Origin: Naegleria gruberi
Taxonomy: Eukaryota
DNA: 64,000 nt
Assembly (NCBI GenBank): GCA_000004985.1
Contig: GG738858.1
Strand: one strand, 5' to 3'
Shown here: positions 1-64,000 of the stretch, in pieces
Position numbering within the stretch: position 1 is the first letter of the stretch
Layout of the letters: every line of letters begins with the position of its first letter
Notes under the pieces: generated by a model
Told to the model about the DNA's origin: nothing
What the model saw: only the letters and a program-made list of their open reading frames with translations
The model's database searches: none
Made by a program: the position numbers and the translations under genes

Positions 1-405
1 ATTGCCAATTGGGTTATTGGTGTTATTGTTGCTGGTAAGTTGTTATCTTTACATTGATCTAATATCATACTCCTTTTTCATCTTTTCATACTAATCATCA
101 TCATCTATTTAGCTGTTATTATCACCATTTTGTGTGCTGTTGCTGCTGTATTAATTCCAATCTTGATTTGTTGTGGTGTTCTCAGTTGCACAGTTTGTTG
201 TGGAGCCGCAGCAGGTGCAGCAGCTGGATCAGCTGGATCATCAGGAACCTATCAACAAATTCATCACAATCATACCAATCATGTTCATCATTCTATTTCT
301 CAACCAATTGCTCAACAACCAACTACTTATTATTCTGGTCAACAACCACCACAACAACAACAATACTATCCACAACCAACTTCTGCTAATTATCAAAAGG
401 TTTAA
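1..405 (+). CDS. Small single-pass membrane protein, 5' partial. Exons 1..34 and 113..405; intron 35..112 (gtaagt..tttag, phase 1). Hydrophobic TM segment, Cys-rich juxtamembrane (CCGVLSCTVCCG), His- and Gln/Pro/Tyr-rich tail.
   Basis: Frame 1 of the window start is open into a GTAAGT donor at position 35. An acceptor AG at 111-112 restores the frame of the 130..405 ORF (IANWVIGVIVA|AVIITILCAVAAVLIPILICCGV...). The stop is TAA at 403-405. No homolog recognised. Confidence 0.45.
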
Positions 406-574
406 ATTATTAATTTATTAAAATTGATTATAAATCTAGATTTGTTATTTTCATCTTCTATTATTGTTAACCCTAATTTTCGATTATTTTCTATTGAAAA
501 AGGCTTTTCATATCATTGCCAAATAATTCCATTAATTTATCACTCTTTTCACTTTGTGTGAGTTGAGAAAGAAT

Positions 575-931
575 TTATTCTTCTCCATCATCATCATCCT
601 CATCATCTTCATCTTGTTGACTATTCTTAATGTAGGTATTGAATTTAGGAATGGCAATAAAATAGGCTGAAGAAATAAACAAGGCAGTGAATGCTATCAC
701 TCTCCTTCCGAATGAATCATTCCACATCTTTCCAATATTCAATGCTAATTTCTGGAGACGAGTGAGTGGAACTTCATTAGGCTTTGAAGATGTTGGTTTG
801 ATAGGATTGAAATTATTCTTCCTTCCTAGAAAAGATACAATCTTATTAGTGGTTGGTGTTGATGAATTAATTGGTTCACTGTTTCCGAGGAGTGTATTAT
901 TATTACTAGGTTTCTTTTCCGTCGTCGACAT
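575..931 (-). CDS. Hypothetical 118-aa protein with a C-terminal hydrophobic segment and an acidic DEDDEDDDDGEE tail (tail-anchored-like).
   Basis: ATG-initiated ORF with aaATG context. Hydrophobic stretch RVIAFTALFISSAYFIAIP near the C-terminus. No family recognised. Confidence 0.4.
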   Translation of the reverse strand: MSTTEKKPSNNNTLLGNSEPINSSTPTTNKIVSFLGRKNNFNPIKPTSSKPNEVPLTRLQKLALNIGKMWNDSFGRRVIAFTALFISSAYFIAIPKFNTYIKNSQQDEDDEDDDDGEE

Positions 932-1133
932 TGATTATGAAGTAGAAAGAAAATTTAAATAATTTAAAGTAATTTGATGATTTTTTAATAAATGAATTGA
1001 AATAATATTTGTTGAAGGCTTTTTTAAAAAATTTTGAATATTTAAAAAAATAGCCTTTAAACTTGTGCAAGGAGCCTTTTTGTATTTTATCTCAAAACTT
1101 TGATTAAAAGTCTATTTCGGAATTGCATTAAAA

Positions 1134-3410
1134 ATGAAAAGAACATTAGAAGAAGGTTCAGAAGAACAATCTAAAAAACTCAAGATTGCCCAAGATAAGA
1201 ATCCACTCTCACCATATTGTGATGAAGAAAGTTCTGTTGGTATTAGTAAATATGTTGATGTAATTTTAAACGGAGATTCATTGGATATTTCTTTACCTCC
1301 ATTCACTGGTATTATGAAACAAAGATTTAGTGATTTTATTGTTCATGAAATTGATAGAAATGGAAAGGTTATTTATTTGACAAGTACAGAAATTCCTGAG
1401 AGTATCAAGGATAAAAGATCAAAGGATATTGATTTGGATCCAGAAGCTAAAAAGGAAAATGAAAGAAAAGGAATTGAAGAATTTAAATCAATTATTTCTG
1501 ATCAAACAATTGTTGCTGGTATTGAAGATTTCTTACAAAAGCATCAAGAAACTGAAGATTCACTTGTTGAAATTGTTAAACAAAGAAAAAAGATTGAAGA
1601 AGCTGATGTTCCAACACATTTAATTAAAGAAAATGATAAGAATAATAGATCAAAGATTCACAACATTATCAAGGAACATTTCAGTCATGTTATGGTTTCA
1701 GATACTTTAAATAAGGATAATGATCAATATGTTAGATTGAGATATCAATTCCAAAGTTTCACTCTTCAAACTTTATTCTTGAATAATCAAAATAATAGTA
1801 AAGCCAAGAAGAGAGAAAAGAGAGATAACAAAAAGAAGGGAGGAAGAAGAGAACAAAATAATCCAGCAACTCAATCATATTTCGATCCAAGACAATTTGC
1901 TTGGCCAAAAGAAAGACCAAATTATATTCAATTTGTTTTATATAAGGAAAATAGTGAAACCACTGAAATTATTGGTGAAATGTGTAGAATTTTGAAATTG
2001 AAACAAAAGAATTTCCAAATTGCAGGTACAAAAGATAAGAGAGGCATCACAACTCAAAGAGTTACTGGTTATCAAATTAGTGCTGAAAAATTAATGCAAG
2101 TTAATCAAAAATGTCACAAAATGGTTAAAGTTGGTAATTTTGAATATGTTGACAGACCATTGAAACTTGGTGATTTGAGTGGTAACAGATTTACACTTGT
2201 TTTAAGAGATTTAAAAATTCCAGAAGGAAGTCCATTTTCAAATAGAAATGTTGAAGATATTTTCAGAGAAAGAATTGAACAACTTAACAAGTATGGTTAT
2301 ATCAATTATTTTGGTATGCAAAGATTTGGTATTACTTACAATAGTGTTAAGAGAGAATATCATAGTGATTATCCAACTCATTTATTGGGTCAACATCTTT
2401 TGAAATCCAATTGGAAAACTTTAGCTAAAATTATTTTAATTGCTGGTATTCAAAATGTCAGAGATCAACGTGCTAAACAAACAATTATTGATTTTACAGA
2501 AGGAAAGATTTCAGCTGAACAATGTTATAATTCACTTCCAAAATTCAAATTTAATACTGAAAAGATCATGTTGAATTCCTATGTGAAAACATCTGAAAAT
2601 GATCATTTGGCAGCAATTCAAGCATTACCAATGAATTTATTATCCATGTATATTCATGCCTATCAATCACTTGTATATAATCATATGGTTTCATTGAGAA
2701 TTGAAAAATATGGATTGAAAGTTGTTGTTGGAGATATTGTTGTTTCTAGAAGTGAATTAAAGAGTTGTGAAGATCCAAAATTAACATTTGAAAGTCCAAT
2801 TACTAGAATTGAAACTGAAGAACAAGCTCAAAAATACAATATTGAAGATGTTGTAATGAGTATTCCAGGTTATGATATTCAATTCCCATCCACTGAATTT
2901 GTTAATAAGGAAACTTATTATAAATTCATGTTAGAAAATGGTGGAATTACTGAAGAAGATTATAAGAAACATCTTTCACAATATAGAACATTTGGTGCCT
3001 ATCGTTTCATGATTGAAAAAGCAAAAGATATTGAATTTGAATTTAAAGATTACAATCCAGAAACAAACAAATTAGTTGAAACTGATTATGATAATAACAT
3101 TACAAAGAAACCTTTGGAACAAATTCCATGTGAAAATACCAAAAAGGCAGCTATTATTTCCTTCTCTCTCAACTCTTCCAATTATGCAACCATGTTCGTT
3201 CGTGAACTAATTCGTCTTCCATCTGTTATTGATTGGAAATGGATTGAAAGTAATGGAAATCCACAACAACAAGAAGAACAACAAGAACAAGAACAAACAA
3301 ATGAAGATGATGAAGTTAATGATGAAGAACAATCACTTGCTACTGAACAAGATCATGATGAAACCAATCCACAAGAAGATGTTATTGCTGATGCTAATAT
3401 GTGTGAATAA
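1134..3410 (+). CDS. PUS7: Multisubstrate tRNA/snRNA pseudouridine synthase, TruD/Pus7 family (758 aa, single exon).
   Basis: N-terminal TruD motif FTGIMKQRFSDFIVHEI. Catalytic-Asp motif AGTKDKRGITTQRVT. Conserved NYFGMQRFG motif. Acidic C-terminal tail. Start context aaaaATG. Confidence 0.85.
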   Translation: MKRTLEEGSEEQSKKLKIAQDKNPLSPYCDEESSVGISKYVDVILNGDSLDISLPPFTGIMKQRFSDFIVHEIDRNGKVIYLTSTEIPESIKDKRSKDIDLDPEAKKENERKGIEEFKSIISDQTIVAGIEDFLQKHQETEDSLVEIVKQRKKIEEADVPTHLIKENDKNNRSKIHNIIKEHFSHVMVSDTLNKDNDQYVRLRYQFQSFTLQTLFLNNQNNSKAKKREKRDNKKKGGRREQNNPATQSYFDPRQFAWPKERPNYIQFVLYKENSETTEIIGEMCRILKLKQKNFQIAGTKDKRGITTQRVTGYQISAEKLMQVNQKCHKMVKVGNFEYVDRPLKLGDLSGNRFTLVLRDLKIPEGSPFSNRNVEDIFRERIEQLNKYGYINYFGMQRFGITYNSVKREYHSDYPTHLLGQHLLKSNWKTLAKIILIAGIQNVRDQRAKQTIIDFTEGKISAEQCYNSLPKFKFNTEKIMLNSYVKTSENDHLAAIQALPMNLLSMYIHAYQSLVYNHMVSLRIEKYGLKVVVGDIVVSRSELKSCEDPKLTFESPITRIETEEQAQKYNIEDVVMSIPGYDIQFPSTEFVNKETYYKFMLENGGITEEDYKKHLSQYRTFGAYRFMIEKAKDIEFEFKDYNPETNKLVETDYDNNITKKPLEQIPCENTKKAAIISFSLNSSNYATMFVRELIRLPSVIDWKWIESNGNPQQQEEQQEQEQTNEDDEVNDEEQSLATEQDHDETNPQEDVIADANMCE

Positions 3411-3700
3411 ATTGGTGGTCCACAATAAACCCTTACTTTATTCGATACAGACAAGTGATTCGAATGACGTTAGAAAAAAAAATATCAAACATTAAAACAT
3501 TTGTTAGAAGAAACAAGTAGAAGAAACAATAAAAAAACCAGAATCCTGAATCCATAATAGCATTTATTAATGGGGAATATTCTATCATCACTAACATTAT
3601 CATCATATCATCATCAACATGTTGATTCATCACTATCATCAATAACTACAACAACTACAACAACTATCAATACAAATATCATACATCATCACTATCATCA

Positions 3701-4996
3701 ATGGTTGAATTATCGGAGAAGGATGTAATTGCAATTGCAGTTTCATCAAGTGTTGGTGGAGTTTGTTTATTTTCCCTTCTACTCTCTGTCACTGTCTATT
3801 CTATTTATTTATATAGGAGAAGAAGGACAAGTCAACAACAACAACAACAACAACAATCTATACCATCAATGACAACACCTCTATTACAAAATAATAGTAA
3901 TAATTTAAATAATAATAATTCAAATAATTTAAATAATTTAAATAATTCAAATAATTCGAATAATTTAAAAAAACAAGTAAATTTACAAATAATTAAAGAA
4001 GGTATTATAAAATCATGTATTCAAGATAAAGAAGGAATACTTGTTAAAAGTTCTATTGCTAAAGATTTACCAAGATTAGTAAAAAAGACAATTTTATATT
4101 TTAATGGAAATGAAACATTTTCAAATATGGAACCAACAGTTAAATCATCACCAAGTAAAGGAGCAGAAGGTGATATTAATTTTGTTTGTTGTAAATTCCT
4201 TGCAGAGTTATCAAAATGTGTTAATGGTTCACAAAATGGAGTTATGGAGCTATCACAACAAGATGATCAACATTCCTCTTATGGAAGTAATACAAGTAGT
4301 TCATCACATTATAGTTTATTAGCAGTTAAAGGAGATTTAGATATTATTGATACGAGTATGAATGATCCAATGATTGATTTTAAAAGAAGATCAACAAGAA
4401 TGTTAATGAATACTTTGAATAACATTTCGAATAGAACAAATAGTCCAGATTCTTCCTCAATGATTAATGTTCAAAATTTTGAAACATTTTCAATCTTTTT
4501 AAAAGAAGTTTTTGGAGAACAATCACCAGTTGTTAACATTCTCAAATTGTGTAGTCAAACTGCTCTATTCGAAGGTTTAAATCAATTGAGACCTGCACTA
4601 ATGGATGTTGGAATAATGTTTAAGGATTTTAGAGGTAAAAATTGGACAGTTAAGATTTATACAAATAATCATGAACATTATCTTCAACAACAACAAATGA
4701 TACTTCCAATAGTTGAAGAGTCAAATTCTCCTTCTATAAATGGAGAATTGGAAGATAATTTTGAATTGCCAACTATAATTCATGAAAGAATTGAACAAGT
4801 AATTAACATGCAATTACAAAATTTATTTACATTTACTTATCAATTACAAATTGTAATGGATGAACATTTTCAATCAGTTCATCGAGTTCAATACAAGTTA
4901 TTGTCAATTGATTTTTCCAAATCAAATTTCCAATCAAGCGAAAAAGAAGAATATGAAGAAAAAATCAAATCTGTTTTTCAAAATGTGAAATTTTAA
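3701..4996 (+). CDS. Hypothetical type-I/II membrane protein (431 aa) with an N-terminal TM segment followed by RRRR, a polyGln run and an Asn-rich NNLNN repeat.
   Basis: Long ATG ORF. The main frame opens just after TGA at 3623-3625 and 3701 is its first ATG. No recognisable catalytic domain. Confidence 0.5.
   Translation: MVELSEKDVIAIAVSSSVGGVCLFSLLLSVTVYSIYLYRRRRTSQQQQQQQQSIPSMTTPLLQNNSNNLNNNNSNNLNNLNNSNNSNNLKKQVNLQIIKEGIIKSCIQDKEGILVKSSIAKDLPRLVKKTILYFNGNETFSNMEPTVKSSPSKGAEGDINFVCCKFLAELSKCVNGSQNGVMELSQQDDQHSSYGSNTSSSSHYSLLAVKGDLDIIDTSMNDPMIDFKRRSTRMLMNTLNNISNRTNSPDSSSMINVQNFETFSIFLKEVFGEQSPVVNILKLCSQTALFEGLNQLRPALMDVGIMFKDFRGKNWTVKIYTNNHEHYLQQQQMILPIVEESNSPSINGELEDNFELPTIIHERIEQVINMQLQNLFTFTYQLQIVMDEHFQSVHRVQYKLLSIDFSKSNFQSSEKEEYEEKIKSVFQNVKF
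3891..3970 (+). repeat. Coding tandem repeat of about 9 nt (aataatt[ct]a)n, giving an NNLNNSNN low-complexity tract.
   Basis: Direct reading: aataattcaaataatttaaataatttaaataattcaaataattcgaataattta. Confidence 0.6.
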
Positions 4997-5210
4997 GAGA
5001 ATTTTTGTAAACTATCAAATAAACTAAACCTAGGTTTTCTAATACTTATTCTAATTACATTCATTACTTAGTGGAAGCCATGTTTTGACGTTTAATTTGA
5101 TTTGTTGATTGTTGAGAAAAACTGTTGTGCATTCGTGAATACTTAATTTCATTTAAGAAAGTAAGTGCACTAAATTGAGTTTAAAAGATCAGTCATCAAA
5201 TGCTAATTGC

Positions 5211-6845
5211 CTACTGATTATTAAAGCAAATAGTATCCATTCTCAAAATATTGATTACAATCTGGATGGCAGTCTGAATGATATGTTTTCTGTTGTAAAA
5301 AGATTCAAGAGGAATGTAAGTGGTTGATGCGTGTTGGAATAACTCACTTCTCTGTATCAATGAAAGAGGCTTTTCATTTAGCGATTGTATAGAACTTGTC
5401 GATTGAATAAACGTCACATATTCCTCATTATTTTTCTTGACTAGTTCTTCTAGTAGTTGAAAGAAGTATCTTTCGTTGAATTGGGGTAGTGAATTCCTCA
5501 ACAACATTTTTGGAATGGTGAGCAGTGACTTGGAGACGAGGGTCACAATAATCTTAAACAATTCATCCTCTTTGTCTTGGGCAAGTGTTTGTACAATATT
5601 AGATAAATGGCATTCAAATGAACCTCCTCCAATTATTGCTGAAATTTCTCCTCTTCCAATTACATGTTTTACATGTCTAATACAATTAATTATTTGAAAT
5701 TCAACTTGATTCAAGTTTTCTTGATTCAATGATTTCAATTGTAGTGTGGAAAATACATCATCATGCATACTATTAGGAAAGTCAAAAGTTAAATCACATT
5801 GCTGACCATTATTCTTGAAAATAGTTTTCATGTTTGAAAGACCATAATTATAGTCTTTGAGATTTTCAAAGCAAGTTGCTATTCCAGTCATTTTCAAAAT
5901 ATCAACAAGTTTGAATATCAAATCCATACTATTTGATTGATAGAAAAATACTGAAACGCCTCTTTCATTCAAAATTTGAATAAATCTTCTACTCAGTATG
6001 TTAAACTGTTTTCCAACAAGTATAATTACATTACAATCTATTTTCATGGCAATATTTTGATCCAAATCACAACTGAGGATACATATTTTTGATTGATTAA
6101 CCTTTTCCTGTTGCGAAATTCTTATATTCAAATTCTGAAGTGATTGTAATGTCAAAGAATTTTTAAATAATTTACTATCATCTATCTTTCCCAAAGATTT
6201 AGAAATATTTAAATTATATTCAGAAATTAAATGTAAATTCTTAAACCCATTTGATGAATATTCAAACCATTCATAAATTAAATTTTTTAAATGATTACTT
6301 TGAATTTGAATATTAATCATTGATTTGATAAAAATTGATAATTCCTCACTCGTTCCAATCTTAATTTTTAATAATGAATTATCTGAATTGTTATTAAACA
6401 TTCTTTCCATAATTTGATGTAAATAATTACAAATGGTATTAATATTTTCATACTTGTTTCCAAATTCTGAACAAATTAAATCCAACAACTCATAACTCAA
6501 CACTAAACATGAAATTGTTCCATCACAAAATTCACTCGCAACACCACTAAACAATGATATCAAATATTGTACTATTGGATTATTAGTTTTAATAAATTCT
6601 AAAATCTGACTTCCACTCCTCGTAATAATTTGACTCTGATGAACATCAGTAATTAATTTAAATTTACCATTCGGACCAAATGATGAGGAAACCTGATTTA
6701 CCAACTTGAACAATTCATTTCTAATTTGAATGGTGGTATTATTATTTAATGTTTTCTGATGACTCACTGATAGAACCATCACTGAATTCGGAGAAAGAAA
6801 TCTCAAGCCTTGATTTTGTTGCATTTTTTCCCGCCCAAATTCCAA
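5211..6845 (-). CDS. Highly divergent group-II chaperonin (TCP-1/CCT)-like protein (544 aa), possibly of the BBS/MKKS-like chaperonin-like type.
   Basis: Keeps the CCT signature spacing: FGPNGKFKLITDVHQSQIITRSGSQIL (cf. LGPKGMDKM...ITNDGATIL). The ATP-binding GDGTT motif is present only as CDGTIS. C-terminal IGGGSFE (cf. VPGGGAxE). Size is the same as CCT subunits. Confidence 0.55.
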   Translation of the reverse strand: MEFGREKMQQNQGLRFLSPNSVMVLSVSHQKTLNNNTTIQIRNELFKLVNQVSSSFGPNGKFKLITDVHQSQIITRSGSQILEFIKTNNPIVQYLISLFSGVASEFCDGTISCLVLSYELLDLICSEFGNKYENINTICNYLHQIMERMFNNNSDNSLLKIKIGTSEELSIFIKSMINIQIQSNHLKNLIYEWFEYSSNGFKNLHLISEYNLNISKSLGKIDDSKLFKNSLTLQSLQNLNIRISQQEKVNQSKICILSCDLDQNIAMKIDCNVIILVGKQFNILSRRFIQILNERGVSVFFYQSNSMDLIFKLVDILKMTGIATCFENLKDYNYGLSNMKTIFKNNGQQCDLTFDFPNSMHDDVFSTLQLKSLNQENLNQVEFQIINCIRHVKHVIGRGEISAIIGGGSFECHLSNIVQTLAQDKEDELFKIIVTLVSKSLLTIPKMLLRNSLPQFNERYFFQLLEELVKKNNEEYVTFIQSTSSIQSLNEKPLSLIQRSELFQHASTTYIPLESFYNRKHIIQTAIQIVINILRMDTICFNNQ

Positions 6846-7203
6846 AGGCTATTATCCAATCCTAACTTTTCCAACAACATTGTTAACAACCATTATTGAA
6901 AATCAATCTTTTAAGAGTATGCAATAACTTTGAATTTCAAACCTCAAGTCATTCATTAAATTACCTTCCAAATAAGTTAGTCAATCGACATCTACCTGAT
7001 GATTTTGACACAATTCACTGAATCATTCACTTGCAACGCCCACAATATCCAACAGCAAGTCGCATAGTTCACGTCCCAGTATCAAAATCCACAAGCGAAG
7101 AGTTTGAACAACCAGCAAAAAAATAACGATAAACGCAAAAGGCTTTTTTCATCATTCTTCTATATTGGCCAATAATTCAATTTACGCGTAGTGTTTAGAA
7201 TAG

Positions 7204-10200
7204 ATGATGTCGGTTCAATCGATAGTGGGAGGAGAAGGTTCTTCTAGAAGGACCAGAGGATCAATTTATTCTTCAATGATTCTGATCATGTCAATTGTGA
7301 TGATGATGATGGTCATTTTGATGGGTCAACAGGAATATCATTCTTGTAGTGCTGTTGTGAATCCAACATGTTTTGGTTTTACCAATAGTTCAGGTTTTGA
7401 ATGTGTTCATCAATTGGGATCATGTATTAGTGATAATACTTGTTTCTTTTCTCCAACAACTTCAATCATTGGAATGGGTAGTAATACCTATTCACAACTT
7501 GGTATTACTGCTTCAAATTTTACTGATTATCCAATTAGAGTCAACTCTACGTACAATAGAATTTTCTATATCAGTAAAATGACAATGACTAATAGTTTAG
7601 TAACAGACTACAATGGAGATGTGTTAATGTCTTCAACTCAAGATCAAAAATTCATTCAAGCCTCCACTGCACTTCCTGCTTTGACAACTATGAATATTGG
7701 TGGTGATTTTCCAATTGCAATTTTAGGAGATGATACCACTACTGCTTTAATCACAACCACTAACAAGATTTATGTTTATGGCGATCAGACAAATAATAAT
7801 TTGGGTAGAGAAACTCTTGCTGATGAGGTTGTTTCCTCTCCTACTGCTTTGGGTTATCAGAATGTTGTTGATGCTTCTATTTCAAAATTGGGTGGATGTG
7901 CAATTCATAGCAATAATGGTGTTGACTTTAATATTACTATTTGGGGACCAGCTGCTAAAACCATGTCCAATGGAGTTGGTTATTTAGCATTGACTAATCA
8001 AGCCATTAATAATGATAATTCTCGACCATTTGTAAAATGTGAAATTATTTCTGCTAAGAATTCAAGTGGTTATGATGTTCCAGCAGTTTTTGTTATGGAT
8101 GATTTGGGTAATTTGTACTCTGGTGGAGCCAGAAGTAATTTGGAAGGTTGTAATCCAACCATCAAAAATGCATGTGACTTTGGTGAATGTTTTGCTGCTC
8201 AAAAGATTTTATCAAGTGTAGATTCATTCAAGTGTTCAGCCACTCATTGTGTTGCTGCAATTAATGGTACAGATATTTATGTTTGGGGAAATAACACAAA
8301 TGGTCAACTCGGTAATTCTGCCTATCTCCAAACACCAACAAGGATTCAAGTGTTTACTCCAGAAACTATAATTCAAGTAACTGCTACTAAGAAAAATATT
8401 TATGCATTAACTGAATCTGGTTTTATTTATGGTATTGGTAGTAATGAAAAAGGTCAATTGGGTCGTTCTCCATCTACTTTCCTCTCTAGAACCTATTTCA
8501 CTAAAATTGTAATTCCAGATCAAAGAAGAAAGATTTGGCATATGGCTGATGGTCCAAACAGTGAACATTTGTTGGCCTTTACTGGCTTCAAATGTGCATC
8601 TCAATACTCAGGTGGTGATTGTTCCACTCCTCTTTTCAACTGTGCAGGTTATGCTCCAAGCGATTCTGCTGTTTGTGGAGGTAATGGTATTTGTGCTGAT
8701 ACTGATTATTGTATCTGTTCTTCTGGATTTATTGGTCAATTCTGTAACACTACAGTTTCATCAGCTTGTTATGGAAAGCCAACAAATTTGGCTTGTAGTA
8801 ACAGAGGTTCTTGTATTGGTGTTGATAATTGTCAGTGTGCCTCACCATTCACTGGCAACCAATGTGAATTGTTCCAAAATGATTTTAATTTTGTTGCAAA
8901 TTTCTCACAATTACCAAACTCAAAGATTTATGATAACTTTAATATTTCTAATCTTGTTATCACCCCTACACTTGGTATTTCCAACCCAGCTTATAATACT
9001 ATTTGGGCCTATACTCAATATACCTCAAAGCTTTATTTGACAGGTCCATCTTCATACAGTTGGCAAGGTAGTCAATTATCATTCGATAAGAATTTTGTTA
9101 CCAATTTGAAACCAGGTTATTATGTTCTCAAATCAGAAAGTATTGCCAATGTTACCAATCAAATAATTGTTGTTAACAATACTTTTACATTTGAAAAGGT
9201 TTCTACATCTTTAACAAATCCACTTACATTAGATCAAACAGGTGTAATCTATGTATCACAGTTTGCATCTGTTGTTGTTTCAGCACTTATTACTGACCCA
9301 ACCTTTGATGCCTCAACATTTGATTATGACTGGCTTTCCAGTAATGATCAAGCTAATTATGTTTCTGTCAAAGCATCCACATCTATTGTCAATAATAATA
9401 AGATTACTTTTACCAATCTTGCATCTCAACTCCTTCCATCAAACTTTGCTGGTACCAATCACACTGTTTTTTTCAAAGTAACATACAATAGATATAGTGG
9501 CGACTCCAATTCATTTAGTGCTTATTTCACAGTTGTCATCAGTACAAAGGCCTATGCCCCAACTATTGCTCTAACTAGATTCCCATTTAGCAGTTATTTG
9601 TCAACAACAAGAGCAACAAGTCTTTCAGCTGTTTTGACCTTCACTGAAACTATTCCTTCAGATTTGGTTATTAGTTACTTGTGGACCTGTGATAAATTTA
9701 CTATTACAGATGCCACACAAGCTGCTTTAATTATCTATCCAGCTCAATTGACCATTGATACTTCATACCAATTCTCCCTGACTGTCACTGTATCATACAA
9801 GGGAGATGTTAACACATATGTTTCTACTTTAAATATCAAAACTCCACCTGCTTTACCAACATATTCTGTTAATACTCAAATACTCAGCATTTCTCCAAGC
9901 GATGGTAGTGGTGTTGCTCTCCTCACCTCTCACAATATCACAGTTGCTCCTCTTCCAGTTTCTGATACTAGAATTCTCAAGTATACTGTCAGATATTCTT
10001 TCAATGCAAGTGATGCTGCATCCTTTAAAGATTTATTATCTCTCAGTTCAACAATTTTGAATGATAGTGCTTATCTTCCATATGGTACTATGACACTTCA
10101 AATCTACATTGAAGACGAATATGGAAACAAATTGACAGCTGGCAACTTGGCTGTTTCAACTCAAAATATTGACTTTAGTTCACTTGCTAATATTATTAAC

Positions 10201-12732
10201 ACAAGAGATTTGTCTTTGAATCAAATTGAAACTACAGCAACAACACTCAATTCTGCTGCTGACCAAGATACTAAATCCCTAAGAGAAAAACTTTCAGAAA
10301 TTCTTATAGCCAAACTTAATGGTCAATCTTCTTCGACAAGTCAAGCTATTTTGAGTATTTCTCAAAAACCTTCAGATATCACTGCTAAAACTTCTCAACT
10401 CCTTGTTTCTGGTGTTACAACTTTGGGAGGTAATCTCAGATCAATTTATGCAGCAGGTGGTGAAGCAGATAAAATAGCTAGTGCCTTGACTGGTTCATTG
10501 TCAAACATTGTTGACAACAAGAATATTACTACAAATGAAACCAATAAGGATATTACCAATTCTTTGGCTTCTATCTCAAGAGAACTTGCCAAGATTTTAC
10601 TTCCATCCCAAACCTTGTCAATCAGCTCTAATAATTTCAATATCCTTGTTTTTGGATCTTCCTCTACAAAATCCAGTAATTATACTATTGAAGGATCATC
10701 AATTGGTACTCCTGACAACTTTGATGAATATCTTTCTGGTGCCACTTCATCACTTAACTCTGCCTCTAAGGCCTATGGTGTTGAACTTGTCTACTACAAA
10801 TCTTCATTGTTTGAATCAGTTGGAAAAGCCTCTAACAGTACAAGATCTAGTAATATTTTATCATTTGTTGTTAGTGCCTCCACATCATTTGGTAGTGAAA
10901 GTAGATCGACAGTTTCTATCAAGGGATTGACGAAACCTTTGGTGTTTACATTTACTGTAGCTAATGGTTCTACAAATGGATTCGAATGTAAATTTATTGA
11001 CGAAATTAATAATTATTGGAGTACAGATGGTTGTTCCTCTTTGATCCTCAATGACAACACTGTACAATGTTCATGCAATCACGCAACTAAATTCTCTACA
11101 TTCAGATTATTTACTCAAGTTGTATCCCAAGAAGAATATCTTGGAAGTACTGGTATTAGAATTGTCAATGTTATTTTTGGTGCTATTTATTTCTGTCTAG
11201 CTGCTTTGGTGTTCATTGCTTTGATTATTCTCAGAAACATCAATCCTGTAAGATCAAGATACATTGGTCCTTACATTGGTTTGATTGCAATTATGGTTGA
11301 CTCATTGATCATTTCATTCATCCAAAATATTGTAGTTTTATCTTTGGATAAGGGTATATCCAATTCAACTGCCGATATTGCCAATATTAGAAGAATCAGC
11401 GACGGTTTTAACTATTTCAATGTAATCCTTGTCATTCCTCTTTACTTGACCGCTTTCTTCACTTTCTTGGTCCAAATTGTTAGATACTTTATCAAGAGAC
11501 ACATGTATGAATTCATGTCAAATAAGGTTCTTTTCAATGCTCAAATTTATAGAGCTATTACTTCCAAGATTGCCTTTTGGGTTACCTTGCTTTCTTCTTT
11601 GGCAATAATTATGGCTTATTACACCATTTGGGTTGGTTTGGGAGGAGGAAATGTTTTCGTTGTTAGTACAAACACTGCTCAACAAGATAAGGAAAGAATG
11701 ACATTTACATATATTACTTCCCTTTCCTACTTTGGTCTTGCATGGATAATTGCTATCTGTATGGTTGTTATTGCAGCTTGGGATCTTTTCTACATGAATC
11801 GCCATTTATTCACTTCATGTTGTTATTCTCAAGAAGATTTGTTGAAGAAATCCTCTAGCAATCTTAATCAAACTAGAAATAGAGTTGAAAAACTTCTCAA
11901 TATGTTATCTAGAACAAAGAAACAAAAAGTTCAACTTGGAAAGTCTGCATGGTTGACTGTCCCTCAAGTTTACTACTTTACCGATGACAATTTATATTTC
12001 AGATTGGAAATTCACGTCTTTATTACAGCCTTTGTTTTCCTCACCATCAACTATCTTGCTGGTATTGCTGATATTTCAGTAATTTCAGTTGGATTAACCA
12101 ATGCTGGATCCCGTTTGGCTCCTCAAATTGTTTCCCTAATTGCTGGTATTCTCTACACATTCTGTTTGATTGCTGCTTTTGGTGGTGTGATTGTTGTCTC
12201 TTACCTTACTGAAAGACGTAGAAAGCAGTACCATAAGGATGTAGCTCCTCAATCAAAGATGGATGAAGATGAATTGAACATTGTATTGAGTGATAGATTT
12301 GGTAAACCATTGTTTGTTGAATTCTGTCAAAAAGAATTCTCACTTGAAGTAAGTTTTGGAAATTTTAATTTTATTAACACATTTAAATAGAATGTTTATT
12401 TCTATGATGCAATTACTGATTTCCTTAGAAGTGCTGATTCTAAATCAGATGCAGATGTTAAGAATTCCATTTCTGACATGTTTGAAAAGTATATCAAGAC
12501 TGGTTCTGAATATGAAGTCAACTTGCCTAGCGCCTCAAAGAAGGCCTTTATCACAACACACGAGTGTTCACAACCATCCTCCAAGATGGTTAAGGATATG
12601 TTGGACAATGTAATGATTTCAGTCATGTACAATTTGAAGGATACTTACAGTAGATTCTCAATGACTGAAGAATACAAGCTCTACCAACAAAGTAGAGACA
12701 ACATCAGTATGTTGGAAAACAACTTCTTGTAA
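7204..12732 (+). CDS. Adhesion-GPCR-like receptor with a C-terminal RGS domain, about 1.83 kaa. Exons 7204..12348 and 12391..12732; 42-nt intron 12349..12390 (GTAAGT..AAATAG, phase 0).
   Basis: N-terminal signal anchor. RCC1-like repeats (YVWGNNTNGQLGNS, IYGIGSNEKGQLGRS). Three EGF-like Cys patterns (CGGNGICADTDYCICSSGFIGQFC, CSNRGSCIGVDNCQCASPFTGNQC). GPS motif WSTDGCSSLILNDNTVQCSCNHATKFSTF immediately before 7 predicted TM helices. The RGS box starts in exon 1 (FVEFCQKEFSLE) and continues in exon 2 (NVYFYDAITDFL...EYEVNLPSASKKAF...KDTYSRFSMTEEYKLY). The unspliced read-through hits TAG at 12388. Confidence 0.75.
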
Positions 12733-12914
12733 ACAAGCAATTAAGAGTTAATAAATCTAAATTTCATTCAATAAATGTTAAGCAATGAAATTGTGACTAA
12801 CAATCTAACACACTCGAAATTTGGCGCCTAAATTTTCCGTTTTTTAAATTTGAAAACAAAACGTTAACATAAGTTTCCCGCCAATCATCTTTAAACAAAA
12901 CAACAATCAAAAAA

Positions 12915-15047
12915 ATGTCCACACTCACGCCAAACAACTACTTGAAGCGTAAGCGAAGTGATGAAAACTCACCAACGGACCAAGAGAATGTAAATCCTAA
13001 CAAGAAGACTAGTAAAATCCCAGTACTAAAACACTCTAATAGCTCCTCCTCTCTCAACTCATCAACACTTTCCACCAACAAAACCACACCAGTTAAACCA
13101 ACCTTACCAACAAGAACCAATTCAATCCGAGCAAATGCCACTTCTAAGATTAATATGCCAAAGCCTACATCTACACCTTCCACTAGAGTCTCACACTATC
13201 AAAAAACTACACCAAATAGTACAAATCCAAATGCCAGACAATTCGGTTCTGTCTCTGGTAGAATGCTTGCTCCAGGAAGAACAACCCAACAACAACAGCA
13301 GCAACAACAACAACTTCAACAACAATCGAAGGTTGAACTTGAACAAACCAAGTCTCAACTTTCACTTGTTTCCGAAGAAAATAACCACCTCAAGACTAAA
13401 ATCGATGAACAAACCAATCAACTCAAAGATTTGGGTCAGTTAGAAGAAAGAACAAAGTTCCTCTCCACTCAAGCAAACAAATTCCAAGAAGAAAACTTCC
13501 AATTGAAGTCTACAGTCACATCCCAAGAAATTGAAATTAGTGCCATGAAAGGTGTTCAAGAAAGATTACAATCTGATAATATTGATTTGAGAGTTAAAGT
13601 CAGCTCTTTGGAAAAGGAAGTCTCAATGGAAAAGAAGCAAGCAGAAATGGACAAGGCCACCATTAAAATTCAATACGAAAGTGAGCTTAGAATTCAAAAA
13701 GAAACATTCGAACAGCAAATTACTGAAATTACTGAAATTAAGGATAAAGAGCTTTCTCTCACTAAAGACAGACTCACTAGGGAAATTACCAAGTACAAAA
13801 CTGATTTGGAAAAGACTCAATTTGACTTGAGCTTATCAGTTGAAGATGCCAACTCCAAAGCAGAAAAGATTAGATCTCTTGAAGAAATTATCAGACAACA
13901 AGCAGAAGATATCAAATCTCTTGAGAGTAAGAGACATAAGGATGAAAATGAAAGAAGAAGATTACACAATCTCATTCAAGAACTTAAAGGTAATATCAGA
14001 GTTTATTGTAGAGTCAAGCCTGCCCAAAACTTGAAATGTATAGATTATCCAGAAAATGATGTTGATGAAAGATCCATCAGTGTTCAAGAGGAATCCAGAA
14101 CATCTGCAACTGGTGCTTCAGTTGATGGCAAGAAGGCCTTTTTCGAATTTGACAAGGTATTCAAACCAAACTCAAAGCAAAGTGAAATTTTCCACGAAAT
14201 TTCTCAACTTGTACAAAGTGCACTTGATGGTTTCAAGGTTTGTATCTTTGCCTATGGTCAAACTGGTTCTGGTAAGACTTTTACTATGGAAGGTCCACCA
14301 AGAGATGTAATCTCAAAGCTTGATATTGAATCACAAAAAGAAGTTGTTGGTATGATTCCAAGAAGTGTTGACCAAATCTTTGAATCAGCTGAAAGACTCA
14401 AAGAAAGAGGATGGACTTTCTCAATCGTTGCTAGCTTTGTAGAAATTTACAATGAAACTATTAGAGATTTGTTAGACTCCACAACTAAGGACAATGTAAA
14501 ACATGAAATTAAGCATACTAAAGATGGCTCTACATCAGTAACTGGTATCAAATACGTCAACGTTTCTGGTCCACAACACGTTCAAGATTTGTTAAAGATT
14601 GCTTCCAAGAATAGAGCTGTTGCAGCAACTCAATCAAACGATAGATCTAGTAGATCACATTCTGTCTTTACTTTGCAAATTACAGGAAGAAATGATATCA
14701 CTGATCAAACAACTCAAGGAGCATTGAATTTAGTCGATTTGGCAGGTAGTGAAAGAATTGGTACCAGTCAACCAGCTAACGGTGAAAGAGTTAAAGAAAC
14801 CCAAAACATTAATCTCAGTTTGACATGCTTGAGTAATGTTGTAAATGCTCTTTTGAATAAGTCATCACATGTTCCATACAGAGACTCTAAATTGACCTAC
14901 CTCCTTCAAAATTGTTTAGGCAAAGATGCCAAGACTTTGATGTTTGTTAATATTGACCCAGATAATGTAAATGAATCTCTTCAATCACTTCGTTTTGCTG
15001 CTAAGGTAAATTCATGTGAAGTTAATGCCTCAAGAAAGGTAAAGTAG
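12915..15047 (+). CDS. Kinesin-14 (C-terminal motor, Kar3/Ncd/KIFC type), 710 aa, single exon.
   Basis: N-terminal Ser/Thr-rich and coiled-coil region. Neck IRVYCRVKP. P-loop GQTGSGKT. Switch I SSRSH. Switch II LVDLAGSE. Motor at the C-terminus. Confidence 0.9.
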   Translation: MSTLTPNNYLKRKRSDENSPTDQENVNPNKKTSKIPVLKHSNSSSSLNSSTLSTNKTTPVKPTLPTRTNSIRANATSKINMPKPTSTPSTRVSHYQKTTPNSTNPNARQFGSVSGRMLAPGRTTQQQQQQQQQLQQQSKVELEQTKSQLSLVSEENNHLKTKIDEQTNQLKDLGQLEERTKFLSTQANKFQEENFQLKSTVTSQEIEISAMKGVQERLQSDNIDLRVKVSSLEKEVSMEKKQAEMDKATIKIQYESELRIQKETFEQQITEITEIKDKELSLTKDRLTREITKYKTDLEKTQFDLSLSVEDANSKAEKIRSLEEIIRQQAEDIKSLESKRHKDENERRRLHNLIQELKGNIRVYCRVKPAQNLKCIDYPENDVDERSISVQEESRTSATGASVDGKKAFFEFDKVFKPNSKQSEIFHEISQLVQSALDGFKVCIFAYGQTGSGKTFTMEGPPRDVISKLDIESQKEVVGMIPRSVDQIFESAERLKERGWTFSIVASFVEIYNETIRDLLDSTTKDNVKHEIKHTKDGSTSVTGIKYVNVSGPQHVQDLLKIASKNRAVAATQSNDRSSRSHSVFTLQITGRNDITDQTTQGALNLVDLAGSERIGTSQPANGERVKETQNINLSLTCLSNVVNALLNKSSHVPYRDSKLTYLLQNCLGKDAKTLMFVNIDPDNVNESLQSLRFAAKVNSCEVNASRKVK

Positions 15048-15472
15048 AGAGTGGATCCTACTTTATTTATAAAAAATTAATTTATTAACTATTGTTTTTG
15101 GCTAATGAGTAATAACTTGTCCTTGTACACAGATAATATAACTAATGAACCTGTACAATATTAGCCTTCAAATCATCATTACCAAGATAACAAGTTTGTG
15201 TGCATCAATTTGATTGAGTTGCTGCAACAAGTGCACTTGCATAGAAAGTGTGAAACCTTGATGGTACCAATTAAAAATGAGGTTGATGATGGCTGGAAAC
15301 ACTTTAAAAAATACAACAACATCCCTCCCGCGATCACGCCGGTGCAACAAATTCTTCATCATCAATTTCCATCTAGAAAATCTGAGTAAACATTGTATGT
15401 TTAATTGTATAACCTTAGATTTATAATATTAATAATAATTTATTGTATTTTTAAAATTATAGTATATCCATC

Positions 15473-17071
15473 ATGACTGAATTAACACCACAACAAATTA
15501 GTGTCAGCTTTGTTACTCAATATTACTTTATTTTGTCATCAAATACTAAAAACCTTTTCAAATTTTACAAGACCGAATCTGAGATGACTCATGAACACTC
15601 AACTGTTGTTAAGCAATTACCCGGAAATATTAATCCTAATGCAGCAGTTGGAGTTGATAATATTGAAAAGAAGATTTCAACCCTAGGCTATGAAGAATGT
15701 AAAGTCAAATTGACCTATGTTGACTCACAACGCTCATTGAATGGAGCTGTTTTTGTTTTTGTAGAAGGTGTTATGACAAGACAAGTTGACCAAAAGGAAA
15801 TGAATTTCACTCAAACTTTCCTTTTGGCTGAACAAGAAAATGGATACTTTGTTAGAAATGATTATCTTCGTTTCATTCCTGATACATCTAACATTCCAAC
15901 CACTGTTCAAGCTACTCAAAGCAATCCTCCACTTGCTGAATCATCAACCACTGCTTCTGTTTCCAGCACTTCAAGCAGTGAACATCACTCTAAATCACAA
16001 AATGGTCATCAATTATCCTTCTCTCTTAATCCATCCACTGTTAACATTGTTTCCTCTACTACCAACGGTTCTCACTCTCCAAGAAGTGAAGCCAGTTCAA
16101 CTGCTGCTACAGCTGGTGCCAGTTCTGTTTATGGTGGAGCAGAAGAAAATCAATTAGATGATGAAGCTGAGGAAGAAGAAATTACAGTAGTTGAAAAGCC
16201 ACAACAAAATCAACAACCAACTCAAGCTAAATCAACTACTAGTGTACCTGCTGAAAATAAGGAACCACACGGAACAATTTCTTATGCTGCTGCTGCTAGT
16301 GGTAGAGATTATAAGAATGAATCATCTGAACAAACTCAACCAAAACACAAGTCTGGAAAGAAACACAACAAGGAAAATAAGGAACACAAGACTGAACAAC
16401 ACAAGACCGAAAACAAGGAACACAAGACTACCACTGAACAACAACAACACAATAAGGAACACAAAGAACACAAGGAACACAAAGATCACAAAGAACACAA
16501 GGAACATAAGGACCACAAGAATGAACATCATAAGAATGAACACAAGAAACCAGCCACTGCTCCAGTAACTGGTGAACAAAAGCAAGTATCAGCTGAAAAG
16601 AAGGAAAAGACTTTCCGTGGAAAGGATCATCCACTTAATAAGCATGCTATCTATGTTCGTGATCTTCCTGTTGGCACTAAGGATAGTGATTTGAAGGAAG
16701 CTTTTGCAGCTTATGGTAGCATTATTGATATTAACAACAAGTCTGGTAAGGATCAATCATACAATAAGTATGCTTTGATTTTCTTTGAAAAACAACAAAG
16801 TGTTGATGAAGTATTGAAGAATCCAGCTGTCTCAATCAATAATCACCAATGTCCAATCACAAAATACCAAAGAAAGCCAAAACAATACCCAAGAACTCCA
16901 AACCAACCAACATCTACAACCACCACCAGTACACCAACAAAGACTGAGACCACTACTACTCCTGTCACCAATAATACTCAACAACCACGTAATAATAATA
17001 ACAATAATCGTGCTCCAAGACAAAAGTATACTCGTGCCACCAGTAATGAAAGTGAATCAGAAAAGAAGTAA
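15473..17071 (+). CDS. G3BP/Rasputin-like RNA-binding protein: N-terminal NTF2-like domain plus a C-terminal RRM, with a Lys/Glu/His-rich (KEHK)n repeat linker.
   Basis: NTF2-like FVTQYYFILSSNTKNLFKFY. RRM IYVRDLPVGTKDSDLKEAFAAYGSIIDI...YALIFFE. Intervening KEHKEHKEHKDHKEHK repeats. Confidence 0.65.
   Translation: MTELTPQQISVSFVTQYYFILSSNTKNLFKFYKTESEMTHEHSTVVKQLPGNINPNAAVGVDNIEKKISTLGYEECKVKLTYVDSQRSLNGAVFVFVEGVMTRQVDQKEMNFTQTFLLAEQENGYFVRNDYLRFIPDTSNIPTTVQATQSNPPLAESSTTASVSSTSSSEHHSKSQNGHQLSFSLNPSTVNIVSSTTNGSHSPRSEASSTAATAGASSVYGGAEENQLDDEAEEEEITVVEKPQQNQQPTQAKSTTSVPAENKEPHGTISYAAAASGRDYKNESSEQTQPKHKSGKKHNKENKEHKTEQHKTENKEHKTTTEQQQHNKEHKEHKEHKDHKEHKEHKDHKNEHHKNEHKKPATAPVTGEQKQVSAEKKEKTFRGKDHPLNKHAIYVRDLPVGTKDSDLKEAFAAYGSIIDINNKSGKDQSYNKYALIFFEKQQSVDEVLKNPAVSINNHQCPITKYQRKPKQYPRTPNQPTSTTTTSTPTKTETTTTPVTNNTQQPRNNNNNNRAPRQKYTRATSNESESEKK
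16345..16548 (+). repeat. Coding imperfect tandem repeat (aag gaa cac)n and variants, encoding His/Lys/Glu-rich KEHK units.
   Basis: Direct reading: ggaacacaaagaacacaaggaacacaaagatcacaaagaacacaaggaacataaggaccacaag. Confidence 0.6.
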
Positions 17072-17721
17072 ACCTAAAGACATTAGAAAATGGCTGAAAT
17101 TAAATTGTAAAAACAAATGTAAACAAAATCAAAGAAGAAACAAAATTTTGCAGAATTAGGACTAATTCTTTTCGAAAGTAAATCATTCAATATTAATTTT
17201 CTCTATTTCCTTTGTTCTAAAGCTTTGTTCTAAAAATCGTTCCAAATCATACTGAAATTCACATTTGAACATTTCAAAAATAGAATACCATAATATTGTG
17301 AATATTAAAAGTAAATTACATGTTAGGGATGGGAAAGTCCTATTGTGAATGAGGCATGTAGTGTAATTCTAACACCACGATCAGCTCATTTATCTGAAGT
17401 GTTGGTGGCGTAACTCCATCCATGCCTTTTTACATCTGCAAAACTTTTTCTTTTGGTAAGCAAATGAGTTTGTTTTATTGAGGGCACATGTTTTCAAAAT
17501 TAAGACAAGAAACCAACAATCAACACGAACCAATACAACGACACTGGTGGAAATTCTTGAGAAAAGGTTTTCAGGCATAATTGAGTCAACTACCACAACA
17601 CTGCCTTGGAGTTTGGCTAATTTTAAAAATGCATGGGGCAATCCGGAGTGCCCTGTCTGTAGGGTATTGTCATTGTATTGAATAACTGTGATATCTGAGA
17701 TATTTCCAAATAAAGAAGGTA

Positions 17722-18865
17722 TTAAAAAATATTCGAATATTTTATACAAGCTCCTAAATGTATGAGAGCAAGCTGTAGAATTGATGTAACTGAGTCAGGT
17801 GATATTTGAGTTGTTTCCACCATTTCATTAAAAATTTGAATAGCATCTCTTCCTCTTCCATTTTTACCCAATCCATGAATTAAGGTAGTCCAGAGAGAAA
17901 CATTAATCTTTGATCTACTTTGAGATTTGAGAGTATTAAATGTCAACAGTGCTTTTTCTATTTCTCCAAACTTGGTAAGCATTCTTAATAACACGTTCAT
18001 AGCATTTACATCATTATTCAATTTGTTATTGTTCAAAATATTATCGAACAAGTTCATTCCTATCGCTTTGTCGTTTGATCGTATACATGCAGAAAGAAGT
18101 AAAATATTAATGGATGGATTATCTTTGATTCCAATAATAGTATTCATTAGTATGAATACTTTATCAAAATTGTTTTTCTTCAGAGATGCTTTAATTAGAC
18201 GTCCATAATGACTTACATTTGGGTTAATATTAAACCTATCCTTCATAGAATTAAGCAACTCTTCTGTTGATTTAATATTTCCAGAACTTGCATAGGCATC
18301 CTAAATTTTTAGTATGGTTGCTTCATTAGGGTTTAAAAAGTATGAAATAGCTCAAAAGCTCTGTTTGTCTTATTGTTCTTTACAAAACCTGAAAGCATGT
18401 TATTCCAAGAGACAATATTCTTCTCTTTCATTTCGCAGAAAATAGAATAGGCAATATCTGGTTTTGAGTAATTACAATAAAATGATATTCACTCTCGAAC
18501 ACTTCTGGAAACCCACAAAGTTGTCTCAAAGTAAAATTCCATGTTATTTTTATCTTTCCCTTGTTTTTTTGTTTCCTTATCAATGATATCAAATCTTTAC
18601 AATACTCCAAAGGTTTCATATCATTGCTTTTAGAATTGATAGCTGATATCATTGAAACTACCAAAGAAATAGAAACATCGCCTTTTTGCTTTAGGATTTC
18701 ATACATTTCCAAACATTGTTCCTAATTATACCCTTCGGAAGGTTTGGGATGTTTTTTGAATTGATAAAGTGCTTGATCTAATTTTTTCTCTTCCACCAAT
18801 TTCCTAACTGTTGTGTTGTATAGTGAAGAAATAGATAATGTTGTTAGATTCCGAAAGCTAATCAT
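17722..18865 (-). pseudogene. Pentatricopeptide-repeat (PPR) protein gene with a disrupted reading frame: two in-frame TAG codons and two -1 shifts at homopolymer runs. Pseudogene or low-quality sequence. A possible degenerate DYW-like tail lies downstream in another frame (17390..17749).
   Basis: Clear PPR motifs in three successive frames: VSWNNMLSGFVKNNKTNRAFELFHTF, NPNEATILKI*DAYASSGNIKSTEELLNSM, VSLWTTLIHGLGKNGRGRDAIQIFNEMVETTQISPDSVT. The frames rejoin if t5 becomes t6 and a3 becomes a4. The TAG codons fall at GYN*EQCLEMYEIL and KI*DAY. Confidence 0.5.
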
Positions 18866-19006
18866 TTCTTTTATTCAAAAATAATTTAACCCATGTAAAC
18901 AATTTGAATTCATTATTGGTGGATATTGTTTGAGAAGATTTGAAATCTAGTTCATTATTTGGAGGTAATTTTAAGGATTCAACATTTCCTAGTTTTACAA
19001 TAAAAA

Positions 19007-19124
19007 GACTACAGCACCACAGGTTCCCAAGTTGTCTCCAACCTCAGTACTGATGTGGCTCGACGATGCTTAACTTCTCAAATCGGACGGGATGAGGTGC
19101 ATTCATCGTGATATGGCCGTAGCC
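19007..19124 (-). rRNA. 5S rRNA: 5S ribosomal RNA gene, about 118 nt, with a downstream T5 Pol III terminator.
   Basis: Reverse complement reads GGCTACGGCCATATCACGATGAATGCACCTCATCCCGTCCGATTTGAGAAGTTAAGCATCGTCGAGCCACATCAGTACTGAGGTTGGAGACAACTTGGGAACCTGTGGTGCTGTAGTC followed by TTTTT. This matches the universal 5S consensus (GCCTACGGCCATACC...CCCGATCTCGTCTGATCTCGGAAGCTAAGCAGGGTCGGGCCTGGTTAGTACTTGGATGGGAGACC...GGGTGCTGTAGGC). Confidence 0.85.
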
Positions 19125-20457
19125 ATTCAATACCTTAATCTGCCTCCTTTCAACAATCTCGGGAAAAGCAAAAGATTAAGTTAAATCCTTCATTCTCAAT
19201 TTTAAATAAACATCAACTCTATAAAAGCATTCAATATTAACTGCCTCGACTCTTTACAATGAATATTCAAACAAACTATCTTCTTTCCATAAAAAAATAA
19301 TAATATCAATTATTATTTCCAAATTCCGTAAAAAGATATGAGTCTAGACTTTTCAGTGCATTTACAATATGTGTGATTGTAAGAGAAACTACCAATTTCG
19401 TACTTCCTAAAGTTAAAATCGTTGTATTACGATATGAATCTAACTGTAAATCAGGCGGCAACAATATTGGCAATATTAAGCAACATACAAAGAATCCAAA
19501 TAAATCGGTTTGAACTCTTGATAAAGTTACGGTATTGAAGAAACACAAAGGTTGTATTTCATTGCAATCAATTTCATTATCCATTAATCATATCAAAGAG
19601 TTCGATATTAAATATTTATCTAAGGAATGGGTAGTGGCTATCAGATACTACATATTTGTATAATTTTTGAATATTCTTTTTGTTAAAGGGTTTTCACGAG
19701 TTGAATCTTTTTAAGACGGTGCAGTCCAGAAGGCAATATTTTGCTACCCACCACTGATAGAGATCTTACACCACTTGCTACCAATTTGGACTTTGATTAC
19801 GGTTTTGGCTAAGATCTCCGCCCGTCATCATGTTGAGAAGACAAAAACAACAAAAAGTGTTGTGTTTTACAACAACTTGAAACCTCCAAAACCAATATTC
19901 ATTCACTGTATTGCTGTTAGTTTAAATAAGATATTCAAAGTATTGGTGTTGAAAGGTTAATCTTCATCCCTACCTATTGAAAACATACATTTCCGCACCA
20001 AGGTATTCCAAACCAAAACCAAGAACCGAGAAAGGTTGTTTGTTTTTGAAATTGTTCCAAGGCTTTTTCCCTGATAAATTCACTTGAACAAGCGTATCAC
20101 AGTACACGCTCCAAACAACAACCAAAAAAATAATACCACCAAAACTCAGACTTTGTAGTAGCAATCAATCGCTGGGCAATATTAGTGTTGTTGGTCATCC
20201 GTTGAGACGAGAGAGGGAAACAGCAGCATCATAATTAATCTCCTTGCTAAAACTTACATAAGATTGACCATAATCTTCATCATCTTTGTATTCTACAAAA
20301 TACACATTTTATCATCATCAAAAACAGTAACTTTTTGATTCTGTTATCATCATTAAATAGACCAATTTCATATTGGATATTATTGTAGAATAGTATTATA
20401 TAGATAATTGTTATTAATCTATCACTTGATCCTAATTTATTTAATTTAAATCTATCA

Positions 20458-22446
20458 ATGATGTATCAGCCAACAAAAAGTAAATACGAAACATTGCACA
20501 ATCATGATGCAGTACAAGGAAACAGCAAACAATCATCAAACTTACTGCCATCACTTCAAAATTGCAATAAGAGCAAACAACCTTGTATTTGCTCAACTAC
20601 AACTTCAACTTCACAAATTCAATCAAATATTTACCTCCAACAACAACCTTCCCGATCTAATGGTTATTTCAGTAATATGGACCATATGATTAATAGTAAT
20701 TCATCCTATCAATTGTACAGACAACATTCCTTCTTAGATTCAGTCCTTACTTCCAACAATAACAATAATGGACTTCTCGAGCATGATAACACATTTCCAG
20801 ATAATTATTCTACCAACATTCCAGGTACTGAACAAATATTAATGATATTAATGTGCAATGGTATGACCCCTGAATTCGATCAATTTAATGGTAAATTCAA
20901 AACTCCAACCTACAAGTACAGTACAAATAGATTAAGAACAGAAAATTTAAACACCAACAGTAGCAATGGTACAACACCATCCTCTTCTTCTTCCACAACA
21001 CCATCCTCTAGTATATCCTCCCCTAATTGTAATGATAATCTTAAATCTCACCTTGAGAGCTCAAATACAATAACAATCATATCCAGAGAAGATATTTGCA
21101 ACGTGAATGCTACTTGTAATTCTCCACAAAGAGAATCAATCTCTAGTAACAATCAACAATATCTTTCAGAATCTTCAAATAAGCTTGATGAAAACTTAAC
21201 CCTTCCTCCTTCTCCATGCGTTTCAGACATTTCCGAATCGGAACAAGTTAAAATTCCAGAAGAAATAATTTTCCAACAAATGACCACCACCACTCCTACG
21301 ACAGACCAAAACCTCATTCCTCACAAGATTGAATCTGTTATCCATGGTTCAACCGAATCATGTCGTATTTCTGATAGTCATGGCGAAACTACCGATGAAT
21401 CCAGTGATGAAGAGGATGCTCCAAAAGCAAAATATCCAAAAAGAGAAGCAAGAGACCAACAAAAAACAATGAAACAAGACCTATCACTTGATTCTGCAGA
21501 ATCATCTGGTTTTGTTGTTAAACCTACCAGGACTTACAGTTTCAGAGATGCCACTATCTATATTCTTTCTCAAATTGGTAAACCAATGACCGCAGTTGAC
21601 ATTACTAAGAACATATTTGATAACAAGATGGTTAAAAGCGCAGGAAAAACTCCTGAAAGAACTGTTGCAGCCATGATTTATCAAGAAATGAAAAAGAAGA
21701 AAAACACCTCTGAGTTTGCTTTATTTGGCTCTGGTCTCTTTGGTTTAAGTGCTTGGAAGAGTGATGACCACACAAGCCAAGATACTGCCAGTGTTTCCAC
21801 TGACGCCTCCTTGTCATCAGTTGACAGAGCTGATAAGAAGAAAAAGGAAAAGAGGAAAAAGAGGAAACTTGCTACTAAACCAGAGAAGGAATCAGAGCTT
21901 TCAGAAGCAGAAAGTGATAATGGGATGTCCGTTTCAAAAAGAAAACCTAGAAAAATGCACAAACACAAACAAGCTTGTTCTTCTTCAAGTGAGGAAACCT
22001 CAATGACAGATTCTGAAGAAACAACAAGTAGTAAGAAGAGAAAACACAATGAATCAGAAGAAACAGCAATTATTATGACAGAGGAAGCTCTTTTCAAAAC
22101 CTACATTTCCAAACTCAAAAAGAAGGATCAAACAGAATCCGATGAAGATGAATGTTTTGTTTGTAAGAATGGTGGTGATTTGATTTGTTGTGATTATAGA
22201 GGATGTAGAAAGGTTTATCATGCTTCATGTGTTGGTCTTAAAGAAGTGCCTCAAGGAGATTGGATTTGTCCTCATCACTATTGTGCAGAATGTAAAAAGA
22301 AATCATTCAGGAGCAAATCTTCTAAGAAGTGTTTCAGTTGTCCATATAGTGTTTGTGGTGAACATGGTTCTCTATTGAAAGATAAGATAGATAACGACAA
22401 GTATGTTTGCACAAAATGTAAACCAATGTGTGAGAACATTAAATAA
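20458..22446 (+). CDS. Ser/Asn-rich nuclear protein with a HARE-HTH-like winged-helix segment and a C-terminal PHD-type zinc finger (662 aa).
   Basis: C-terminal CFVCKNGGDLICCDYRGCRKVYHASCVGL...WICPHHYCAECKK (C4HC3-like). Lys/Arg-rich NLS-like KKKKEKRKKRK. Segment YILSQIGKPMTAVDITKNIF...TPERTVAAMIYQEM resembles HARE-HTH. Confidence 0.6.
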   Translation: MMYQPTKSKYETLHNHDAVQGNSKQSSNLLPSLQNCNKSKQPCICSTTTSTSQIQSNIYLQQQPSRSNGYFSNMDHMINSNSSYQLYRQHSFLDSVLTSNNNNNGLLEHDNTFPDNYSTNIPGTEQILMILMCNGMTPEFDQFNGKFKTPTYKYSTNRLRTENLNTNSSNGTTPSSSSSTTPSSSISSPNCNDNLKSHLESSNTITIISREDICNVNATCNSPQRESISSNNQQYLSESSNKLDENLTLPPSPCVSDISESEQVKIPEEIIFQQMTTTTPTTDQNLIPHKIESVIHGSTESCRISDSHGETTDESSDEEDAPKAKYPKREARDQQKTMKQDLSLDSAESSGFVVKPTRTYSFRDATIYILSQIGKPMTAVDITKNIFDNKMVKSAGKTPERTVAAMIYQEMKKKKNTSEFALFGSGLFGLSAWKSDDHTSQDTASVSTDASLSSVDRADKKKKEKRKKRKLATKPEKESELSEAESDNGMSVSKRKPRKMHKHKQACSSSSEETSMTDSEETTSSKKRKHNESEETAIIMTEEALFKTYISKLKKKDQTESDEDECFVCKNGGDLICCDYRGCRKVYHASCVGLKEVPQGDWICPHHYCAECKKKSFRSKSSKKCFSCPYSVCGEHGSLLKDKIDNDKYVCTKCKPMCENIK

Positions 22447-22709
22447 TTTATTTCACTTTACAATTTCAAATTTGATCTTATTGTTATCTGATTGTTGTTG
22501 GAATATCCCACCAATGGACATTGAGAGTGATAACAAGTCAATCACGACTTTCTCTCAGCGCAAGGAAAGAACAGTACTTATGGTAGGTACCTTCATATTA
22601 CTGTGTGACAAATATCAACATTTACAGAGTTGTTCCAAACTCTTTGGACTAGCATTGCCAAAATCCGACCACCTTTCCAGTTTGACATTTAACAAACACA
22701 AAAAAAATT

Positions 22710-25174
22710 ATGAAGAAACTCTTTTCCCGTACACCTAGCTTTCGTCCAAAATTTTCCAGTAGAATTGATAGCCATGAACAAACTGATGCTCTTGTAGGAG
22801 ATGTTTATCCTGGTCCTCATACAACTAATGGTCAATCATCAATAGTTAATAGTGCACCACTTAGTTCAACTAGTACTAATTCTCTTAACTCCACCACAAT
22901 CAAATATATGTTATTTGGTGGAGAACTTGATGATTCAGATCCAAACAAATTACCACAATTTATTCTTGATACCATTGATTTCCTTCTCAAATATGGTCTA
23001 GAAGTTGAGGGTATCTTTAGAGTTTCAACTCATGAGACTAGAAAAGCCGATTTGATCAACAAGATGAATGATCGATATGCTAAAGAGAAGGATCCACACA
23101 AGAATTGTACATTTACATATAATGGTACAAATAGTGATGAAGTTTATTTTGCCTCTGCTGTTTTAAAACATTACTTTAGAAGTTTACCAACTCCACTCAT
23201 CAAACCACAATTTTATGAAACTTTCATGTTGACAACTAAATGTAGAGATCAGGAAAGAAAAGACATGTTAAAGAATGCTGTCAGATTGTTACCTGTTAAT
23301 TATTTTACTTTATTGAAAAAGATTTCAGACCTTTGTTTTGAAATTTCAAAACACAGCTCATCAAATAAGATGACATGCGAAAATTTATCCGTCTGTTGGA
23401 CTCCTAATTTATTAATGTATGTTATTCATATTATTCATTTATTATTCATTTAGTGATTCAATATGATCTCAATAATTGTAAATGAATTGATCATTCATGG
23501 ATCAATAACTCTCTTCAAATTGTTAAATCAAATAGTAATAATAATATGGATTTTATGGAACAAATGAAGAGAACAGGTGATGCTCAAAATGTAATTGCAG
23601 CTCTTTTCAGAGATTGTAAACAAATCTTTGAAGACGAAGAAGAGGTACCTGTTAGAAATGTAGAAAGAAAACGATCAGCAGCTCAAACTAAGAAATTCTT
23701 TTTGGGACTCACTTCACAAACTTCTCAAGAAGGAATGGCAGTTTACAATGGAGAAAAGAATGAAAATGGAGAGAAACATGGTCGTGGTATTTTAATGTTA
23801 CCAAATGGTTCAGTATTTGAAGGTGAATTTAGAAATAACAGTTATGCAAATGGTAAATTGGTTTATGTTACAGGTGAACAATACGAAGGAAAGTTTATTG
23901 ATGATTTGCCAGATGATGATAATGGTGTTTTCCGTTTTGCAAACATGTCAGTTTACACTGGTCAAGTAAAGAAAGGCCAATTGACTGGAGTTGGTGAATT
24001 GAAATACAAAGATGGTGGTATTTACAAAGGATCATTTGTAAATGGAAAGAGAGAAGGAAAAGGAAGTTTTGAATTTTATGAAGGAAATCAAAAAGTTAGA
24101 CATTACGATGGTGATTGGGAAAATGATTCAATGAGTGGTCAAGGTACCCTAATTAACACAACTATTCAACAAGTTTATACTGGTCAATTTAAGAATAATG
24201 TTTATCACGGACAAGGTGTTTTAATTTCTGGTTTAGAACAAAATAGATGTGAAGGTGAATTTGAGAATGGTGTTGTAAAGAATGGTTCTGGAAGTTTCAC
24301 TTCACTGAATAATGAATTTATTCAATTTGAAGGATCATGGAAGAATTGTCAATTCACAGGTAAAATTAAGATTTTCAATTTCCAAACCAGATCATTAGAA
24401 TTTGAAGGTGATATGATTGACTCTAGAAAGAATGGTTTCGGTAAATTAGTTTATTCAGATGGATCATATTATGAAGGTCAATTTAATAATGATGAAATGA
24501 CTGGTACAGGTTCATTTGTTGATTCTGATAGAGTTTACAATGGTCAATTCGTTAAAAGTTTATTCCATGGTAAAGGAAAGTTAAAGGCAACTTTCAAATC
24601 TAAGGATTATGTTTTTGAAGGAGAATTTAGAGAACACCAACCATATAATGGTGTTGGTTCAGTTGTTGTGAGTAGAAAAACTGGAGATTATTGGGATGGT
24701 GAATTTAAGAATGGAAAGTTTAGTGGAAAGGGTCGTCTCACATTTGAAGATGCTTCTGTTTATGAAGGTAATGTTAAAAATTCACTTTGTGAAGGAAAGG
24801 GTGTTGTCACCTATCCAGATGGATCAATTTATTCTGGATCATTCTCAAATGATGAAAGACATGGTCCTGGAACACTCACTATTAAGGATGGAGATGAGAA
24901 GGATTTCATGATTGTCTCAATTAATCAAGTTTGGGATCATGGTGTTTTAGTTTCACAAGAAGAACCTCAATCACCTGCTACATTGGATGAGAAGGAATCT
25001 CTAATCTTTTCATTCCTTGACTCATTAGAGAAGGAAGAACCTCTGAGATTTGGACCACTTGTTGGTAAAGAACAACGACCTTACATCTCAACTGCCTTAA
25101 CAAAAGCAAAGGAAAATCCAAATACTTCAATCTTGTATGAAATTCTCTATCAACTCTCAAAATGCAGGCGTTAA
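22710..25174 (+). CDS. RhoGAP domain protein fused to MORN repeats. Proposed exons 22710..23416 and 23536..25174, with a 119-nt intron 23417..23535 (GTATGT..AATAG, phase 2). Alternative model: two separate genes, 22710..23453 and 23546..25174.
   Basis: RhoGAP motifs GIFRVS (Arg finger), LKHYFRSLPTPL, NKMTCENLSVCWTPNLL. The spliced product continues in frame into TGDAQNVIAALFRDCKQIF, which matches the last RhoGAP helix. This is followed by more than 12 MORN-like repeats (YEGxFxNGKxHGxG). Confidence 0.6.
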
Positions 25175-25331
25175 CATGTTGACAATAAAAGTAAAAATCC
25201 AAACATTGTAACAATATTTCTCAATTTCAAATACTTGATGATGATTCAAATTTTCGGAAATGTTCATCCATTGATTCAAATTTTGATTTTTCAAAGTTAA
25301 AAATAAAACCAATCAAATAACAATCAAAAAA

Positions 25332-26834
25332 ATGAATCATCAACATCTCTCAAAATTTGCTCAACCATCATCACTGATGAGAGTGTTCAGTGCTGGTACT
25401 AGAAAATGTAAAGGCTTTTCTCTTGTTCAATCATCTTCTTGGATTAATAATAGGAAATTCCAATCAAATAATATTAGACAATTTTCATCAACAAGTTTGA
25501 ATAGGAATGAAAAACAAGCAAGACAAGATTTGTATTCCTATGAAGTTTATGCTCTTCCGACAGAAAGAGATTATGATAGAATGATTCCGGATAGTGTTGA
25601 AGATAAACAAACTATTGTTGATTTGAATATGGACATTAGAAATGTATTAAATTATGTTCTTTTCTTGGCTTGTGATAAATATTCAGCAGAACGTTTAAAA
25701 GGATATCAAGAACATAAATTTAGTTTTGGAAAGGATAGACTTGTTAGTATTTTACAGTTAGCTCATGATGATTCAACTAGTCATTCAGGAAAAAAGCGAA
25801 GTTTAGAAAGTATTCTGGATAAGTCAACCACTGATTATATTGATATTATTGATGCTGTAAATTCTCACGTTCAATATATTAATAGAGAATTGAACAGACT
25901 TGATTTAAGTATTTCAGAGGAATACTATTCTGGTTCACCAAAAATTTCTGCAGAGGAATCAAATACTTCTCTTGCACAATGTGAAAAGGATATTGAAAAA
26001 TTGAATAGTGTTTTTAATAAGATGTATTCTATGGCTGATGTTGATCCATTGGATGATGATCTCATTGATAATGAAGCATATCACCCAATTGCATTGTATC
26101 TTAAGAATAAGATGAGAATAGTTTCTGTTAAAATGGACTTACAAAAGGACAAAGACAAGTTTAAGGATATTGAATCATTTCTCAAAATGGAACATGACAA
26201 GGATGAAGTTTTGGCTATGTGTAACAAAATTCAAGAAAGAGCTCTCCTCTATATGTCAACTCTACAATTGACAAAAGCCTATTCTGACATTACTCTATGC
26301 ACTCATATTACCAAACTAGTAGTTACAAAAGATGATACCAAGAAAGATATTTTAATTACTAGAGGATTAATTACATTACAATCATTAATTTACATGTACT
26401 CACTCTTGAAGGAATATGTTGTTATCATTAATAGAAAAGTTGATTTTGATTTTACTACAGAAAATCCAAAAGATTTACATCACTTTTTTGTTGAAAATTT
26501 CAAGGTTGTTCAACCAGTTATGTTTGACAATCAAATTGTTGAACTCGATTCTCAACGTTTAGCTTCTCTAGTAGATTTGAAAAATATTTCCCTTAAACTT
26601 GCTGTTTATGCTTCTAATCAACTTGAAATGCTGAAATATGATTTAGATGGTAAGAAGTTTGAATTTTTAGATAAATACCAGAAAGATTTAGACCTCACCA
26701 TGAAAGTTCTCAAATTCCAAGCAATTTATGTAGTCCTTAAAAAAGCTTTATCATTCACTCTTTGGGCAATTGCTTCTATTTGGCTCTTTAGATTTATTTC
26801 ACGAAAGCTTGAAGGAGAACCACTATTCAAATAA
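25332..26834 (+). CDS. Hypothetical 500-aa protein with a basic N-terminus (possible organellar presequence) and a C-terminal TM segment.
   Basis: Long ATG ORF with aaaaATG context. N-terminal MNHQHLSKFAQPSSLMRVFSAGTRK. C-terminal LSFTLWAIASIWLFRFI. No family recognised. Confidence 0.45.
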   Translation: MNHQHLSKFAQPSSLMRVFSAGTRKCKGFSLVQSSSWINNRKFQSNNIRQFSSTSLNRNEKQARQDLYSYEVYALPTERDYDRMIPDSVEDKQTIVDLNMDIRNVLNYVLFLACDKYSAERLKGYQEHKFSFGKDRLVSILQLAHDDSTSHSGKKRSLESILDKSTTDYIDIIDAVNSHVQYINRELNRLDLSISEEYYSGSPKISAEESNTSLAQCEKDIEKLNSVFNKMYSMADVDPLDDDLIDNEAYHPIALYLKNKMRIVSVKMDLQKDKDKFKDIESFLKMEHDKDEVLAMCNKIQERALLYMSTLQLTKAYSDITLCTHITKLVVTKDDTKKDILITRGLITLQSLIYMYSLLKEYVVIINRKVDFDFTTENPKDLHHFFVENFKVVQPVMFDNQIVELDSQRLASLVDLKNISLKLAVYASNQLEMLKYDLDGKKFEFLDKYQKDLDLTMKVLKFQAIYVVLKKALSFTLWAIASIWLFRFISRKLEGEPLFK

Positions 26835-26955
26835 ACAATTTTAAATTAATTTAAAATTGTAGATGGAAATAAGAACCTTATTGAAATTGTAAATTGAGAA
26901 TGGCGCCAAAATCATTTTAAAAAATTACGTTAATTGAGGAGAAGGAATTTATTTG

Positions 26956-27630
26956 ATGGCTGAACAATTATTGATGAATGCAGTTGAAAAGGGAGATCTC
27001 CAACAAGTTTCAACCCTTATTGTAGAAACAAATGCTGATGTGGATTTTATTGATGAGGGAAATAGAGGATTCACTCCATGTCATTTAGCTTCGGAAAATG
27101 GTCTGATGAGTGTTTTGGAATTAATATTGACTTATAATTGTGATCCGAACATTCCAAGTAATGAACAAGTTGGATATTTGACTCCTCTCCATATTGCAAC
27201 ATCGAAAGGATATAAGAAAATTGTTGAGACACTTTTGAATTATTATGCAGATCCTAACATGCAAGATATTAATGGTTATACTCCTCTGCACATTGCCTGT
27301 AGGAAGGGATTTTTGGAGATTGCCAAACTCCTTCTCGCAAAAGGAGCTGATGTTGAGATAAAAGATGAGCAAGGTAAAACACCTTATTATTGGGCACAAG
27401 AATACAAACATGATGAGATTTTACCATTCCTTGAAGTGTTTGCTTTCAGTTCAATGAAAGATCTTCCACCAATGCCTCTCGATCCTGCCACAGAAGCAAA
27501 AGCAAGAGAAAAGCTCGCTCTCTACGACTATACTAAACATCATGATTCTACCAAGGTTACAATTCATGTCATTAAGAAACAAGATACAACCAAAACGAAA
27601 AAGAAAACAACTAAGAAAAAGAAGAAATAA
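26956..27630 (+). CDS. Ankyrin-repeat protein (4 ANK repeats) with a Lys-rich C-terminal tail.
   Basis: ANK consensus repeats: GFTPCHLASENGLMSVLELIL, LTPLHIATSKGYKKIVETLL, GYTPLHIACRKGFLEIAKLLLAKGADVE, GKTPYYWA. Confidence 0.85.
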   Translation: MAEQLLMNAVEKGDLQQVSTLIVETNADVDFIDEGNRGFTPCHLASENGLMSVLELILTYNCDPNIPSNEQVGYLTPLHIATSKGYKKIVETLLNYYADPNMQDINGYTPLHIACRKGFLEIAKLLLAKGADVEIKDEQGKTPYYWAQEYKHDEILPFLEVFAFSSMKDLPPMPLDPATEAKAREKLALYDYTKHHDSTKVTIHVIKKQDTTKTKKKTTKKKKK

Positions 27631-27789
27631 GGAGTTTTTCTTCATATTATCAAATTGTTTGATCAACTGAATTATTCCTGAATCGGATATCTGTTTGAGT
27701 TTCTATTCAAGAAGCAGTAGGGACCAAATAATTAGCGGAGTTAATCATAAGGAGTTCGTTAAGAATTGTAATTTGAAAAGAAAAAAAAA

Positions 27790-29105
27790 ATGAAGAGAGT
27801 CTTATTGGTAGCTACCATTTTGGCTGTTCTCGCTGTTTCTGTCTTTGCCAAGACAATCACAGTCTCACTCAACAAGAAGGTTTTGGATCATTCTGATTCC
27901 AATGCTGTTGCTTGGTTCAACAATATCCGTATTGCTCAAATGACCAAGGTTGGTGCTGTTCCTAACAGACCATACTTGAAGACTGGTGCTTCTCCAGTTG
28001 TTCCATTGAACGATTTCTCTGATACTCAAGTATGTATTTTCATCAAGTATTGTTCTCTATAATTCCGTTATTTTTCCTGTTATTATTTTGTGTTAAAATT
28101 GATTTTTGGTGATCGATGTTAATTTATATTTGATTTGATGATGACAATTAATAACAGTACTATGGTTTTGTCAGTCTTGGTACTCCACAACAAAATTTCA
28201 AGGTTATTTTCGATACTGGTTCTTCCAACGTTTGGGTTCCATCTGAAAGTTGTTGGTCTATCACTTGTTTGTTGCACAACAGATACGATCACACCAAGTC
28301 CTCAACTTATGTTGCCAATGGTCAAAAGTTCAACATTACCTATGGTAGTGGTGGTGTTAACGGATTCTTATCTCAAGATGCTCTCTCTTGTGGTGGTATT
28401 CCAGTTAAGGGACAAGTTTTCGGTGAAGTTATGAGTGAACAAGGATTGGCTTTCTTGTTCGGTAAGTCTGACGGTATTGTTGGTATGGCTTTCCCATCTA
28501 TTTCTGTTGATGGTGTTACTCCAATGTTCAACAATATGATGAATCAAAAGTTGGTTGACAAGAATTTGTTCTCATTCTACTTGTCAAAGACTTCTGGTAG
28601 TACTGCAAGTGCTATGATTTTGGGTGGTATTGATACTAAGTATTATACTGGTCCATTGACCTATGTTCCATTGGCCAATAGAACTTATTGGGCTATTAGA
28701 ATCAACGATGTTGGTGTTGGTGGTGACTACAAGGGTGTCTGTCCTCCAGGTGGTTGTCTTGCTGCTGTTGATACTGGTACTTCCCTCATTGCTGGTCCAG
28801 CTTTGAAGATTGGTCCTATTATTGAATCTTTGAACATTGCTAAGGATTGTTCCAACATTGATTCTAATCCTGATGTTACTTTCAAGATTGGTGGTGTTGA
28901 ATATACTTTGAAGCCAAGAGACTATGTCTTGAAGATGACTCAATTCGGTCAATCTGAATGTATTGCCGGATTCATGCCATTGGCTTTGCCACCTCAATTT
29001 GGTGACTTCTGGATTCTTGGTGACGTTTTCATTTCCACTTATTACACTGTTTTTGACTATGATGGAAGCCGTGTTGGTTTCGCCAAGGCCAATCAAAACT
29101 TGTAA
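27790..29105 (+). CDS. Cathepsin D-like lysosomal aspartic protease (pepsin family A1), 395 aa. Exons 27790..28029 and 28158..29105; intron 28030..28157 (GTATGT..AACAG, phase 0).
   Basis: Signal peptide, then propeptide ending VVPLNDFSDTQ|YYGFVSLGTPQQNFKVIFDTGSSNVWVPS (first catalytic DTGS). Second catalytic site AAVDTGTSLIAGP. C-terminal GDVFISTYYTVFDYDGSRVGFAKA. Strong preferred-codon bias (ggt/gtt/aag/ttc). Confidence 0.9.
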
Positions 29106-29268
29106 ATAAATTAACACAAGTTCTTTAATATTGTACCCTCAATAACTTTACACATTTAATCGGTTTAATGATTTGATTTGAATTTTGATTTGTTCTCCTT
29201 TTGAACAATCATTGTCAGTTGTAAAACTGGTTAGCTGATTAAAGAGACGATGAACTTTAAATAAAAAA

Positions 29269-30652
29269 ATGTGGAAAGGTTGGAATGATCTTGTGGGCAC
29301 AGTGACTGGTGGAAATCATCACACCTCTACGGAAAATAGTGAAGAAAGTGAGGCATCAAATGAAGCAACAAATAATTCCTCCTCCGTACCATCATCAGAA
29401 TATTACACCAAAGATGATTTTGAATTGATCAATAATAAGGAAGATGCAGAAATACATTTAGTTATTTTAATTGCAGGAATGGGTGCTAGAAAGGGACATT
29501 ACCTTTCCGATTCACTTCTTGTTCCTTTTGGTAAATGGTTTGATATTAACAAGTGTCAACAAGCAATGAAAGAAGAAGTTTCCAATTGTTTCAAATCTTA
29601 TGCAAATGATCAGGTTAAAAAGAGATCTCCTCATATTTTGATTCGATCAATTGATTATTGTTCAACTGTTAGAGAAGAAGGAGGTTATAATGAAAAATTG
29701 AATCTTATTTCAATGAAATCAGGTGTTCAATTCCTTCGTTTAATTGCCAATGAATCAATGATTGATGTTTTAATGTATAATAGTGAAAAAATCAAACAAC
29801 AAATGCAAACTGTAAGTGTCAGGAATTGTTGAAAATTATATTGATGAATTACATTACAGACTGCTGTCAAACAAATTAATGAAATATTTGAGGAATTTAA
29901 GGATGTTCCAATCAAATCAGTTTCATTTGTTGGACATTCACTTGGTTCTGTTCTTGCCTTTGATATTCTTTATCAACATCAAGAATCTGGAAATACTCTT
30001 TTAAAGATGAATCCTAATAGATGCTTTTTAGTTGGAAGTCCACTTGGTTTGTTTTTGACAATGTCAGTTCAAACAACCAACCAATATTTAGAAGCATTCC
30101 ATTGTGTTAATCCTCAAACAAATAAGAAACAATTATTGAAGGAAATTGATGTTTATCACTTGTACCATCCTTATGACCCTGTTGCTTATAGATTGGATCC
30201 TCATTTAGATTCTAGATTTGGAAAACATGATCCTCATAGCTGTATGTTGTTATTTCACATTCTGATTTGTTAATTATTCAATAGTGGAGTATTTTGCTAG
30301 AAGATTTAATCCAAATCATTATGTCAATCAATTCAATAACTATGTAAGTAACACTTTAAAATAGATTATTCGAAACAATTTTCATTAGAAAGCTAAGATA
30401 TTTGGAAATCAAGAAAAGATTGATGAAGAATTAAGTGAACTCCTTAAACAATATGAAATGTATGTTAATTTTGAGAATAATTTATCTAACTTTCTTTATA
30501 GTATTGATTATTGCCTTCCAGTAAACTCTGAGCTTGTTATTAATGAGTATTTGAGTGCTGGTGATGTACATTTGAAATATTGGAACAATACTGAAGTTAT
30601 TTGTTTCATTTTAGAGAAAATGAATTTGATTTCTGCCAACAAATCTGAATAA
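29269..30652 (+). CDS. DDHD-domain phospholipase A1-like protein (PA-PLA1/SEC23IP family). Four exons: 29269..29811, 29860..30244, 30288..30346, 30392..30652. Introns of 48, 43 and 45 nt.
   Basis: Lipase serine motif FVGHSLGSVLAFDIL in exon 2. DDHD-domain end IDYCLPVNSELVINEYLSAGDVHLKYW in exon 4. Donors GTAAGT/GTATGT/GTAAGT with acceptors ACAG/ATAG/TTAG, and phases are consistent. Confidence 0.65.
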
Positions 30653-30704
30653 AATCCGCCAGCTATTTTGTACATCAGCTTCCTAGTTGTATTTACTTTT
30701 CAGT

Positions 30705-32358
30705 CTACTTTTTTGATCGTTTTTCTGACATTACTCCCAATCTATAACCAAGAAGTAAAAGTAAAAAGTGTTCATCAGCTTTGATGTTATTCTTTGCATC
30801 AATAAAGAGCTGACGAATTTCATCATCTGTTCTACACATTTCAGCGAGCATTGAAGAGTAATGTTGAAGGGAACTATTAGTAAATGAGATACATTGCTCA
30901 TTTTGATTTTGAGGAGGTGGTGGAGGTGGTGGATTATTAGTTAAATTAGTTGTGGTTGGATGGGAGGTAGATTCTGAAAGGAATGAAGATTTGGAATTAA
31001 CATTAAAACCAAACGAAGATGGTAAATTTTGTGTTCTTTCTTCTTTTTCTGCGAACACTGGAAGGTGATTACTTGTCGGTTCATCTCCTCCCAAATTCGA
31101 AAGTGATGGAAGTACTAAAAATCCTGATTGACTATTATCAAAAAGAAAAGATCCTCCACTGTTGGTATTATCCAAAAAACTCTTTTTCAAAAATGAAAAA
31201 TTACTATTACTGGCATCGTTATTCATTCCATGATCTAACAGGGACGATTCATGCTCCTTTTCCACATGAGAATTATGCAACTCATAAATTGAAGGTATCG
31301 AATTTGAGTGGGCATTTGAGTGAAAATTCCAATTATTAAAACCTATTGAATTACTTCTCGAACTACAACTTTGTTCCATTGAATTACTATTGGATTGTTG
31401 TGTATGATGTTTAACTTCATTGAGGTTGTTGAGGTTATTGTTATTGAGATTTTCACTTATTACCTCAACGTTCTTAACACTAACGGTTTCAGGTGTTTCT
31501 TCCTTAACAGGAGAAGTTTCAATATTAGATGTAGTGCTCTTCTTCTTTTTCTTTCCAGTTTTCTGAGTTGTTTCTTGAGGTGTTGGTTCTGTTACCTCTT
31601 TTGTTTCTTTTATTTCTGGTGTTTCTTTTGGAGGAGGCAACAGTTCATCTCCTTTTTTAATTTGTAATCTGTACTTTTGAAGGTGACTCTTAATATGATC
31701 AGTCTGTTAGAAAAATTGATTTGTTAAATTGTTAAATTAACTCTTTTGAAATACATACCGTTACACGAGAAACACCCATTAAATTCTTGATTGCTTTAGG
31801 GGCAGCATTATCAAGTCCCAACACAGAAACAGCTTCCACAAATGATTGATGTAATTCATTGGTCCATGATAATCTTTGTTTTTTGTTTTTAGCCTGAAGA
31901 TCTTCAGAATCACCCGATGAAACAGAAGGAGAAACTGTTGCTTCAACTGTTCTCTTTTTCTTATCATCGGATGATGATAATTGATCATAAGAGGAGTTGG
32001 GTAGTGATTTTGATTTTCTCTTTGTTTTAGATTCCTTCTTATTTGACTTTGTAGAGTTATTGTTATTTATATTATTACTCACAATACTATTGGTACTAGT
32101 GCTTGTTTGTTGTTGTTGTTGTTGAAGGCTACTGGAAGAGGAGGTAGTACTCATTGATGACGAGGCTCCTCCATATGAATCAGAGTTATTATTATTCATC
32201 ATATTCATATTATTATTATTATTATTATTGAGTACATTATTAGTAGCTACCACTCCTACAACTCCTTGGTGATGCTGATGATGAGCTGACTGATGTTGGT
32301 GCTGCACTTGTTGTGAGGAGATTGTTTGTTGCGGAACAAGCAGAGGTGGTTTTTGCAT
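30705..32358 (-). CDS. Myb-like SHAQKYF/GARP-class DNA-binding protein with Gln/Asn/Ser-rich flanks. Exons 32358..31759 and 31703..30705 (minus strand); 55-nt intron 31704..31758.
   Basis: Myb repeat RLSWTNELHQSFVEAVSVLGLDNAAPKAIKNLMGVSRVT, joined across GTATGT..AACAG to TDHIKSHLQKYRLQIKK (the SHLQKYR signature). The upstream frame is closed by TGA; 32358 is the first ATG. Confidence 0.65.
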
Positions 32359-32686
32359 TTTTTGTTCTAATTTGTACAACAAGCTTCATGCTAAAGCTTT
32401 GGGAATGAAGACTGAACATATATTGGTGAAAGAGGTCATTGATCAAACAAATACGTTACGTTAAGTCACTACACACGATGTCTATTGACTTTGTATTGGT
32501 AGTGAGCTTTTTATTCGGAGAGGTTACTCCTTTTGAGAAGAAAGAGCTTATTGGAGTGATTGTGGCAGGGAAATAACTTGAAGGATTGTAGTATTTTAAC
32601 AAGGGTGAAAATTATTTGATATTCCAATATAGTTCTGTAAGGACTATGGAGATAACGGTTTATAAAAATTTTTAGAATCGCAATAC

Positions 32687-34598
32687 TTACTTTTGGTTGA
32701 GAATAAAGGTCCTAAAAGGATGAATTTGAGAATCTGTAGTATTGGAAGAAGGAAAATCCACACTCTGTTGTTCAAACCTATCAGGATTGAATTGATTTGA
32801 TTGTTTTCCCCAAACTCTAATATCTGAATTCAATAAATTAAAAAGAATGAGAAGTTTTGAACTCTTTGGAATATTGTAATGACTTCTACTAGTATTTGGA
32901 AGAGGTTTTCCACTTCCAACTCTACAACTTTCCAAAGCTTCACCTGCATATGTAAATACTGGTGCTGCCAACCTGAATGTTTCTTGCACAACTCTGTTGC
33001 AATATTTAAATTTGTATTTAAAAGTTCTGAATAGGACAGTCTTGTCCTCTCTTTGAGAGAAATTCTCGTCAACTTCTTGTTGGACTAATTGTTGATACTC
33101 AGGATTTAGAGATAAGTAATGAAGAGCTCGTGTCACATATAATAAAACATGTTCTTGTCCGTCACAAAATGCTCTACTATTAGCTGGCAGTTGTAATTTA
33201 CAAATGGATGGGATTGGAAGAGGTAGATTAATAGTTGATTCTTTCTTGTTTTTAGATGATCTCTTGAACATGGGTAATAGTGTTCTCTTAGGTTGAAGTA
33301 GTGAAATACTCCTACTAAGGCAGGATTTCAATAATTTCATTAAAATATTCTTTTGTTGATTGGATGATTCAAAACTAGTCAAATTCGATGTGGGACTGAT
33401 TTTTGTGGAATTATCTGGGGACTCTGGCTTGCATACTGCCTCTGTAATATTAGAAAGCAATGAAGAGAGGTAATCATCAATATTAACGGACACAAATTTT
33501 TGTGAATGTCTTTGTTCTTCGAGAACAAGACTCTCCATGCTCGATGTTACCTCTTCATTGAATAACTCCATCCAGGATGTAGTAAGTTGAGTTAAATTTT
33601 CATTCAAAATTTTCTCAAAGTTGTTTGGATCCAAAGTATTTAAAATATCTTCTTCATCCAATGATTCTAATCCATTATGAAATTTGGTAGAGATTAGATT
33701 CATATTAGTGACATGCCTATCCCTACAGTCACTAAAATTATGTTTGAGTTTTGGATTATTAACAATCTCAAAATATGTATTGGAATCACTATTGCGCTTG
33801 TTAATAAAATTGTGCTGAAATATTAACATACCTAGTTATTAAATAATTATCAAGAAATAAACTAAGTCTCCACATACTACAACCAAACATTTGAGATTTC
33901 AATATTTGATATTTTGGAAAGAGGAACACATTGTCCAATTTTTGTTGATAGTCCCAAGCAAATTTACAATTCTTGCAGGGATAATATCCCACACAATCAT
34001 TCAGCAATTTTGTCATCCAAATCTTGCACCAATAACAAGAGCAAGATTGATAACTTGGATCTTCCATTGAAAGGAATGTAGCCATATTATTTTGTCTTCT
34101 TTTGTACTTATTTTGCAAGCTGTTAAGAAAAGAAGTAGAACTCATAGCTCGTGTTAAACTTGGCTTATTGGCATCATTATTGTAGATAACAACACCTTCA
34201 TCAGGATTAAATTGATAACTATGTTTTTGATATTTAAAAAGAGGTGAATCATCTTCTTCGTTACTACTTGTACTACTACTATCAGATGATGAGGTCGGAG
34301 ATGATGGATGGTAATTATTTGGTTGAACATTTGCAGGATCATAATTTTGGGAAGGAATATTATTGGGAGTTGGAGGTATTTGATTATTACTAGCATCTTC
34401 GTTATGATACAAATCAATATTGGAAATATTTGAAAAATAGGGCCTGTTGAAAAATCGTAAGGTAAAATAGTGGAAATGTGAATAGCCTGGCAGATGCGTA
34501 GCTTTACTAATAGTTCTCACATGTTTTCCATAAATATAAACAATTATAAGAGCCAATATGTTCAATAGAACAAAACAGGCTGCAACAAAAACCAACAT
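32687..34598 (-). CDS. Cytochrome P450-like protein with an N-terminal membrane anchor. Exons 34598..33878 and 33831..32687; 46-nt intron 33832..33877 (phase 1). The heme-binding Cys loop was not identifiable.
   Basis: N-terminal anchor MLVFVAACFVLLNILALIIVYIYG. J/K-helix region LSLNPEYQQLVQQEVD. ExxR motif VVQETFRL. PERF motif FNPDRF. After IHPF the expected FGxGxRxCxG is replaced by RTFILNQK and then a stop. The splice (GTATGT..AACTAG) joins ...SQMFGC|S|MLIFQHNF. Confidence 0.55.
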
Positions 34599-35472
34599 TT
34601 CGGTTTTGGTACAATCTATTACTATATAATATTATTGTTTTTGGTCTTGAAAATATTCATTCAAAAACTATCTACTCTAAAATCAGAGAAGTGTGATGAT
34701 GAAATGTACACGAGAGAAGAAAGATGAAAATCCCAAGAGAGAATATTCTTCAAATTTTTTCTTCTTTCCGGAATGTTGAAAGGTGCGCGAAATGTTTTGC
34801 CCAAAAGCTTGCAAGAAAAAGTCCATGATTGAATTCGAGTGCAAGCAGCTCAACACACCGTAATTGCTGTTTATTGTCATCTTTGCAAAATGATAGAGTT
34901 TATGTAACATTGTAGGATTGTTAAAGAAGGTGATGGTCATAGATGTTGGTGTTGGGTAAATGTGTTGAAAAATCCAACCATTGTGAATTTCACAATTCCT
35001 AATGTCAAAAAGTTAACAACGGAAAGTGGTGACCGTTTGCAACCTTAATCATCACTCATGTGTCATACTTGAAGAGTTTTAAATTACTGCTCACAAGGAA
35101 ATTGTAAAGCTAACTTGAAATTAAGGGAAAAAAACTGTAGTTCTTATCTTTGCTCTAATTTCATCACCAAATATTGAATAAACGAATATGGATCTGACTC
35201 CTTTCGTAACATCCCATTTGCATAAAAAAAACCATTAAACCAATAAATCTGCTGATTGATCTATTCGGTCGGAAACTGAATTCATTGCTAATATATCTTC
35301 ATAGAAACCATCAGTTATTACGCCTCATTCAACAGTTGATTATGTAGGTTGAGTATGGTGGGTAAAATAATATGAGTTCATATCGAGGCAAATTGAAGTG
35401 TCTTTTTGCTTGGATTCGGAGAATCACAGAACAAAACCATCACCGAATTGAAACAAAGCTTACAAAAAAAAA

Positions 35473-37389
35473 ATGAGAGCATCATCACACTTGCTTAAAC
35501 AACACTGCTCCTCCAAACGAGCATCAGGTAAAAAACTGTTGAGTAATACTGTTGCTTCTGTACTTGGTACAACAGCAAATGGCAGAGCCTTGTCAAGTAC
35601 CATTGTATCATCATCAATCAAGAATAATTTATTTGCCAACAAGAATAATTTATATAACAAACCAAATCATTCCAAGAGAAGCTTTTCGACAAGTTTATTG
35701 TCCAGAAATGAAGAATCTATGGAAGAAGAACCAATCGAAAGAGAAGTTATGGAATATGACGTTGTAATTGTTGGTGCAGGTCCATCTGGTTTATCTTGTG
35801 CAATTAAATTAAAACAATTGGCACAAGAATCGGGAAGTGATATTAGTGTATGTGTTTTGGAAAAGGGACAAGAAGTTGGATCTCATCTCTTATCAGGTGC
35901 ATGTATGGAAACACATTCACTTGAAGAATTATTCCCAAATTTCAGAGAACTTGATGTACCTTTCTATACACCTGCCACAAAGGATAGAATGTTGTTTTTG
36001 ACAGAGAAGAGAGCATTACCTTTACCAACAATTTCCGAAATGAATAATCATGGTAATTACATTGTTAGTTTGGGTCAAATTGCCAAATGGTTATCTGAAC
36101 AAGCAGAAGCTTTAGGAGTTGATATTTTACCAGGTTTTTCTGCTGATCAAGTCGTTTATGCTGATGAAAATAATGATAGAGTCATTGGTGTCATCACAAA
36201 GGATGTTGGTATCGGAAAGGATGGAAAGAGAAAGGACAATTTTGAACCAGGTATTATGCTTCAAGCAAGACAAACAATTTTCTCTGAAGGATGTAGAGGA
36301 TCACTCACTAAAACTCTTTATGCCAATCAGAAATTTAAATTGAGAGAAAATTGCACACCACAAACTTTTGCTCTCGGAGTTAAAGAATTATGGGAATTTC
36401 CAGAAGATCACCCAACATTTGACAAGGGACTTATTACACACAGTGTTGGTTATCCATTAGATGCTCACACTTATGGTGGTTCATTCATGTATCATTTCAA
36501 TGCTGATGGTGCCAATAGAGTTGCTCTTGGTTTAGTTACTGCATTAGATTATGAAAATCCAACTCTCAGTCCATATAATGAATTCCAAAAACTTAAACAT
36601 CATCCAGAATTTAAGAAAGTTCTCGAAGGTGGTAAATGCATTTCATATGGAGCTAGAACTCTCGTTGAAGGTGGTATTCAAGCTCTTCCAAAACTTTCAT
36701 TCCCAGGTGGTGTTTTAATTGGTGATACTGCTGGTTTCTTGAACGTTCCAAAGATCAAGGGTATTCACACAGCCATGAAATCTGGTATTTTGGGAGCTGA
36801 AAGTGTTTTTGAAGCTCTTACAAAGGATCAAGTTGAAGCAAGTACATTCCAAGAAAGATTCAAGAGTTCTTGGTTATACAACGAACTCTACAAGGAAAGA
36901 AATATTAGATCCTATTTCAAATATGGTCTCTATCCTGGTCTTTTATTGGCTGGTGTTGATTCAATTGTTTTTCGTGGAAAGACACCATGGACTGTCAAGA
37001 TGGAAACTTTAGATAATGAACATACCAAACCAATTTCTGAAGTGAAAAAGATTGAATATCCAAAACCAGATGGTGTTATCAGTTTCGATTTGTTGACTAA
37101 TCTCCAACGTTCTGGAACCAACCATAATCACGATCAACCAGCTCACTTAAAGTTGAAGGATGATTCCATACCTGTAAATGTTAACCTCAAAGTTTATGGT
37201 GGTCCTGAACAATACTTCTGTCCTGCCCGTGTGTATGAATTTATTCCAGATGAACAAGGAAATCAAAAGCTCAAGATTAATGCCCAAAATTGTCTCCACT
37301 GTAAGGCATGTGACATTAAGGATCCAAAGCAAAATATTAACTGGACTGTCCCTGAAGGTACTGGAGGTCCATCCTATCTTATTATGTAA
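35473..37389 (+). CDS. ETFDH: Electron-transfer flavoprotein:ubiquinone oxidoreductase (ETF-QO), mitochondrial, 638 aa, single exon.
   Basis: N-terminal presequence. FAD-binding DVVIVGAGPSGLSCAIKL. C-terminal 4Fe-4S region CPARVYEF...NCLHCKACDIKDP. Overall ETF-QO collinearity. Confidence 0.9.
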   Translation: MRASSHLLKQHCSSKRASGKKLLSNTVASVLGTTANGRALSSTIVSSSIKNNLFANKNNLYNKPNHSKRSFSTSLLSRNEESMEEEPIEREVMEYDVVIVGAGPSGLSCAIKLKQLAQESGSDISVCVLEKGQEVGSHLLSGACMETHSLEELFPNFRELDVPFYTPATKDRMLFLTEKRALPLPTISEMNNHGNYIVSLGQIAKWLSEQAEALGVDILPGFSADQVVYADENNDRVIGVITKDVGIGKDGKRKDNFEPGIMLQARQTIFSEGCRGSLTKTLYANQKFKLRENCTPQTFALGVKELWEFPEDHPTFDKGLITHSVGYPLDAHTYGGSFMYHFNADGANRVALGLVTALDYENPTLSPYNEFQKLKHHPEFKKVLEGGKCISYGARTLVEGGIQALPKLSFPGGVLIGDTAGFLNVPKIKGIHTAMKSGILGAESVFEALTKDQVEASTFQERFKSSWLYNELYKERNIRSYFKYGLYPGLLLAGVDSIVFRGKTPWTVKMETLDNEHTKPISEVKKIEYPKPDGVISFDLLTNLQRSGTNHNHDQPAHLKLKDDSIPVNVNLKVYGGPEQYFCPARVYEFIPDEQGNQKLKINAQNCLHCKACDIKDPKQNINWTVPEGTGGPSYLIM

Positions 37390-37408
37390 ATTTTTGTTAA
37401 TTAAATAT

Positions 37409-38032
37409 TTATTTATGGTGTTTTTGTAAAGAAGATGATTTTAATTTTGCAAATGCTTTCAAAACATTTCGTTCCTTTTGATTATTGTTGATACAAGGAG
37501 AGGATGTGTTCAATTGTTCAAGTTGCTTAGAATGAAACACCAATTGTATCTTCTCCATCATTTGAATGCAAGCAGATGACTCGACAATTTGCCCTAATTT
37601 ACAATGACAATTCATCTTTAATTGATAAAGTGAATTCAACTCGATCAAATCAACTTGTGGGATGTTATTAATTGGCTCAGAGTTGCTACAAAATAATTGA
37701 ATTAATTTTTGATATCCTATTAATGCATTCGAATACTCCTCTAATTCTAAACATTTATCTGAATAGTTTCTTACAATTAAAATCAATTCATTCCTATTGT
37801 GTTTATGTTCCTCCTTCTCCATCACATCAATTAATATTCTCATTATCAACAAGGCTTTATGAATCATTCCAACACTATTGTAAAGCCTAACCTGATATTT
37901 GAGCGCTTCCTTCTTATCATAAACATGATTCGATTTTTGAGCAATCCTTTCAATACTATTCTCATCTAAGGCTAATTCCTCAATACTTAAATACTGTCCA
38001 TCGAATAAGCTTTCCATTAATTGTTGTTCCAT
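37409..38032 (-). CDS. Hypothetical 207-aa protein (helical, TPR-like?). It shares a roughly 100-bp divergent promoter with the proteasome gene.
   Basis: ATG ORF. No family recognised. Confidence 0.4.
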   Translation of the reverse strand: MEQQLMESLFDGQYLSIEELALDENSIERIAQKSNHVYDKKEALKYQVRLYNSVGMIHKALLIMRILIDVMEKEEHKHNRNELILIVRNYSDKCLELEEYSNALIGYQKLIQLFCSNSEPINNIPQVDLIELNSLYQLKMNCHCKLGQIVESSACIQMMEKIQLVFHSKQLEQLNTSSPCINNNQKERNVLKAFAKLKSSSLQKHHK

Positions 38033-38132
38033 TATTTTTTGTTGTATTCAAGGGTAAGCTCTCCATCAAAATATAAGCTTGCGTAATTGTGATCTATTTT
38101 TGTCTTTTAATTGAAAAACAATAGATAAAAAA

Positions 38133-38830
38133 ATGAGTATTCTCGAATATAATGGAGCCGGTATTGTCGCCATGACTGGCAAGAATTGTGTGGCCATCGC
38201 TGCCGATACAAGATATGGTATTCGTCAACAAACTGTAGGAACTGATATGCAAAAGATTTTCAAGATTCACGATAAATTGTTTATTGGATTGAACGGATTG
38301 GCTACTGATGTTCAAACTGTTAATGAAAAACTGAAATTTAGAATGAACATGTACAATCTTAAGGAAGAAAGAGACATCAAACCAAGTAGTTTTGCCAATC
38401 TCATGTCTAATATTCTCTATGAAAAGAGGTATGTAATTTTCCCGATCAAAATATTCTTACAATCTCATCGTCATCATATTGATAACAATAATACTATTAA
38501 TACAATAGATTTGGACCTTGGTTTATTGAACCAGTTATTGCAGGACTTGAAGGACCAGAAAATAAGCCATTTATTTGCGCTCAAGATTTGATCGGAGCTC
38601 CTTGTTTTACTGATAACTTTGTTGTTTCTGGTACTTGTAGTGAAGCTTTATACGGAATGTGTGAATCTTTGTATAAACCAGATATGGAACCAGAAGATCT
38701 CTTTGAAGTTATTTCACAATGTCTTTTGGCTGCTGTTGATAGAGATTGTATTTCTGGTTGGGGTGCTGTTGTTCATGTAATCACTCCAGATAGTATCACA
38801 ACCAAGAGACTGAAGGTCAGACAAGATTAA
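38133..38830 (+). CDS. PSMB3: Proteasome subunit beta type-3 (PSMB3/Pup3). Exons 38133..38428 and 38509..38830; 80-nt intron (GTATGT..AATAG, phase 2).
   Basis: Near-collinear with PSMB3: [30 protein letters not shown]...GLATDVQTV...LYEKR|[13 protein letters not shown]...[48 protein letters not shown]...[15 protein letters not shown]. Confidence 0.9.
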
Positions 38831-38987
38831 TTGCCTTTCATTCATTGTACACTTAACATGTCATTGTAAATTTAATACCTCATAAAACTATTTAACTTTC
38901 TAATAATGTTGTAACTTGATAGTAGTTCCATGTGTTCGTGGTTATTGCATTATCCAGCATAAGACAGTCTAATCCAATTTTTAAAAA

Positions 38988-41037
38988 ATGCTCAAACCAA
39001 CATCCCTATCGTTGGTATTAATGGTTATTTTGGCCATCCTTTCGGTTTTTGTTGGAGCAGACGAAGTTACACATAAAGTATGTTCTCCTGATTATAGTAA
39101 ATTTATACTGAATAACAAAAATAATAATTTAAAACTTTGTAATGATTAACTGTCGTTAGTATGAAGTTGGAGATAATGTTGTTTTGTGGGCAAATCACGT
39201 AGGACCACATTACAATCCTTTGGAAACATATCCTTATTATGAATCACATGTTCCTGTCTGTAAACCAAATGATCCTACACATGGAGATTTTAAATTGGAA
39301 TATAAATCACTTTCTCTCGGAGAAGCTTTACAAGGACAAGATCTTGTTAAAGTTTACGGAATTGAAACAATTTTCAGAAGTATGTTTTAATTAATATTGT
39401 ATTGTGTTCGAACAAGTGTTTAGAGAATACACCAATCACTCGTTTATGTAAATTGCCAATCACTAAGAAGGAAATTGATCAATATATTTATGCAATTGAT
39501 AATCAATATTGGTATCAATATTACTTGGATGGTATGTAATTTTTAATCATCATAATATTAAATAATAATAATTCAAGATCTTCCAATGTGGGCCATGATT
39601 GGAGGTTACGCCTTGTCAAAGAAGGGAGATACTGTAGAAAAAGTACCTTTTGTTTATACACATCAAATCTTTAATTTGGAATGGAATGAGGATCGTATTG
39701 TTAGTGTAAATTTAACTTCTAGTAGAAGAAAGCCTCTTTTGGATAACACACAAGAAATTACTTTCACTTACGAAGTTAATTGGAATAATAATCCTAATAT
39801 TAATTTTGAGAAACGTTTTGATCTCTACCTTGAACTCAACTTTTTCCAACACAAGATTCACTGGTTCTCAATCATTAATAGTTTCATGATGGTTTTATTC
39901 TTGAGTGCTGTAGTTTTTATGATTTTAATCAGAACTCTCTACAAAGATCTAGCTGCTCTTGAAAAACATGCCAAATCTAAAACTGGTGGAGATATGGAAA
40001 TTGGAACAGAAAATGATAGTGAGTTTGATATTATTGGAAGTGGAGACTCTTCTGATAGTGGTCCTTGGAAAATGTTACATGGTGATGTATTCCGTAAGCC
40101 AGCAAACCTTACATTATTCTGTGCAATTCTTGGTACTGGTCTTCAATTATTATTCTTGGCATTTTATTTGATTCTTCTCTCTATTATCAATACTTGGTAT
40201 GATACTCGTGGAGCTTTGTTGAGAGCTTTCATTTTCACATACTGTATTACAAGCTTTGTTGGTGGTTATTTCAGTGGACATTTCTACCTCAAATGGAAGG
40301 GAACTGGAGATAGATGGATTAGAACAGCTCTCTGGACAGCTTGTATTTTCCCATTCACTGTATTTATTACATCCATATTATTGAATTTCTTGGCTATTTC
40401 ATATAATGCTTTGATTGCCATGCCATTCACTACCATGCTTACTGTTTTTGTTATGTGGTTGTTCATTACTCTTCCACTAACATTTATTGGTACAATCTTT
40501 GGCAGAAACTTCCCTTCAAAGAATGTTGGTAAATCAAGTCAATTCCCATGCCAAGTCAATCAATTCCCAAGACCAATTCCAACTAAGCCATGGTATTTCA
40601 GAACATTTAGCATGTTTATTTTTGCTGGTATTTTACCATTCGGAAGTATCTTTATTGAACTCTATTTCGTATTTACTTCATTCTGGAATTACAAGTTTTA
40701 CTATGTTTATGGATTCCTTTTATTGGTATTTGCAATTCTAGTTGTAGTTATTGGTTGTGTTTCAGTTGTTACAACATTCTTCCTTTTGAATAGTGAAGAT
40801 TGGAGATGGGTGTGGCACTCAATGATTGTTGGTTTCAGTACTTCATTCTACATTTTCCTCTACTCAATTTACTTCTTTAATACCAAGACAAGAATGAGAG
40901 GCTTCTTCCAGATAGTTTTCTACTATGGTATTACGTTCATGTTTTGTGTGGGTATGGCATTCCTGTGTGGTGCTATTGCCTTCTCTGCCACCTATGTCTT
41001 TGTTAAACGAATTTACAAGGACATTAAAGTTGATTAA
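38988..41037 (+). CDS. TM9SF: Transmembrane 9 superfamily (nonaspanin/TM9SF) protein. Exons 38988..39077, 39160..39379, 39424..39531, 39578..41037.
   Basis: Signal peptide exon MLKPTSLSLVLMVILAILSVFVGADEVTHK. YEVGDNVVLWANHVGPHYNPLETYPYY...VPVCKP. AIDNQYWYQYYLDDLPMWAMIGG. Nine C-terminal TM helices ending IYKDIKVD. All donors are GTATGT. Confidence 0.85.
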
Positions 41038-41234
41038 TCAATTTTTTCACACACAAAAGTACTCTAGAGTGACTAAATTAAATATTTAAATAGATTGAAA
41101 CTCTTCAACCCTCACAGCTCTCAGTTATTAAATAATACTTAAACAATAAATTACAAAATAAATTAAAACTTTTTATTGAACAAAAATTGTGTGTGGTGAG
41201 AAAGATATGTTTGGAGGTGTTCGGTTTAGAAAAC

Positions 41235-41348
41235 TTAAACCTTGTTGTTTCTCTTTCTTCTCAAGAAGCCTAAGCCAACAAAAATGGCGAAAATAACCAA
41301 CAACACAAAAACAACAATAGCAATAATATCACCGGCTGCGATACCCAT
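41235..41348 (-). CDS. Possible 37-aa single-pass micro-protein (MGIAAGDIIAIVVFVLLVIFAIFVGLGFLRRKRNNKV), with a GTATGT..AAATAG intron candidate immediately upstream.
   Basis: Short ATG ORF with a hydrophobic core and an RRKR stop-transfer. It is below the ORF-track threshold. Speculative. Confidence 0.2.
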   Translation of the reverse strand: MGIAAGDIIAIVVFVLLVIFAIFVGLGFLRRKRNNKV

Positions 41349-41876
41349 CTATTTGATGAAAACAATCAATAATGATCAATCCAATAACAACCGATCACCA
41401 TCAAATCATATTAAATTCAAATTGTTTTGCCTCTAAACACATACCTTTTCAAATATTTGATATTTTTTTAAATTAATATTTGTTACTTTGTGATTCTGAG
41501 CAGGCAAAAATCTTCTTGCTGGCAAACTCCGGAGAATGTTTTATTGGAAGAAGGCTAGAGAGTTTCATAAACGAAGGAATTGAAAAGGGTTCTTTCTTGC
41601 ATTGATTCTCCAATTAGATTCCATAATATTTCATCAAGGCTAGTAAATACTAAGTAATTAGAGATTATTGAACGTTGATTTAATATCAAGATTTAATACG
41701 TGGAAATGTAAATTGGTGCCAATATGATAATTTTTAAACCATGCACATACACATTTAAAAACCATGATTAAACAACTGTTAATTAAGTACTGTAGTAGCA
41801 CACTTCAACATCATGTTACTTCATACTAAATTGATTATTAAATTATTTAATAATTATTTGATGAAATTCAAAAAAA

Positions 41877-43205
41877 ATGTTTGCAACTTCAAGTGGTCGT
41901 TTTGGTTTAAATTTTGATGATGATAGTGATGATGAATTAATGCTTGTAGATGATGAAAAGGCTGTGGAAAAAATTCAAGACAATGATGATGAATTAATGC
42001 AAGAATCGGAGGAGGATTATAAAAAGTTTCTTAAGGAGAGTGATACATCACTGACAAGCAATTATTCAAATTTACCAAAATCATTTAAACAATCGATAAT
42101 GCACGATTATATTGGACATACTATTCAAAATATTGGTGTATTGTTTTATAATAATTTGGTTCCACAAGTGAGTACATCATTCTCCAAGACATCAAGTGCA
42201 AGCTTTTCGGAATTAATATTGGCTATTTCCAATAGAAACACTGTTCGATTCTATACCTTGTTGAATGATAGCAAACAAATGAAAATTATTGAATTTTCTT
42301 CAGAAGATAATTCCATCACTTTGGAGGAAAATATCAAATTTATCAAGGTTATTGATGATCTTTTAATTGTTTGTGACGAAAGAGGTACAATTTATGTTTA
42401 TAGACACAATGTTAGTCAGATTCCACAACCAGATCAAACAAAATTATTGCCAACACATGAACTTAAAATTACTTGCTCATATAGACCTTTCGAAATTTGT
42501 CCAAATGATTCCAATAACTTTTTATCTTTTGATGTCGAAGCACTTTTTGAGGGAGATATTTTGAAAATCACTGTTGCTTTAGGTACTAGTAATGGAGCTA
42601 TTTATTATTCAACATTCTCAAACACAACCAGAAAGCCTTCTCAATTTGAAGTTCTCAGACAAATCAAATATCAACACAAATCTATGCTTCCAATTCTTGG
42701 TCTTACATTCCCAATCAGAAAGTTGGTTGCTGTTGATATTCCAATTATGTTATATTATAGAACTATGAATTGTGTATTCTCTGTTGATGTAAACGATAAC
42801 AGCATTACACAAGCTAAGTACGAGCCAACTTTGGTAATGAAAACAAAGGACAGAATAACATGTCTATTTGTTCATCCTCTCCAACCAAATAATATTATTG
42901 TTGGTTTGGCAAAAGGTACACTTATTGGAAGAGACCAAATCAGTGTGTGGGATAGATCAGTTTCAAACAATGCAATTAAGGCTATCACATTTGGAAATCA
43001 ATCTAAGAGTATTCTTGTTGGAGATGAACAAGGATTTATTTACAGTGTCGACATGACAAATATTAACCAAAAATCAAGTCAATCATCTGAAAAGAGCATA
43101 GAGAATCTTGATGGAAATGACGTTCTACATATTGAATATCTTTCATCTGAAGATAAGATTTTAGCTGTTAATTCAAATGGAAGAATTAACTTGGTTTTGA
43201 ATTAA
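41877..43205 (+). CDS. Hypothetical 442-aa protein with an acidic N-terminus (possible beta-propeller).
   Basis: aaaaATG context and an uninterrupted ORF. No family recognised. Confidence 0.45.
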   Translation: MFATSSGRFGLNFDDDSDDELMLVDDEKAVEKIQDNDDELMQESEEDYKKFLKESDTSLTSNYSNLPKSFKQSIMHDYIGHTIQNIGVLFYNNLVPQVSTSFSKTSSASFSELILAISNRNTVRFYTLLNDSKQMKIIEFSSEDNSITLEENIKFIKVIDDLLIVCDERGTIYVYRHNVSQIPQPDQTKLLPTHELKITCSYRPFEICPNDSNNFLSFDVEALFEGDILKITVALGTSNGAIYYSTFSNTTRKPSQFEVLRQIKYQHKSMLPILGLTFPIRKLVAVDIPIMLYYRTMNCVFSVDVNDNSITQAKYEPTLVMKTKDRITCLFVHPLQPNNIIVGLAKGTLIGRDQISVWDRSVSNNAIKAITFGNQSKSILVGDEQGFIYSVDMTNINQKSSQSSEKSIENLDGNDVLHIEYLSSEDKILAVNSNGRINLVLN

Positions 43206-45320
43206 ACTTGAGGTTGAGTTTCTGTTTCTTGATTATTTTCTTCAAGTGTTCCAATAGGATTTTGAGTTTCTTCTTTAGTTTCAATTTTATCGCTAAGCAC
43301 AGCTTCAATCATCTTTGCTGATGTTGGCTCACTAATATCAACAGTTGTAGGAACAGATTTTTCTGTGTCTTTTGCAGAAACTTCTGCCTTGTCTTTGCTT
43401 TCTTTGAGTCTTTTTTGTTCTGCTTTCTTTGCCAAAATAGTTGGAGAAGTTTCTTTGAGGAGGAAAATGTACATAATGATACCTATTAAGGTAAATCCAG
43501 CAAAAATAAACCAAGGAACTGCTTGACTTGTTACAGATACAACTGGAATAAAGAATAAGGAAAGTACAATAGTTGTAACCCACATTGTCAAAGTACTCAA
43601 ACCAGTTCCATAAAGGATTACTTTCTCATTCTCTCCATTGAATACTTCGTGAGCTAGAATATAACACAAAGAGCCAATACCAATATTGAATCCTAAAAGG
43701 AATATACAAATAAAAATGATTGCTAAAATGATCTTGTAATCTGTTCCATTCTCAGAAAATTGAAAAATGAATCCTCCAGCAATATCTGCCAAGAAACAAA
43801 TAGTCATCTAAAAGGGTTAAAATTGAACTCAAAACACGAAACTTACACCAACAAGAGTAAGAGTTTTTCTTCCTAACCTATCAACAAGGAAAATGTTTGG
43901 AAAGACAGTTAAAACCTGCCACATTGAAATACCAAATGATGTGAGTAGTTGATCAAGAGCATCAGTGAGACCTGCACTTTGCATTAAACTTGGGGTGAAA
44001 CTAGTTGCTGATTGAATACCAGTCCATTCCAAAGCCATCATACCATAACAACCAAGTATTAATGGAATAATGACCTTTGAACAGAATAATCTCTTCATAG
44101 CAGCAATGGCTGACATTTGCTCCTGCTTAACTTCTGCAGAGGTATTTGGATCCTTTTCTTTGTTTTCCTTAATTTCCCCAGCATTTGTTGATTGCCTCTT
44201 TTCCTCTAATTCAATATTGTTGGATGTTGATGGAGTGGTTTCCTTACTATCATTATCTTTTAAGAATTGTGGAGACTCTGGAACGATAAACAATATAAGG
44301 AAGAACAATGGAACGCTCCACAAGTTATGGAATGCATGAACAGCTCTCCACATATCAGCAAAACGAACAAAAATTGCAGCAAATGCATAACCCAATGCAA
44401 TTCCTGCAGCCACACCAAGGTTATACATGGAGCCACACAATCCTTGATACTTTGAGTATGGCAACAATTCTGCCACATACATTGAGCAAACAACAGTAGA
44501 AATTCCAGCACCTGCACCAAGGAAACAACGAAACACAATAAGGGATGCATAAGTATAAGAAGCACTTGCTCCAATAGATCCCAACATTGAAATTAGACAA
44601 CAAATAAGCATGCTTGCCTTCCTTCCCAAAAGAGATCCTGTAAACATTGAAAACAAACAACCTGCAAGACCACCAATGAAAATACTACTGGCAAACAAAC
44701 CTTGCAATAAGGTTGTTCCTAAATCTGAAGAGGTACTACTTGTAGATGAAGTGTTATTTTGTTCATTGGTCATAAATAAGGAAAGGGTGTTGGCTTGTTG
44801 AGTTCTGATTTTGAATTTGGTGCACCCACTATTCTGTTGGTTGTTCTTACTGATGACGAGCGAAGAGTGCAACAGGTTCATCAAACTCTTCATATTAAAA
44901 AGTGTCGCCAACAGTTCTTCATGATTTTGATCATTCCAAATGTTTTGTTTCGATGTGGATGATTGTTGAGAAAGTGAACGTTGGGAATCTTCTTCTGATA
45001 ATGAATGAAGCAAATGGTCATCATAGTTATAATTATTACTGATATCTACAACTATTGGTAAATCTAGAACAAATCGATCTACAAAGGATGATCGAAGGCT
45101 GGAGAAGAAGGAAGAAAAACCATTAATATTTACATTATCATAACTGGTAGAACGGATTAAAGTACCATTGGATGAGGAGGATGAATTGTTGGATGAGAAG
45201 AAGGCAGTGGTGGCACTTGAAAGACCACCTCCGATGGTTCCTAAAGCGTAACCAAATACTAAACCACCAAGAATATTGACCAGTACAAGAATAATTGCAA
45301 GAGGAATAGGTTTGGATTTG
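43202..45320 (-). CDS. Major facilitator superfamily sugar-porter-like transporter. Exons about 45320..43847 and 43807..43202, with a 39-nt intron 43808..43846 (GTAAGT..TTTTAG). The N-terminal start is unresolved (no in-frame ATG before TM1; a further 5' exon is likely).
   Basis: TM1 with GGLVFGYALGTIGG (cf. GGxLFGYDxGVISG). Loop motifs GRK, PESPQFL, VDRLGRK. 12-TM hydropathy. Splice joins ...TLTLVG|MTICFLADIAGG. Confidence 0.65.
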
Positions 45321-46524
45321 CTAATAATTATTGTTATTTGAAATGATGATGCATATTTGCAATATATGATATTAGAATTTATAATAATTTAATTATTCAT
45401 GAAATTATGTGATGACGGAATATTATGTAGCAAGATAATGATTTGGAGGAACAAAGATGACAAAATTGAAAAAAGTTGAGTTTGCATCAGCCTTTTAATG
45501 AGCAAAAACCTACACAAATGATTCATATCTTTCGATATATTTCAATCGATAGAAAAGTTTAATTGGATTTTTCATGTTTCTCAACGTAGATTTGAATAGC
45601 CTAGTGATGAGAAACAAACACTTTCAAATATATTGGAGTGCAGATACTTTTTGAGAGTCAAAAAACAGCATTTCAACGCGCCTCCTCTCTCCTTTGCATC
45701 ACTAAACATGGTTGCAGCAGAGAGAAAAAACAGACTGTTGTTTTCGGCTTCAAGAACGAATTTGTTGAAATATGTTCCGCGCCATTTTCGCCCATTTTAG
45801 AGTGCGAAATGGCTTTATTGAATACCTAACCGAAAATGCCTCCAAATATTAATATTGACCATTTAATATTTATTGTATGCTTAAATGTGCAAAATGATTG
45901 CGTATTCAATTGTATTATTCAGAAATGAATATTGGAATTTACTTGTTTTGTTGAGTGGATAACAATTGCATTTATTATCTAAATTTTACTGGTTTTGCAA
46001 CGGAAACTTTAAAATGGAGAACATTAAGGTATTTGCGACCACATATTTGATTTGGAATGAAAGGGACCTTATTAGGAGCCCTTAGCTAAAATGCTGAAAC
46101 AATAAACCAATTTTTTAGAACAAGTTTTAAGCAATTCGAAAGAGAAGGTTCATTATTCATAAGGAAGGTTTGAATCCCATAATATAACCTGCTGCCTTCT
46201 TTGCAACATATCAAAAACAAGAGAAAATCACCACGACATTATGTTAATTTGTAAACCTTAATAAGAAACTGTAGTGAAATCGATGACATTTGATATTTTC
46301 ACAAATTTTGGAAAGAACAAAACAGAAAACTACTTCCAAATCGTTCCATTAGGGCAATTTCAAACAATACGTCAAACCACAAAGGAAACAAAAGCGAGAG
46401 ATTGTGAAGGGACAGATTCTGTTCTGCCTCAGTGCTCTTTCATGAAATAAATTCATACTTTAAAGATCCCTAACAAAGCTTTGTACATTTCAATACCCAT
46501 CAAAAAACAACATTAAACCTATCA

Positions 46525-48051
46525 ATGCAACAACAACCATTTCAAAATCATCATCATCAAGGAACTGCTCCATCATATGAATCCACATTACATCCACAAC
46601 AAAATTCACAAGTAATGTTAGGAAATAATTCATCCAATAATTATTCATCCTTTTCATCGTTTAATAATTTTAATAGTGAATATAGTGGTGGAATTAACAG
46701 TTGTCCTACTCCAACACTTTCAATAACACAATTTTCCTCCTCATCCGATAAGTCTCTCCAACAACACAATACAGCTTTTTATCCTTCCAACGTTTCAACA
46801 CCATCACAATATTCCTTCCATAATAATAATAATACTAACAACACGTTTACACCTAGCCCAACCACATCAACCACTAATAATCAACATCATCATCTTCAAT
46901 ATCACAACAATAATTCCATTGGAACACAACTTGTAGATGATCAAGACTCTTTTTTTAGGCGCCATTCTTCTACTGTAAATAATAACAATTTTCAAAGCTT
47001 TGAAAAAAATAGCCAACAACATCAACAAGCTACACCATTGTTCAATAATAGCTCTTTTATTGTACAATCAAGTCTTCCTTCTGTGAATAATTTACTGAGT
47101 ACGAATGGTGGCGGAGTGAATAATTTAATTGATGAGGATATTGATGAATTGCCTCCAACGATTGATATGAGTAGAATTCGTTCTAATTCATCTCATAATC
47201 AACAACATGTTAATATTTCGAATAGATCTGTAATGAATAATGAAGGATTTATGAGTCAGACTAATTTTTCAAACTATTCCAAGAGCAAATCTCTTTCGGT
47301 GCCAACACCACCTTCTGCCTCATATCTCAGTAATCCAATGAAGAGTCAAGTTTCACCATCCTATGCTTCGAATAATCAAACGATGATAAATATGCAATAT
47401 GATATCAAGAAGACACCATCTCCATCAAACAGTACCAACTCGCAAACATTTGTTAATTCTGATATTAATCAACTTCCCTCAATACATAGCCTTACTAATG
47501 ACATGATGGACACAACCTCAAATAATAGCTCTTCATATGTACACAAACGAGGTCATTCAGATCCTACCAATCTCTCTAAAACTGTACCATACAATTTTGC
47601 TCATCGTGGAAATTTACATTTAACACAGCAACAAAACTCTCCTTCCTCTCCTTCTACACAAATGTCTTGTAACACACCTAATTTAATGAGTATAACAACA
47701 CCTGTTTCTACTCCTTCGAGTTATGTTAGTACAGCTAGATCAGTAGTTTCTCCAAATACACCTACTAACATGAGTTTGGGCAATTTGGGAAATGATAGAA
47801 CTTTCTCTCCATCCTCAAGTAATCCTCCAACTATTCAGATTACCTCTCAAAAATCAAAAACTAAGAGCGCCAGTGTGAAAAGCCCATGCTATGACCAGTT
47901 GTGGTTTAACACAAAATATAGATTTATGGGGAGGAATAAGTATACTGAATTCAAGTCAGTACAGGGTGATACTGCTTCAAACTCGGAATCTAAAATTACA
48001 AAATCAAGCAAGATGAAGAAAAATTTAAATGTCAATAGTCCAATACAATAA
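46525..48051 (+). CDS. Ser/Asn/Thr/Gln-rich low-complexity protein (508 aa), function unknown.
   Basis: Long ATG ORF with no recognisable domain. Basic C-terminus. Confidence 0.4.
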   Translation: MQQQPFQNHHHQGTAPSYESTLHPQQNSQVMLGNNSSNNYSSFSSFNNFNSEYSGGINSCPTPTLSITQFSSSSDKSLQQHNTAFYPSNVSTPSQYSFHNNNNTNNTFTPSPTTSTTNNQHHHLQYHNNNSIGTQLVDDQDSFFRRHSSTVNNNNFQSFEKNSQQHQQATPLFNNSSFIVQSSLPSVNNLLSTNGGGVNNLIDEDIDELPPTIDMSRIRSNSSHNQQHVNISNRSVMNNEGFMSQTNFSNYSKSKSLSVPTPPSASYLSNPMKSQVSPSYASNNQTMINMQYDIKKTPSPSNSTNSQTFVNSDINQLPSIHSLTNDMMDTTSNNSSSYVHKRGHSDPTNLSKTVPYNFAHRGNLHLTQQQNSPSSPSTQMSCNTPNLMSITTPVSTPSSYVSTARSVVSPNTPTNMSLGNLGNDRTFSPSSSNPPTIQITSQKSKTKSASVKSPCYDQLWFNTKYRFMGRNKYTEFKSVQGDTASNSESKITKSSKMKKNLNVNSPIQ

Positions 48052-48052
48052 A

Positions 48053-50203
48053 TCACAAGTTTAATTGTGTAAGATTAATTAAGGAATCAAAAGCATGTTT
48101 GTATCCAATAAGGGAATGATGTGAAAACAAAAATCTTGATAAGATTATTCTTTCGAATTGTTTGACATCCACCCTCTTCAAATAAAATTTCAATTCTGTT
48201 GGCACGGTTGTATGTTTTGGCTGTACATATGATCTCAAATCATGCAGTTCAAATTTAGCCAAATATGGATTTTCTTCTTCTTCCTTAATATTTTCCACAA
48301 CAGTAGTATAGACAGTCTTAACAGTAGAAACAAGAGAGGAGAAGAGGGATTTTTCTTCTTTAGGTTCTGTAGTCTTTGGAGCTTCAGCTGGGTTTTCAGG
48401 TTCTTCATCAACAAATATCTTTTCATTGAATACTGAAAATAATGCTTCGGATAGGTCTTTCTTCTTTCTATCTTTTGAATTCATCTGCTCCAAATCTGGT
48501 ATTATTAAAAAGATAGTACCTGGAGGATACAACGTAGTAATATTCGTATTCATTTCATTCATCTCATTGAGAAGTGTTGTAACTGCTTTTTTGCTTTCAG
48601 AGTTATCCATCTCGATTGTTCCATCCTCTAGACTGAGATTTACTTTCGAAGAAGATGTAATCAAGGTCTTTTTAGTTTGGAATATTGGGACATATCCCTT
48701 GTCAAGCAAAAATCCATCCAATTTAGTTGCCACATTAGCAATCTTTGAATGCTCCTCAAAGAATTTAGCTAGCTTTTCCTCCCAATTCGTTTGATTGATT
48801 TCCAATCTGAGTCTCTCCATTTGTCCAATACCAATTCTTGGTATAACATCAGCTCCAATAATGAATGTAGTTACAAATGATCGACACCAATTCGATAAAT
48901 TTTCTGAGAATACAGAACTTGATGCATAACTTATAGCTTCAATATCTGGGAGAGGAGGCTCTGGTGTAACTAGGGTTGTACCCAGTTCTCTTGTTGTAAT
49001 GTGATGAGATTTGAATCGTTTAAGGAATAATTCTCTAAGTAAAATGGCAACTACACTGGCCAATCCACCGCCATATGAGTGCCCTGTACAAATAATTCTA
49101 TAATTGGAGTAAGGATTTGTTCCATTGAATATGAAATTAAGTAAACAATCTTCAATTTTACCAATTACCCATCTTGCTGTATTGATATATCCAGCATGGA
49201 CCTTTCCTTCAATCATAGCTTCAGTAGAGTCAGTTTCACAATAATTTTCAGATGGATTTTCTGTCTGAGAACATGATTGAGCATCATCACGAACTGTCAC
49301 AGCACTGGTAAGATTTGCTGTCTTAATCAAATGTTGTCTCTTTTCCTCAGTTCTCTTATAATCTCCATAATATCTGTGAACTTTTAATGTTGAATTTTCA
49401 AGAGTTAAATTGGTAAATATATCATCGACAGATGAAGTTCCTCTCAGGGCAATAATTACAGATTTGGTCTCATGATCTAACTTTACAAAAAAGGCTTGTT
49501 GGTGTGTTGCATTCTTATTTACATAATATTGAACATTCTTTTCAAATCTAAGAGATTCCAAATAACGTAAAACTTCCTTAGTATATTTTGGTTTTCCTGA
49601 AAACCAATTGTTCCTCCTTTCATATTCCTCAAATATAGTTTTTTCAATTAAATTTCTCTCACTTTCATCAGCAACATTTGCATAAGCTAAATTAGCATAA
49701 TAAACCATTCTCTTTGCAAATAATAATTTCTCTTGTAATTCTTCATCTCTTCTTTCCTTTTCTTCCTTTTCATTGAGAATTGGAATTGAATAATTAATTC
49801 CACAATGTTCATTCCACCACTTGTATTCTTCATCGGTGGGCTCCTCCTCAGCCTTACTCCTTTCATATTCATAGGGAAAGGCTAAATCCTGAGTGATAAG
49901 ATCTTGTCTAGCATGTTCTTTAGCTAAACATCCCAAACCAAATACAATATCTCCAATAGTAAGATGTCTATAGGATGGATAGGATTCCTGCAAACATTTA
50001 GCAGTAGCAGTGATCATATCTGTTAATGATGGTGTATAATCAGTGGTTGTAGTTGAAGTACTTGAGGCGTTTGAAGAATCATTGATCCCTCCGAAATGTT
50101 TTAATACATCAATGTTTAATTCACCACTCGGAAGGTGATGTTCATGATTCTTTCTACTATATTTAAAGGTAATTGTAGTTTGAATCATTTTCAGAACAAT
50201 CAA
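48053..50203 (-). CDS. Class-3 (fungal-type) lipase domain protein, 716 aa.
   Basis: Lipase_3 signatures VIIALRGTSSVDDIFTNLTL and nucleophile elbow RIICTGHSYGGGLASVVAILL (GHSxG). Confidence 0.7.
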   Translation of the reverse strand: MIVLKMIQTTITFKYSRKNHEHHLPSGELNIDVLKHFGGINDSSNASSTSTTTTDYTPSLTDMITATAKCLQESYPSYRHLTIGDIVFGLGCLAKEHARQDLITQDLAFPYEYERSKAEEEPTDEEYKWWNEHCGINYSIPILNEKEEKERRDEELQEKLLFAKRMVYYANLAYANVADESERNLIEKTIFEEYERRNNWFSGKPKYTKEVLRYLESLRFEKNVQYYVNKNATHQQAFFVKLDHETKSVIIALRGTSSVDDIFTNLTLENSTLKVHRYYGDYKRTEEKRQHLIKTANLTSAVTVRDDAQSCSQTENPSENYCETDSTEAMIEGKVHAGYINTARWVIGKIEDCLLNFIFNGTNPYSNYRIICTGHSYGGGLASVVAILLRELFLKRFKSHHITTRELGTTLVTPEPPLPDIEAISYASSSVFSENLSNWCRSFVTTFIIGADVIPRIGIGQMERLRLEINQTNWEEKLAKFFEEHSKIANVATKLDGFLLDKGYVPIFQTKKTLITSSSKVNLSLEDGTIEMDNSESKKAVTTLLNEMNEMNTNITTLYPPGTIFLIIPDLEQMNSKDRKKKDLSEALFSVFNEKIFVDEEPENPAEAPKTTEPKEEKSLFSSLVSTVKTVYTTVVENIKEEEENPYLAKFELHDLRSYVQPKHTTVPTELKFYLKRVDVKQFERIILSRFLFSHHSLIGYKHAFDSLINLTQLNL

Positions 50204-50555
50204 TAATTAATTATATGTAATAACAATTGATTATCGGAATGAAGATGATCGGTTATTTACAAAGGTAATTTACTTCCAAATTCTTTTTATCACAATGAAT
50301 CTATTATTTGATTTAAAAGTGATGTTTGGATTAACTTTGGAAGAATTGGACTGCTTAAGAACAAGTTGTTGTGTATTTTTATTTAAATATTAACAAGTAT
50401 TAATAACTTTCAAAACGTGTTCTTAGGCAGTTGGTAAGATAATGATCATTTAATTTGAATGTTTTTAGAAAGGGAATTTCGAAAATACGTGTCGTCCTAG
50501 TAGTGAAAGATTAGGAAGATTTCTCAAGTAAGGATTTGAATGCATTGTAAAATTC

Positions 50556-51551
50556 TCAATTTTGGGAAGTGGTTGAAGATGGAGATTTGTTGACCAAGTA
50601 TTGACCATTGTAATAGCAGAGGGATGGGAGTTTGAGGTGAACAAGAGTCATTTCATCAACTCTTTGTTGGACACGTTCTGGATTTGCGAAACGACTGTGA
50701 CAGCCAATTACATTTTCATCTGCAATGACAGAGTCAACTGGAGTGATTGGATTGGATTGAAGCCATAATTCTGAAAGTGACTGTTGGCAAAATTGGGAAA
50801 TAAAGTCTAAGAGTGTTTCCAAAGGTGTTGTTATCAGATTTCCATAAAATCCTAAATGTTTGATATTTCCACATTTTCTAATTTCTTCTTCTGGAATTTC
50901 GCTAATTTGATTTGAACTCAGAGAAAGATATTCCAATTTGTTGGATGTAGCATTATCTTCAGGGAGTGGTAAGTATTGAATCTTGTTAATTCTATTAATC
51001 TTTAAATCCAATCTTCTTAAATTTTTACAATATTGCAAATCAGGATTATTCATTTCCGTAATCTTATTATTAGATAACATTAATTCACGTAAATTAACCA
51101 ATTCCTTCAATGGTGGAAATTCTGTAATATCATTACAACTCAAATTCAGCTTTACAAGTGAACTAGTTAAAACTTTCCTTCCCATCAAGGTAATTTCATT
51201 GGTTGGAAATTTAGAAAGAAAATTTCTCGAACCATAAAATTCAATAATTGGACTTGTGTCATCATGACCATCCTTTTCTTCAAGTTTAAATGTAACTCCT
51301 TCCCCATCAAATCCACGAAGATAAGTAGCAGTCAAATCCCACATAATTCCAACATCGGAACCATTCGTACATTTTCTTTGTTTAATAGTAAATATCGAAC
51401 GTGAGAGATTTTCCTCTCTTCTTGTTAGTTTGTTCTTCCCGCCATCTTCCGAATTTTCGAGTGGATGTTTTTTTGTATTTTCCTCAAGTTGGTTCTCTGC
51501 GGTTGTTGAGGTTTGTTCCTTTGGTTGTTCGCTCATTTTTTTAAAGTGCAA
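50556..51551 (-). CDS. Leucine-rich-repeat protein (LRR, SDS22-like spacing), 331 aa.
   Basis: Consecutive LxxLxLxxNxI units: LNLSCNDITEFP, LRELMLSNNKITEM, LRRLDLKINRINKI, LEYLSLSSNQISEI. Confidence 0.65.
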   Translation of the reverse strand: MHFKKMSEQPKEQTSTTAENQLEENTKKHPLENSEDGGKNKLTRREENLSRSIFTIKQRKCTNGSDVGIMWDLTATYLRGFDGEGVTFKLEEKDGHDDTSPIIEFYGSRNFLSKFPTNEITLMGRKVLTSSLVKLNLSCNDITEFPPLKELVNLRELMLSNNKITEMNNPDLQYCKNLRRLDLKINRINKIQYLPLPEDNATSNKLEYLSLSSNQISEIPEEEIRKCGNIKHLGFYGNLITTPLETLLDFISQFCQQSLSELWLQSNPITPVDSVIADENVIGCHSRFANPERVQQRVDEMTLVHLKLPSLCYYNGQYLVNKSPSSTTSQN

Positions 51552-51620
51552 ATTTAATATTGCAAATAATTAATATTTAATTAATAAATTACAACAATTG
51601 TAAATTATTAATTCAAAAAA

Positions 51621-52247
51621 ATGTTACGATTCATTACCAAGCCAAAATCACTCCTCAAAACAAGTTCCATCCTCTCCTTCGGATTTCAAAAATTCGCAAA
51701 CCTTCCTTCCAACAACAATGCAATGCTGACAACTTTCCATCACCAAGGTGAAAGAATTCGTTTCTATTGCCAGGCTTGTGAGGAATCAATTGCACCAGGA
51801 ACCCCCTATGAAGATCATCACTTGGATATTTACTTATCCAATGCGTTGGATGTTATGTTGACCGATGATAAACATGCTTTGGAAATTTTGGACTTTGTTT
51901 TATCTGCTCGACCTTCACAAGCCAACGTACTATCAAAGAAGGCTGCAATTTTATTTGGAAGAATGGATTTTAAGGAGGCTGTTGTATGTTTGGATAAATG
52001 TCTTGATTCTGTACCTCCCCATGCAAGACCTTATATTTTGGAAGATGTTATTTGTACATATAAGGGAAATTATTTTGAGGAACGATATGTGATGCACTTA
52101 ATTCAAGGAGTTTTTAGAAGACATCTTGGAGAATTGGATATTGCTATTTCTGAATTTGGAATAGCATTGTTGGATAGAGCCAATGATCCATTTGCAATTA
52201 GTTTGAGAGATGAGCTCATTGAAAAGAAGAAACAACAAACCAACTGA
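51621..52247 (+). CDS. Hypothetical 208-aa protein (N-terminus presequence-like).
   Basis: aaaaATG context and an uninterrupted ORF. No family recognised. Confidence 0.4.
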   Translation: MLRFITKPKSLLKTSSILSFGFQKFANLPSNNNAMLTTFHHQGERIRFYCQACEESIAPGTPYEDHHLDIYLSNALDVMLTDDKHALEILDFVLSARPSQANVLSKKAAILFGRMDFKEAVVCLDKCLDSVPPHARPYILEDVICTYKGNYFEERYVMHLIQGVFRRHLGELDIAISEFGIALLDRANDPFAISLRDELIEKKKQQTN

Positions 52248-52279
52248 GTGGAGTATAATAAATCCTATATGGTTTATTA

Positions 52280-54113
52280 TTATTTTGAGGATATTTGGAT
52301 TGTGATCTCCTGTCCAGTATTGACATTATTAGTTAATAGTAATTCTACATAATTCTGATGGGATTGTTGGAGAATATTCATTGAATTGCTTGGATATAAT
52401 TTAATGGAAAATCCATTCGGATAATAATATTCTCTATTCAGATAGATAACTGTTGTTTCACTTCGACAATTTTCACTAACTTTGAATGAAAATTTGAAAT
52501 CACTCGAGAGAGGATCGAATTTCATATAGGTTGGATCTCCACAAACAATTGGTACATAAGTTCTACTCAGAGCTTTGACTTTTCTTGTTTGTAATTGTCC
52601 ATTCGCTCCATAAAAACTTTCAATAGTTGGAGGTGAAGCAGCAGTTGTCATATCATTATAATACTTGAATTGCCAATAGGTCCATGATCTCAAATATTGA
52701 TCTGCTAAACTTGTCATCCAATCCAATTCGTACTCACTTTGAGTGAAATTGCTTAAAGCTCCAAATTCAGTCATGAATGCTCCAGTCTATTGTTAAGATT
52801 GTTTCAATGTACTATATATCAAAAGTGTTCTTACCTTTAATCGTTTTACATCTGATTCCTTTGCCACAACAGTGACATCATCATCAATCCTGCATGTAAA
52901 TCTACTCTTTGGGTCTCCAGTTGAGTTGACATCTCCACAATAGATATGATAAGAGTAAACTTGTTTCTCTAAATCTTGAGTGCCAAGAGGAGATTCTTCA
53001 AATCCAGATGAAAGTAGATCAGTAACAGTAGGTTCTATACCAGTTCCAAAACTTAAAGTTACTTATAACACTTACCAAAGAAAACTAAATGATTCGAATT
53101 CACTGAACGAATAGCAGAATATACTTGTTGATAAAGTGGAATTAAATTCTGACGGTCTGCCTTCCCTCTCTGATCCAAAAGTAGTGACAAATCCTCATAA
53201 ATATCACCTGGCCATGGCTCATTAATAATTCTATTCAGCCATTTAATTTCACACATCATCAATTTACAACAATAGATACTCGTTAATGAATTATTGAACA
53301 ACATATGAAACTCACTCAAGTCCTAAAACATTTTCCTCATCCTTAAAATAATTTGCAGCAACTTTCCAAAAATTTACAAATGAATCCCTTAAACCATTTA
53401 CATTATTATAAAAGTTTTGGAATGCATTTGAGGCACCCTGAGTCAAATAATAGATAAAGAATGGTTCTTTCAAACAATCTTGAATAATTGGAGCACCAGT
53501 TGTTTGATTAATTCTCAAATGAATACTTTCGAATGGAAATGGAAAAGGTTGAGGTGATTTATATTGAACAGCCCATCTAGGAAACCCCTCTCCACAAAAC
53601 AGATCACTCATCACATCTTGATGAACATCCAGAATAATCATGATATCATACTGTTGTGCATTTCTAATAATTTCCTTTAGTTTCGAAAGATATTTGTAAT
53701 CATATTGATTTCTAATAGGTTCTGTTCCTTGCCATGAAAGCATCAATCTAATCACATTAAATCCCCAATCCTTTAAATTCTGAAAATCAACATTAGTCAA
53801 TGAAGTATTCGAATTGTAATTATACAAATCAGGATAAAAAGGATAAACCTTGTAAACTGCATTCACACTATTTTCCATATGATCAATTTTTCTGATAAAT
53901 CCATTGATTAACATACCCATGGAATATTCTTGTCCTATTCAATCCATCAATAAATTGTTGATTGACCTTGTTAACTTGAACGAAACCATTCGCATTCACA
54001 ACCATGCAATCAATCATCATGACAAGTGTCATCATGAACAGAAGAACCGTTTGATTCTTCAATATTAGTTGCGACATTTTTTGAATGAAATCCCACAACT
54101 CTTTGCCATTCAT
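52280..54113 (-). CDS. Glycoside hydrolase family 5 enzyme (cellulase/endoglycoceramidase-like), about 536 aa, 5 exons: 54113..53917, 53867..53316, 53230..53076, 53034..52835, 52786..52280. Introns of 49, 85, 41 and 48 nt.
   Basis: Signal peptide. RIFHG|VNAVYKVYPFYPD. GFNVIRLMLSW. Acid/base Glu in LGLE|IINEPWPGD. SYHIY. Nucleophile Glu in TGAFMTEFGA. Donors are GTATGT/GTGAGT/GTAAGT/GTAAGA and the phases are consistent throughout. Confidence 0.7.
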
Positions 54114-54192
54114 CTGTCTTTGATTTTACCATCATCAACAAGCTATCTCTTCTGTTGTAAACTTTTTGATTTTTTAATTATTTAATAAAAAA

Positions 54193-55368
54193 ATGAGCAA
54201 ACCATTGTTGGTGGTGGAATTATCAAATGAAAGAAATCAAACGGAAGAGCATAATATTGGTGCTAGTAGTTCGGAAGGAATAAATTTGATATATGATAAA
54301 GTATCGGATGAATATTTTGTATTTCAAGATAATCAGGAACCAGAAGATTTAAAATACGAGTTGAGTCTTTTTGATAAATTTAGGAGTATTAAGGATTATT
54401 CAAATGCAATAACTTCAATATCCAAATGTATAGCCAAGTATCCGAATTATTTTTATTTGTATTATAAACAGGGATTTTTATTTAAATCCATATCTAGTAG
54501 ATCGATAGAAACAATTAGAAGTTGTAAGATGGCACTATTTCTTGCCTCTAGACAACGGAATATAGTTTGGAGTCTATTATTATCTGGTTTTATATTTGAA
54601 TTGGATAATCAGTTTAAAACAGCGAGTGAATATTATGAGAATGCACTTAAACTATCAAATGAAAAAACATTGCATTTACAGGATTTGTATTTTAGGATTG
54701 GTATGATAAAGGGCGATTTAGAGGATTATGTTTCTAGTATGGATTATTTCTACAAATCTTTGGAAATACAACAATCAACAGATCCAACAAAAATATTTTA
54801 CATGGGAATGTGTTACAATAATATTGGTTGGTGTTATAAGCAAATGGAAAATGATCAGAAATCTGTTGAATTTTATGAAAAGGCAATTCAGGTTTGCAAT
54901 GGAACTGCATCCTTGTTTTACTCGAACAAAATTAAAGCTCTGAAAAAATTGGAAAGAATTGATGAAGCTATTGAACATTGTGATGCTGCTGTGAAGGTAA
55001 CAATAGATCGCAGCTCTCTTAGTAGCTTGTATGCTGAGAAGGCCTTCCTCTATCATTTAAAGGATCAAAGAGATTTGGCAAGCGAATATTTCGACTTGGC
55101 AATGAAATACGACGAAAAGTTTTATTTTCCTTACCTTTATGCGAGTGTATCAAAGTTGACCAGATTGGGAACCTCAAATCAAAATAATAGACAACCAAAT
55201 GAATCACTCACAATTTTGGAGAAGGGAATTAATATTTGTGATGAAAAAATAGAGCTGGTGCAAATGTTGGTTTCTATTTATGAATTCTTGGGGGACACTG
55301 AGAGAGGAGAGTTTTACTCTAACAAACTCGTCCAGTTAAAAGCAGGCCTATTACAGAGAATTAGTTAA
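54193..55368 (+). CDS. TPR-repeat protein, 391 aa.
   Basis: Repeated 34-aa helical units with W/LG/Y/A/F/A/P-type spacing (e.g. IGWCYKQMENDQKSVEFYEKAIQV). Confidence 0.55.
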   Translation: MSKPLLVVELSNERNQTEEHNIGASSSEGINLIYDKVSDEYFVFQDNQEPEDLKYELSLFDKFRSIKDYSNAITSISKCIAKYPNYFYLYYKQGFLFKSISSRSIETIRSCKMALFLASRQRNIVWSLLLSGFIFELDNQFKTASEYYENALKLSNEKTLHLQDLYFRIGMIKGDLEDYVSSMDYFYKSLEIQQSTDPTKIFYMGMCYNNIGWCYKQMENDQKSVEFYEKAIQVCNGTASLFYSNKIKALKKLERIDEAIEHCDAAVKVTIDRSSLSSLYAEKAFLYHLKDQRDLASEYFDLAMKYDEKFYFPYLYASVSKLTRLGTSNQNNRQPNESLTILEKGINICDEKIELVQMLVSIYEFLGDTERGEFYSNKLVQLKAGLLQRIS

Positions 55369-55550
55369 GAAGTAAATTAATTTATTCGAAATCTCAATTA
55401 CGATTTGTCCACATTAGATCTGCAATATGGATATCTCGTTTATCATACAATCAAGCGACCAATAATCAATTGGTATTTCAATCTTGTTGCATGCGTGTTA
55501 ATTATCGAAATATTGTCAAGAATGAATCACAATGCAAATTAAGTTTGTGT

Positions 55551-56727
55551 TCACCTATATCTATCATCCACAGATCCTGACTTGACATAAATCACATTGT
55601 CCTCTCTTCTTGGAGATTGAGTTGGCAATGTTGGTTTGCTGCTACCTGATCCACAACACCCAGTGTTACCTTGTTTTTCAACCTTGGTTGTCTTGATTGT
55701 GTACGAGCTGGATGTTGTTGAGATAATGTCACCATTTAAAAAACTATCGGTATCATCACTGAATCTTGACTTTCCAGTTGGTGAAAGATAACCAAACTCT
55801 TGTCTTCTTCTCCTTCTATTACAGTCAATAAGTTTTTTCCCAACTACATAGAAAAGATCATCAATCCCTTCATTTTCTTTGGATGATGTTTCAACGTAGA
55901 CAGCATTAATACTTTTAGCATATTGAATCATGTCAAAGAATGGATGTCTTGGATCAGAATAGAGGCCAGTAAGTCCAAAAGATGCTTCTGATTGAGAATC
56001 ACATTCACTCAATGGTGATAATTGTGAACTTGCTTCTGAAATGCTTGTAATATTGCTTGAAGGAGCATTTGATCCTGTTAATGTTGACGAAAATGATGAA
56101 AGAGATCCAGTTCTATCAGCAGAGCTTACAACATTTTCCAAAGTGCTCCTATTCCTAGATGTATCTCTAATATAGTTTTTAATAAAAGTCCTCCATTCTG
56201 GTGTTTCTCTGAGTAAGTCAGTTTTTGTGCAATTAATTACAACTAGAATTTCCTCATCTGCATGATGTTGAAGATCCTTCACCCAGTTTTTCACATTCTC
56301 TGCAGTTTGTTTTCTCATACTATCAAAGCAAACTACTGCACATGCTGCTCCTCTATAATACATTGGTAACATGGATTTAAAGCGTTCCTGACCAGCAGTA
56401 TCCTATGATCCAATGAAAAATATTGTTTGTAAATTGAATTTGAATTAATTTCAATCATCACGAAATTATTTAATATCCAATAATCCATCAAGTTACTTAC
56501 CCACAATTGCAGAGAAATATAATCATTCTCACCATCTACTTTAAGTCTTCTCGTGGAAAATGTTGCTCCTATTGTTGGCGATTGCGATTTAAATTTACCA
56601 TGGTTGTATCTACACAAAATACACGTTTTTCCCTATAATTTGTTATTATTAGATTCATCACAAAACATACCACTCCAGAATCTCCTAAAAGAACAACCTT
56701 GTGAGTTTGTTCATTCCTCCTGCTCAT
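55551..56727 (-). CDS. Rab-family small GTPase with a long Ser/Thr-rich C-terminal extension. Exons 56727..56671, 56632..56501, 56402..55551; introns of 38 nt and 98 nt.
   Basis: Spliced product: VVLLGDSGV|GKTCILCRYNHGKFKSQSPTIGATFSTRRLKVDGENDYISLQLW|DTAGQERFKSMLPMYYRGAACAVVCFD. This carries the P-loop, switch I T, the WDTAGQE switch II and the RabF YYRGA motif. No terminal CC/CXC prenylation motif; internal GCCGSGSS instead. Confidence 0.8.
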
Positions 56728-57045
56728 TTTCTACAGTTTGTGATTCAATAAATATTAACTTTACTATTTGTTTTAATCTACTTGATCCATGGACGATAAA
56801 GTGGCGGTTGATGAATGTTGTTGGTCTCCTGAAGGAGTTATTGTAACCGCCAATTTTTTTTTTGAAAATCTTCCGTGTAACGTTCAAAGTAAGGTGGAAG
56901 TTTTTAAGCCAACATGAAAGCTGCAATAACCACAACAAGTGCAAGTTTAATGTTATGGAAAATAACTTAAATGAGTTGTGCAGCGCTACATTAATAATTC
57001 TTCTTTATTGATAAATTTATTTACAATTGTTGTTTGTAGTTAATC

Positions 57046-58192
57046 TTATTCATCACCAATACTGGAATAGAATAAAATGTAGCATGTTTCTGAAATACCA
57101 GAAAATGAGGATGCCTCATCGTGAGGGAAGCCAAATGTGGATTTTACATAATCTTCATCCACATTGGACACTTTATCATCATCAAAAAGGAACCACCTCT
57201 CTTCAGATCTAATTATACACTTGTAATGGCCACAATTTGGTCCTGAGCCAATGTGAACAACTGCTGCAAATAATTTGTAAGTTTTCACTTTCTCATCTTG
57301 CGACAGGTTTGGCAATTTAAAATCGAATGGGAAGGTTACTCGATATGATAACTTTTTAAAGTTATTATTCATATATTTGAATCTCTTCAATTGGATTGCA
57401 AGTACTTGGGGTTGTCTTTTGATTTTCATACTTGTTTGGGCTTCCTGGTGTGAACAGCAACGATCACAGTAAAATTTGTTATTGGATTTTAAAATTTGCA
57501 TTCCACTAAAGTTTTTTAAACATTGAGTAATTGAGGAATATTGTTGAACATCTACACTGAGATCTAGAAACGATTCTTCCCTACTAGTTACATTCTCACA
57601 CATGATACATCTCGTTTCATTTATCAAAGTTCCTTCAAATATGTCATGAATAAATGTTTTCAGTTTTTTTAGATCCTCATTATCATTTGTTTGTGATTCT
57701 TGATTTTTCAGTTCATGTTGTAAAATTTCCACAAAGTGATTTAGTAAATAATTGAGAAATTCTTGTGCATCTTGTTGCATTAGAGATTTAAACATTTCAT
57801 TATCCAGTCTCAATCTTTGTATGAATGCTTTTGGTCCCAAATATCCAGTCTTTTTCTTTTGATTATTTAACTGATAAAACAGATCAGCCAATGATACTAG
57901 TAAATTAGGTTCCGAATTTTGTGGTATTGTTTTATAGTAATTCAAGATGTGATTTCTAAATGGTTTGCAAAAATACAATGCCTGCAGAACACTATTAGCA
58001 TAACATGTATTTCCGAACTGAATTATGATCAAAATTATTATCAATCTATTTTGATGATCAACCTACATTCTCCAATCCAAAATACTTTTCATTTCCTTCA
58101 TCAATTTTTGTGTCTATTCTACGAGAATTCGTCAATGGTGTAGATCCATTCGGACCGTTTTGTGTCGATTCTGCAGTATTGGTATTTCCCAT
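57046..58192 (-). CDS. USP12: Ubiquitin carboxyl-terminal hydrolase, USP12/USP46 orthologue (365 aa). Exons 58192..58067 and 58017..57046; 49-nt intron with a GTAGGT donor.
   Basis: [33 protein letters not shown] matches human USP12/46 [33 protein letters not shown]. Collinear through the Zn-ribbon CxxC pairs. His box VVHIGSGPNCGHYKCIIRSEERWFLFDDD. Confidence 0.9.
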
Positions 58193-58301
58193 TTTTTATT
58201 TTTAAATTTATTTTAATAACTTCCTTGAGGAAATAAAGGCATTGATTTTTGCTAGAATATTACTCAACAAATTTAAATATTTAATTTTATAAATAAGAAA
58301 T

Positions 58302-60293
58302 TTAGTCAACCTTAATACTACCATAAATTGTTTTGACAAACCATAAAGAACAGAAGAATCCAACAGCACCAGTCAAAACAAAGAAGAAGTAACATAAAAT
58401 TGAACAATATCCGAAATAGAGAACTGTCATCATGAAAGTATCAATTTCAAGAGAAGTAAAGTAGTAGAAAGCAGAATAAAGGAAGAGGTACAATGCAGAG
58501 CTACCACTACTCAAGAAACTTCTCCACCACCAACGGTAGTCTTCATTACATAATTGGAAGTAAGCAAATACAACACTAATTTCAGCAGAAGTTACAACCA
58601 AAATAAGGAAGACAACAAATAAAAATCCAAACAAGTAATAATATTGGTGCAACCAAATGGAGCTCAAAATAAAGTAGGATTGAATGAAAACACTTCCAAA
58701 TGGCAATACACCTCCCATTAAAACAGAGATAACTGGATGCATGTAAATAGGTTGAACTGGGATTTGTCTAGGGATTTGCAAAGTCTTGACTGGAACTTCA
58801 ATTTCACTTGAACGGTTTCCAAAGAAAGCACCTACAACAACAAGTGGAACAGAGATTGCAAGCCACAAACCAAAGATTTCAAGAAGTGAAAGGAAAGGAA
58901 GGGCTGATGTAGAATGGACAGAAACCCAAACCAAAAAGTTAACAAAAGTGAAGAGGAACAATGGAATTGCTGGGAAAGCCAAAGCTGCCAAAAGTGAAAC
59001 TGTCTTCCATGATTTACCTTGGAACATCTTGTAGAGTCTCAAAGTGGTATATCCATTAATAATACCCATAAATGCAAACAAAACCAATATAACAGTTGGA
59101 AGTGAGCCTCTTGATTCCGGAGAAATGAAACCAACAAGGGCTAATAATAATGAAACAACCAAACAGCCCAATACTTGCATACCAGCTCCTGCGCTTAATG
59201 CCAACAATGTAGAATTCTTTGGAGTACGGAATACATCACCATGTACAAGCTTCCAACCAGTTTCATCACCTGGATCTTCTTCATCCTTTTCGTTATATAA
59301 ATTGATATCCTTTCTCAAAATTCTCAACATGATCATACCAACCATACCAGTCAAGAAGAAGACAATGAGCAATGAGTTGATAATTGAGAACCAGTGAATA
59401 CGATAGTCATCTGGATTTTCCTCAGTATTGACGTATGCGTCAAATCTAGATCCCCAAGCAATTGAGCTTTCTTTCCAAATAATAGAATAAGAGTATTGAA
59501 CATTCTTCAAGTTGTCATCAATAACTAATCTATCAAAATCATCTGGAAGTGGCTTATCACCAGTACAAGAAGATTCTGTGTGTTCAATACTGGTTGGATA
59601 AACTTCAGCACCAACAATAACTTGTTTACCATTCTTTCTAACATGGTAATACAACACAAAAGTAAAATGGTTGTTCAAATAATAATTAAATCCGACAGTT
59701 CCATCAGCAGATTGAATCTTTTCCTTACATCCCACAGGATAACCATCAGGTCTATAATACTTTGTAGATTTTTCTTGATTCAAAATTTCTTCCTTTGATG
59801 GTGGAGGATTTCCGCAGGAAGTATAACCTTGAAGATTAGCAAAAGGAAGTTGATCAACAACTAATTGTGCCAAATAATCTTCATCAATTTTTTCCTTCAA
59901 ATTTTTAATATCATCAGAGGTGATTTGGGAAGGACATTCTGTCTCCACACAAGAATCAGCTTTTCCATCACAAGAGGAAATTGAAGTCAATCTCTTGCAA
60001 ATAACATCTTTCTTAAATTCAACAGAATACACTGAGTTGTGGATACGATCACCGAGCAAATATTCTCCCAAGTTTTCTACATTATTTTTAATTTCCTTTG
60101 GTTTGCAATATGGCATAGAATAAAAATCAAAAGCCAAATTGTGAGTACTAGATAATTTCCTGGTTTTAATTTTTACAGTATTTCCTTCTTCATAATAATT
60201 ATCAGGTATTCCTGGTAGGAAAGCGTTAATGAAAGAAACAAAAACGAGTAATAACACTAGTTGGGTAATGAGAACGTTGATTGGTGCTCTCAT
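58302..60293 (-). CDS. TM9SF: Transmembrane 9 superfamily (nonaspanin) protein, second paralogue, 663 aa, intronless.
   Basis: Signal peptide. Large luminal domain. 9 TM helices. C-terminal ...KTIYGSIKVD, the same tail as the 38988 gene. Confidence 0.85.
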   Translation of the reverse strand: MRAPINVLITQLVLLLVFVSFINAFLPGIPDNYYEEGNTVKIKTRKLSSTHNLAFDFYSMPYCKPKEIKNNVENLGEYLLGDRIHNSVYSVEFKKDVICKRLTSISSCDGKADSCVETECPSQITSDDIKNLKEKIDEDYLAQLVVDQLPFANLQGYTSCGNPPPSKEEILNQEKSTKYYRPDGYPVGCKEKIQSADGTVGFNYYLNNHFTFVLYYHVRKNGKQVIVGAEVYPTSIEHTESSCTGDKPLPDDFDRLVIDDNLKNVQYSYSIIWKESSIAWGSRFDAYVNTEENPDDYRIHWFSIINSLLIVFFLTGMVGMIMLRILRKDINLYNEKDEEDPGDETGWKLVHGDVFRTPKNSTLLALSAGAGMQVLGCLVVSLLLALVGFISPESRGSLPTVILVLFAFMGIINGYTTLRLYKMFQGKSWKTVSLLAALAFPAIPLFLFTFVNFLVWVSVHSTSALPFLSLLEIFGLWLAISVPLVVVGAFFGNRSSEIEVPVKTLQIPRQIPVQPIYMHPVISVLMGGVLPFGSVFIQSYFILSSIWLHQYYYLFGFLFVVFLILVVTSAEISVVFAYFQLCNEDYRWWWRSFLSSGSSALYLFLYSAFYYFTSLEIDTFMMTVLYFGYCSILCYFFFVLTGAVGFFCSLWFVKTIYGSIKVD

Positions 60294-60334
60294 TTTTTTT
60301 TAATTATTCTTCTTACAAACGATGTATTACGTAA

Positions 60335-61471
60335 TCAATTTCCCACAACAGCCAACAAACCATCATCAAGAAGAGACTCATTGAGGAAGGGATGGGATAC
60401 ACTAATAAAAAACAAACTGGGCTCATTTGCAAGACCCACTATCTCCTTATCTGAGTTTGTGAGATAAAAAAGTTTCCCTGACTTTGATGTTAAAGCCATG
60501 ACCTTCCTGCTATTACAAACTCTGACAACCTCTTCATTGATTTTGTTGTTGAAACAGATTGTTACATCTTTAACCTTACCATCAACCCACTTAAAAAAGT
60601 AGTCTTTTTCGAGAAAGAGATTAAACTCACAACTTGATCTGACCAAAAACCAATCATCACAACAAATAAGAGAACAGGTAAGTAAAGGCAATGAATTTTC
60701 CATTGAAAATCCAAATTCCTTATTCAAGTCAAACTCTAGAAACACAGGAGTGTTTCCTCCATTCAAAACTCCAGACACAAAAATCTTTAGTTTCTTTGAG
60801 AAAGCAATTGAGTAGTATTGACCACATCCTATTTCTTGCAATTCTTTAACAGACATTTCCTTATTGATAATCAAGGCTTTTTGATTTTTTGTTTTTGTGT
60901 CTAGAAATAATTGGCCTTGGTTTTGCAACCCCGATACCATAAGCTGATCGTCGTCAGACAACATTAGAACGTGGTACATTCCTATGGCGATTTTTTGAAT
61001 AGATTTTCCACCAGGTATTTTAACTTCAGTAATGTTGTAAACATTAGAATTAGGGATAATTCCTAAACAACCTTCCTCATTGAACCCACAACCATAAACT
61101 TTACCCTGTTCCGTCAAGAAAAATGTTTGGTTGTAGCCACAAATAACAGATCTTAAGGGTTCTGATCTCTTATTAAAAAAATCGATTATTTCGAAATCGC
61201 ATTGTTTCTTCACTTCACACATACCAAGCTGCCCAAAGAAATTATTTCCACAACAATACAGAAGAGAACCTTGTCTAATAAAAGTATGAGATGAACCAGT
61301 TGAAATGCCGTCTATTGTTGAAATAGGCAGCTGCAAGATTTTTGGGCTTGATAACTTGGTCTTATTGTCTGATAACAGCTGCCCATCAGTGTTGTCTCCA
61401 TAAACAAGCAAGCTCTTTGAAGCACTACTTAACAATTCATCAACAAATGAATCTTCGAAATCAAAAACCAT
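60335..61471 (-). CDS. RCC1-like repeat protein (378 aa).
   Basis: Repeated YGDNTDGQLL / CGNNFFGQLG / CGFNEEGCLG blades typical of RCC1/RLD propellers. Confidence 0.55.
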   Translation of the reverse strand: MVFDFEDSFVDELLSSASKSLLVYGDNTDGQLLSDNKTKLSSPKILQLPISTIDGISTGSSHTFIRQGSLLYCCGNNFFGQLGMCEVKKQCDFEIIDFFNKRSEPLRSVICGYNQTFFLTEQGKVYGCGFNEEGCLGIIPNSNVYNITEVKIPGGKSIQKIAIGMYHVLMLSDDDQLMVSGLQNQGQLFLDTKTKNQKALIINKEMSVKELQEIGCGQYYSIAFSKKLKIFVSGVLNGGNTPVFLEFDLNKEFGFSMENSLPLLTCSLICCDDWFLVRSSCEFNLFLEKDYFFKWVDGKVKDVTICFNNKINEEVVRVCNSRKVMALTSKSGKLFYLTNSDKEIVGLANEPSLFFISVSHPFLNESLLDDGLLAVVGN

Positions 61472-61571
61472 TTTTTTTGATTAAATTAAGAAGCTTCTTT
61501 TTTAGATGAAAACCGTAGTTAATTGTAAAATCATCAGATTATTGGTATTACTGTTACCAAAGAAATAAAAA

Positions 61572-62057
61572 ATGAGCAATCTTGATTTGAACACGGCACT
61601 TATTTCCCCAATTTCAAATTCTTCTCCTGTTTTACGAAGGAATGATACAATACCAAGGGTTTCCATCATGGAGTCCTCTTTTTTGGAAGATATTTCAGAA
61701 ATTCATGAGGTTCCGATCAATAGAAACATAAATGATGAACTGAACAGTCTTCAACACGATCTTTCCAGAATTTCTCAAGGAAGAATATTTGACACAGGAC
61801 CAATTGATGAAATTATGCAAGATACAATATTTACAACCGAAGAAAGAAATGAAATTTATTTAAATGATAAGATAATTAACGATTTTTCATCACGAGTAAT
61901 GCTTGAAAATTATATTCTATCTAAATGTGAATCGGAACTTGACAATACAAAGAATAACAAAATTTGGAATGAAGATGTAAGAGAAAAATTTATTGGTACT
62001 GATGATTGGGATTACCTACATCATGATGAGCTCAAATCTGCCTTCAAAAAATTTTAA
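61572..62057 (+). CDS. Hypothetical 161-aa protein.
   Basis: aaaaATG context. No family recognised. Confidence 0.4.
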   Translation: MSNLDLNTALISPISNSSPVLRRNDTIPRVSIMESSFLEDISEIHEVPINRNINDELNSLQHDLSRISQGRIFDTGPIDEIMQDTIFTTEERNEIYLNDKIINDFSSRVMLENYILSKCESELDNTKNNKIWNEDVREKFIGTDDWDYLHHDELKSAFKKF

Positions 62058-62076
62058 TTTTACTTATTTACAATTA

Positions 62077-63573
62077 TTATCGAATACTTCTCATGTTTCT
62101 TGGAGCAGTTGATAAAACAGATTGATGTTCTGAAGGTATGGATTTTTCTGAAAGAGTGTTTGGGCTGAATACTTTCCAAAATCTCAAAGTTTCATCACCT
62201 GCAGCACTTACTACAGTTGTCCCATCAGGACTTTGAGCCATGTGTAATACTCTACTTTTATGACCAGTCAATTCGGCAACTTTTACGAGAGAAGGATACT
62301 TCCAAACACACAACTGGTTTTGTGAAAATCCATGAGATGAGATAATTTCTCTATCATTCTTTGACCAAATAATTGAGCACACTTGAGAATTGGTATCAAT
62401 AGTATTAAGTAATGTACCTGATTGGGTATTCCAAAACATCATCTTTCTGTCACTTGTTCCTCCTCCAGAAGCCAATAAATTATTTTGCCAAGGACACCAT
62501 GCCAAGGCTTTAACTGCAGCCACATGCTCTCTCAATGAAAACTTTGGAAGAACCTCATTTTGAGTTAAAATCAAGCTCTTATCCCAAATATTCAATATAT
62601 TATCATTTGCTCCACTAGCCAATTGATTTCCATCAGGAGACCATTTCAAACCACAAACCTCAAAGTCTTGATGGGCACTTTGTGTTGTCAATAAATGTTT
62701 GGCTTGTCTTACATCATGGGATAATATTTTACCATCTTTGCCTCCACTTGACAAAATGTAAGAATTCCAAGATAGAGAGCAAACTCTTTGGGTATGACCT
62801 TTCATTGTTCTGATTTGCTTACTTCTGGATACATCCCATATTTGAACATCGTTGTAATTTGTTCCAACAGCCAAAAAACTACCATCTTCTGACCAGGACA
62901 CACTCGTAACATAATTATCTTGTTGAGAGCAGGACATCAACTTATTGATTTCACACGTTTCACCATTCCATAAATATACACTGTCACATAATGAAACAGC
63001 TAGTATGTTATTTTGATTCCAATCCAATAGATTGAGATAGTAATCATCAATCATACCTGGAGCATCCAAAACCTTATCTGGAGTTTGAGGAATATGTCTG
63101 GAAGAAACTTGTTTTCGTTGACTTGTAGAAGTGGTAGTTGTTCCAGGGAATATTTTGTTTTGAGAATAAAGTACACGTAGATTATTGTTCCAATCAGCAG
63201 GTGCCTTTGGAGCTTTTTCAGTAAGGGCCAGGATTTTTGCATCCTTTACTTTCTTACCATCAAACAATCGTTGCTCTAATATCTTGTTATGTAGATTTTC
63301 CTTGTCACCTTCGGAAACACTCATATCTTCATCATCCTCCATTTGATTGTTAATTAAATTATACTTGCAAATGTCCATGTCTTGTGAAGTCCTTCTAGAG
63401 GGAATAAATCTCTGATCAATATTGCTAGTACTACTACTACCATCGATATCAAGTGTTGTGGAAGAGAGTGTCTTTTGTTTTTGCTTTCTCTTCCATCTTG
63501 GTTCGTATACTGAAGAAAGATCTGAAGTTAAATCGTCATTAATATCGGCCGAGTCTTCAAAGTGGTAGGACAT
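62077..63573 (-). CDS. CDC20: CDC20/Fizzy-family APC/C co-activator (WD40), 498 aa.
   Basis: C-box DQRFIPSRR. KEN box GDKENLHN. Seven WD40 repeats. C-terminal IR tail (..RNMRSIR*). Confidence 0.85.
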   Translation of the reverse strand: MSYHFEDSADINDDLTSDLSSVYEPRWKRKQKQKTLSSTTLDIDGSSSTSNIDQRFIPSRRTSQDMDICKYNLINNQMEDDEDMSVSEGDKENLHNKILEQRLFDGKKVKDAKILALTEKAPKAPADWNNNLRVLYSQNKIFPGTTTTSTSQRKQVSSRHIPQTPDKVLDAPGMIDDYYLNLLDWNQNNILAVSLCDSVYLWNGETCEINKLMSCSQQDNYVTSVSWSEDGSFLAVGTNYNDVQIWDVSRSKQIRTMKGHTQRVCSLSWNSYILSSGGKDGKILSHDVRQAKHLLTTQSAHQDFEVCGLKWSPDGNQLASGANDNILNIWDKSLILTQNEVLPKFSLREHVAAVKALAWCPWQNNLLASGGGTSDRKMMFWNTQSGTLLNTIDTNSQVCSIIWSKNDREIISSHGFSQNQLCVWKYPSLVKVAELTGHKSRVLHMAQSPDGTTVVSAAGDETLRFWKVFSPNTLSEKSIPSEHQSVLSTAPRNMRSIR

Positions 63574-63806
63574 TTTTTTTTCAGTTAACTTTTTAAATTT
63601 TTTTGGAGGGAAATTTAAAAGTTAAAAAAAAGCGTAACGGTTGTTTTTCAATATTACAAATGGGAATTAAATACTACAAGAAGAAACCTCAATATTCTTG
63701 CAAGCATTGTAATCTGCAAATATTTAAATAGAATTATTCTGTTAAAATCGTAGTTGTATGAACTTGTGCACCACTGCACATCAAACTACAATTAATAATC
63801 TAAAAA

Positions 63807-64000
63807 AATGTCTAGGAAGGAGGTAGAGGAAATTCTACGAACAGAAAATGAAATTAATGAGGCTACCAAGGAGCTAAAAAAACTAACAGAGAATAACAAC
63901 AAACAAAAAGAAATAATACCAGTAAAAGAGGAGCAAAAAGTTATTGAAAAAGAAAAACCACTCTCAAGAAGCATTAAGGAGAGGAAAGAACTGAGTGAGT
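63807..64000 (+). CDS. 5' part of a Lys/Glu-rich coiled-coil protein. The gene continues beyond the window.
   Basis: aaaaaaATG start and an open frame to the window end. Confidence 0.3.

What the first reader, a model, noticed from the sequence alone, without database searches (positions are those of the whole stretch)
22710..25174. Likely RhoGAP-MORN repeat fusion protein joined by a 119-nt intron
The RhoGAP domain lacks its last helix at the apparent stop. Splicing GTATGT (23417) to AATAG (23535) continues in frame into TGDAQNVIAALFRDCKQIF, a good match for that missing helix. After that come more than 12 MORN repeats. In the unspliced model, the putative MORN gene's ATG sits 96 nt after the RhoGAP stop with no room for a promoter. 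MORN repeats bind phospholipids and membranes, so the fusion would target a Rho/Rac GAP to the membrane.
Basis: partly seen in the sequence, partly recalled or inferred. Interest (0 to 1): 0.5.

Follow-up and report, generated by a model that had tools for sequence, protein, structure and literature searches.

The report
Split RhoGAP-MORN gene in Naegleria gruberi
Two neighbouring reading frames in this Naegleria gruberi window are one gene, joined by removing a 119-base intron, that encodes a Rho-GTPase off-switch fused to a long MORN repeat array; this corrects an incomplete public gene model but is otherwise an ordinary member of a protein family already annotated in related amoebae.

Summary
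No RNA evidence was available.

Removing 23417..23535 (GTATGT...AATAG, 119 nt, 22% GC) joins ORF 22710..23453 to ORF 23546..25174 in frame. The product is 781 aa.

- **Orthologues.** The product is colinear from end to end with N. fowleri FDP41_004539 (762 aa, 65% identity). It is also colinear with a second relative (756 aa, 52%). Both are encoded by uninterrupted ORFs, and neither alignment has a gap at the junction.
- **Missing part of the domain.** Exon 2 supplies about 35 residues of the structural RhoGAP domain, including the last helix.
- **Variation between haplotypes.** Two near-identical metagenomic haplotypes concentrate their differences in the 119 nt, including a 1-nt indel. The splice sites are intact. 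The exons carry only synonymous or in-frame changes.
- **Local introns.** Six other introns in the window, confirmed by Pfam domains running across their junctions, use the same GTATGT/GTAAGT...AG signals.
- **Source and annotation.** The window is N. gruberi. The only public model found here, XP_002679255.1, is a partial 357-aa MORN-only fragment.
The "no room for a promoter" argument is weak. So is treating MORN repeats as membrane binders.
- **Intron age.** The intron appears specific to the N. gruberi lineage.

Interest is low to moderate. This is a gene-model correction in an uncharacterised, apparently mostly heterolobosean RhoGAP-MORN family.

The parts
22710..23416 (+). Exon 1 (707 nt, ends in phase 2). 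It encodes residues 1-235 plus two bases of codon 236: a conserved N-terminal motif MKKLFSRTPSFRPKF, a Ser/Thr-rich linker, and RhoGAP helices up to ...MTCENLSVCWTPNLL.
   Evidence: Pfam RhoGAP 82-235, 108.8 bits. The start and N-terminal motif align with N. fowleri, P0002 and Willaertia. There are no substitutions and one in-frame 6-nt indel relative to haplotype L005.
23019..23021 (+). AGA codon of Arg104 in EGIFRVST, the predicted catalytic arginine finger.
   Evidence: It aligns with the Arg of EGLYRVSGN in ARHGAP5 (2ee4). It is invariant in the three orthologues, as are Lys153 and Asn225. The role of this residue is established knowledge for RhoGAPs (Arg85 of p50RhoGAP).
23417..23535 (+). 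Spliceosomal (GT-AG) intron, 119 nt, 21.8% GC. It contains in-frame stops TAG TGA at 23451-23456 and an 11-nt tandem duplication at 23429-23450.
   Evidence: It is absent from the uninterrupted ORFs of N. fowleri, P0002, P0126 and P0154. It carries 4 substitutions and a 1-nt deletion relative to L005, and a further substitution in L007. Substitution density in the intron versus the exons gives Fisher p = 7e-4.
23417..23422 (+). 5' splice site GTATGT.
   Evidence: The same hexamer, or GTAAGT, starts six other introns in the window that are confirmed by Pfam domains running across the junction. It is unchanged in L005 and L007.
23531..23535 (+). 3' splice site AATAG.
   Evidence: It resembles other acceptors in the window (AAATAG, CAATAG, TAACAG). 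It is unchanged in L005 and L007. It is the only acceptor that restores the residues DFMEQMK, which are conserved in the orthologues.
23536..25174 (+). Exon 2 (1639 nt including the TAA stop at 25172-25174). It encodes the last base of codon 236 and residues 237-781.
   Evidence: There are two substitutions relative to L005, both synonymous third-position changes (23650 CCT>CCA, 23884 TAC>TAT).
23573..23629 (+). TGDAQNVIAALFRDCKQIF (residues 249-267), the last helix of the RhoGAP structural domain.
   Evidence: It aligns with TKIHQSVVETFIQQCQFFF at the C-terminal end of the ARHGAP5 GAP-domain structure 2ee4. The equivalent helix of the N. fowleri orthologue (236-253) is modelled at pLDDT 85-92. 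That model's RhoGAP part superposes on whole solved RhoGAP domains (3msx_B, TM 0.90, 2.2 A, 205 columns).
23738..24904 (+). MORN repeat array of about 16 repeats of 22-27 residues (residues 304-692).
   Evidence: Pfam MORN 144-149 bits. Repeat list. PDB sequence hits are MORN1, FAP266 and RSPH1. The orthologue's model is a continuous beta-hairpin array at pLDDT 85-95, and Foldseek's top hits are TbMORN1 and TgMORN1.
24971..25171 (+). Conserved C-terminal region (residues about 715-781) with no Pfam match. It is predicted to be helical and ends in the motif ENPNTSILYEILYQLSK.
   Evidence: No Pfam hit (protein 6). It is conserved in N. fowleri, P0002, Willaertia and P0126. It forms four helices at 701-761 in the orthologue's model, at pLDDT about 55-80.

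Best explanation
The region 22710..25174 is one protein-coding gene of Naegleria gruberi with two exons (22710..23416 and 23536..25174), separated by a 119-nt U2-type GT-AG intron.

**What the mRNA encodes (shown).** The spliced mRNA encodes a 781-aa protein. In order it has a short conserved basic N-terminal motif, a low-complexity linker, a complete RhoGAP domain (residues about 65-270), a linker of about 35 residues, about 16 MORN repeats (304-692) and a small conserved helical C-terminal region. The last roughly 35 residues of the RhoGAP domain, including its final helix, are encoded in exon 2. These points are shown by sequence and comparative evidence.

**How it most likely works (inferred).** The RhoGAP domain keeps the arginine finger (Arg104) and the conserved Lys153 and Asn225. 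It therefore probably accelerates GTP hydrolysis on Rho/Rac-type GTPases and switches them off locally. The MORN array together with the C-terminal helices probably provides localisation or self-association. The best-studied MORN-only proteins dimerise and bind proteins, so docking onto a protein or cytoskeletal partner or oligomerisation is at least as likely as direct lipid binding.

**Origin of the intron (inferred).** The intron is specific to the N. gruberi lineage and was probably gained after the split from the N. fowleri lineage.
For: 1. The splice arithmetic is exact, and retaining the interval gives immediate stops.
2. The spliced protein aligns end to end with N. fowleri FDP41_004539 (762 aa, 64.9% identity) and P0002 (756 aa, 51.7%), with no gap at the junction. 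Both are encoded by single uninterrupted ORFs. So are the more distant RhoGAP-MORN proteins P0126 and P0154. The two window pieces abut with exactly the split codon missing.
3. PDB RhoGAP domains (2ee4, 2ee5, 5irc, 3fk2, 1f7c) align through the junction to ...CKQIFEDEE. The orthologue's AlphaFold model has a confident RhoGAP fold at residues 50-257 that includes the post-junction helices. It superposes on whole solved RhoGAP domains at TM 0.83-0.90.
4. Haplotypes L005 and L007 are more than 99% identical to the window. They have 4-5 substitutions and a 1-nt deletion inside the 119 nt. Exon 1 has no substitutions and one 6-nt in-frame indel. Exon 2 has 2 synonymous changes. The splice sites are intact. 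Fisher p = 7e-4. The read-through tail of ORF1 is frameshifted between haplotypes.
5. Six other introns in the window are confirmed by single Pfam domain hits crossing the junction (RGS, DUF676, proteasome, EMP70, Sugar_tr, Myb). All start with GTATGT or GTAAGT, end in AG, and have 17-31% GC.
6. The 119-nt length is ordinary for N. gruberi (average intron 203 bp, 1.7 exons per gene, 33% GC; PMC8296547).
Against: There is no transcript evidence. The spliced junction and a nearby exon probe gave no hit in JGI metagenome contigs. No same-species protein crossing the junction was found.

Exon 2 happens to have an in-frame ATG 10 nt after the acceptor, so an independent MORN-only product cannot be formally excluded.

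GAP activity, substrate and localisation are inferred from conserved residues only. The structure model is of the N. fowleri orthologue, because the tools did not accept the spliced sequence.
Confidence: 0.9

Rival explanations
1. Gene fission: in N. gruberi the ancestral gene has been split into two independently expressed genes. One would be a C-terminally truncated RhoGAP (247 aa). The other would be a MORN protein (542 aa) starting at the ATG at 23546.
For: ORF2 has its own in-frame ATG at 23546, where the relatives have His or Glu. Short spacers between genes on the same strand occur in Naegleria (61 nt in N. fowleri), so 92 nt does not exclude a promoter. Prokaryote-style gene callers report the two ORFs separately.
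Against: The truncated RhoGAP would lack about 35 residues of the fold, including the final helix. Yet exon 1 shows no substitutions, against 7 in 382 noncoding bases (p = 6e-4), which indicates a constrained, functional domain. The spacer has perfect splice signals in the right phase, preserved in three haplotypes. The ORF1 tail is not conserved between haplotypes. The first residues of ORF2 are RhoGAP helix sequence, not a separate protein's N-terminus.
Confidence: 0.04
2. Disrupted gene or pseudogene: the 119 nt is a recent insertion that breaks the reading frame, and the GT...AG ends are fortuitous.
For: The interval is absent from all relatives examined. It is AT-rich and has an internal tandem duplication.
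Against: Both exons are under visible constraint between haplotypes: only synonymous substitutions and one in-frame indel. The boundaries restore the orthologous protein without gain or loss of a residue. The signals match the introns confirmed in this window. A fortuitous insertion with exact 5' and 3' splice consensus in the right phase is much less likely than an intron.
Confidence: 0.03
3. The gene is spliced as proposed, but intron retention or an internal start is used in a regulated way. This would also give a MORN-only protein, or a truncated GAP, under some conditions such as the amoeba-to-flagellate transition.
For: There is an in-frame ATG at 23546 just after the acceptor. The intron is longer than most confirmed introns in the window (119 nt against 39-80 nt for most). 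Otherwise there is nothing direct.
Against: No data bear on it. Retention introduces stops after 12 codons. The ATG is not conserved in the relatives, which have no intron at this position and therefore cannot use such a mechanism.
Confidence: 0.08

Closest known systems
Naegleria fowleri FDP41_004539 (UniProt name 'Rho-GAP domain-containing protein', 762 aa; P0001)
   Same: It is a full-length colinear orthologue: 65% identity over 99% of the length, with the same order of N-terminal motif, RhoGAP, linker (KKFFLGLxSQT), about 16 MORN repeats and C-terminal helical region.
   Different: It is encoded by one uninterrupted ORF with no intron. Its upstream neighbour differs (a NADPH oxidase-like gene rather than a HARE-HTH/PHD gene). 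It is annotated only as hypothetical and has not been studied experimentally. No paper in the library mentions its identifier.
Naegleria gruberi XP_002679255.1 / EFC46511.1 'predicted protein, partial' (357 aa; P0124)
   Same: It is the same locus. It is 100% identical to window ORF2 residues 66-224 and 276-473.
   Different: The public model is a MORN-only fragment, open at both ends. It lacks the RhoGAP exon, the linker and the C-terminal region. It also splices out 24218..24370 (51 aa, two MORN repeats), which is conserved coding sequence in the orthologues.
Willaertia magna KAL9657289.1 (610 aa; P0134) and unnamed relatives P0126 (834 aa) and P0154 (1196 aa)
   Same: They have the same architecture, with RhoGAP followed by MORN repeats (Pfam). 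Willaertia and P0126 also share the C-terminal NP(N/E)T...E(L/I)L motif, and Willaertia shares the N-terminus MKKLFSR.
   Different: Identity is 29-37% and the number of MORN repeats differs. Willaertia has a 42-nt intron about 17 codons upstream of the N. gruberi position. P0126 and P0154 are intronless. It is unresolved whether they are orthologues or paralogues.
Classical RhoGAP domains (p50RhoGAP/ARHGAP1, p190/ARHGAP5 and ARHGAP35, ARHGAP20)
   Same: The fold is the same and the catalytic Arg finger, Lys and Asn are conserved. The orthologue's model superposes at TM 0.83-0.90.
   Different: Sequence identity is only 22-27%. None of these animal proteins carries MORN repeats.
MORN1 (Trypanosoma, Toxoplasma, Plasmodium), axonemal MORN proteins (RSPH1, FAP266) and alsin/ALS2 or Dbl-RhoGEF-MORN proteins
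   Same: They have MORN beta-hairpin arrays. These are the best PDB matches to the array here. MORN repeats combined with a Rho regulator are known for RhoGEFs, in metazoan, Acanthamoeba and Thecamonas Dbl proteins (PMC5499878).
   Different: Here the partner is a GAP, not a GEF. MORN1 proteins are MORN-only. There is no evidence that this protein is axonemal or that it dimerises.

Membership tests
RhoGAP domain (Pfam PF00620) | Profile match above the curated threshold | tested here: met
   107-109 bits against a cut-off of 24.5; 25 PDB RhoGAP chains at E <= 1e-3.
RhoGAP domain (Pfam PF00620) | Catalytic arginine finger in the GxxR motif, plus the conserved Lys and Asn (Arg85/Lys122/Asn194 of p50RhoGAP) | tested here: met
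   Arg104 (EGIFRVS), Lys153 (LKHYFRSLPTPL) and Asn225 (MTCENLSV) align with the ARHGAP5 equivalents. All three are invariant in the three orthologues.
RhoGAP domain (Pfam PF00620) | Complete all-helical structural domain including the last helix | tested here: met
   It is met only in the spliced product. PDB alignments run to residue about 270. The orthologue's model at 50-257 has pLDDT 81-95 and TM 0.90 to 3msx_B. It is not met by ORF1 alone.
RhoGAP domain (Pfam PF00620) | Stimulates GTP hydrolysis by a Rho-family GTPase | not testable with these tools
   This needs a biochemical assay.
MORN repeat proteins (Pfam PF02493) | Profile match above threshold and tandem units of about 23 residues with the YxGxW...GxG pattern | tested here: met
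   144-149 bits against a cut-off of 22.5; 13 strict plus 3 degenerate repeats.
MORN repeat proteins (Pfam PF02493) | Elongated beta-hairpin array | tested here: met
   Shown for the N. fowleri orthologue's model (strands 285-690, pLDDT 85-95). Foldseek's best hits are the MORN1 crystal structures.
MORN repeat proteins (Pfam PF02493) | Membrane or lipid binding (the assumed function) | not testable with these tools
   This is not a defining property. TbMORN1 showed no membrane binding (PMC7725318).
Spliceosomal GT-AG intron | GT...AG boundaries whose removal restores one open frame, while retention breaks it | tested here: met
Spliceosomal GT-AG intron | Signals and composition like confirmed introns of the same genome | tested here: met
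   GTATGT/GTAAGT...AG and 17-31% GC in six introns validated by Pfam domains in the window, against GTATGT...AATAG and 22% GC here.
Spliceosomal GT-AG intron | The spliced product is colinear with homologues, with no insertion or deletion at the junction | tested here: met
Spliceosomal GT-AG intron | Noncoding pattern of variation (indels not in multiples of three, higher substitution density) | tested here: met
   The numbers are small: 5-6 events in 119 nt.
Spliceosomal GT-AG intron | Junction observed in RNA | tested here: inconclusive
   There was no hit to the junction or to an exon probe in metagenome contigs. No RNA-seq tool was available.

The most novel reading that the evidence does not exclude
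The 119-nt intron is a recent, lineage-specific intron gain inside a conserved catalytic domain. It is present and already polymorphic in N. gruberi. It is absent at this position from N. fowleri, an outgroup relative, Willaertia and two more distant family members.

The protein would define a mostly heterolobosean class of Rho GAPs. In this class a 16-repeat MORN array plus a C-terminal helical module acts as a dimerising or cytoskeleton-docking ruler rather than a lipid anchor.
Probability: 0.25. Interest if true: 0.4.

Novelty: new member of a known kind. Interest (0 to 1): 0.27.

Why it matters
**Annotation.** This result repairs a gene model in the reference genome of a model amoeboflagellate. 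Instead of a 357-aa "partial predicted protein" made only of MORN repeats, the locus encodes a 781-aa RhoGAP-MORN protein. Catalogues of Rho regulators in Naegleria, which are used to discuss the evolution of amoeboid motility, would miss or misclassify it.

**Method.** It shows that the Pfam RhoGAP boundary is not a safe test for truncation, because the model stops about 35 residues before the structural domain ends.

**Biology.** It points to an uncharacterised RhoGAP-MORN family, with named members so far in Naegleria and Willaertia. It also gives a clean example of an intron that is present in one Naegleria lineage and absent in its relatives.

None of this changes current understanding of Rho signalling or splicing.

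Tried and rejected
- **Exact look-up.** The spliced and unspliced proteins are not in the 15-billion-sequence collection.
- **Word-index homology searches.** Searches with the RhoGAP region and with a junction-spanning query found only a metagenomic copy of ORF1 and weak hits. These searches are lossy, because they missed P0001 and P0002. Absence of a same-species fused model is therefore only "not found".
- **Junction in public DNA.** The spliced junction (42-mer) and an exon-2 probe (36-mer) gave no hits in JGI metagenome contigs.
- **Spliced protein in other tools.** I used the N. fowleri orthologue instead.
- **First structure model.** The first AlphaFold run, with a 4-row alignment, gave an unusable RhoGAP part (pLDDT below 50). 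A 9-row alignment fixed this.
- **Bacterial promoter and terminator scan.** It is irrelevant for a eukaryote and uninformative.
- **Other copies of the intron.** A search of the window for introner-like elements gave only chance matches of 10-21 nt.
- **Alternative splice sites.** The second GT at 23421 has no compatible acceptor. The acceptor at 23453 shifts the frame. In-frame acceptors further downstream (23571, 23610 and beyond) would delete residues conserved in the orthologues.
- **Literature.** No paper gave a Naegleria splice-site consensus or mentions the gene identifiers.
- **Pfam on the C-terminal 84 residues.** No match.
Full report
**What is in the sequence.** The window is AT-rich (32.9% GC). 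Between 22710 and 25174 on the + strand there are two ORFs.
- ORF1, 22710..23453, is 247 aa.
- ORF2, 23546..25174, is 542 aa.
- The interval 23417..23535 begins with GTATGT and ends with AATAG. It is 119 nt and 21.8% GC, against 33% in the flanks.
- Exon 1 would end in phase 2. Removing the interval gives a 2346-nt open frame (781 aa) that reads ...CWTPNLL-I-NNNMDFMEQMKRTGDAQNVIAALFRDCKQIF... across the junction.
- Retaining the interval gives 12 unrelated codons and then TAG TGA.

The only slip is that the gap from the ORF1 stop to the ORF2 ATG is 92 nt rather than 96.

**Domains.** Pfam finds RhoGAP (PF00620) in ORF1 and MORN (PF02493) in ORF2, and both in the spliced product.
- The Pfam RhoGAP model ends at about ...PNLL. 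It matches positions 1-144 of 148 in ORF1 alone and 1-147 in the spliced protein.
- Alignment to solved structures is informative. Against PDB chains, the alignments to ARHGAP5 (2ee4, 2ee5), p190A (5irc, 3fk2) and 1f7c run straight through the junction. They reach ...CKQIFEDEE at the C-terminal end of the crystallised domains. About 35 residues of the structural domain, including its last helix, are therefore encoded downstream of the 119 nt.
- The arginine finger (Arg104 in EGIFRVS), Lys153 and Asn225 are aligned and conserved.
- The MORN array has 13 strict and 3 degenerate repeats between residues 304 and 692.

**Comparative evidence for the splice.** The best homologue of the spliced protein is N. 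fowleri FDP41_004539 (P0001, 762 aa), with 63% BLAST identity over 99% of the query and 64.9% in the multiple alignment. Next is P0002 (756 aa, from a metagenome contig), at 50% over 99% and 51.7% in the alignment. Both carry RhoGAP and MORN.
- The three-way alignment has no gap at the junction.
- Both relatives are encoded by one uninterrupted ORF: L001 6001-8289 is 763 codons and L004 1502-3772 is 757 codons.
- When the two window pieces are aligned separately, they abut with exactly the split codon missing.
- An exhaustive profile-free search with P0001, followed by a local RhoGAP HMM and Pfam, found three further RhoGAP-then-MORN proteins. These are Willaertia magna KAL9657289.1 (P0134), P0126 and P0154.
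- P0126 and P0154 are also single ORFs.
- The Willaertia gene has one 42-nt intron (GTAAGT...TTTTAG), about 17 codons upstream of the N. gruberi position.

In every relative, RhoGAP helix F is followed directly by the sequence that N. gruberi encodes in exon 2.

- With a 9-row alignment the model has mean pLDDT 79.8.
- Residues 50-257 form a confident helical domain with pLDDT 81-95. This includes helices 229-234 and 236-253, which correspond to the part encoded in exon 2.
- Residues 285-690 form a continuous beta-hairpin array.
- Residues 701-761 form four helices at lower confidence.
- Foldseek superposes the N-terminal domain on whole RhoGAP domains (ArhGAP20 3msx_B, TM 0.90, 2.2 A, 205 columns; also p190, p50RhoGAP and others). 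It superposes the array on the MORN1 crystal structures and on axonemal MORN proteins.

**Evidence from variation within the species.** A metagenomic contig, L005 (2312 nt), is more than 99% identical to window 21777..24083. Gene callers split it into the same two ORFs.
- Within the gene, the differences are distributed as follows.
  - Intron: a 1-nt deletion (23436) and four substitutions (23519, 23520, 23525, 23529).
  - Exon 1: one 6-nt in-frame insertion and no substitutions.
  - Exon 2: two substitutions, both synonymous third-position changes (23650 and 23884).
- A second contig from the same run, L007, adds another intronic substitution at 23453.
- The splice sites are unchanged in all three haplotypes.
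- Substitution density in the intron against the exons gives Fisher p = 7e-4. Exon 1 against the noncoding flank plus the intron gives p = 6e-4.
- The read-through tail of ORF1 differs between haplotypes because of the frameshift, so it is not coding.

**Local splice signals.** I scanned the window for GT[AT]NGT...AG intervals that bridge long open frames. I then tested candidates by asking whether one Pfam domain hit runs across the junction. Six do:

| Interval | Strand | Length (nt) | Signals | Pfam domain |
|---|---|---|---|---|
| 12349..12390 | + | 42 | GTAAGT..AAATAG | RGS |
| 29812..29859 | + | 48 | GTAAGT..TTACAG | DUF676 |
| 38429..38508 | + | 80 | GTATGT..CAATAG | proteasome |
| 39380..39577 | + | 198 | GTATGT..TTCAAG | EMP70 |
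| 43846..43808 | - | 39 | GTAAGT..TTTTAG | Sugar_tr |
| 31758..31704 | - | 55 | GTATGT..TAACAG | Myb |

The proposed intron fits this pattern. Its length is ordinary for N. gruberi, where the average intron is 203 bp (PMC8296547).

**Source organism and state of annotation.** P0124 is XP_002679255.1 / EFC46511.1, "predicted protein, partial [Naegleria gruberi]". It is 100% identical to window ORF2 residues 66-224 and 276-473. The window is therefore N. gruberi, which also fits the published 33% GC.
- This public model is a MORN-only fragment, open at both ends.
- It also splices out 24218..24370 (153 nt, in frame). That stretch encodes two MORN repeats that are conserved and uninterrupted in the orthologues.
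- I found no N. gruberi model containing the RhoGAP part. The 90% cluster of the ORF1-like protein holds only metagenome and Logan members, and the exact sequences are absent from the collection.
- The word-index searches are lossy, so this absence is "not found" rather than proven.

**Mechanism.**
- Shown: one gene, two exons, and a complete RhoGAP domain only after splicing.
- Inferred from conserved catalytic residues: the protein is an active GAP for Rho/Rac-type GTPases. These are abundant in Naegleria (PMC5499878; PMC9928731).
- The role of the MORN array is open. TbMORN1 showed no membrane or liposome binding, and MORN1 proteins dimerise tail to tail and bind proteins through a groove (PMC7725318).
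- I therefore regard scaffold or partner docking, or oligomerisation through the MORN array and the conserved C-terminal helices, as at least as likely as lipid binding.

**Intron history.** The pairwise identities are window-Nf 64.9%, window-P0002 51.7% and Nf-P0002 53.4%. These place P0002 outside the N. gruberi plus N. fowleri pair.
- The intron is absent at this position from N. fowleri, P0002, Willaertia, P0126 and P0154. One gain in the N. gruberi lineage is therefore more parsimonious than several losses. This is an inference.
- No other copy of the intron sequence exists in the window.

**Rivals.**
- Gene fission is contradicted by the constraint on exon 1, the missing part of the fold, the preserved in-phase splice signals and the non-conserved ORF1 tail.
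- A pseudogene created by insertion is contradicted by the same constraint and by the exact restoration of the orthologous sequence.
- Regulated intron retention cannot be tested here.

**Verdict.** It is a useful correction of an incomplete public model and a new member of an annotated but unstudied RhoGAP-MORN family. It is not a new kind of system.

Noticed in passing
window 23741..24964, especially 24218..24370: The public N. gruberi model XP_002679255.1 (357 aa, partial) covers only this span. It removes 24218..24370 as an intron (153 nt, GT..AG, in frame, 30% GC). That stretch encodes two MORN repeats that are conserved and uninterrupted in the N. fowleri and P0002 orthologues. The predicted intron therefore looks spurious.
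   Followed up: partly
window + 12349..12390, 29812..29859, 38429..38508, 39380..39577; - 43846..43808, 31758..31704: These are six other short introns (39-198 nt, GTATGT or GTAAGT ... AG, 17-31% GC). Removing each lets a single Pfam domain hit run across the junction: RGS, DUF676/DDHD, proteasome beta subunit, EMP70, sugar transporter and Myb/SHAQKYF respectively. Further candidates were not confirmed because the domain hit does not span the junction: 28030..28157 (aspartic protease), 53916..53868 (GH5) and 33831..33789.
   Followed up: partly
L006 3001-4875 (Willaertia magna JBEGDK010000021.1): The Willaertia RhoGAP-MORN relative has a 42-nt intron (GTAAGT...TTTTAG) between ...LHQKH and NLMSPENISV. 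That is about 17 codons upstream of the N. gruberi intron position, so the two introns are not homologous. It also has a Ser/Thr-rich insert of about 35 residues inside the RhoGAP domain.
   Followed up: partly
L005 and L007 (ENA/Logan run ERR1078381) against window 21777..24083: An environmental metagenome contains at least two haplotypes more than 99% identical to this N. gruberi locus. They differ from the window by a 6-nt in-frame insertion after 22900 (adding Asn-Asn/Lys in the Ser/Thr-rich linker) and by intronic and intergenic changes.
   Followed up: yes
window 22710..22760 and 24971..25171: Two short regions without a Pfam match are conserved across Naegleria and Willaertia family members. 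One is the basic N-terminal motif M(K/P)xx(F)SRxxSFRPKF. The other is a helical C-terminal region ending in ENPNTxI(L/F)(Y/F)E(I/L)LYQLS. Their functions are unknown.
   Followed up: no
window 20458..22446, 15473..17071, 17722..18258 (-), 26953..27630, 25332..26834: The neighbouring genes look unrelated to the finding. They are a HARE-HTH plus PHD-finger protein directly upstream, an NTF2+RRM (G3BP-like) protein, a PPR protein, an ankyrin-repeat ORF that starts without ATG (probably a downstream exon), and a 500-aa ORF with no Pfam match. The upstream neighbour is not syntenic with N. fowleri, where a NADPH-oxidase-like gene precedes the orthologue.
   Followed up: partly
window 60293..60335 (- strand): Two long minus-strand ORFs (58302..60293 and 60335..61471) are separated by only 41 nt. 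They could be one gene with a short intron or two very closely spaced genes. I did not examine this.
   Followed up: no

What the first reader, a model, noticed from the sequence alone, without database searches (positions are those of the whole stretch)
32687..34598. Cytochrome P450 fold without a recognisable heme-thiolate loop
The membrane anchor, the J/K helices, ExxR (VVQETFRL) and PERF (FNPDRF) are all present and correctly spaced. About 22 residues after PERF, where PFGxGxRxCxG should lie, the sequence reads IHPFRTFILNQK and then stops. I could not find a downstream exon encoding the Cys ligand. This is either a cysteine-less pseudo-P450 (inactive, or a new function) or there is a missing 3' exon or sequence error.
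Basis: seen in the sequence. Interest (0 to 1): 0.5.

Follow-up and report, generated by a model that had tools for sequence, protein, structure and literature searches.

The report
Conserved cysteine-less P450-fold protein in Naegleria
This is an apparently unannotated three-exon Naegleria gruberi gene for a membrane-anchored cytochrome-P450-fold protein that has lost the heme-binding cysteine and the other conserved heme-associated residues yet is kept under purifying selection in three amoeba species, making it a eukaryotic counterpart of the heme-free or non-canonical P450 homologues so far described in bacteria.

Summary
The P450 motifs are at the stated coordinates, but the reported stop is not the gene's end. 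The TAA lies inside a GTAAGT donor of a 47-nt intron. A third exon (32643..32511) adds the L-helix and C-terminus, giving a 665-aa product. The annotated Willaertia magna orthologue and a metagenomic Naegleria-like orthologue have introns at the same position and phase.

The new exon does not restore the cysteine. All three orthologues read PFRxxxLNQ(N/D)PYRxILEYQ where FxxGxRxCxG belongs. No Cys-pocket motif occurs in any frame of 30501..33200.

Homology to P450s is firm: Pfam 35.9 bits; profile-profile 99.9 %, E 2.8e-33, β1 to L-helix; all top fold matches are P450s. Fold-stabilising columns (ExxR, PERF) are kept. Heme/O2-associated columns (C-helix W..R, I-helix Thr→His, β1-4 Arg, Cys-loop G/R/C/G) are all replaced.

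Synonymous sites are saturated while pN is about 0.17, including the degenerate Cys-loop, so it is not a pseudogene.

It is most likely a heme-free, non-catalytic P450-fold protein, functionally like bacterial EryCII-type activators but derived independently from eukaryotic microsomal P450s. Alternative heme ligation is not excluded. I rate it a new variant of a known kind, of moderate interest.

The parts
33832..34598 (-). Exon 1 (ATG at 34598). Encodes the N-terminal signal-anchor helix, a conserved hinge (RTISKATHxPGxSxFHY), a low-complexity linker, the Cys-rich insert, and the start of the P450 domain (…KLDNVFLFPKYQILKSQMFGCSMWRLSLFLDNYLIT).
   Evidence: Aligns to W. magna P0002 and to L003. 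AF2 pLDDT is about 86-96 for the first 40 residues of the orthologue (anchor helix 2-33).
34530..34598 (-). Codons 1-23, MLVFVAACFVLLNILALIIVYIY: a single N-terminal transmembrane signal-anchor, as in microsomal P450s.
   Evidence: It is the only 19-mer with Kyte-Doolittle mean of about 3.1. Predicted as a helix spanning residues 2-33 in the orthologue model.
33966..34043 (-). Cys-rich insert, aa 186-211 (CSCYWC…C…CKNCKF), with five Cys invariant in the three species. It lies between the hinge and the P450 core and is absent from canonical P450s.
   Evidence: Invariant columns C186, C188, C191, C208, C211. No Pfam family matches. The model confidence there is low.
33789..33831 (-). Intron 1, 43 nt, GTATGT…CAATAG, phase 2.
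   Evidence: W. magna has a 44-nt intron at the same codon (ACTAG|gtatgt) and L003 a 40-nt intron. With this acceptor the junction aligns to P0002 without a gap.
32691..33788 (-). Exon 2: most of the P450 domain (B to K' helices, β-sheets, meander) and the first part of the degenerate Cys-loop.
   Evidence: P0001 (ENA ORF call) is identical over this exon.
33146..33169 (-). I-helix motif FCDGQEHV (aa 463-470) in place of the canonical (A/G)Gx(D/E)T(T/S). Gly and Glu are kept; the oxygen-activating Thr is replaced by His in all three species.
   Evidence: canonical A307→D/E, G308 kept, T311→H.
32972..32983 (-). K-helix ExxR (ETFR, aa 525-528), kept.
32774..32791 (-). PERF/meander motif FNPDRF (aa 589-594), kept.
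32634..32719 (-). Degenerate 'Cys-pocket' PFRTFILNQ-N-PYR (aa 613-625), interrupted by intron 2. The residue aligned to the axial Cys is Asn622, whose codon AA|T is split by the intron (Asp in W. magna).
   Evidence: canonical G439→I/V/N, R441→N, C443→N/N/D, G445→Y. hhalign instead places a 4-residue gap over CxGx. Neither alignment gives a Cys.
32644..32690 (-). Intron 2, 47 nt, GTAAGT…CCATAG, phase 2.
   Evidence: There are same-position introns of 51 nt in W. magna and 39 nt in L003. The intron sequences are not conserved while the flanking exons are.
32511..32643 (-). Exon 3: L-helix (RTILEYQIIFTLVKILQSFKLF) and a short C-terminus, with stop TAA at 32511..32513. It is about 20 residues shorter than canonical P450s between the L-helix and the C-terminal strand.
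   Evidence: The L-helix is predicted with pLDDT of about 95 in the orthologue (block 72). For codons 605-650, pN is 0.17 against pS 0.89.

Best explanation
Shown: the locus is an intact three-exon gene of Naegleria gruberi (34598..32511, minus strand, 665 aa), apparently unannotated. It encodes a P450-superfamily protein with a single N-terminal hydrophobic helix of the microsomal-P450 signal-anchor type. The axial cysteine and the other columns canonically tied to heme or oxygen chemistry have been replaced. The fold-stabilising ExxR/PERF core is retained, and the protein is under purifying selection in at least three heterolobosean species.

Inferred: it no longer binds heme as a thiolate and is not a monooxygenase. 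Most likely it is heme-free and uses the P450 scaffold non-catalytically, as a membrane-tethered (by analogy with microsomal P450s, ER) binding, scaffolding or regulatory subunit. This would be analogous to the bacterial P450-derived glycosyltransferase-activating factors (EryCII/DesVIII). The lineage-specific N-terminal elaborations (a long low-complexity linker and a conserved CxCxWC…CxxC insert) are candidate partner- or metal-binding surfaces. It arose independently of the bacterial cases, from a eukaryotic microsomal-type P450.
For: Gene model:
- GT-AG introns of 43 and 47 nt join three ORFs in phase.
- The annotated W. magna orthologue P0002 has introns at the same two codon positions. 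The L003 orthologue has them too, plus one extra intron.

Homology and fold:
- Pfam PF00067 scores 35.9 bits for N. gruberi and 45.7 bits for L003, against a cut-off of 22.8.
- hhalign of the three orthologues against 16 canonical P450s gives 99.9 %, E 2.8e-33, over residues 241-651 versus 76-472 of 500.
- The AF2 model of the orthologue has pTM 0.64. The 50 listed Foldseek PDB matches are all P450s, aligned over about 465-530 columns.

Selective loss of heme/O2-associated columns. Of the 33 columns at least 80 % conserved in canonical P450s:
- Kept in at least two of three orthologues: I-helix G, J-helix P and E, ExxR, IPK, WG, FxPxR, the Cys-loop F, the C-terminal R.
- Replaced: C-helix W and R, PxF, I-helix A and T (T→H), β1-4 R, and G, R, C, G, F, A of the Cys-pocket and L-helix start.
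- That these replaced positions contact heme propionates, iron or O2 is established P450 structural knowledge, not tested here.

Selection:
- N. gruberi vs L003 gives pS 0.78-0.89 (saturated) against pN 0.17 in the I-helix→C-terminus. The 46 codons around the former Cys-loop show the same.
- Reading frames are intact in three species.

Precedent:
- EryCII is a heme-free P450 fold. It keeps the I, J, K, K', L helices and C-terminal β-sheets, lacks the C helix, and uses a new N-terminal helix to bind its partner (PMC3391682).
- The former Cys-loop is the low-confidence part of the otherwise confident C-terminal half of the model (pLDDT about 50-69), reminiscent of the elevated B-factors of EryCII's empty pocket.
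Against: - No experiment: heme content, expression and partners are all unknown.
- No RNA evidence was available for the N. gruberi splice junctions; support is comparative only.
- Native P450 homologues with non-Cys axial ligands do bind heme (Ser-ligated P450-G9, PMC11703216), so absence of Cys alone does not prove absence of heme.
- The replacement residues are themselves strongly conserved and polar or metal-capable (C464, E468, H469, C544, Y624). That could indicate a new active or ligand site rather than an empty pocket.
- The structural model is of the W. magna orthologue, has mean pLDDT 63.6, and its coordinates could not be inspected.
- Only three species are known. Two further protein searches and two metagenome scans added none.
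Confidence: 0.6

Rival explanations
1. It is a non-canonical hemoprotein. The P450 fold still binds heme but through another ligand: the Asn/Asp at the aligned axial position, the invariant Tyr624 two residues later (catalase-like tyrosinate), or the invariant I-helix His469 from the distal side. It would then carry out non-monooxygenase chemistry, as proposed for the bacterial ncCYP families.
For: - Bacterial ncCYPs without Cys exist, and at least one (Ser-ligated P450-G9) binds heme (PMC11703216).
- The residues replacing the Cys-loop and the I-helix Thr are invariant or nearly so across three species: N/D622, Y624, H469.
- The region is under purifying selection.
Against: - Not just Cys but the other conserved columns canonically linked to heme binding are replaced by non-basic residues: C-helix W/R, β1-4 R→G/S, Cys-loop R→N.
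- Both glycines that shape the Cys-loop β-bulge are gone (their role is described in PMC3990721).
- The axial-aligned residue varies, Asn in two species and Asp in the third.
- The loop has a one-residue insertion or a four-residue gap depending on the aligner.
Confidence: 0.17
2. The former heme pocket has been rebuilt into a different ligand or metal site, using C464/E468/H469 of the I-helix, S543-C544-R545 of β1-4 and Y624/R625. The protein would then be a heme-independent enzyme or a small-molecule (for example sterol or lipid) sensor rather than an inert scaffold. The CxCxWC…CxxC insert would bind a structural or redox metal.
For: - Cys, His, Glu and Tyr are invariant at positions that line the heme/O2 site in canonical P450s.
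- Five Cys are invariant in the N-terminal insert.
- pN is as low in these segments as in the structural core.
Against: - This rests purely on residue identity. No distances could be measured because no coordinates were available.
- No family or motif match exists for the insert.
- Conserved polar residues may simply repack the cavity.
- The segment after the L-helix is about 20 residues shorter than in canonical P450s. By general P450 knowledge this is where the β4 hairpin/SRS6 contributes to substrate binding, which argues against a substrate site of the usual kind.
Confidence: 0.15
3. It is a decaying pseudogene or an assembly or sequence artefact of a once-canonical P450.
For: - Standard P450 surveys file hits with only one of the EXXR/CXG motifs as 'pseudo-P450s' and discard them (PMC7369989).
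- The gene is not in the N. gruberi protein set held in the collection.
Against: - Open frames of 665, 743 and 760 aa are intact in three species, with conserved intron positions.
- Synonymous sites are saturated while pN is 0.17-0.27.
- The Cys-less loop is itself about 70 % identical between N. gruberi and L003.
- An independent ENA contig gives the identical ORF.
Confidence: 0.03
4. It is a canonical P450 whose Cys-pocket is encoded by a further, undetected exon or alternative splice form.
For: No transcript data were available.
Against: - No Cys-pocket-like motif occurs in any frame of 30501..33200.
- Exon 3 follows directly with the L-helix, the element that comes immediately after the Cys-loop in every P450, leaving no room for an extra exon.
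- The independent W. magna annotation has the same architecture.
- The next gene (Myb-type) starts about 150 bp downstream.
Confidence: 0.02

Closest known systems
Eukaryotic microsomal (class II, E-class) cytochromes P450, Pfam PF00067. Nearest solved relatives by sequence are CYP725A4, CYP3A5/3A7/3A4 and CYP1A1/1A2; by fold they are CYP102 (BM3), CYP3A4, CYP505 and CYP97.
   Same: - N-terminal hydrophobic signal-anchor followed by a hinge.
- Homology over the whole domain from β1 to the L-helix.
- ExxR, PERF, IPK and WG motifs are kept, along with the I-helix Gly and Glu.
- P450 fold in the model.
   Different: - No axial Cys. The Cys-loop G, R and G are lost.
- I-helix Thr→His.
- The C-helix W..R and β1-4 Arg are lost.
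- About 20 residues are missing after the L-helix.
- Roughly 160-240 extra residues: a low-complexity linker, a Cys-rich insert and insertions in the D-H helix region.
- The W. magna member fails the Pfam model altogether.
PDGAF: P450-derived glycosyltransferase-activating factors of actinomycetes (EryCII, DesVIII, AknT; PDB 2YJN)
   Same: - P450 fold without the Cys ligand and without heme.
- The C-terminal half (I, J, K, K', L helices, β-sheets) is well kept while the C-helix region is degenerate.
- An added N-terminal element serves the new function.
- Non-catalytic role (PMC3391682; PMC11703216).
- This is the best model for how the Naegleria protein may work.
   Different: - PDGAFs are bacterial, soluble, about 400 aa, and encoded next to their partner GT in biosynthetic clusters.
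- The Naegleria protein is eukaryotic, carries an N-terminal membrane-anchor helix, and is 665-760 aa.
- Its neighbours are a Myb-type gene and ETF-QO.
- Its nearest sequence relatives are eukaryotic microsomal CYPs. EryCII is not among the 60 best PDB sequence matches or the 50 listed fold matches.
- The origin is therefore independent.
Non-canonical CYPs (ncCYP families A-T; Nguy et al. 2024 preprint, PMC11703216)
   Same: Conserved P450 homologues with a non-Cys residue, or no predicted ligand, at the aligned axial position. They form families rather than one-off pseudogenes.
   Different: - The 880 ncCYPs are described as carried by bacteria (six phyla).
- Listed axial residues include Glu, Arg, Ser, Sec, Ala, Phe, Leu, Ile/Val or none. 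A search of the paper's text found no mention of Asn or asparagine.
- At least the Ser family binds heme. Here the other heme-associated columns are also gone.
'Pseudo-P450' hits in genome-wide CYPome surveys
   Same: Has EXXR but not CXG, which is exactly the operational definition used to set hits aside (PMC7369989).
   Different: Such hits are treated as non-functional and excluded. This one is full-length, spliced, orthologous across genera and under purifying selection.

Membership tests
Cytochrome P450 superfamily (PF00067) | Significant sequence homology to the P450 profile | tested here: met
   Pfam scores 35.9 bits for N. gruberi and 45.7 bits for L003, against a cut-off of 22.8. hhalign gives 99.9 %, E 2.8e-33, over about 410 residues. 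W. magna alone gives no Pfam hit.
Cytochrome P450 superfamily (PF00067) | P450 fold | tested here: met
   The AF2 model of orthologue P0002 has pTM 0.64. The 50 listed Foldseek PDB hits are all P450s (probability 1.00, TM on target about 0.5, about 465-530 aligned columns). Confidence is moderate, and the model is of the orthologue, not the N. gruberi protein.
Cytochrome P450 superfamily (PF00067) | K-helix ExxR and meander PERF (ERR triad) | tested here: met
   ETFR and FNPDRF are invariant in all three orthologues.
Cytochrome P450 superfamily (PF00067) | Cys-pocket FxxGxRxCxG with the invariant axial cysteine | tested here: not met
   The sequence is PFRTFILNQNPYR. Canonical G, R, C and G are replaced by I/V/N, N, N/N/D and Y. 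No such motif occurs in any frame of 30501..33200. The Cys is described as the only invariant residue of the motif (PMC3990721).
Cytochrome P450 superfamily (PF00067) | I-helix (A/G)Gx(D/E)T(T/S) oxygen-activation motif | tested here: not met
   The motif reads (D/E)GQEHV: Gly and Glu are kept, Thr→His, Thr/Ser→Val.
Cytochrome P450 superfamily (PF00067) | Heme-thiolate: 450-nm ferrous-CO complex | not testable with these tools
   This needs purified protein and spectroscopy.
PDGAF (EryCII/DesVIII-type GT activators) | P450 fold lacking the Cys ligand | tested here: met
   The PDGAF property is taken from PMC3391682.
PDGAF (EryCII/DesVIII-type GT activators) | Specific sequence relationship to the EryCII/DesVIII family | tested here: not met
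   The best PDB sequence matches are CYP725A4, CYP3A5/7/4, CYP1A1/2 and BM3. 2YJN is absent from the best 60 and from the 50 listed fold matches.
PDGAF (EryCII/DesVIII-type GT activators) | Encoded beside, and acting on, a partner glycosyltransferase | tested here: not met
   The neighbours are a Myb-type gene (downstream, syntenic in L003) and ETF-QO. W. magna neighbours are NUDIX and phytochelatin-synthase genes. A physical partner could not be tested.
ncCYP families (PMC11703216) | [quoted passage not shown] | tested here: met
   Asn, Asn, Asp in three orthologues.
ncCYP families (PMC11703216) | Membership of one of the 20 described (bacterial) families A-T | not tested
The families are reported from bacteria only, and the exhaustive profile search found no close relatives outside Heterolobosea.
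Unitary or decaying pseudogene | Frame disruptions or neutral evolution (pN about equal to pS) | tested here: not met
   ORFs are intact in three species. pN is 0.17-0.27 against pS 0.78-0.89.

The most novel reading that the evidence does not exclude
A conserved eukaryotic lineage has converted a microsomal P450 into something chemically new. One possibility is a hemoprotein with a ligand never seen in the P450 fold (tyrosinate, Asp or distal His). The other is a heme-independent metal or ligand site built from the invariant C464/E468/H469/C544/Y624 residues, coupled to a novel CxCxWC…CxxC metal-binding module. This would extend the recently proposed 'non-canonical CYP' concept from bacteria to eukaryotes.
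Probability: 0.3. Interest if true: 0.75.

Novelty: new variant of a known kind. Interest (0 to 1): 0.45.

Why it matters
The axial cysteine is regarded as the one invariant residue of the P450 superfamily. Survey pipelines discard hits that lack it as 'pseudo-P450s' (PMC3990721, PMC7369989).

Heme-free P450 folds (PDGAF) and Cys-less 'ncCYPs' are documented, but in the papers I could read they are reported from bacteria (PMC3391682, PMC11703216). This locus shows a eukaryotic P450 homologue with an N-terminal membrane-anchor helix that lost the thiolate and the other heme-associated residues. It has nevertheless been maintained by selection since before Naegleria and Willaertia diverged.

It offers three things:
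- An independent natural experiment on what the P450 scaffold can do without heme-thiolate chemistry.
- A concrete protein to express and test for heme or metal content.
- A correction to the N. gruberi gene set, where the gene appears to be missing.

The practical lesson is that a 'stop' at AAG|TAAGT in this genome is a splice donor.

Tried and rejected
1. My first model used a 100-nt intron 1 (646 aa). I replaced it with a 43-nt intron (665 aa) because that matches the W. magna intron size and aligns 19 extra residues without a gap.
I worked round this with exon-wise rows and the W. magna orthologue as first row.
With the C-terminal-domain profile it returned nothing at E ≤ 1e-8. This is a tool-side candidate-selection limit, not evidence of absence.
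4. Two metagenome DNA scans, using FC[DE]GQEH / PE[CY]QQLVQ and then the Cys-rich block patterns, found no further orthologues.
5. Exact look-up of the 665-aa and 646-aa models and of the exon-1 ORF found none in the collection.
6. Name look-up of the nearest canonical P450 hits gave no CYP-family names, so the parental CYP clan remains unassigned.
7. Pfam on the N-terminal 257 aa with the Cys-rich insert gave no family.
8. Four literature probes for Naegleria CYPomes or 'pseudoenzyme' P450s were uninformative. The useful leads came from 'pseudo-P450' and EryCII searches.
9. dN/dS as a ratio could not be computed for N. gruberi vs L003 because pS exceeds the Jukes-Cantor limit. I report pN and pS instead.
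10. A tRNA scan of the window found no genes.
Full report
**What is at the coordinates.**
The window is AT-rich (about 32 % GC). Its neighbouring ORFs are exact matches to Naegleria gruberi NEG-M proteins, for example ETF-ubiquinone oxidoreductase XP_002679260 at 35473..37389. These are a hydrophobic N-terminus, J/K helices with ExxR (VVQETFRL), PERF (FNPDRF), and about 19 residues later IHPFRTFILNQK followed by TAA. Pfam's P450 model matches above its gathering score (35.9 vs 22.8 bits, E 5e-9). The match covers only profile positions 274-394 of 462, so it ends before the Cys-pocket.

**The 'stop' is a splice donor.**
The sequence is …AACCAAAA|GTAAGTATTG…CCATAG|TCCTTACAGA…. Removing this 47-nt GT-AG intron (32690..32644) joins exon 2 in phase to a third exon (32643..32511). 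The junction reads …FILNQ-N-PYRTILEYQIIFTLVKILQSFKLFPCHNHSNKLFLLKRSNLSE*. A 43-nt intron (33831..33789) likewise joins the two ORFs, and the product is 665 aa.

Comparative evidence supports both junctions:
- The only full-length database relative is Willaertia magna KAL9649773 (P0002, 760 aa, 'hypothetical protein', 46 % identical over aligned positions).
- At its genomic locus, its CDS has introns of 44 and 51 nt at exactly the same two codon positions and phases.
- A 6.6-kb metagenome contig (L003) carries a third orthologue of 743 aa, about 58 % identical. Its introns of 40 and 39 nt lie at those positions, and it has one extra 39-nt intron in the I-helix.
- A nearby Myb-type gene in the window has a 55-nt intron, so introns this short are normal here.

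**The cysteine is still missing.**
The recovered exon encodes the L-helix, not a ligand. The three orthologues read:
- N. gruberi: IHPFRTFILNQNPYRTILEYQ
- L003: IFPFRTIVLNQNPYRTILEYQ
- W. magna: ITPFRNMNLNQDPYRNILEYQ

Canonical P450s have PF-xxGxRxCxGxxFAxxE at this place. MAFFT places Asn/Asn/Asp under the axial Cys. hhalign instead opens a 4-residue gap over CxGx. Neither gives a Cys. A six-frame motif scan of 30501..33200 finds no Cys-pocket-like sequence. The next gene, a Myb/SHAQKYF-type gene that is syntenic in L003, begins about 150 bp downstream.

**It is a true P450 homologue over the whole domain.**
- Profile-profile comparison of the three orthologues with 16 canonical P450s gives 99.9 % probability, E 2.8e-33. 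It aligns residues 241-651 to positions 76-472 of a 500-aa P450, from β1 to the L-helix.
- An AlphaFold2 model of the W. magna orthologue was the closest sequence the tool would accept. It has pTM 0.64 and mean pLDDT 63.6.
- The model is confident (pLDDT mostly about 85-95) over the anchor helix, β1, the I-K helices, the β-sheets and the L-helix. It is low over the insertions and over the former Cys-loop (about 50-69).
- The 50 listed Foldseek PDB matches are all P450s: BM3/CYP102, CYP3A4, CYP505, CYP97.
- By sequence, the nearest solved structures are eukaryotic microsomal P450s (CYP725A4, CYP3A5/7/4, CYP1A1/2) and BM3.

**What was kept and what was lost.**
I listed every column at least 80 % conserved among the 16 canonical P450s.
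- Kept in at least two of the three orthologues: the I-helix Gly, a J-helix Pro and Glu, V/E/R/L of ExxR, the Pro of IPK, WG, F-x-P-x-R of PERF, the Phe that opens the Cys-loop, and a C-terminal Arg.
- Replaced: the C-helix W…R and PxF, the I-helix Ala and the oxygen-activating Thr (→His in all three), the β1-4 Arg (→Gly/Ser), and G, R, C, G, F, A of the Cys-pocket and L-helix start.

By established P450 structural knowledge (my own knowledge plus PMC3990721), the kept set stabilises the fold (the ERR triad and meander). The lost set contacts heme iron, propionates or bound O2. The segment between the L-helix and the last strand is also about 20 residues shorter than normal. By general P450 knowledge this is where the β4 hairpin/SRS6 lies.

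**It is under selection.**
Between N. gruberi and L003, synonymous sites are saturated (pS 0.78 overall, 0.82-0.89 in the C-terminal domain). pN is 0.27 overall and 0.17 from the I-helix to the end. For the 46 codons around the degenerate Cys-loop and L-helix, pN is 0.17 against pS 0.89. Introns differ in length and sequence while the flanking exons are conserved. Frames are intact in all three species. A pseudogene or sequencing error is therefore excluded.

**Lineage-specific additions.**
Between the hinge (RTISKATHxPGxSxFHY) and the P450 core lies a low-complexity Ser/Asn/Pro-rich linker. After it comes a conserved Cys-rich block, CxCxWC…CxxC(K/R)F, with five invariant Cys. The block has no Pfam match and low model confidence.

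**Distribution.**
An exhaustive HMMER scan of 1.84 billion representatives found only fragments of these same genes (P0001, P0003, P0013, P0014). Below them the scores drop to ordinary Cys-containing P450s at E ≥ 5e-12. Further searches added nothing. The exact N. gruberi product is not in the 15-billion-protein collection, so the gene appears unannotated in NEG-M.

**Comparison with what is known.**
Survey pipelines call hits with only one of the EXXR/CXG motifs 'pseudo-P450s' and drop them (PMC7369989). Two documented classes lack the Cys.
- PDGAFs (EryCII, DesVIII). EryCII has a P450 fold without heme and keeps the I-L helices and C-terminal sheets. It lacks the C helix and has a new N-terminal helix. 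It stabilises and allosterically activates its glycosyltransferase (PMC3391682).
- The 20 'ncCYP' families. These comprise 880 sequences, described as bacterial. At least one binds heme through Ser (PMC11703216).

The Naegleria/Willaertia protein shares the pattern of the first class: C-terminal half kept, C-helix region lost, N-terminal elaboration. It is not a member of that class. It is eukaryotic, it carries an N-terminal membrane-anchor helix, no GT gene lies beside it in the window or at the W. magna locus, and it is closest to eukaryotic microsomal CYPs rather than to EryCII.

**Verdict.**
- The 'stop' and the 'no downstream exon' are wrong.
- The missing exon does not rescue the Cys.
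- The best-supported reading is a selectively maintained, heme-thiolate-free and probably heme-free P450-fold protein with an N-terminal membrane anchor and a non-catalytic role. It would be an independent eukaryotic analogue of PDGAFs (confidence about 0.6).
- Alternative heme ligation (about 0.17) or a rebuilt ligand or metal site (about 0.15) remain open and are testable by simple spectroscopy and metal analysis.
- I rate it a new variant of a known kind, with interest 0.45.

Noticed in passing
window 33966..34043 (-), aa 186-211; L003 and L002 orthologous positions: There is a conserved Cys-rich insert, CxCxWC…CxxC(K/R)F, with five invariant cysteines, between the P450 hinge and the A-helix/β1. 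It is absent from canonical P450s, has no Pfam match and is poorly modelled. It could be a metal-binding knuckle or a partner interface.
   Followed up: partly
window 32511..34598 (-): The gene appears to be missing from the N. gruberi NEG-M protein set. Neither spliced model nor the exon-1 ORF is in the 15-billion-protein collection. The only record is a prokaryote-style ORF call (P0001) on an ENA 'metagenome' contig that encodes the N. gruberi ORF exactly (L001, ERZ929261).
   Followed up: partly
P0003 (W. magna KAL…, 388 aa, separate 141-kb contig): This second W. magna copy equals P0002 from about residue 228 onward but lacks the whole I-helix→β-sheet segment (…QQQQHQEEKIYKKYWGYESNCFNPDRF…). 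It may be a truncated paralogue, a haplotig or a mis-annotation.
   Followed up: no
window about 30705..32358 (-), intron 31704..31758; L003 5112..5552: A Myb/SHAQKYF-type gene with a long Asn/Gln/Ser-rich N-terminus lies immediately downstream on the same strand. It is syntenic in L003 (84 % identity over the Myb domain). The upstream neighbour (ETF-QO, 35473..37389, +) is not syntenic, and W. magna shows no synteny.
   Followed up: partly
L003 4419..4457: The metagenomic Naegleria-like orthologue has an extra 39-nt intron inside the I-helix (YYLIR|…|ALHYL). N. gruberi and W. magna lack it, so this is a recent intron gain or loss in a very short-intron genome.
   Followed up: no
window 32690..32644; L002 10183..10233; L003 4899..4937: In all three species the intron-2 donor is AA|GTAAGT. 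An unspliced transcript would therefore terminate immediately (AAG TAA).
   Followed up: yes

What the first reader, a model, noticed from the sequence alone, without database searches (positions are those of the whole stretch)
60294..60334. Tandem same-strand genes separated by only 41 nt (RCC1-like stop to TM9SF start)
The RCC1-like ORF ends at TGA 60335-37. The ATG of the downstream TM9SF gene, which has a perfect signal peptide, is at 60293 with an a9 run in front. There are 41 nt for a 3' UTR, polyA signal, promoter and 5' UTR. The two genes may be co-transcribed (dicistronic) or may use an internal promoter inside the upstream coding region. Alternatively the upstream gene may have an unrecognised 3' intron.
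Basis: seen in the sequence. Interest (0 to 1): 0.5.

Follow-up and report, generated by a model that had tools for sequence, protein, structure and literature searches.

The report
Two Naegleria genes 41 bases apart
Two same-strand genes of the amoeba Naegleria gruberi really are only 41 bases apart, but this looks like the tight end of a very densely packed genome, with the first gene's end signals and the second gene's start signals sharing the same short stretch, rather than a bacterial-style shared message.

Summary
On the minus strand an RCC1-like ORF (61471..60335, stop TGA 60337-60335) is followed after exactly 41 nt by the ATG (60293) of a TM9SF/EMP70 gene. The window is Naegleria gruberi NEG-M. 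Both ORFs are 100% identical to the neighbouring annotated proteins XP_002679381.1 and XP_002679380.1, so the gap is already in the public annotation.

The "missed 3' intron" idea is refuted: the RCC1-like C-terminus aligns to within 4 residues of the end of its only full-length homologue. The TM9SF start is fixed by an in-frame TAA two codons upstream and by orthologue N-termini.

The spacer contains UGUA, then AAUAAU/AUUAAA, then an A8 run before the ATG. This fits published N. gruberi 3'-end rules (median 3' UTR 39 nt) and the genome-wide A-run start context (all 20 AAAAAATG sites in the window are gene starts). Spacers elsewhere in the window are similarly tight.

Most likely there are two separate mRNAs whose transcription units abut or overlap by about 10-50 nt. 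A true dicistron is unlikely: adjacency is not conserved and a poly(A) signal sits between the ORFs. It is not excluded, because no transcript data could be examined. Low interest; an ordinary feature of a compact genome.

The parts
60335..61471 (-). RCC1-like protein gene (378 aa; equals XP_002679381.1 / NAEGRDRAFT_65547), intronless ORF, stop TGA 60337-60335
   Evidence: ORF list. Pfam RCC1 and RCC1_2 above cut-off, WD40_RLD below cut-off. 100% identical to the N. gruberi predicted protein. C-terminus co-terminal with homologue P0002. A7 run before its ATG at 61471. No A[AT]TAAA anywhere in its CDS.
60294..60334 (-). 41-nt spacer between the TGA of the RCC1-like gene and the ATG of TM9SF
   Evidence: Read directly. 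No unusual RNA structure over 60234-60394 (z = -0.35). No Rfam family or tRNA here.
60326..60335 (.). Perfect 10-bp palindrome ATTACGTAAT (ACGT core at -39 from the ATG), beginning with the last base of the TGA stop. Candidate transcription-factor site for TM9SF (inferred).
   Evidence: TTACGTAA occurs only once in the 64-kb window. An ACGT core lies at -39, -37 and -35 upstream of the TM9SF ATG in N. gruberi, N. lovaniensis and the L004 Naegleria-like contig, against an ACGT density of 0.9-1.9 per kb. It is not at that position in Willaertia.
60314..60317 (-). UGUA, candidate upstream auxiliary element of the RCC1-like poly(A) site. It is also part of a TTGTA motif at -25 from the TM9SF ATG.
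   Evidence: Sequence. UGUA is described as the upstream element in N. gruberi in PMC11529991. TTGTA enrichment upstream of starts in the window is weak and was not reproduced in L002/L003.
60299..60308 (-). Overlapping hexamers AAUAAU (60308-60303) and AUUAAA (60304-60299), the candidate poly(A) signal of the RCC1-like mRNA at +27/+31 after its stop
   Evidence: This is the first A[AT]TAAA on this strand after the RCC1-like start codon. 17 of 33 gene ends in the window have A[AT]TAAA between -4 and +60 of the stop, against about 14% expected by chance. AAUAAA is the top hexamer in N. gruberi, and AUUAAA is the weaker variant that predominates in coding regions (PMC11529991).
60294..60301 (-). 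A8 run directly 5' of the TM9SF ATG, the generic Naegleria start context or short leader. An in-frame TAA lies at 60302-60300.
   Evidence: All 20 AAAAAATG sites in the window are gene starts, out of 2511 ATGs. All four TM9SF orthologues have an A-run before the ATG.
60279..60289 (-). Predicted (not observed) cleavage/poly(A) zone of the RCC1-like mRNA, 15-20 nt downstream of the hexamer and so 5-15 nt inside the TM9SF ORF
   Evidence: Inference from the hexamer position and the 15-20 nt hexamer-to-cleavage distance reported for N. gruberi (PMC11529991). U-richness rises downstream at 60258-60229.
58302..60293 (-). TM9SF / EMP70 gene (663 aa; equals XP_002679380.1), intronless. Signal peptide encoded by 60293-60222.
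   Evidence: Pfam EMP70 full length, E=1e-189. 100% identical to annotated P0124. Orthologues at 83%, 81% and 72% identity have 23-47-aa signal peptides before the conserved FLPG(I/L)PD.

Best explanation
These are two ordinary, separately expressed genes of the very gene-dense Naegleria gruberi nuclear genome. Their transcription units abut or overlap. The 41-nt spacer is used twice. For the upstream RCC1-like gene it is the 3' UTR, with UGUA (60317-60314) followed by AAUAAU/AUUAAA (60308-60299). Cleavage and polyadenylation are predicted about 15-20 nt further on, at or just inside the first codons of TM9SF, giving a 3' UTR of roughly 45-55 nt. For the downstream TM9SF gene the same stretch, possibly together with the last part of the RCC1-like coding region, serves as promoter and very short leader. 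It holds an ACGT-core palindrome at -39 and the A8 run that marks gene starts throughout this genome. Each mature mRNA carries one ORF. Shown here: the coordinates, both gene models, the motifs, the local spacing statistics and the lack of conserved adjacency. Inferred: the cleavage position, the transcription start and any role of the palindrome.
For: Gene models:
- Both ORFs equal the annotated neighbours XP_002679381.1 and XP_002679380.1.
- The RCC1-like C-terminus is co-terminal with homologue P0002.
- The TM9SF ATG has an in-frame TAA two codons upstream, and orthologues start with signal peptides at the same place.

3'-end signals:
- Nanopore direct-RNA data for N. gruberi give a median 3' UTR of 39 nt, an AAUAAA signal (AUUAAA as the weaker variant) 15-20 nt before cleavage, UGUA upstream and U-rich sequence downstream (PMC11529991). 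The spacer has UGUA, then 10 nt, then AUUAAA at +31.
- No A[AT]TAAA occurs in the whole RCC1-like CDS.

Start signals:
- All 20 A>=5+ATG sites in the window are gene starts.
- An ACGT core lies at -39, -37 and -35 in three Naegleria TM9SF orthologues despite different upstream neighbours.

Genome compaction:
- Divergent ATG-ATG spacers measure 84, 100, 100 and 115 nt.
- Convergent stop-stop distances are -4, 1, 19, 19 and 32 nt.
- Stops are 1-2 nt apart in N. lovaniensis and in the P0002 contig.
- Naegleria gene density is described as prokaryote-like (PMC9465069).

Not an operon-type lineage or pair:
- Heterolobosea have about 2 genes per directon and equal intra- and inter-directon spacers.
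- None of the N. gruberi neighbours lies within 8 kb of TM9SF in N. lovaniensis or Willaertia.
Against: - No transcript data could be examined here, so neither the 3' end of the RCC1-like mRNA nor the 5' end of the TM9SF mRNA is observed.
- The hexamer is AUUAAA/AAUAAU, not the strong AAUAAA. PMC11529991 reports that AUUAAA is typical of coding regions, so a fraction of polymerases may read through into TM9SF.
- The next AAUAAA on this strand lies only after the TM9SF stop, at 58212 and 58200.
- The ACGT coincidence was noticed post hoc, rests on a 4-nt core with different flanks, and is absent at that position in Willaertia.
- The TTGTA enrichment was not reproduced in the related loci.
Confidence: 0.8

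Rival explanations
1. True dicistronic mRNA. Both ORFs are carried on one mature capped and polyadenylated transcript that starts upstream of 61471, and TM9SF is translated by reinitiation or internal entry on the A-rich spacer.
For: - The spacer is only 41 nt and has only a weak-variant poly(A) hexamer.
- The first strong AAUAAA on the strand comes after the TM9SF stop.
- The spacer is A-rich and unstructured.
- Naegleria belongs to Discoba, whose euglenozoan branch is polycistronic.
Against: - Reinitiation after a 378-codon ORF is very inefficient in eukaryotes (established knowledge), and the RCC1-like ORF contains many AUGs, which rules out leaky scanning.
- TM9SF has the same strong A-run start context as all independent genes.
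- A UGUA+AUUAAA unit lies between the ORFs.
- The adjacency is specific to N. gruberi.
- Heterolobosea lack directon architecture.
- The nanopore study of N. gruberi annotated gene-by-gene 3' UTRs and does not mention polycistrons.
Confidence: 0.07
2. Separate mRNAs, but the TM9SF promoter and transcription start lie well inside the RCC1-like coding region. TM9SF then has a long 5' UTR that overlaps the upstream ORF, and the spacer motifs have no promoter role.
For: - 41 nt is little room for a core promoter plus leader.
- The evidence that the spacer holds a promoter element is only suggestive.
Against: - Four divergent gene pairs in the window share only 84-115 nt between their ATGs, so about 40-60 nt of upstream DNA per gene seems sufficient, unless those promoters also extend into the neighbouring coding sequence.
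- A long leader through the end of the RCC1-like ORF would contain several out-of-frame AUGs; for example ATGATGATGG is visible at 60366-60357.
- The ACGT core keeps the same distance from the ATG in three species with unrelated upstream DNA.
Confidence: 0.2
3. Annotation artefact. The RCC1-like ORF is either a pseudogene or non-gene, or really continues through a 3' intron, so the true gene end lies elsewhere and the gap is not a real intergenic spacer.
For: - Only three database homologues were found.
- Only the N-terminal ~240 residues match RCC1 profiles.
- Tiny introns do exist in this window, for example a 39-nt intron in the sugar-transporter gene.
Against: - There is 36% identity over 358 residues with P0002, including the non-RCC1 C-terminal half and running to the last residues of both proteins. 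This indicates a conserved, complete protein.
- The ORF has a typical A7+ATG start.
- The model is identical to the public annotation.
- TM9SF needs its own N-terminal signal peptide, so a fusion is implausible.
Confidence: 0.03

Closest known systems
Overlapping or abutting transcription units in compacted eukaryotic genomes (microsporidia and nucleomorphs; Williams, Slamovits, Patron, Fast & Keeling 2005 PNAS, cited from my own knowledge and listed in the references of PMC3629993; also Giardia and Entamoeba with ultrashort UTRs, PMC11529991)
   Same: The intergenic spacer is shorter than the combined length of a normal 3' UTR, promoter and 5' UTR, so the signals of neighbouring genes must share sequence or lie inside neighbouring genes. 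This goes together with genome-wide compaction, very short UTRs and stop codons of convergent genes that touch.
   Different: N. gruberi is a free-living amoeboflagellate with a 41-Mb genome (size from my own knowledge), not a reduced parasite or endosymbiont. Whether its transcripts actually overlap at this locus was not observed here. In microsporidia many multigene transcripts were demonstrated directly.
N. gruberi poly(A) site architecture and 'dual-use' signals (Genome Res 2024, PMC11529991)
   Same: UGUA lies upstream and an A(A/U)UAAA hexamer sits within a few tens of nt of the stop, with U-rich sequence further downstream and a short 3' UTR. The idea of one sequence serving two functions is the same: there a stop codon doubling as poly(A) signal, here a poly(A) signal doubling as the start context of the next gene.
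   Different: The hexamer here is AUUAAA/AAUAAU rather than AAUAAA. The second function proposed here, leader or promoter of the next gene, is not described in that paper. The cleavage site of this gene was not available to me because no supplementary tables are held.
Polycistronic transcription units of Euglenozoa and SL2-type operons of nematodes
   Same: Same-strand genes with very short spacers, in a member of Discoba.
   Different: There is no conserved gene cluster: the local directon is three genes (RCC1-like, TM9SF, UCH), with spacers of 41 and 109 nt. The adjacency is not conserved in sister species. A poly(A) signal lies between the ORFs. Heterolobosea average about 2 genes per directon. 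No spliced-leader trans-splicing is known in Naegleria (own knowledge, not tested).

Membership tests
TM9SF / EMP70 (nonaspanin) family (downstream gene) | Full-length match to Pfam EMP70 (PF02990) | tested here: met
   E=1e-189, 632 bits against a cut-off of 27. Residues 55-620 cover profile positions 2-517 of 517.
TM9SF / EMP70 (nonaspanin) family (downstream gene) | N-terminal signal peptide followed by the conserved luminal domain, starting at the same place as orthologues | tested here: met
   MRAPINVLITQLVLLLVFVSFINA|FLPGIPDNYY. Orthologues from N. lovaniensis, Willaertia and contig L004 have 23-47-aa hydrophobic leaders before FLPG(I/L)PD. No signal-peptide predictor was run.
RCC1-repeat (RCC1-like domain) proteins (upstream gene) | RCC1 repeats scoring above Pfam gathering thresholds | tested here: met
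   PF00415 scores 63.1 bits (cut-off 21.7) and PF13540 scores 60.9 bits (cut-off 22).
RCC1-repeat (RCC1-like domain) proteins (upstream gene) | Complete seven-bladed RCC1-like propeller (PF25390 WD40_RLD) | tested here: inconclusive
   119 bits, below the cut-off of 150. Only residues 21-237 match profile positions 2-223 of 363. The C-terminal ~140 residues match no profile but are conserved in P0002. No structure prediction was run.
Dicistronic / operon-type transcription unit | Both ORFs present on one mature or precursor transcript | not testable with these tools
   No transcript reads are accessible. The only Logan contig found (L001) is colinear with genomic DNA, retains the UCH intron region, and does not reach the spacer.
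Dicistronic / operon-type transcription unit | Gene adjacency conserved in related species, as expected for a selected co-transcription unit | tested here: not met
   The upstream neighbour of TM9SF is a divergent kinase in N. lovaniensis and a divergent Arf-type GTPase in Willaertia. tblastn finds no RCC1-like, UCH, CDC20 or ORF161 homologue within +/-8 kb.
Dicistronic / operon-type transcription unit | No 3'-end processing signal between the cistrons, or an SL trans-splice acceptor instead | tested here: not met
   UGUA followed by AAUAAU/AUUAAA lies in the spacer. SL trans-splicing is not known in Naegleria (own knowledge, not tested).
Canonical N. gruberi poly(A) site (PMC11529991) | A(A/U)UAAA hexamer shortly after the stop, UGUA upstream and U-rich sequence downstream | tested here: met
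   AUUAAA lies at +31 and UGUA at +18 to +21. U content rises to 5-7 per 10 nt at 60258-60229. The hexamer is the weaker variant.
Canonical N. gruberi poly(A) site (PMC11529991) | Mapped cleavage site with an untemplated poly(A) tail | not testable with these tools
   This needs the reads of GSE260731. No supplementary tables are held.
Overlapping transcription units of compact eukaryotic genomes | Spacer shorter than typical 3' UTR + promoter + 5' UTR, in a genome where such spacing is common | tested here: met
   The spacer is 41 nt against a median 3' UTR of 39 nt. Convergent stops lie -4 to 32 nt apart in 5 of 8 pairs, and divergent starts lie 84-115 nt apart in 4 of 8 pairs.
Overlapping transcription units of compact eukaryotic genomes | Observed overlap of the two transcripts | not testable with these tools
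   No transcript ends are available.

The most novel reading that the evidence does not exclude
The pair is a genuine dicistronic mRNA in a heterolobosean, or produces a substantial read-through RNA from which TM9SF is translated via its A-rich leader. That would be a free-living discoban outside Euglenozoa using polycistronic expression, and so a possible evolutionary precursor of euglenozoan polycistrony. A milder novel reading is that the 41-nt spacer is a complete minimal Pol II promoter (ACGT-core palindrome plus A-run initiator) that also serves as the upstream gene's polyadenylation signal.
Probability: 0.07. Interest if true: 0.6.

Novelty: new member of a known kind. Interest (0 to 1): 0.2.

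Why it matters
In itself it matters little. It is one extreme example of the known compaction of Naegleria genomes, and both gene models are already in the public annotation. Its modest value is as a natural test case. Little is reported about promoters and transcription starts in Naegleria, and transfection vectors currently use about 1 kb of flanking DNA (PMC12845041). If a 41-nt spacer suffices to end one mRNA and start the next, the locus defines an upper bound on the size of a functional Naegleria promoter plus leader, and supplies a compact regulatory cassette for transgene design. If reads instead showed a dicistronic RNA, that would bear on the origin of polycistronic transcription in Discoba.

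Tried and rejected
1. Transcript evidence. Exact-protein look-ups for both window ORFs found nothing on record. The one Logan contig (L001, ERR1078381) covers only 57927-59695, is colinear with the genome through the UCH intron region, and is therefore genomic and uninformative.
2. Supplementary 3'-UTR tables of PMC11529991 are not held. The Fritz-Laylin 2010 genome paper is not held. The 1988 alpha-tubulin paper is held only in fragments. One literature query was wasted through a loose min_terms setting.
3. The apparent second very short tandem spacer (43829/43807, 21 nt) turned out to be a 39-nt intron inside one sugar-transporter gene. It was removed from the statistics.
4. Aligning the TM9SF upstream regions across four species gave no meaningful alignment beyond the A-run. 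Only the position of the ACGT core is shared.
5. The 6-mer enrichment upstream of starts (ACTACG, TTACAA/TTGTAA, AAGCTT) is borderline after multiple testing and is inflated by divergent pairs sharing spacers. TTGTA was not reproduced in N. lovaniensis or Willaertia. I do not rely on it.
6. RNA folding of the junction shows nothing unusual (z = -0.35), so there is no hint of a structured IRES or terminator.
7. Read-through fusion was rejected: the ORFs are in different frames, and the RCC1-like frame meets TGA again at 60292-60290.

Full report
**What is there.** On the minus strand, the ORF 61471..60335 (378 aa) ends in TGA at 60337-60335. The next ORF, 60293..58302 (663 aa), begins at ATG 60293-60291. 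Between them lie exactly 41 nt, 60334..60294: TTACGTAATACATCGTTTGTAAGAAGAATAATTAAAAAAAA. Pfam identifies the upstream protein as an RCC1-repeat protein: PF00415 and PF13540 score above their cut-offs, while the whole-propeller model PF25390 is below its cut-off and matches only residues 21-237. The downstream protein is a full-length EMP70/TM9SF protein (E=1e-189). The A-run is eight A's plus the A of the ATG.

**Source organism and annotation.**
- The RCC1-like ORF is 100% identical to Naegleria gruberi XP_002679381.1 (NAEGRDRAFT_65547).
- The TM9SF ORF is 100% identical to XP_002679380.1, "endomembrane protein 70" of strain NEG-M.
- The consecutive accession numbers show that the public annotation already has these two models side by side.
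- The window has about 33% G+C, and ORFs cover most of it.

**Are the gene ends right?** Both ends that define the spacer are sound, and the "unrecognised 3' intron" alternative is refuted.
- The only full-length homologue of the RCC1-like protein is P0002, from a metagenome contig, at 36% identity. It aligns from residue 21 to the last residue (378) of the N. gruberi protein and itself ends four residues later. The C-terminus is therefore conserved and complete.
- The TM9SF ATG has an in-frame TAA two codons upstream (60302-60300).
- The next in-frame Met lies about 60 residues downstream, which would delete the signal peptide.
- Orthologues from N. lovaniensis (83%), a Naegleria-like metagenome contig (81%) and Willaertia magna (72%) all begin with a 23-47-residue hydrophobic leader before the conserved FLPG(I/L)PD.
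- The ORFs are in different frames, so read-through cannot fuse them.

**How unusual is 41 nt here?** I refined gene starts and removed pseudo-pairs; for example, 43829/43807 is a 39-nt intron inside one sugar-transporter gene.

| Spacer type | Values in the window |
|---|---|
| Head-to-tail (14 pairs) | 41, 92, 109, 121, 157, 159, 163, 290, 328, 367, 396, 425, 524, 537 nt (median 226) |
| Convergent stop-to-stop (tightest five of eight) | -4, 1, 19, 19, 32 nt |
| Divergent ATG-to-ATG (tightest four of eight) | 84, 100, 100, 115 nt |

(Sources.)

So 41 nt is the local minimum for head-to-tail pairs, and the next gap downstream (TM9SF to UCH) is only 109 nt. In the tight divergent pairs each gene has only about 42-58 nt of upstream DNA. 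Related genomes look the same. Stop codons lie 1 nt apart beside the N. lovaniensis TM9SF gene and 2 nt apart beside the P0002 gene. Naegleria gene density has been described as within the prokaryotic range (PMC9465069).

**What the spacer contains.** Nanopore direct-RNA sequencing of N. gruberi (PMC11529991) reports:
- a median 3' UTR of 39 nt;
- AAUAAA as the poly(A) signal, with AUUAAA a weaker variant, 15-20 nt upstream of cleavage;
- UGUA as upstream element and U-rich sequence downstream;
- 11-13% of stop codons overlapping the hexamer.

The spacer fits this pattern.
- UGUA lies at 60317-60314.
- AAUAAU/AUUAAA lies at 60308-60299, that is +27/+31 after the stop.
- It is the first A[AT]TAAA on this strand since the RCC1-like start codon. 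The 1137-nt CDS has none, where about 2.6 would be expected.
- In the window, 17 of 33 gene ends have such a hexamer between -4 and +60 of the stop, against about 14% expected by chance.

From the published spacing, cleavage would fall at about 60289-60279, which is 5-15 nt inside the TM9SF ORF. This is an inference, not an observation.

**Start signals.** The last eight bases of the spacer are the A-run.
- All 20 occurrences of AAAAAATG in the window (both strands; 2511 ATGs in total) open a long ORF or a credible first exon.
- The same holds for most annotated starts in the N. lovaniensis and Willaertia loci.
- A preprint ranks N. lovaniensis among the genomes with the strongest start-codon context.
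- The A-run is therefore a generic Naegleria start mark and is not special to this gene.

Immediately after the RCC1-like stop, and sharing its last base, lies the perfect palindrome ATTACGTAAT (60335-60326).
- TTACGTAA occurs once in 64 kb.
- An ACGT core sits at -39, -37 and -35 from the TM9SF ATG in N. gruberi, N. lovaniensis and the L004 contig. Their upstream DNA is otherwise unalignable and their upstream neighbours differ.
- Given ACGT densities of 0.9-1.9 per kb this is suggestive (joint chance roughly 3e-4 to 1e-2, depending on the background used). It was noticed post hoc and is absent at that position in Willaertia.

I treat the palindrome as a candidate transcription-factor site for TM9SF, not as an established one.

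**Against a selected dicistron.**
- None of the N. gruberi neighbours (RCC1-like, ORF161, CDC20, UCH) lies within 8 kb of TM9SF in N. lovaniensis or Willaertia, where the upstream neighbour is a divergent kinase or Arf-type GTPase.
- Heterolobosea show about 2 genes per directon and no shortening of intra-directon spacers, unlike Euglenozoa (bioRxiv 10.64898/2026.07.29.740908).
- A poly(A) signal lies between the ORFs.
- Reinitiation after a 378-codon ORF is inefficient (established knowledge).
- The junction RNA has no unusual structure (z = -0.35).
- No Rfam family or tRNA lies there.

**Conclusion.** The most likely picture (confidence about 0.8) is two monocistronic mRNAs whose transcription units abut or overlap by some tens of nucleotides. 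The 41-nt spacer serves as 3' UTR and poly(A) signal for the RCC1-like gene, and as leader, and perhaps core promoter, for TM9SF. I cannot decide whether the TM9SF transcription start lies in the spacer or inside the RCC1-like CDS, and I give the latter about 0.2. A true dicistron remains possible (about 0.07), mainly because the hexamer is the weak variant and the next AAUAAA on the strand comes only after the TM9SF stop. The closest known phenomenon is overlapping gene expression in compacted eukaryotic genomes: microsporidia and nucleomorphs (Williams et al. 2005 PNAS, own knowledge), and the ultrashort UTRs and dual-use signals of Giardia, Entamoeba and N. gruberi (PMC11529991). This locus is an ordinary, if extreme, member of that kind.

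**Limits.** No transcript data were accessible.
- Look-ups for both proteins returned no transcript-derived contigs.
- The one Logan contig is genomic and does not reach the spacer.
- The decisive test is to map the public direct-RNA reads (GSE260731) and to map capped 5' ends at this locus.

Noticed in passing
window 19006-19124 (-): A complete 5S rRNA gene (Rfam RF00001, 105 bits, model positions 1-120 of 120) sits in the ORF-poor stretch between about 18.3 and 20.4 kb. It was the only Rfam hit in the window, and no tRNAs were found.
   Followed up: no
whole window, e.g. 12915, 25332, 35473, 41877, 51621, 54193 (+) and 63573, 61471, 60293, 58192, 51536 (-): A run of at least 5 A's immediately 5' of the ATG is an almost perfect marker of gene starts. 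All 20 AAAAAATG sites (out of 2511 ATGs on both strands) open long ORFs or credible first exons, several with signal peptides (27790, 38988). The same context is seen in the N. lovaniensis and Willaertia loci. It could be used to correct gene starts, and it may reflect very short A-rich leaders.
   Followed up: partly
window about 43793-43831 (-), inside the sugar-transporter gene 43202-45013: Two ORFs that look like a gene pair 21 nt apart are one MFS sugar-transporter gene: Pfam Sugar_tr profile positions 25-326 continue at 328-441. They are interrupted by a 39-nt intron, GTAAGT...TTTTAG, whose length is a multiple of three and which contains in-frame stops.
   Followed up: partly
window 37389/37409, 43205/43202, 48051/48053, 52247/52280, 62057/62077: Convergent gene pairs have stop codons 1-32 nt apart, and one pair overlaps by 4 nt. 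With a median 3' UTR of 39 nt, their mRNAs must overlap antisense at the 3' ends. At 52247/52280 each gene's AATAAA lies on or next to the partner's stop codon.
   Followed up: partly
window 51537-51620, 38033-38132, 61472-61571, 54078-54192: Divergent gene pairs have only 84-115 nt between their ATGs. The 84-nt spacer contains a TTACAATTGTAA palindrome, and the 100-nt spacer upstream of the RCC1-like gene contains a central GAAGCTTC palindrome. These are candidate bidirectional promoter elements. AAGCTT is enriched upstream of starts (7 observed against 1.1 expected), but the count is inflated by shared spacers.
   Followed up: partly
window 58045-58301 (-): The ubiquitin hydrolase (UCH) gene downstream of TM9SF starts at ATG 58192 with a 44-aa first exon ending ...EKYFGL, followed by an intron before the catalytic NFGNTCY box. 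That is only 109 nt after the TM9SF stop. Two AATAAA hexamers (58212, 58200) lie directly in front of this ATG, again merging poly(A)-type and start-context sequence.
   Followed up: partly
L002 10067/10069; L005 1144/1147; L002 17809/17842: Related heterolobosean loci show the same extreme packing. The stops of TM9SF and a convergent kinase are 1 nt apart in N. lovaniensis. The stops of the RCC1-like homologue and a convergent gene are 2 nt apart in a metagenome contig. An annotated divergent pair in N. lovaniensis is only 32 nt apart, although that start annotation may be wrong.
   Followed up: no
window 61572-62057 (+): A 161-aa ORF divergent from the RCC1-like gene has a typical A5+ATG start but no Pfam match. 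It ends 19 nt from the stop of the convergent CDC20/Fizzy gene (62077-63573).
   Followed up: no
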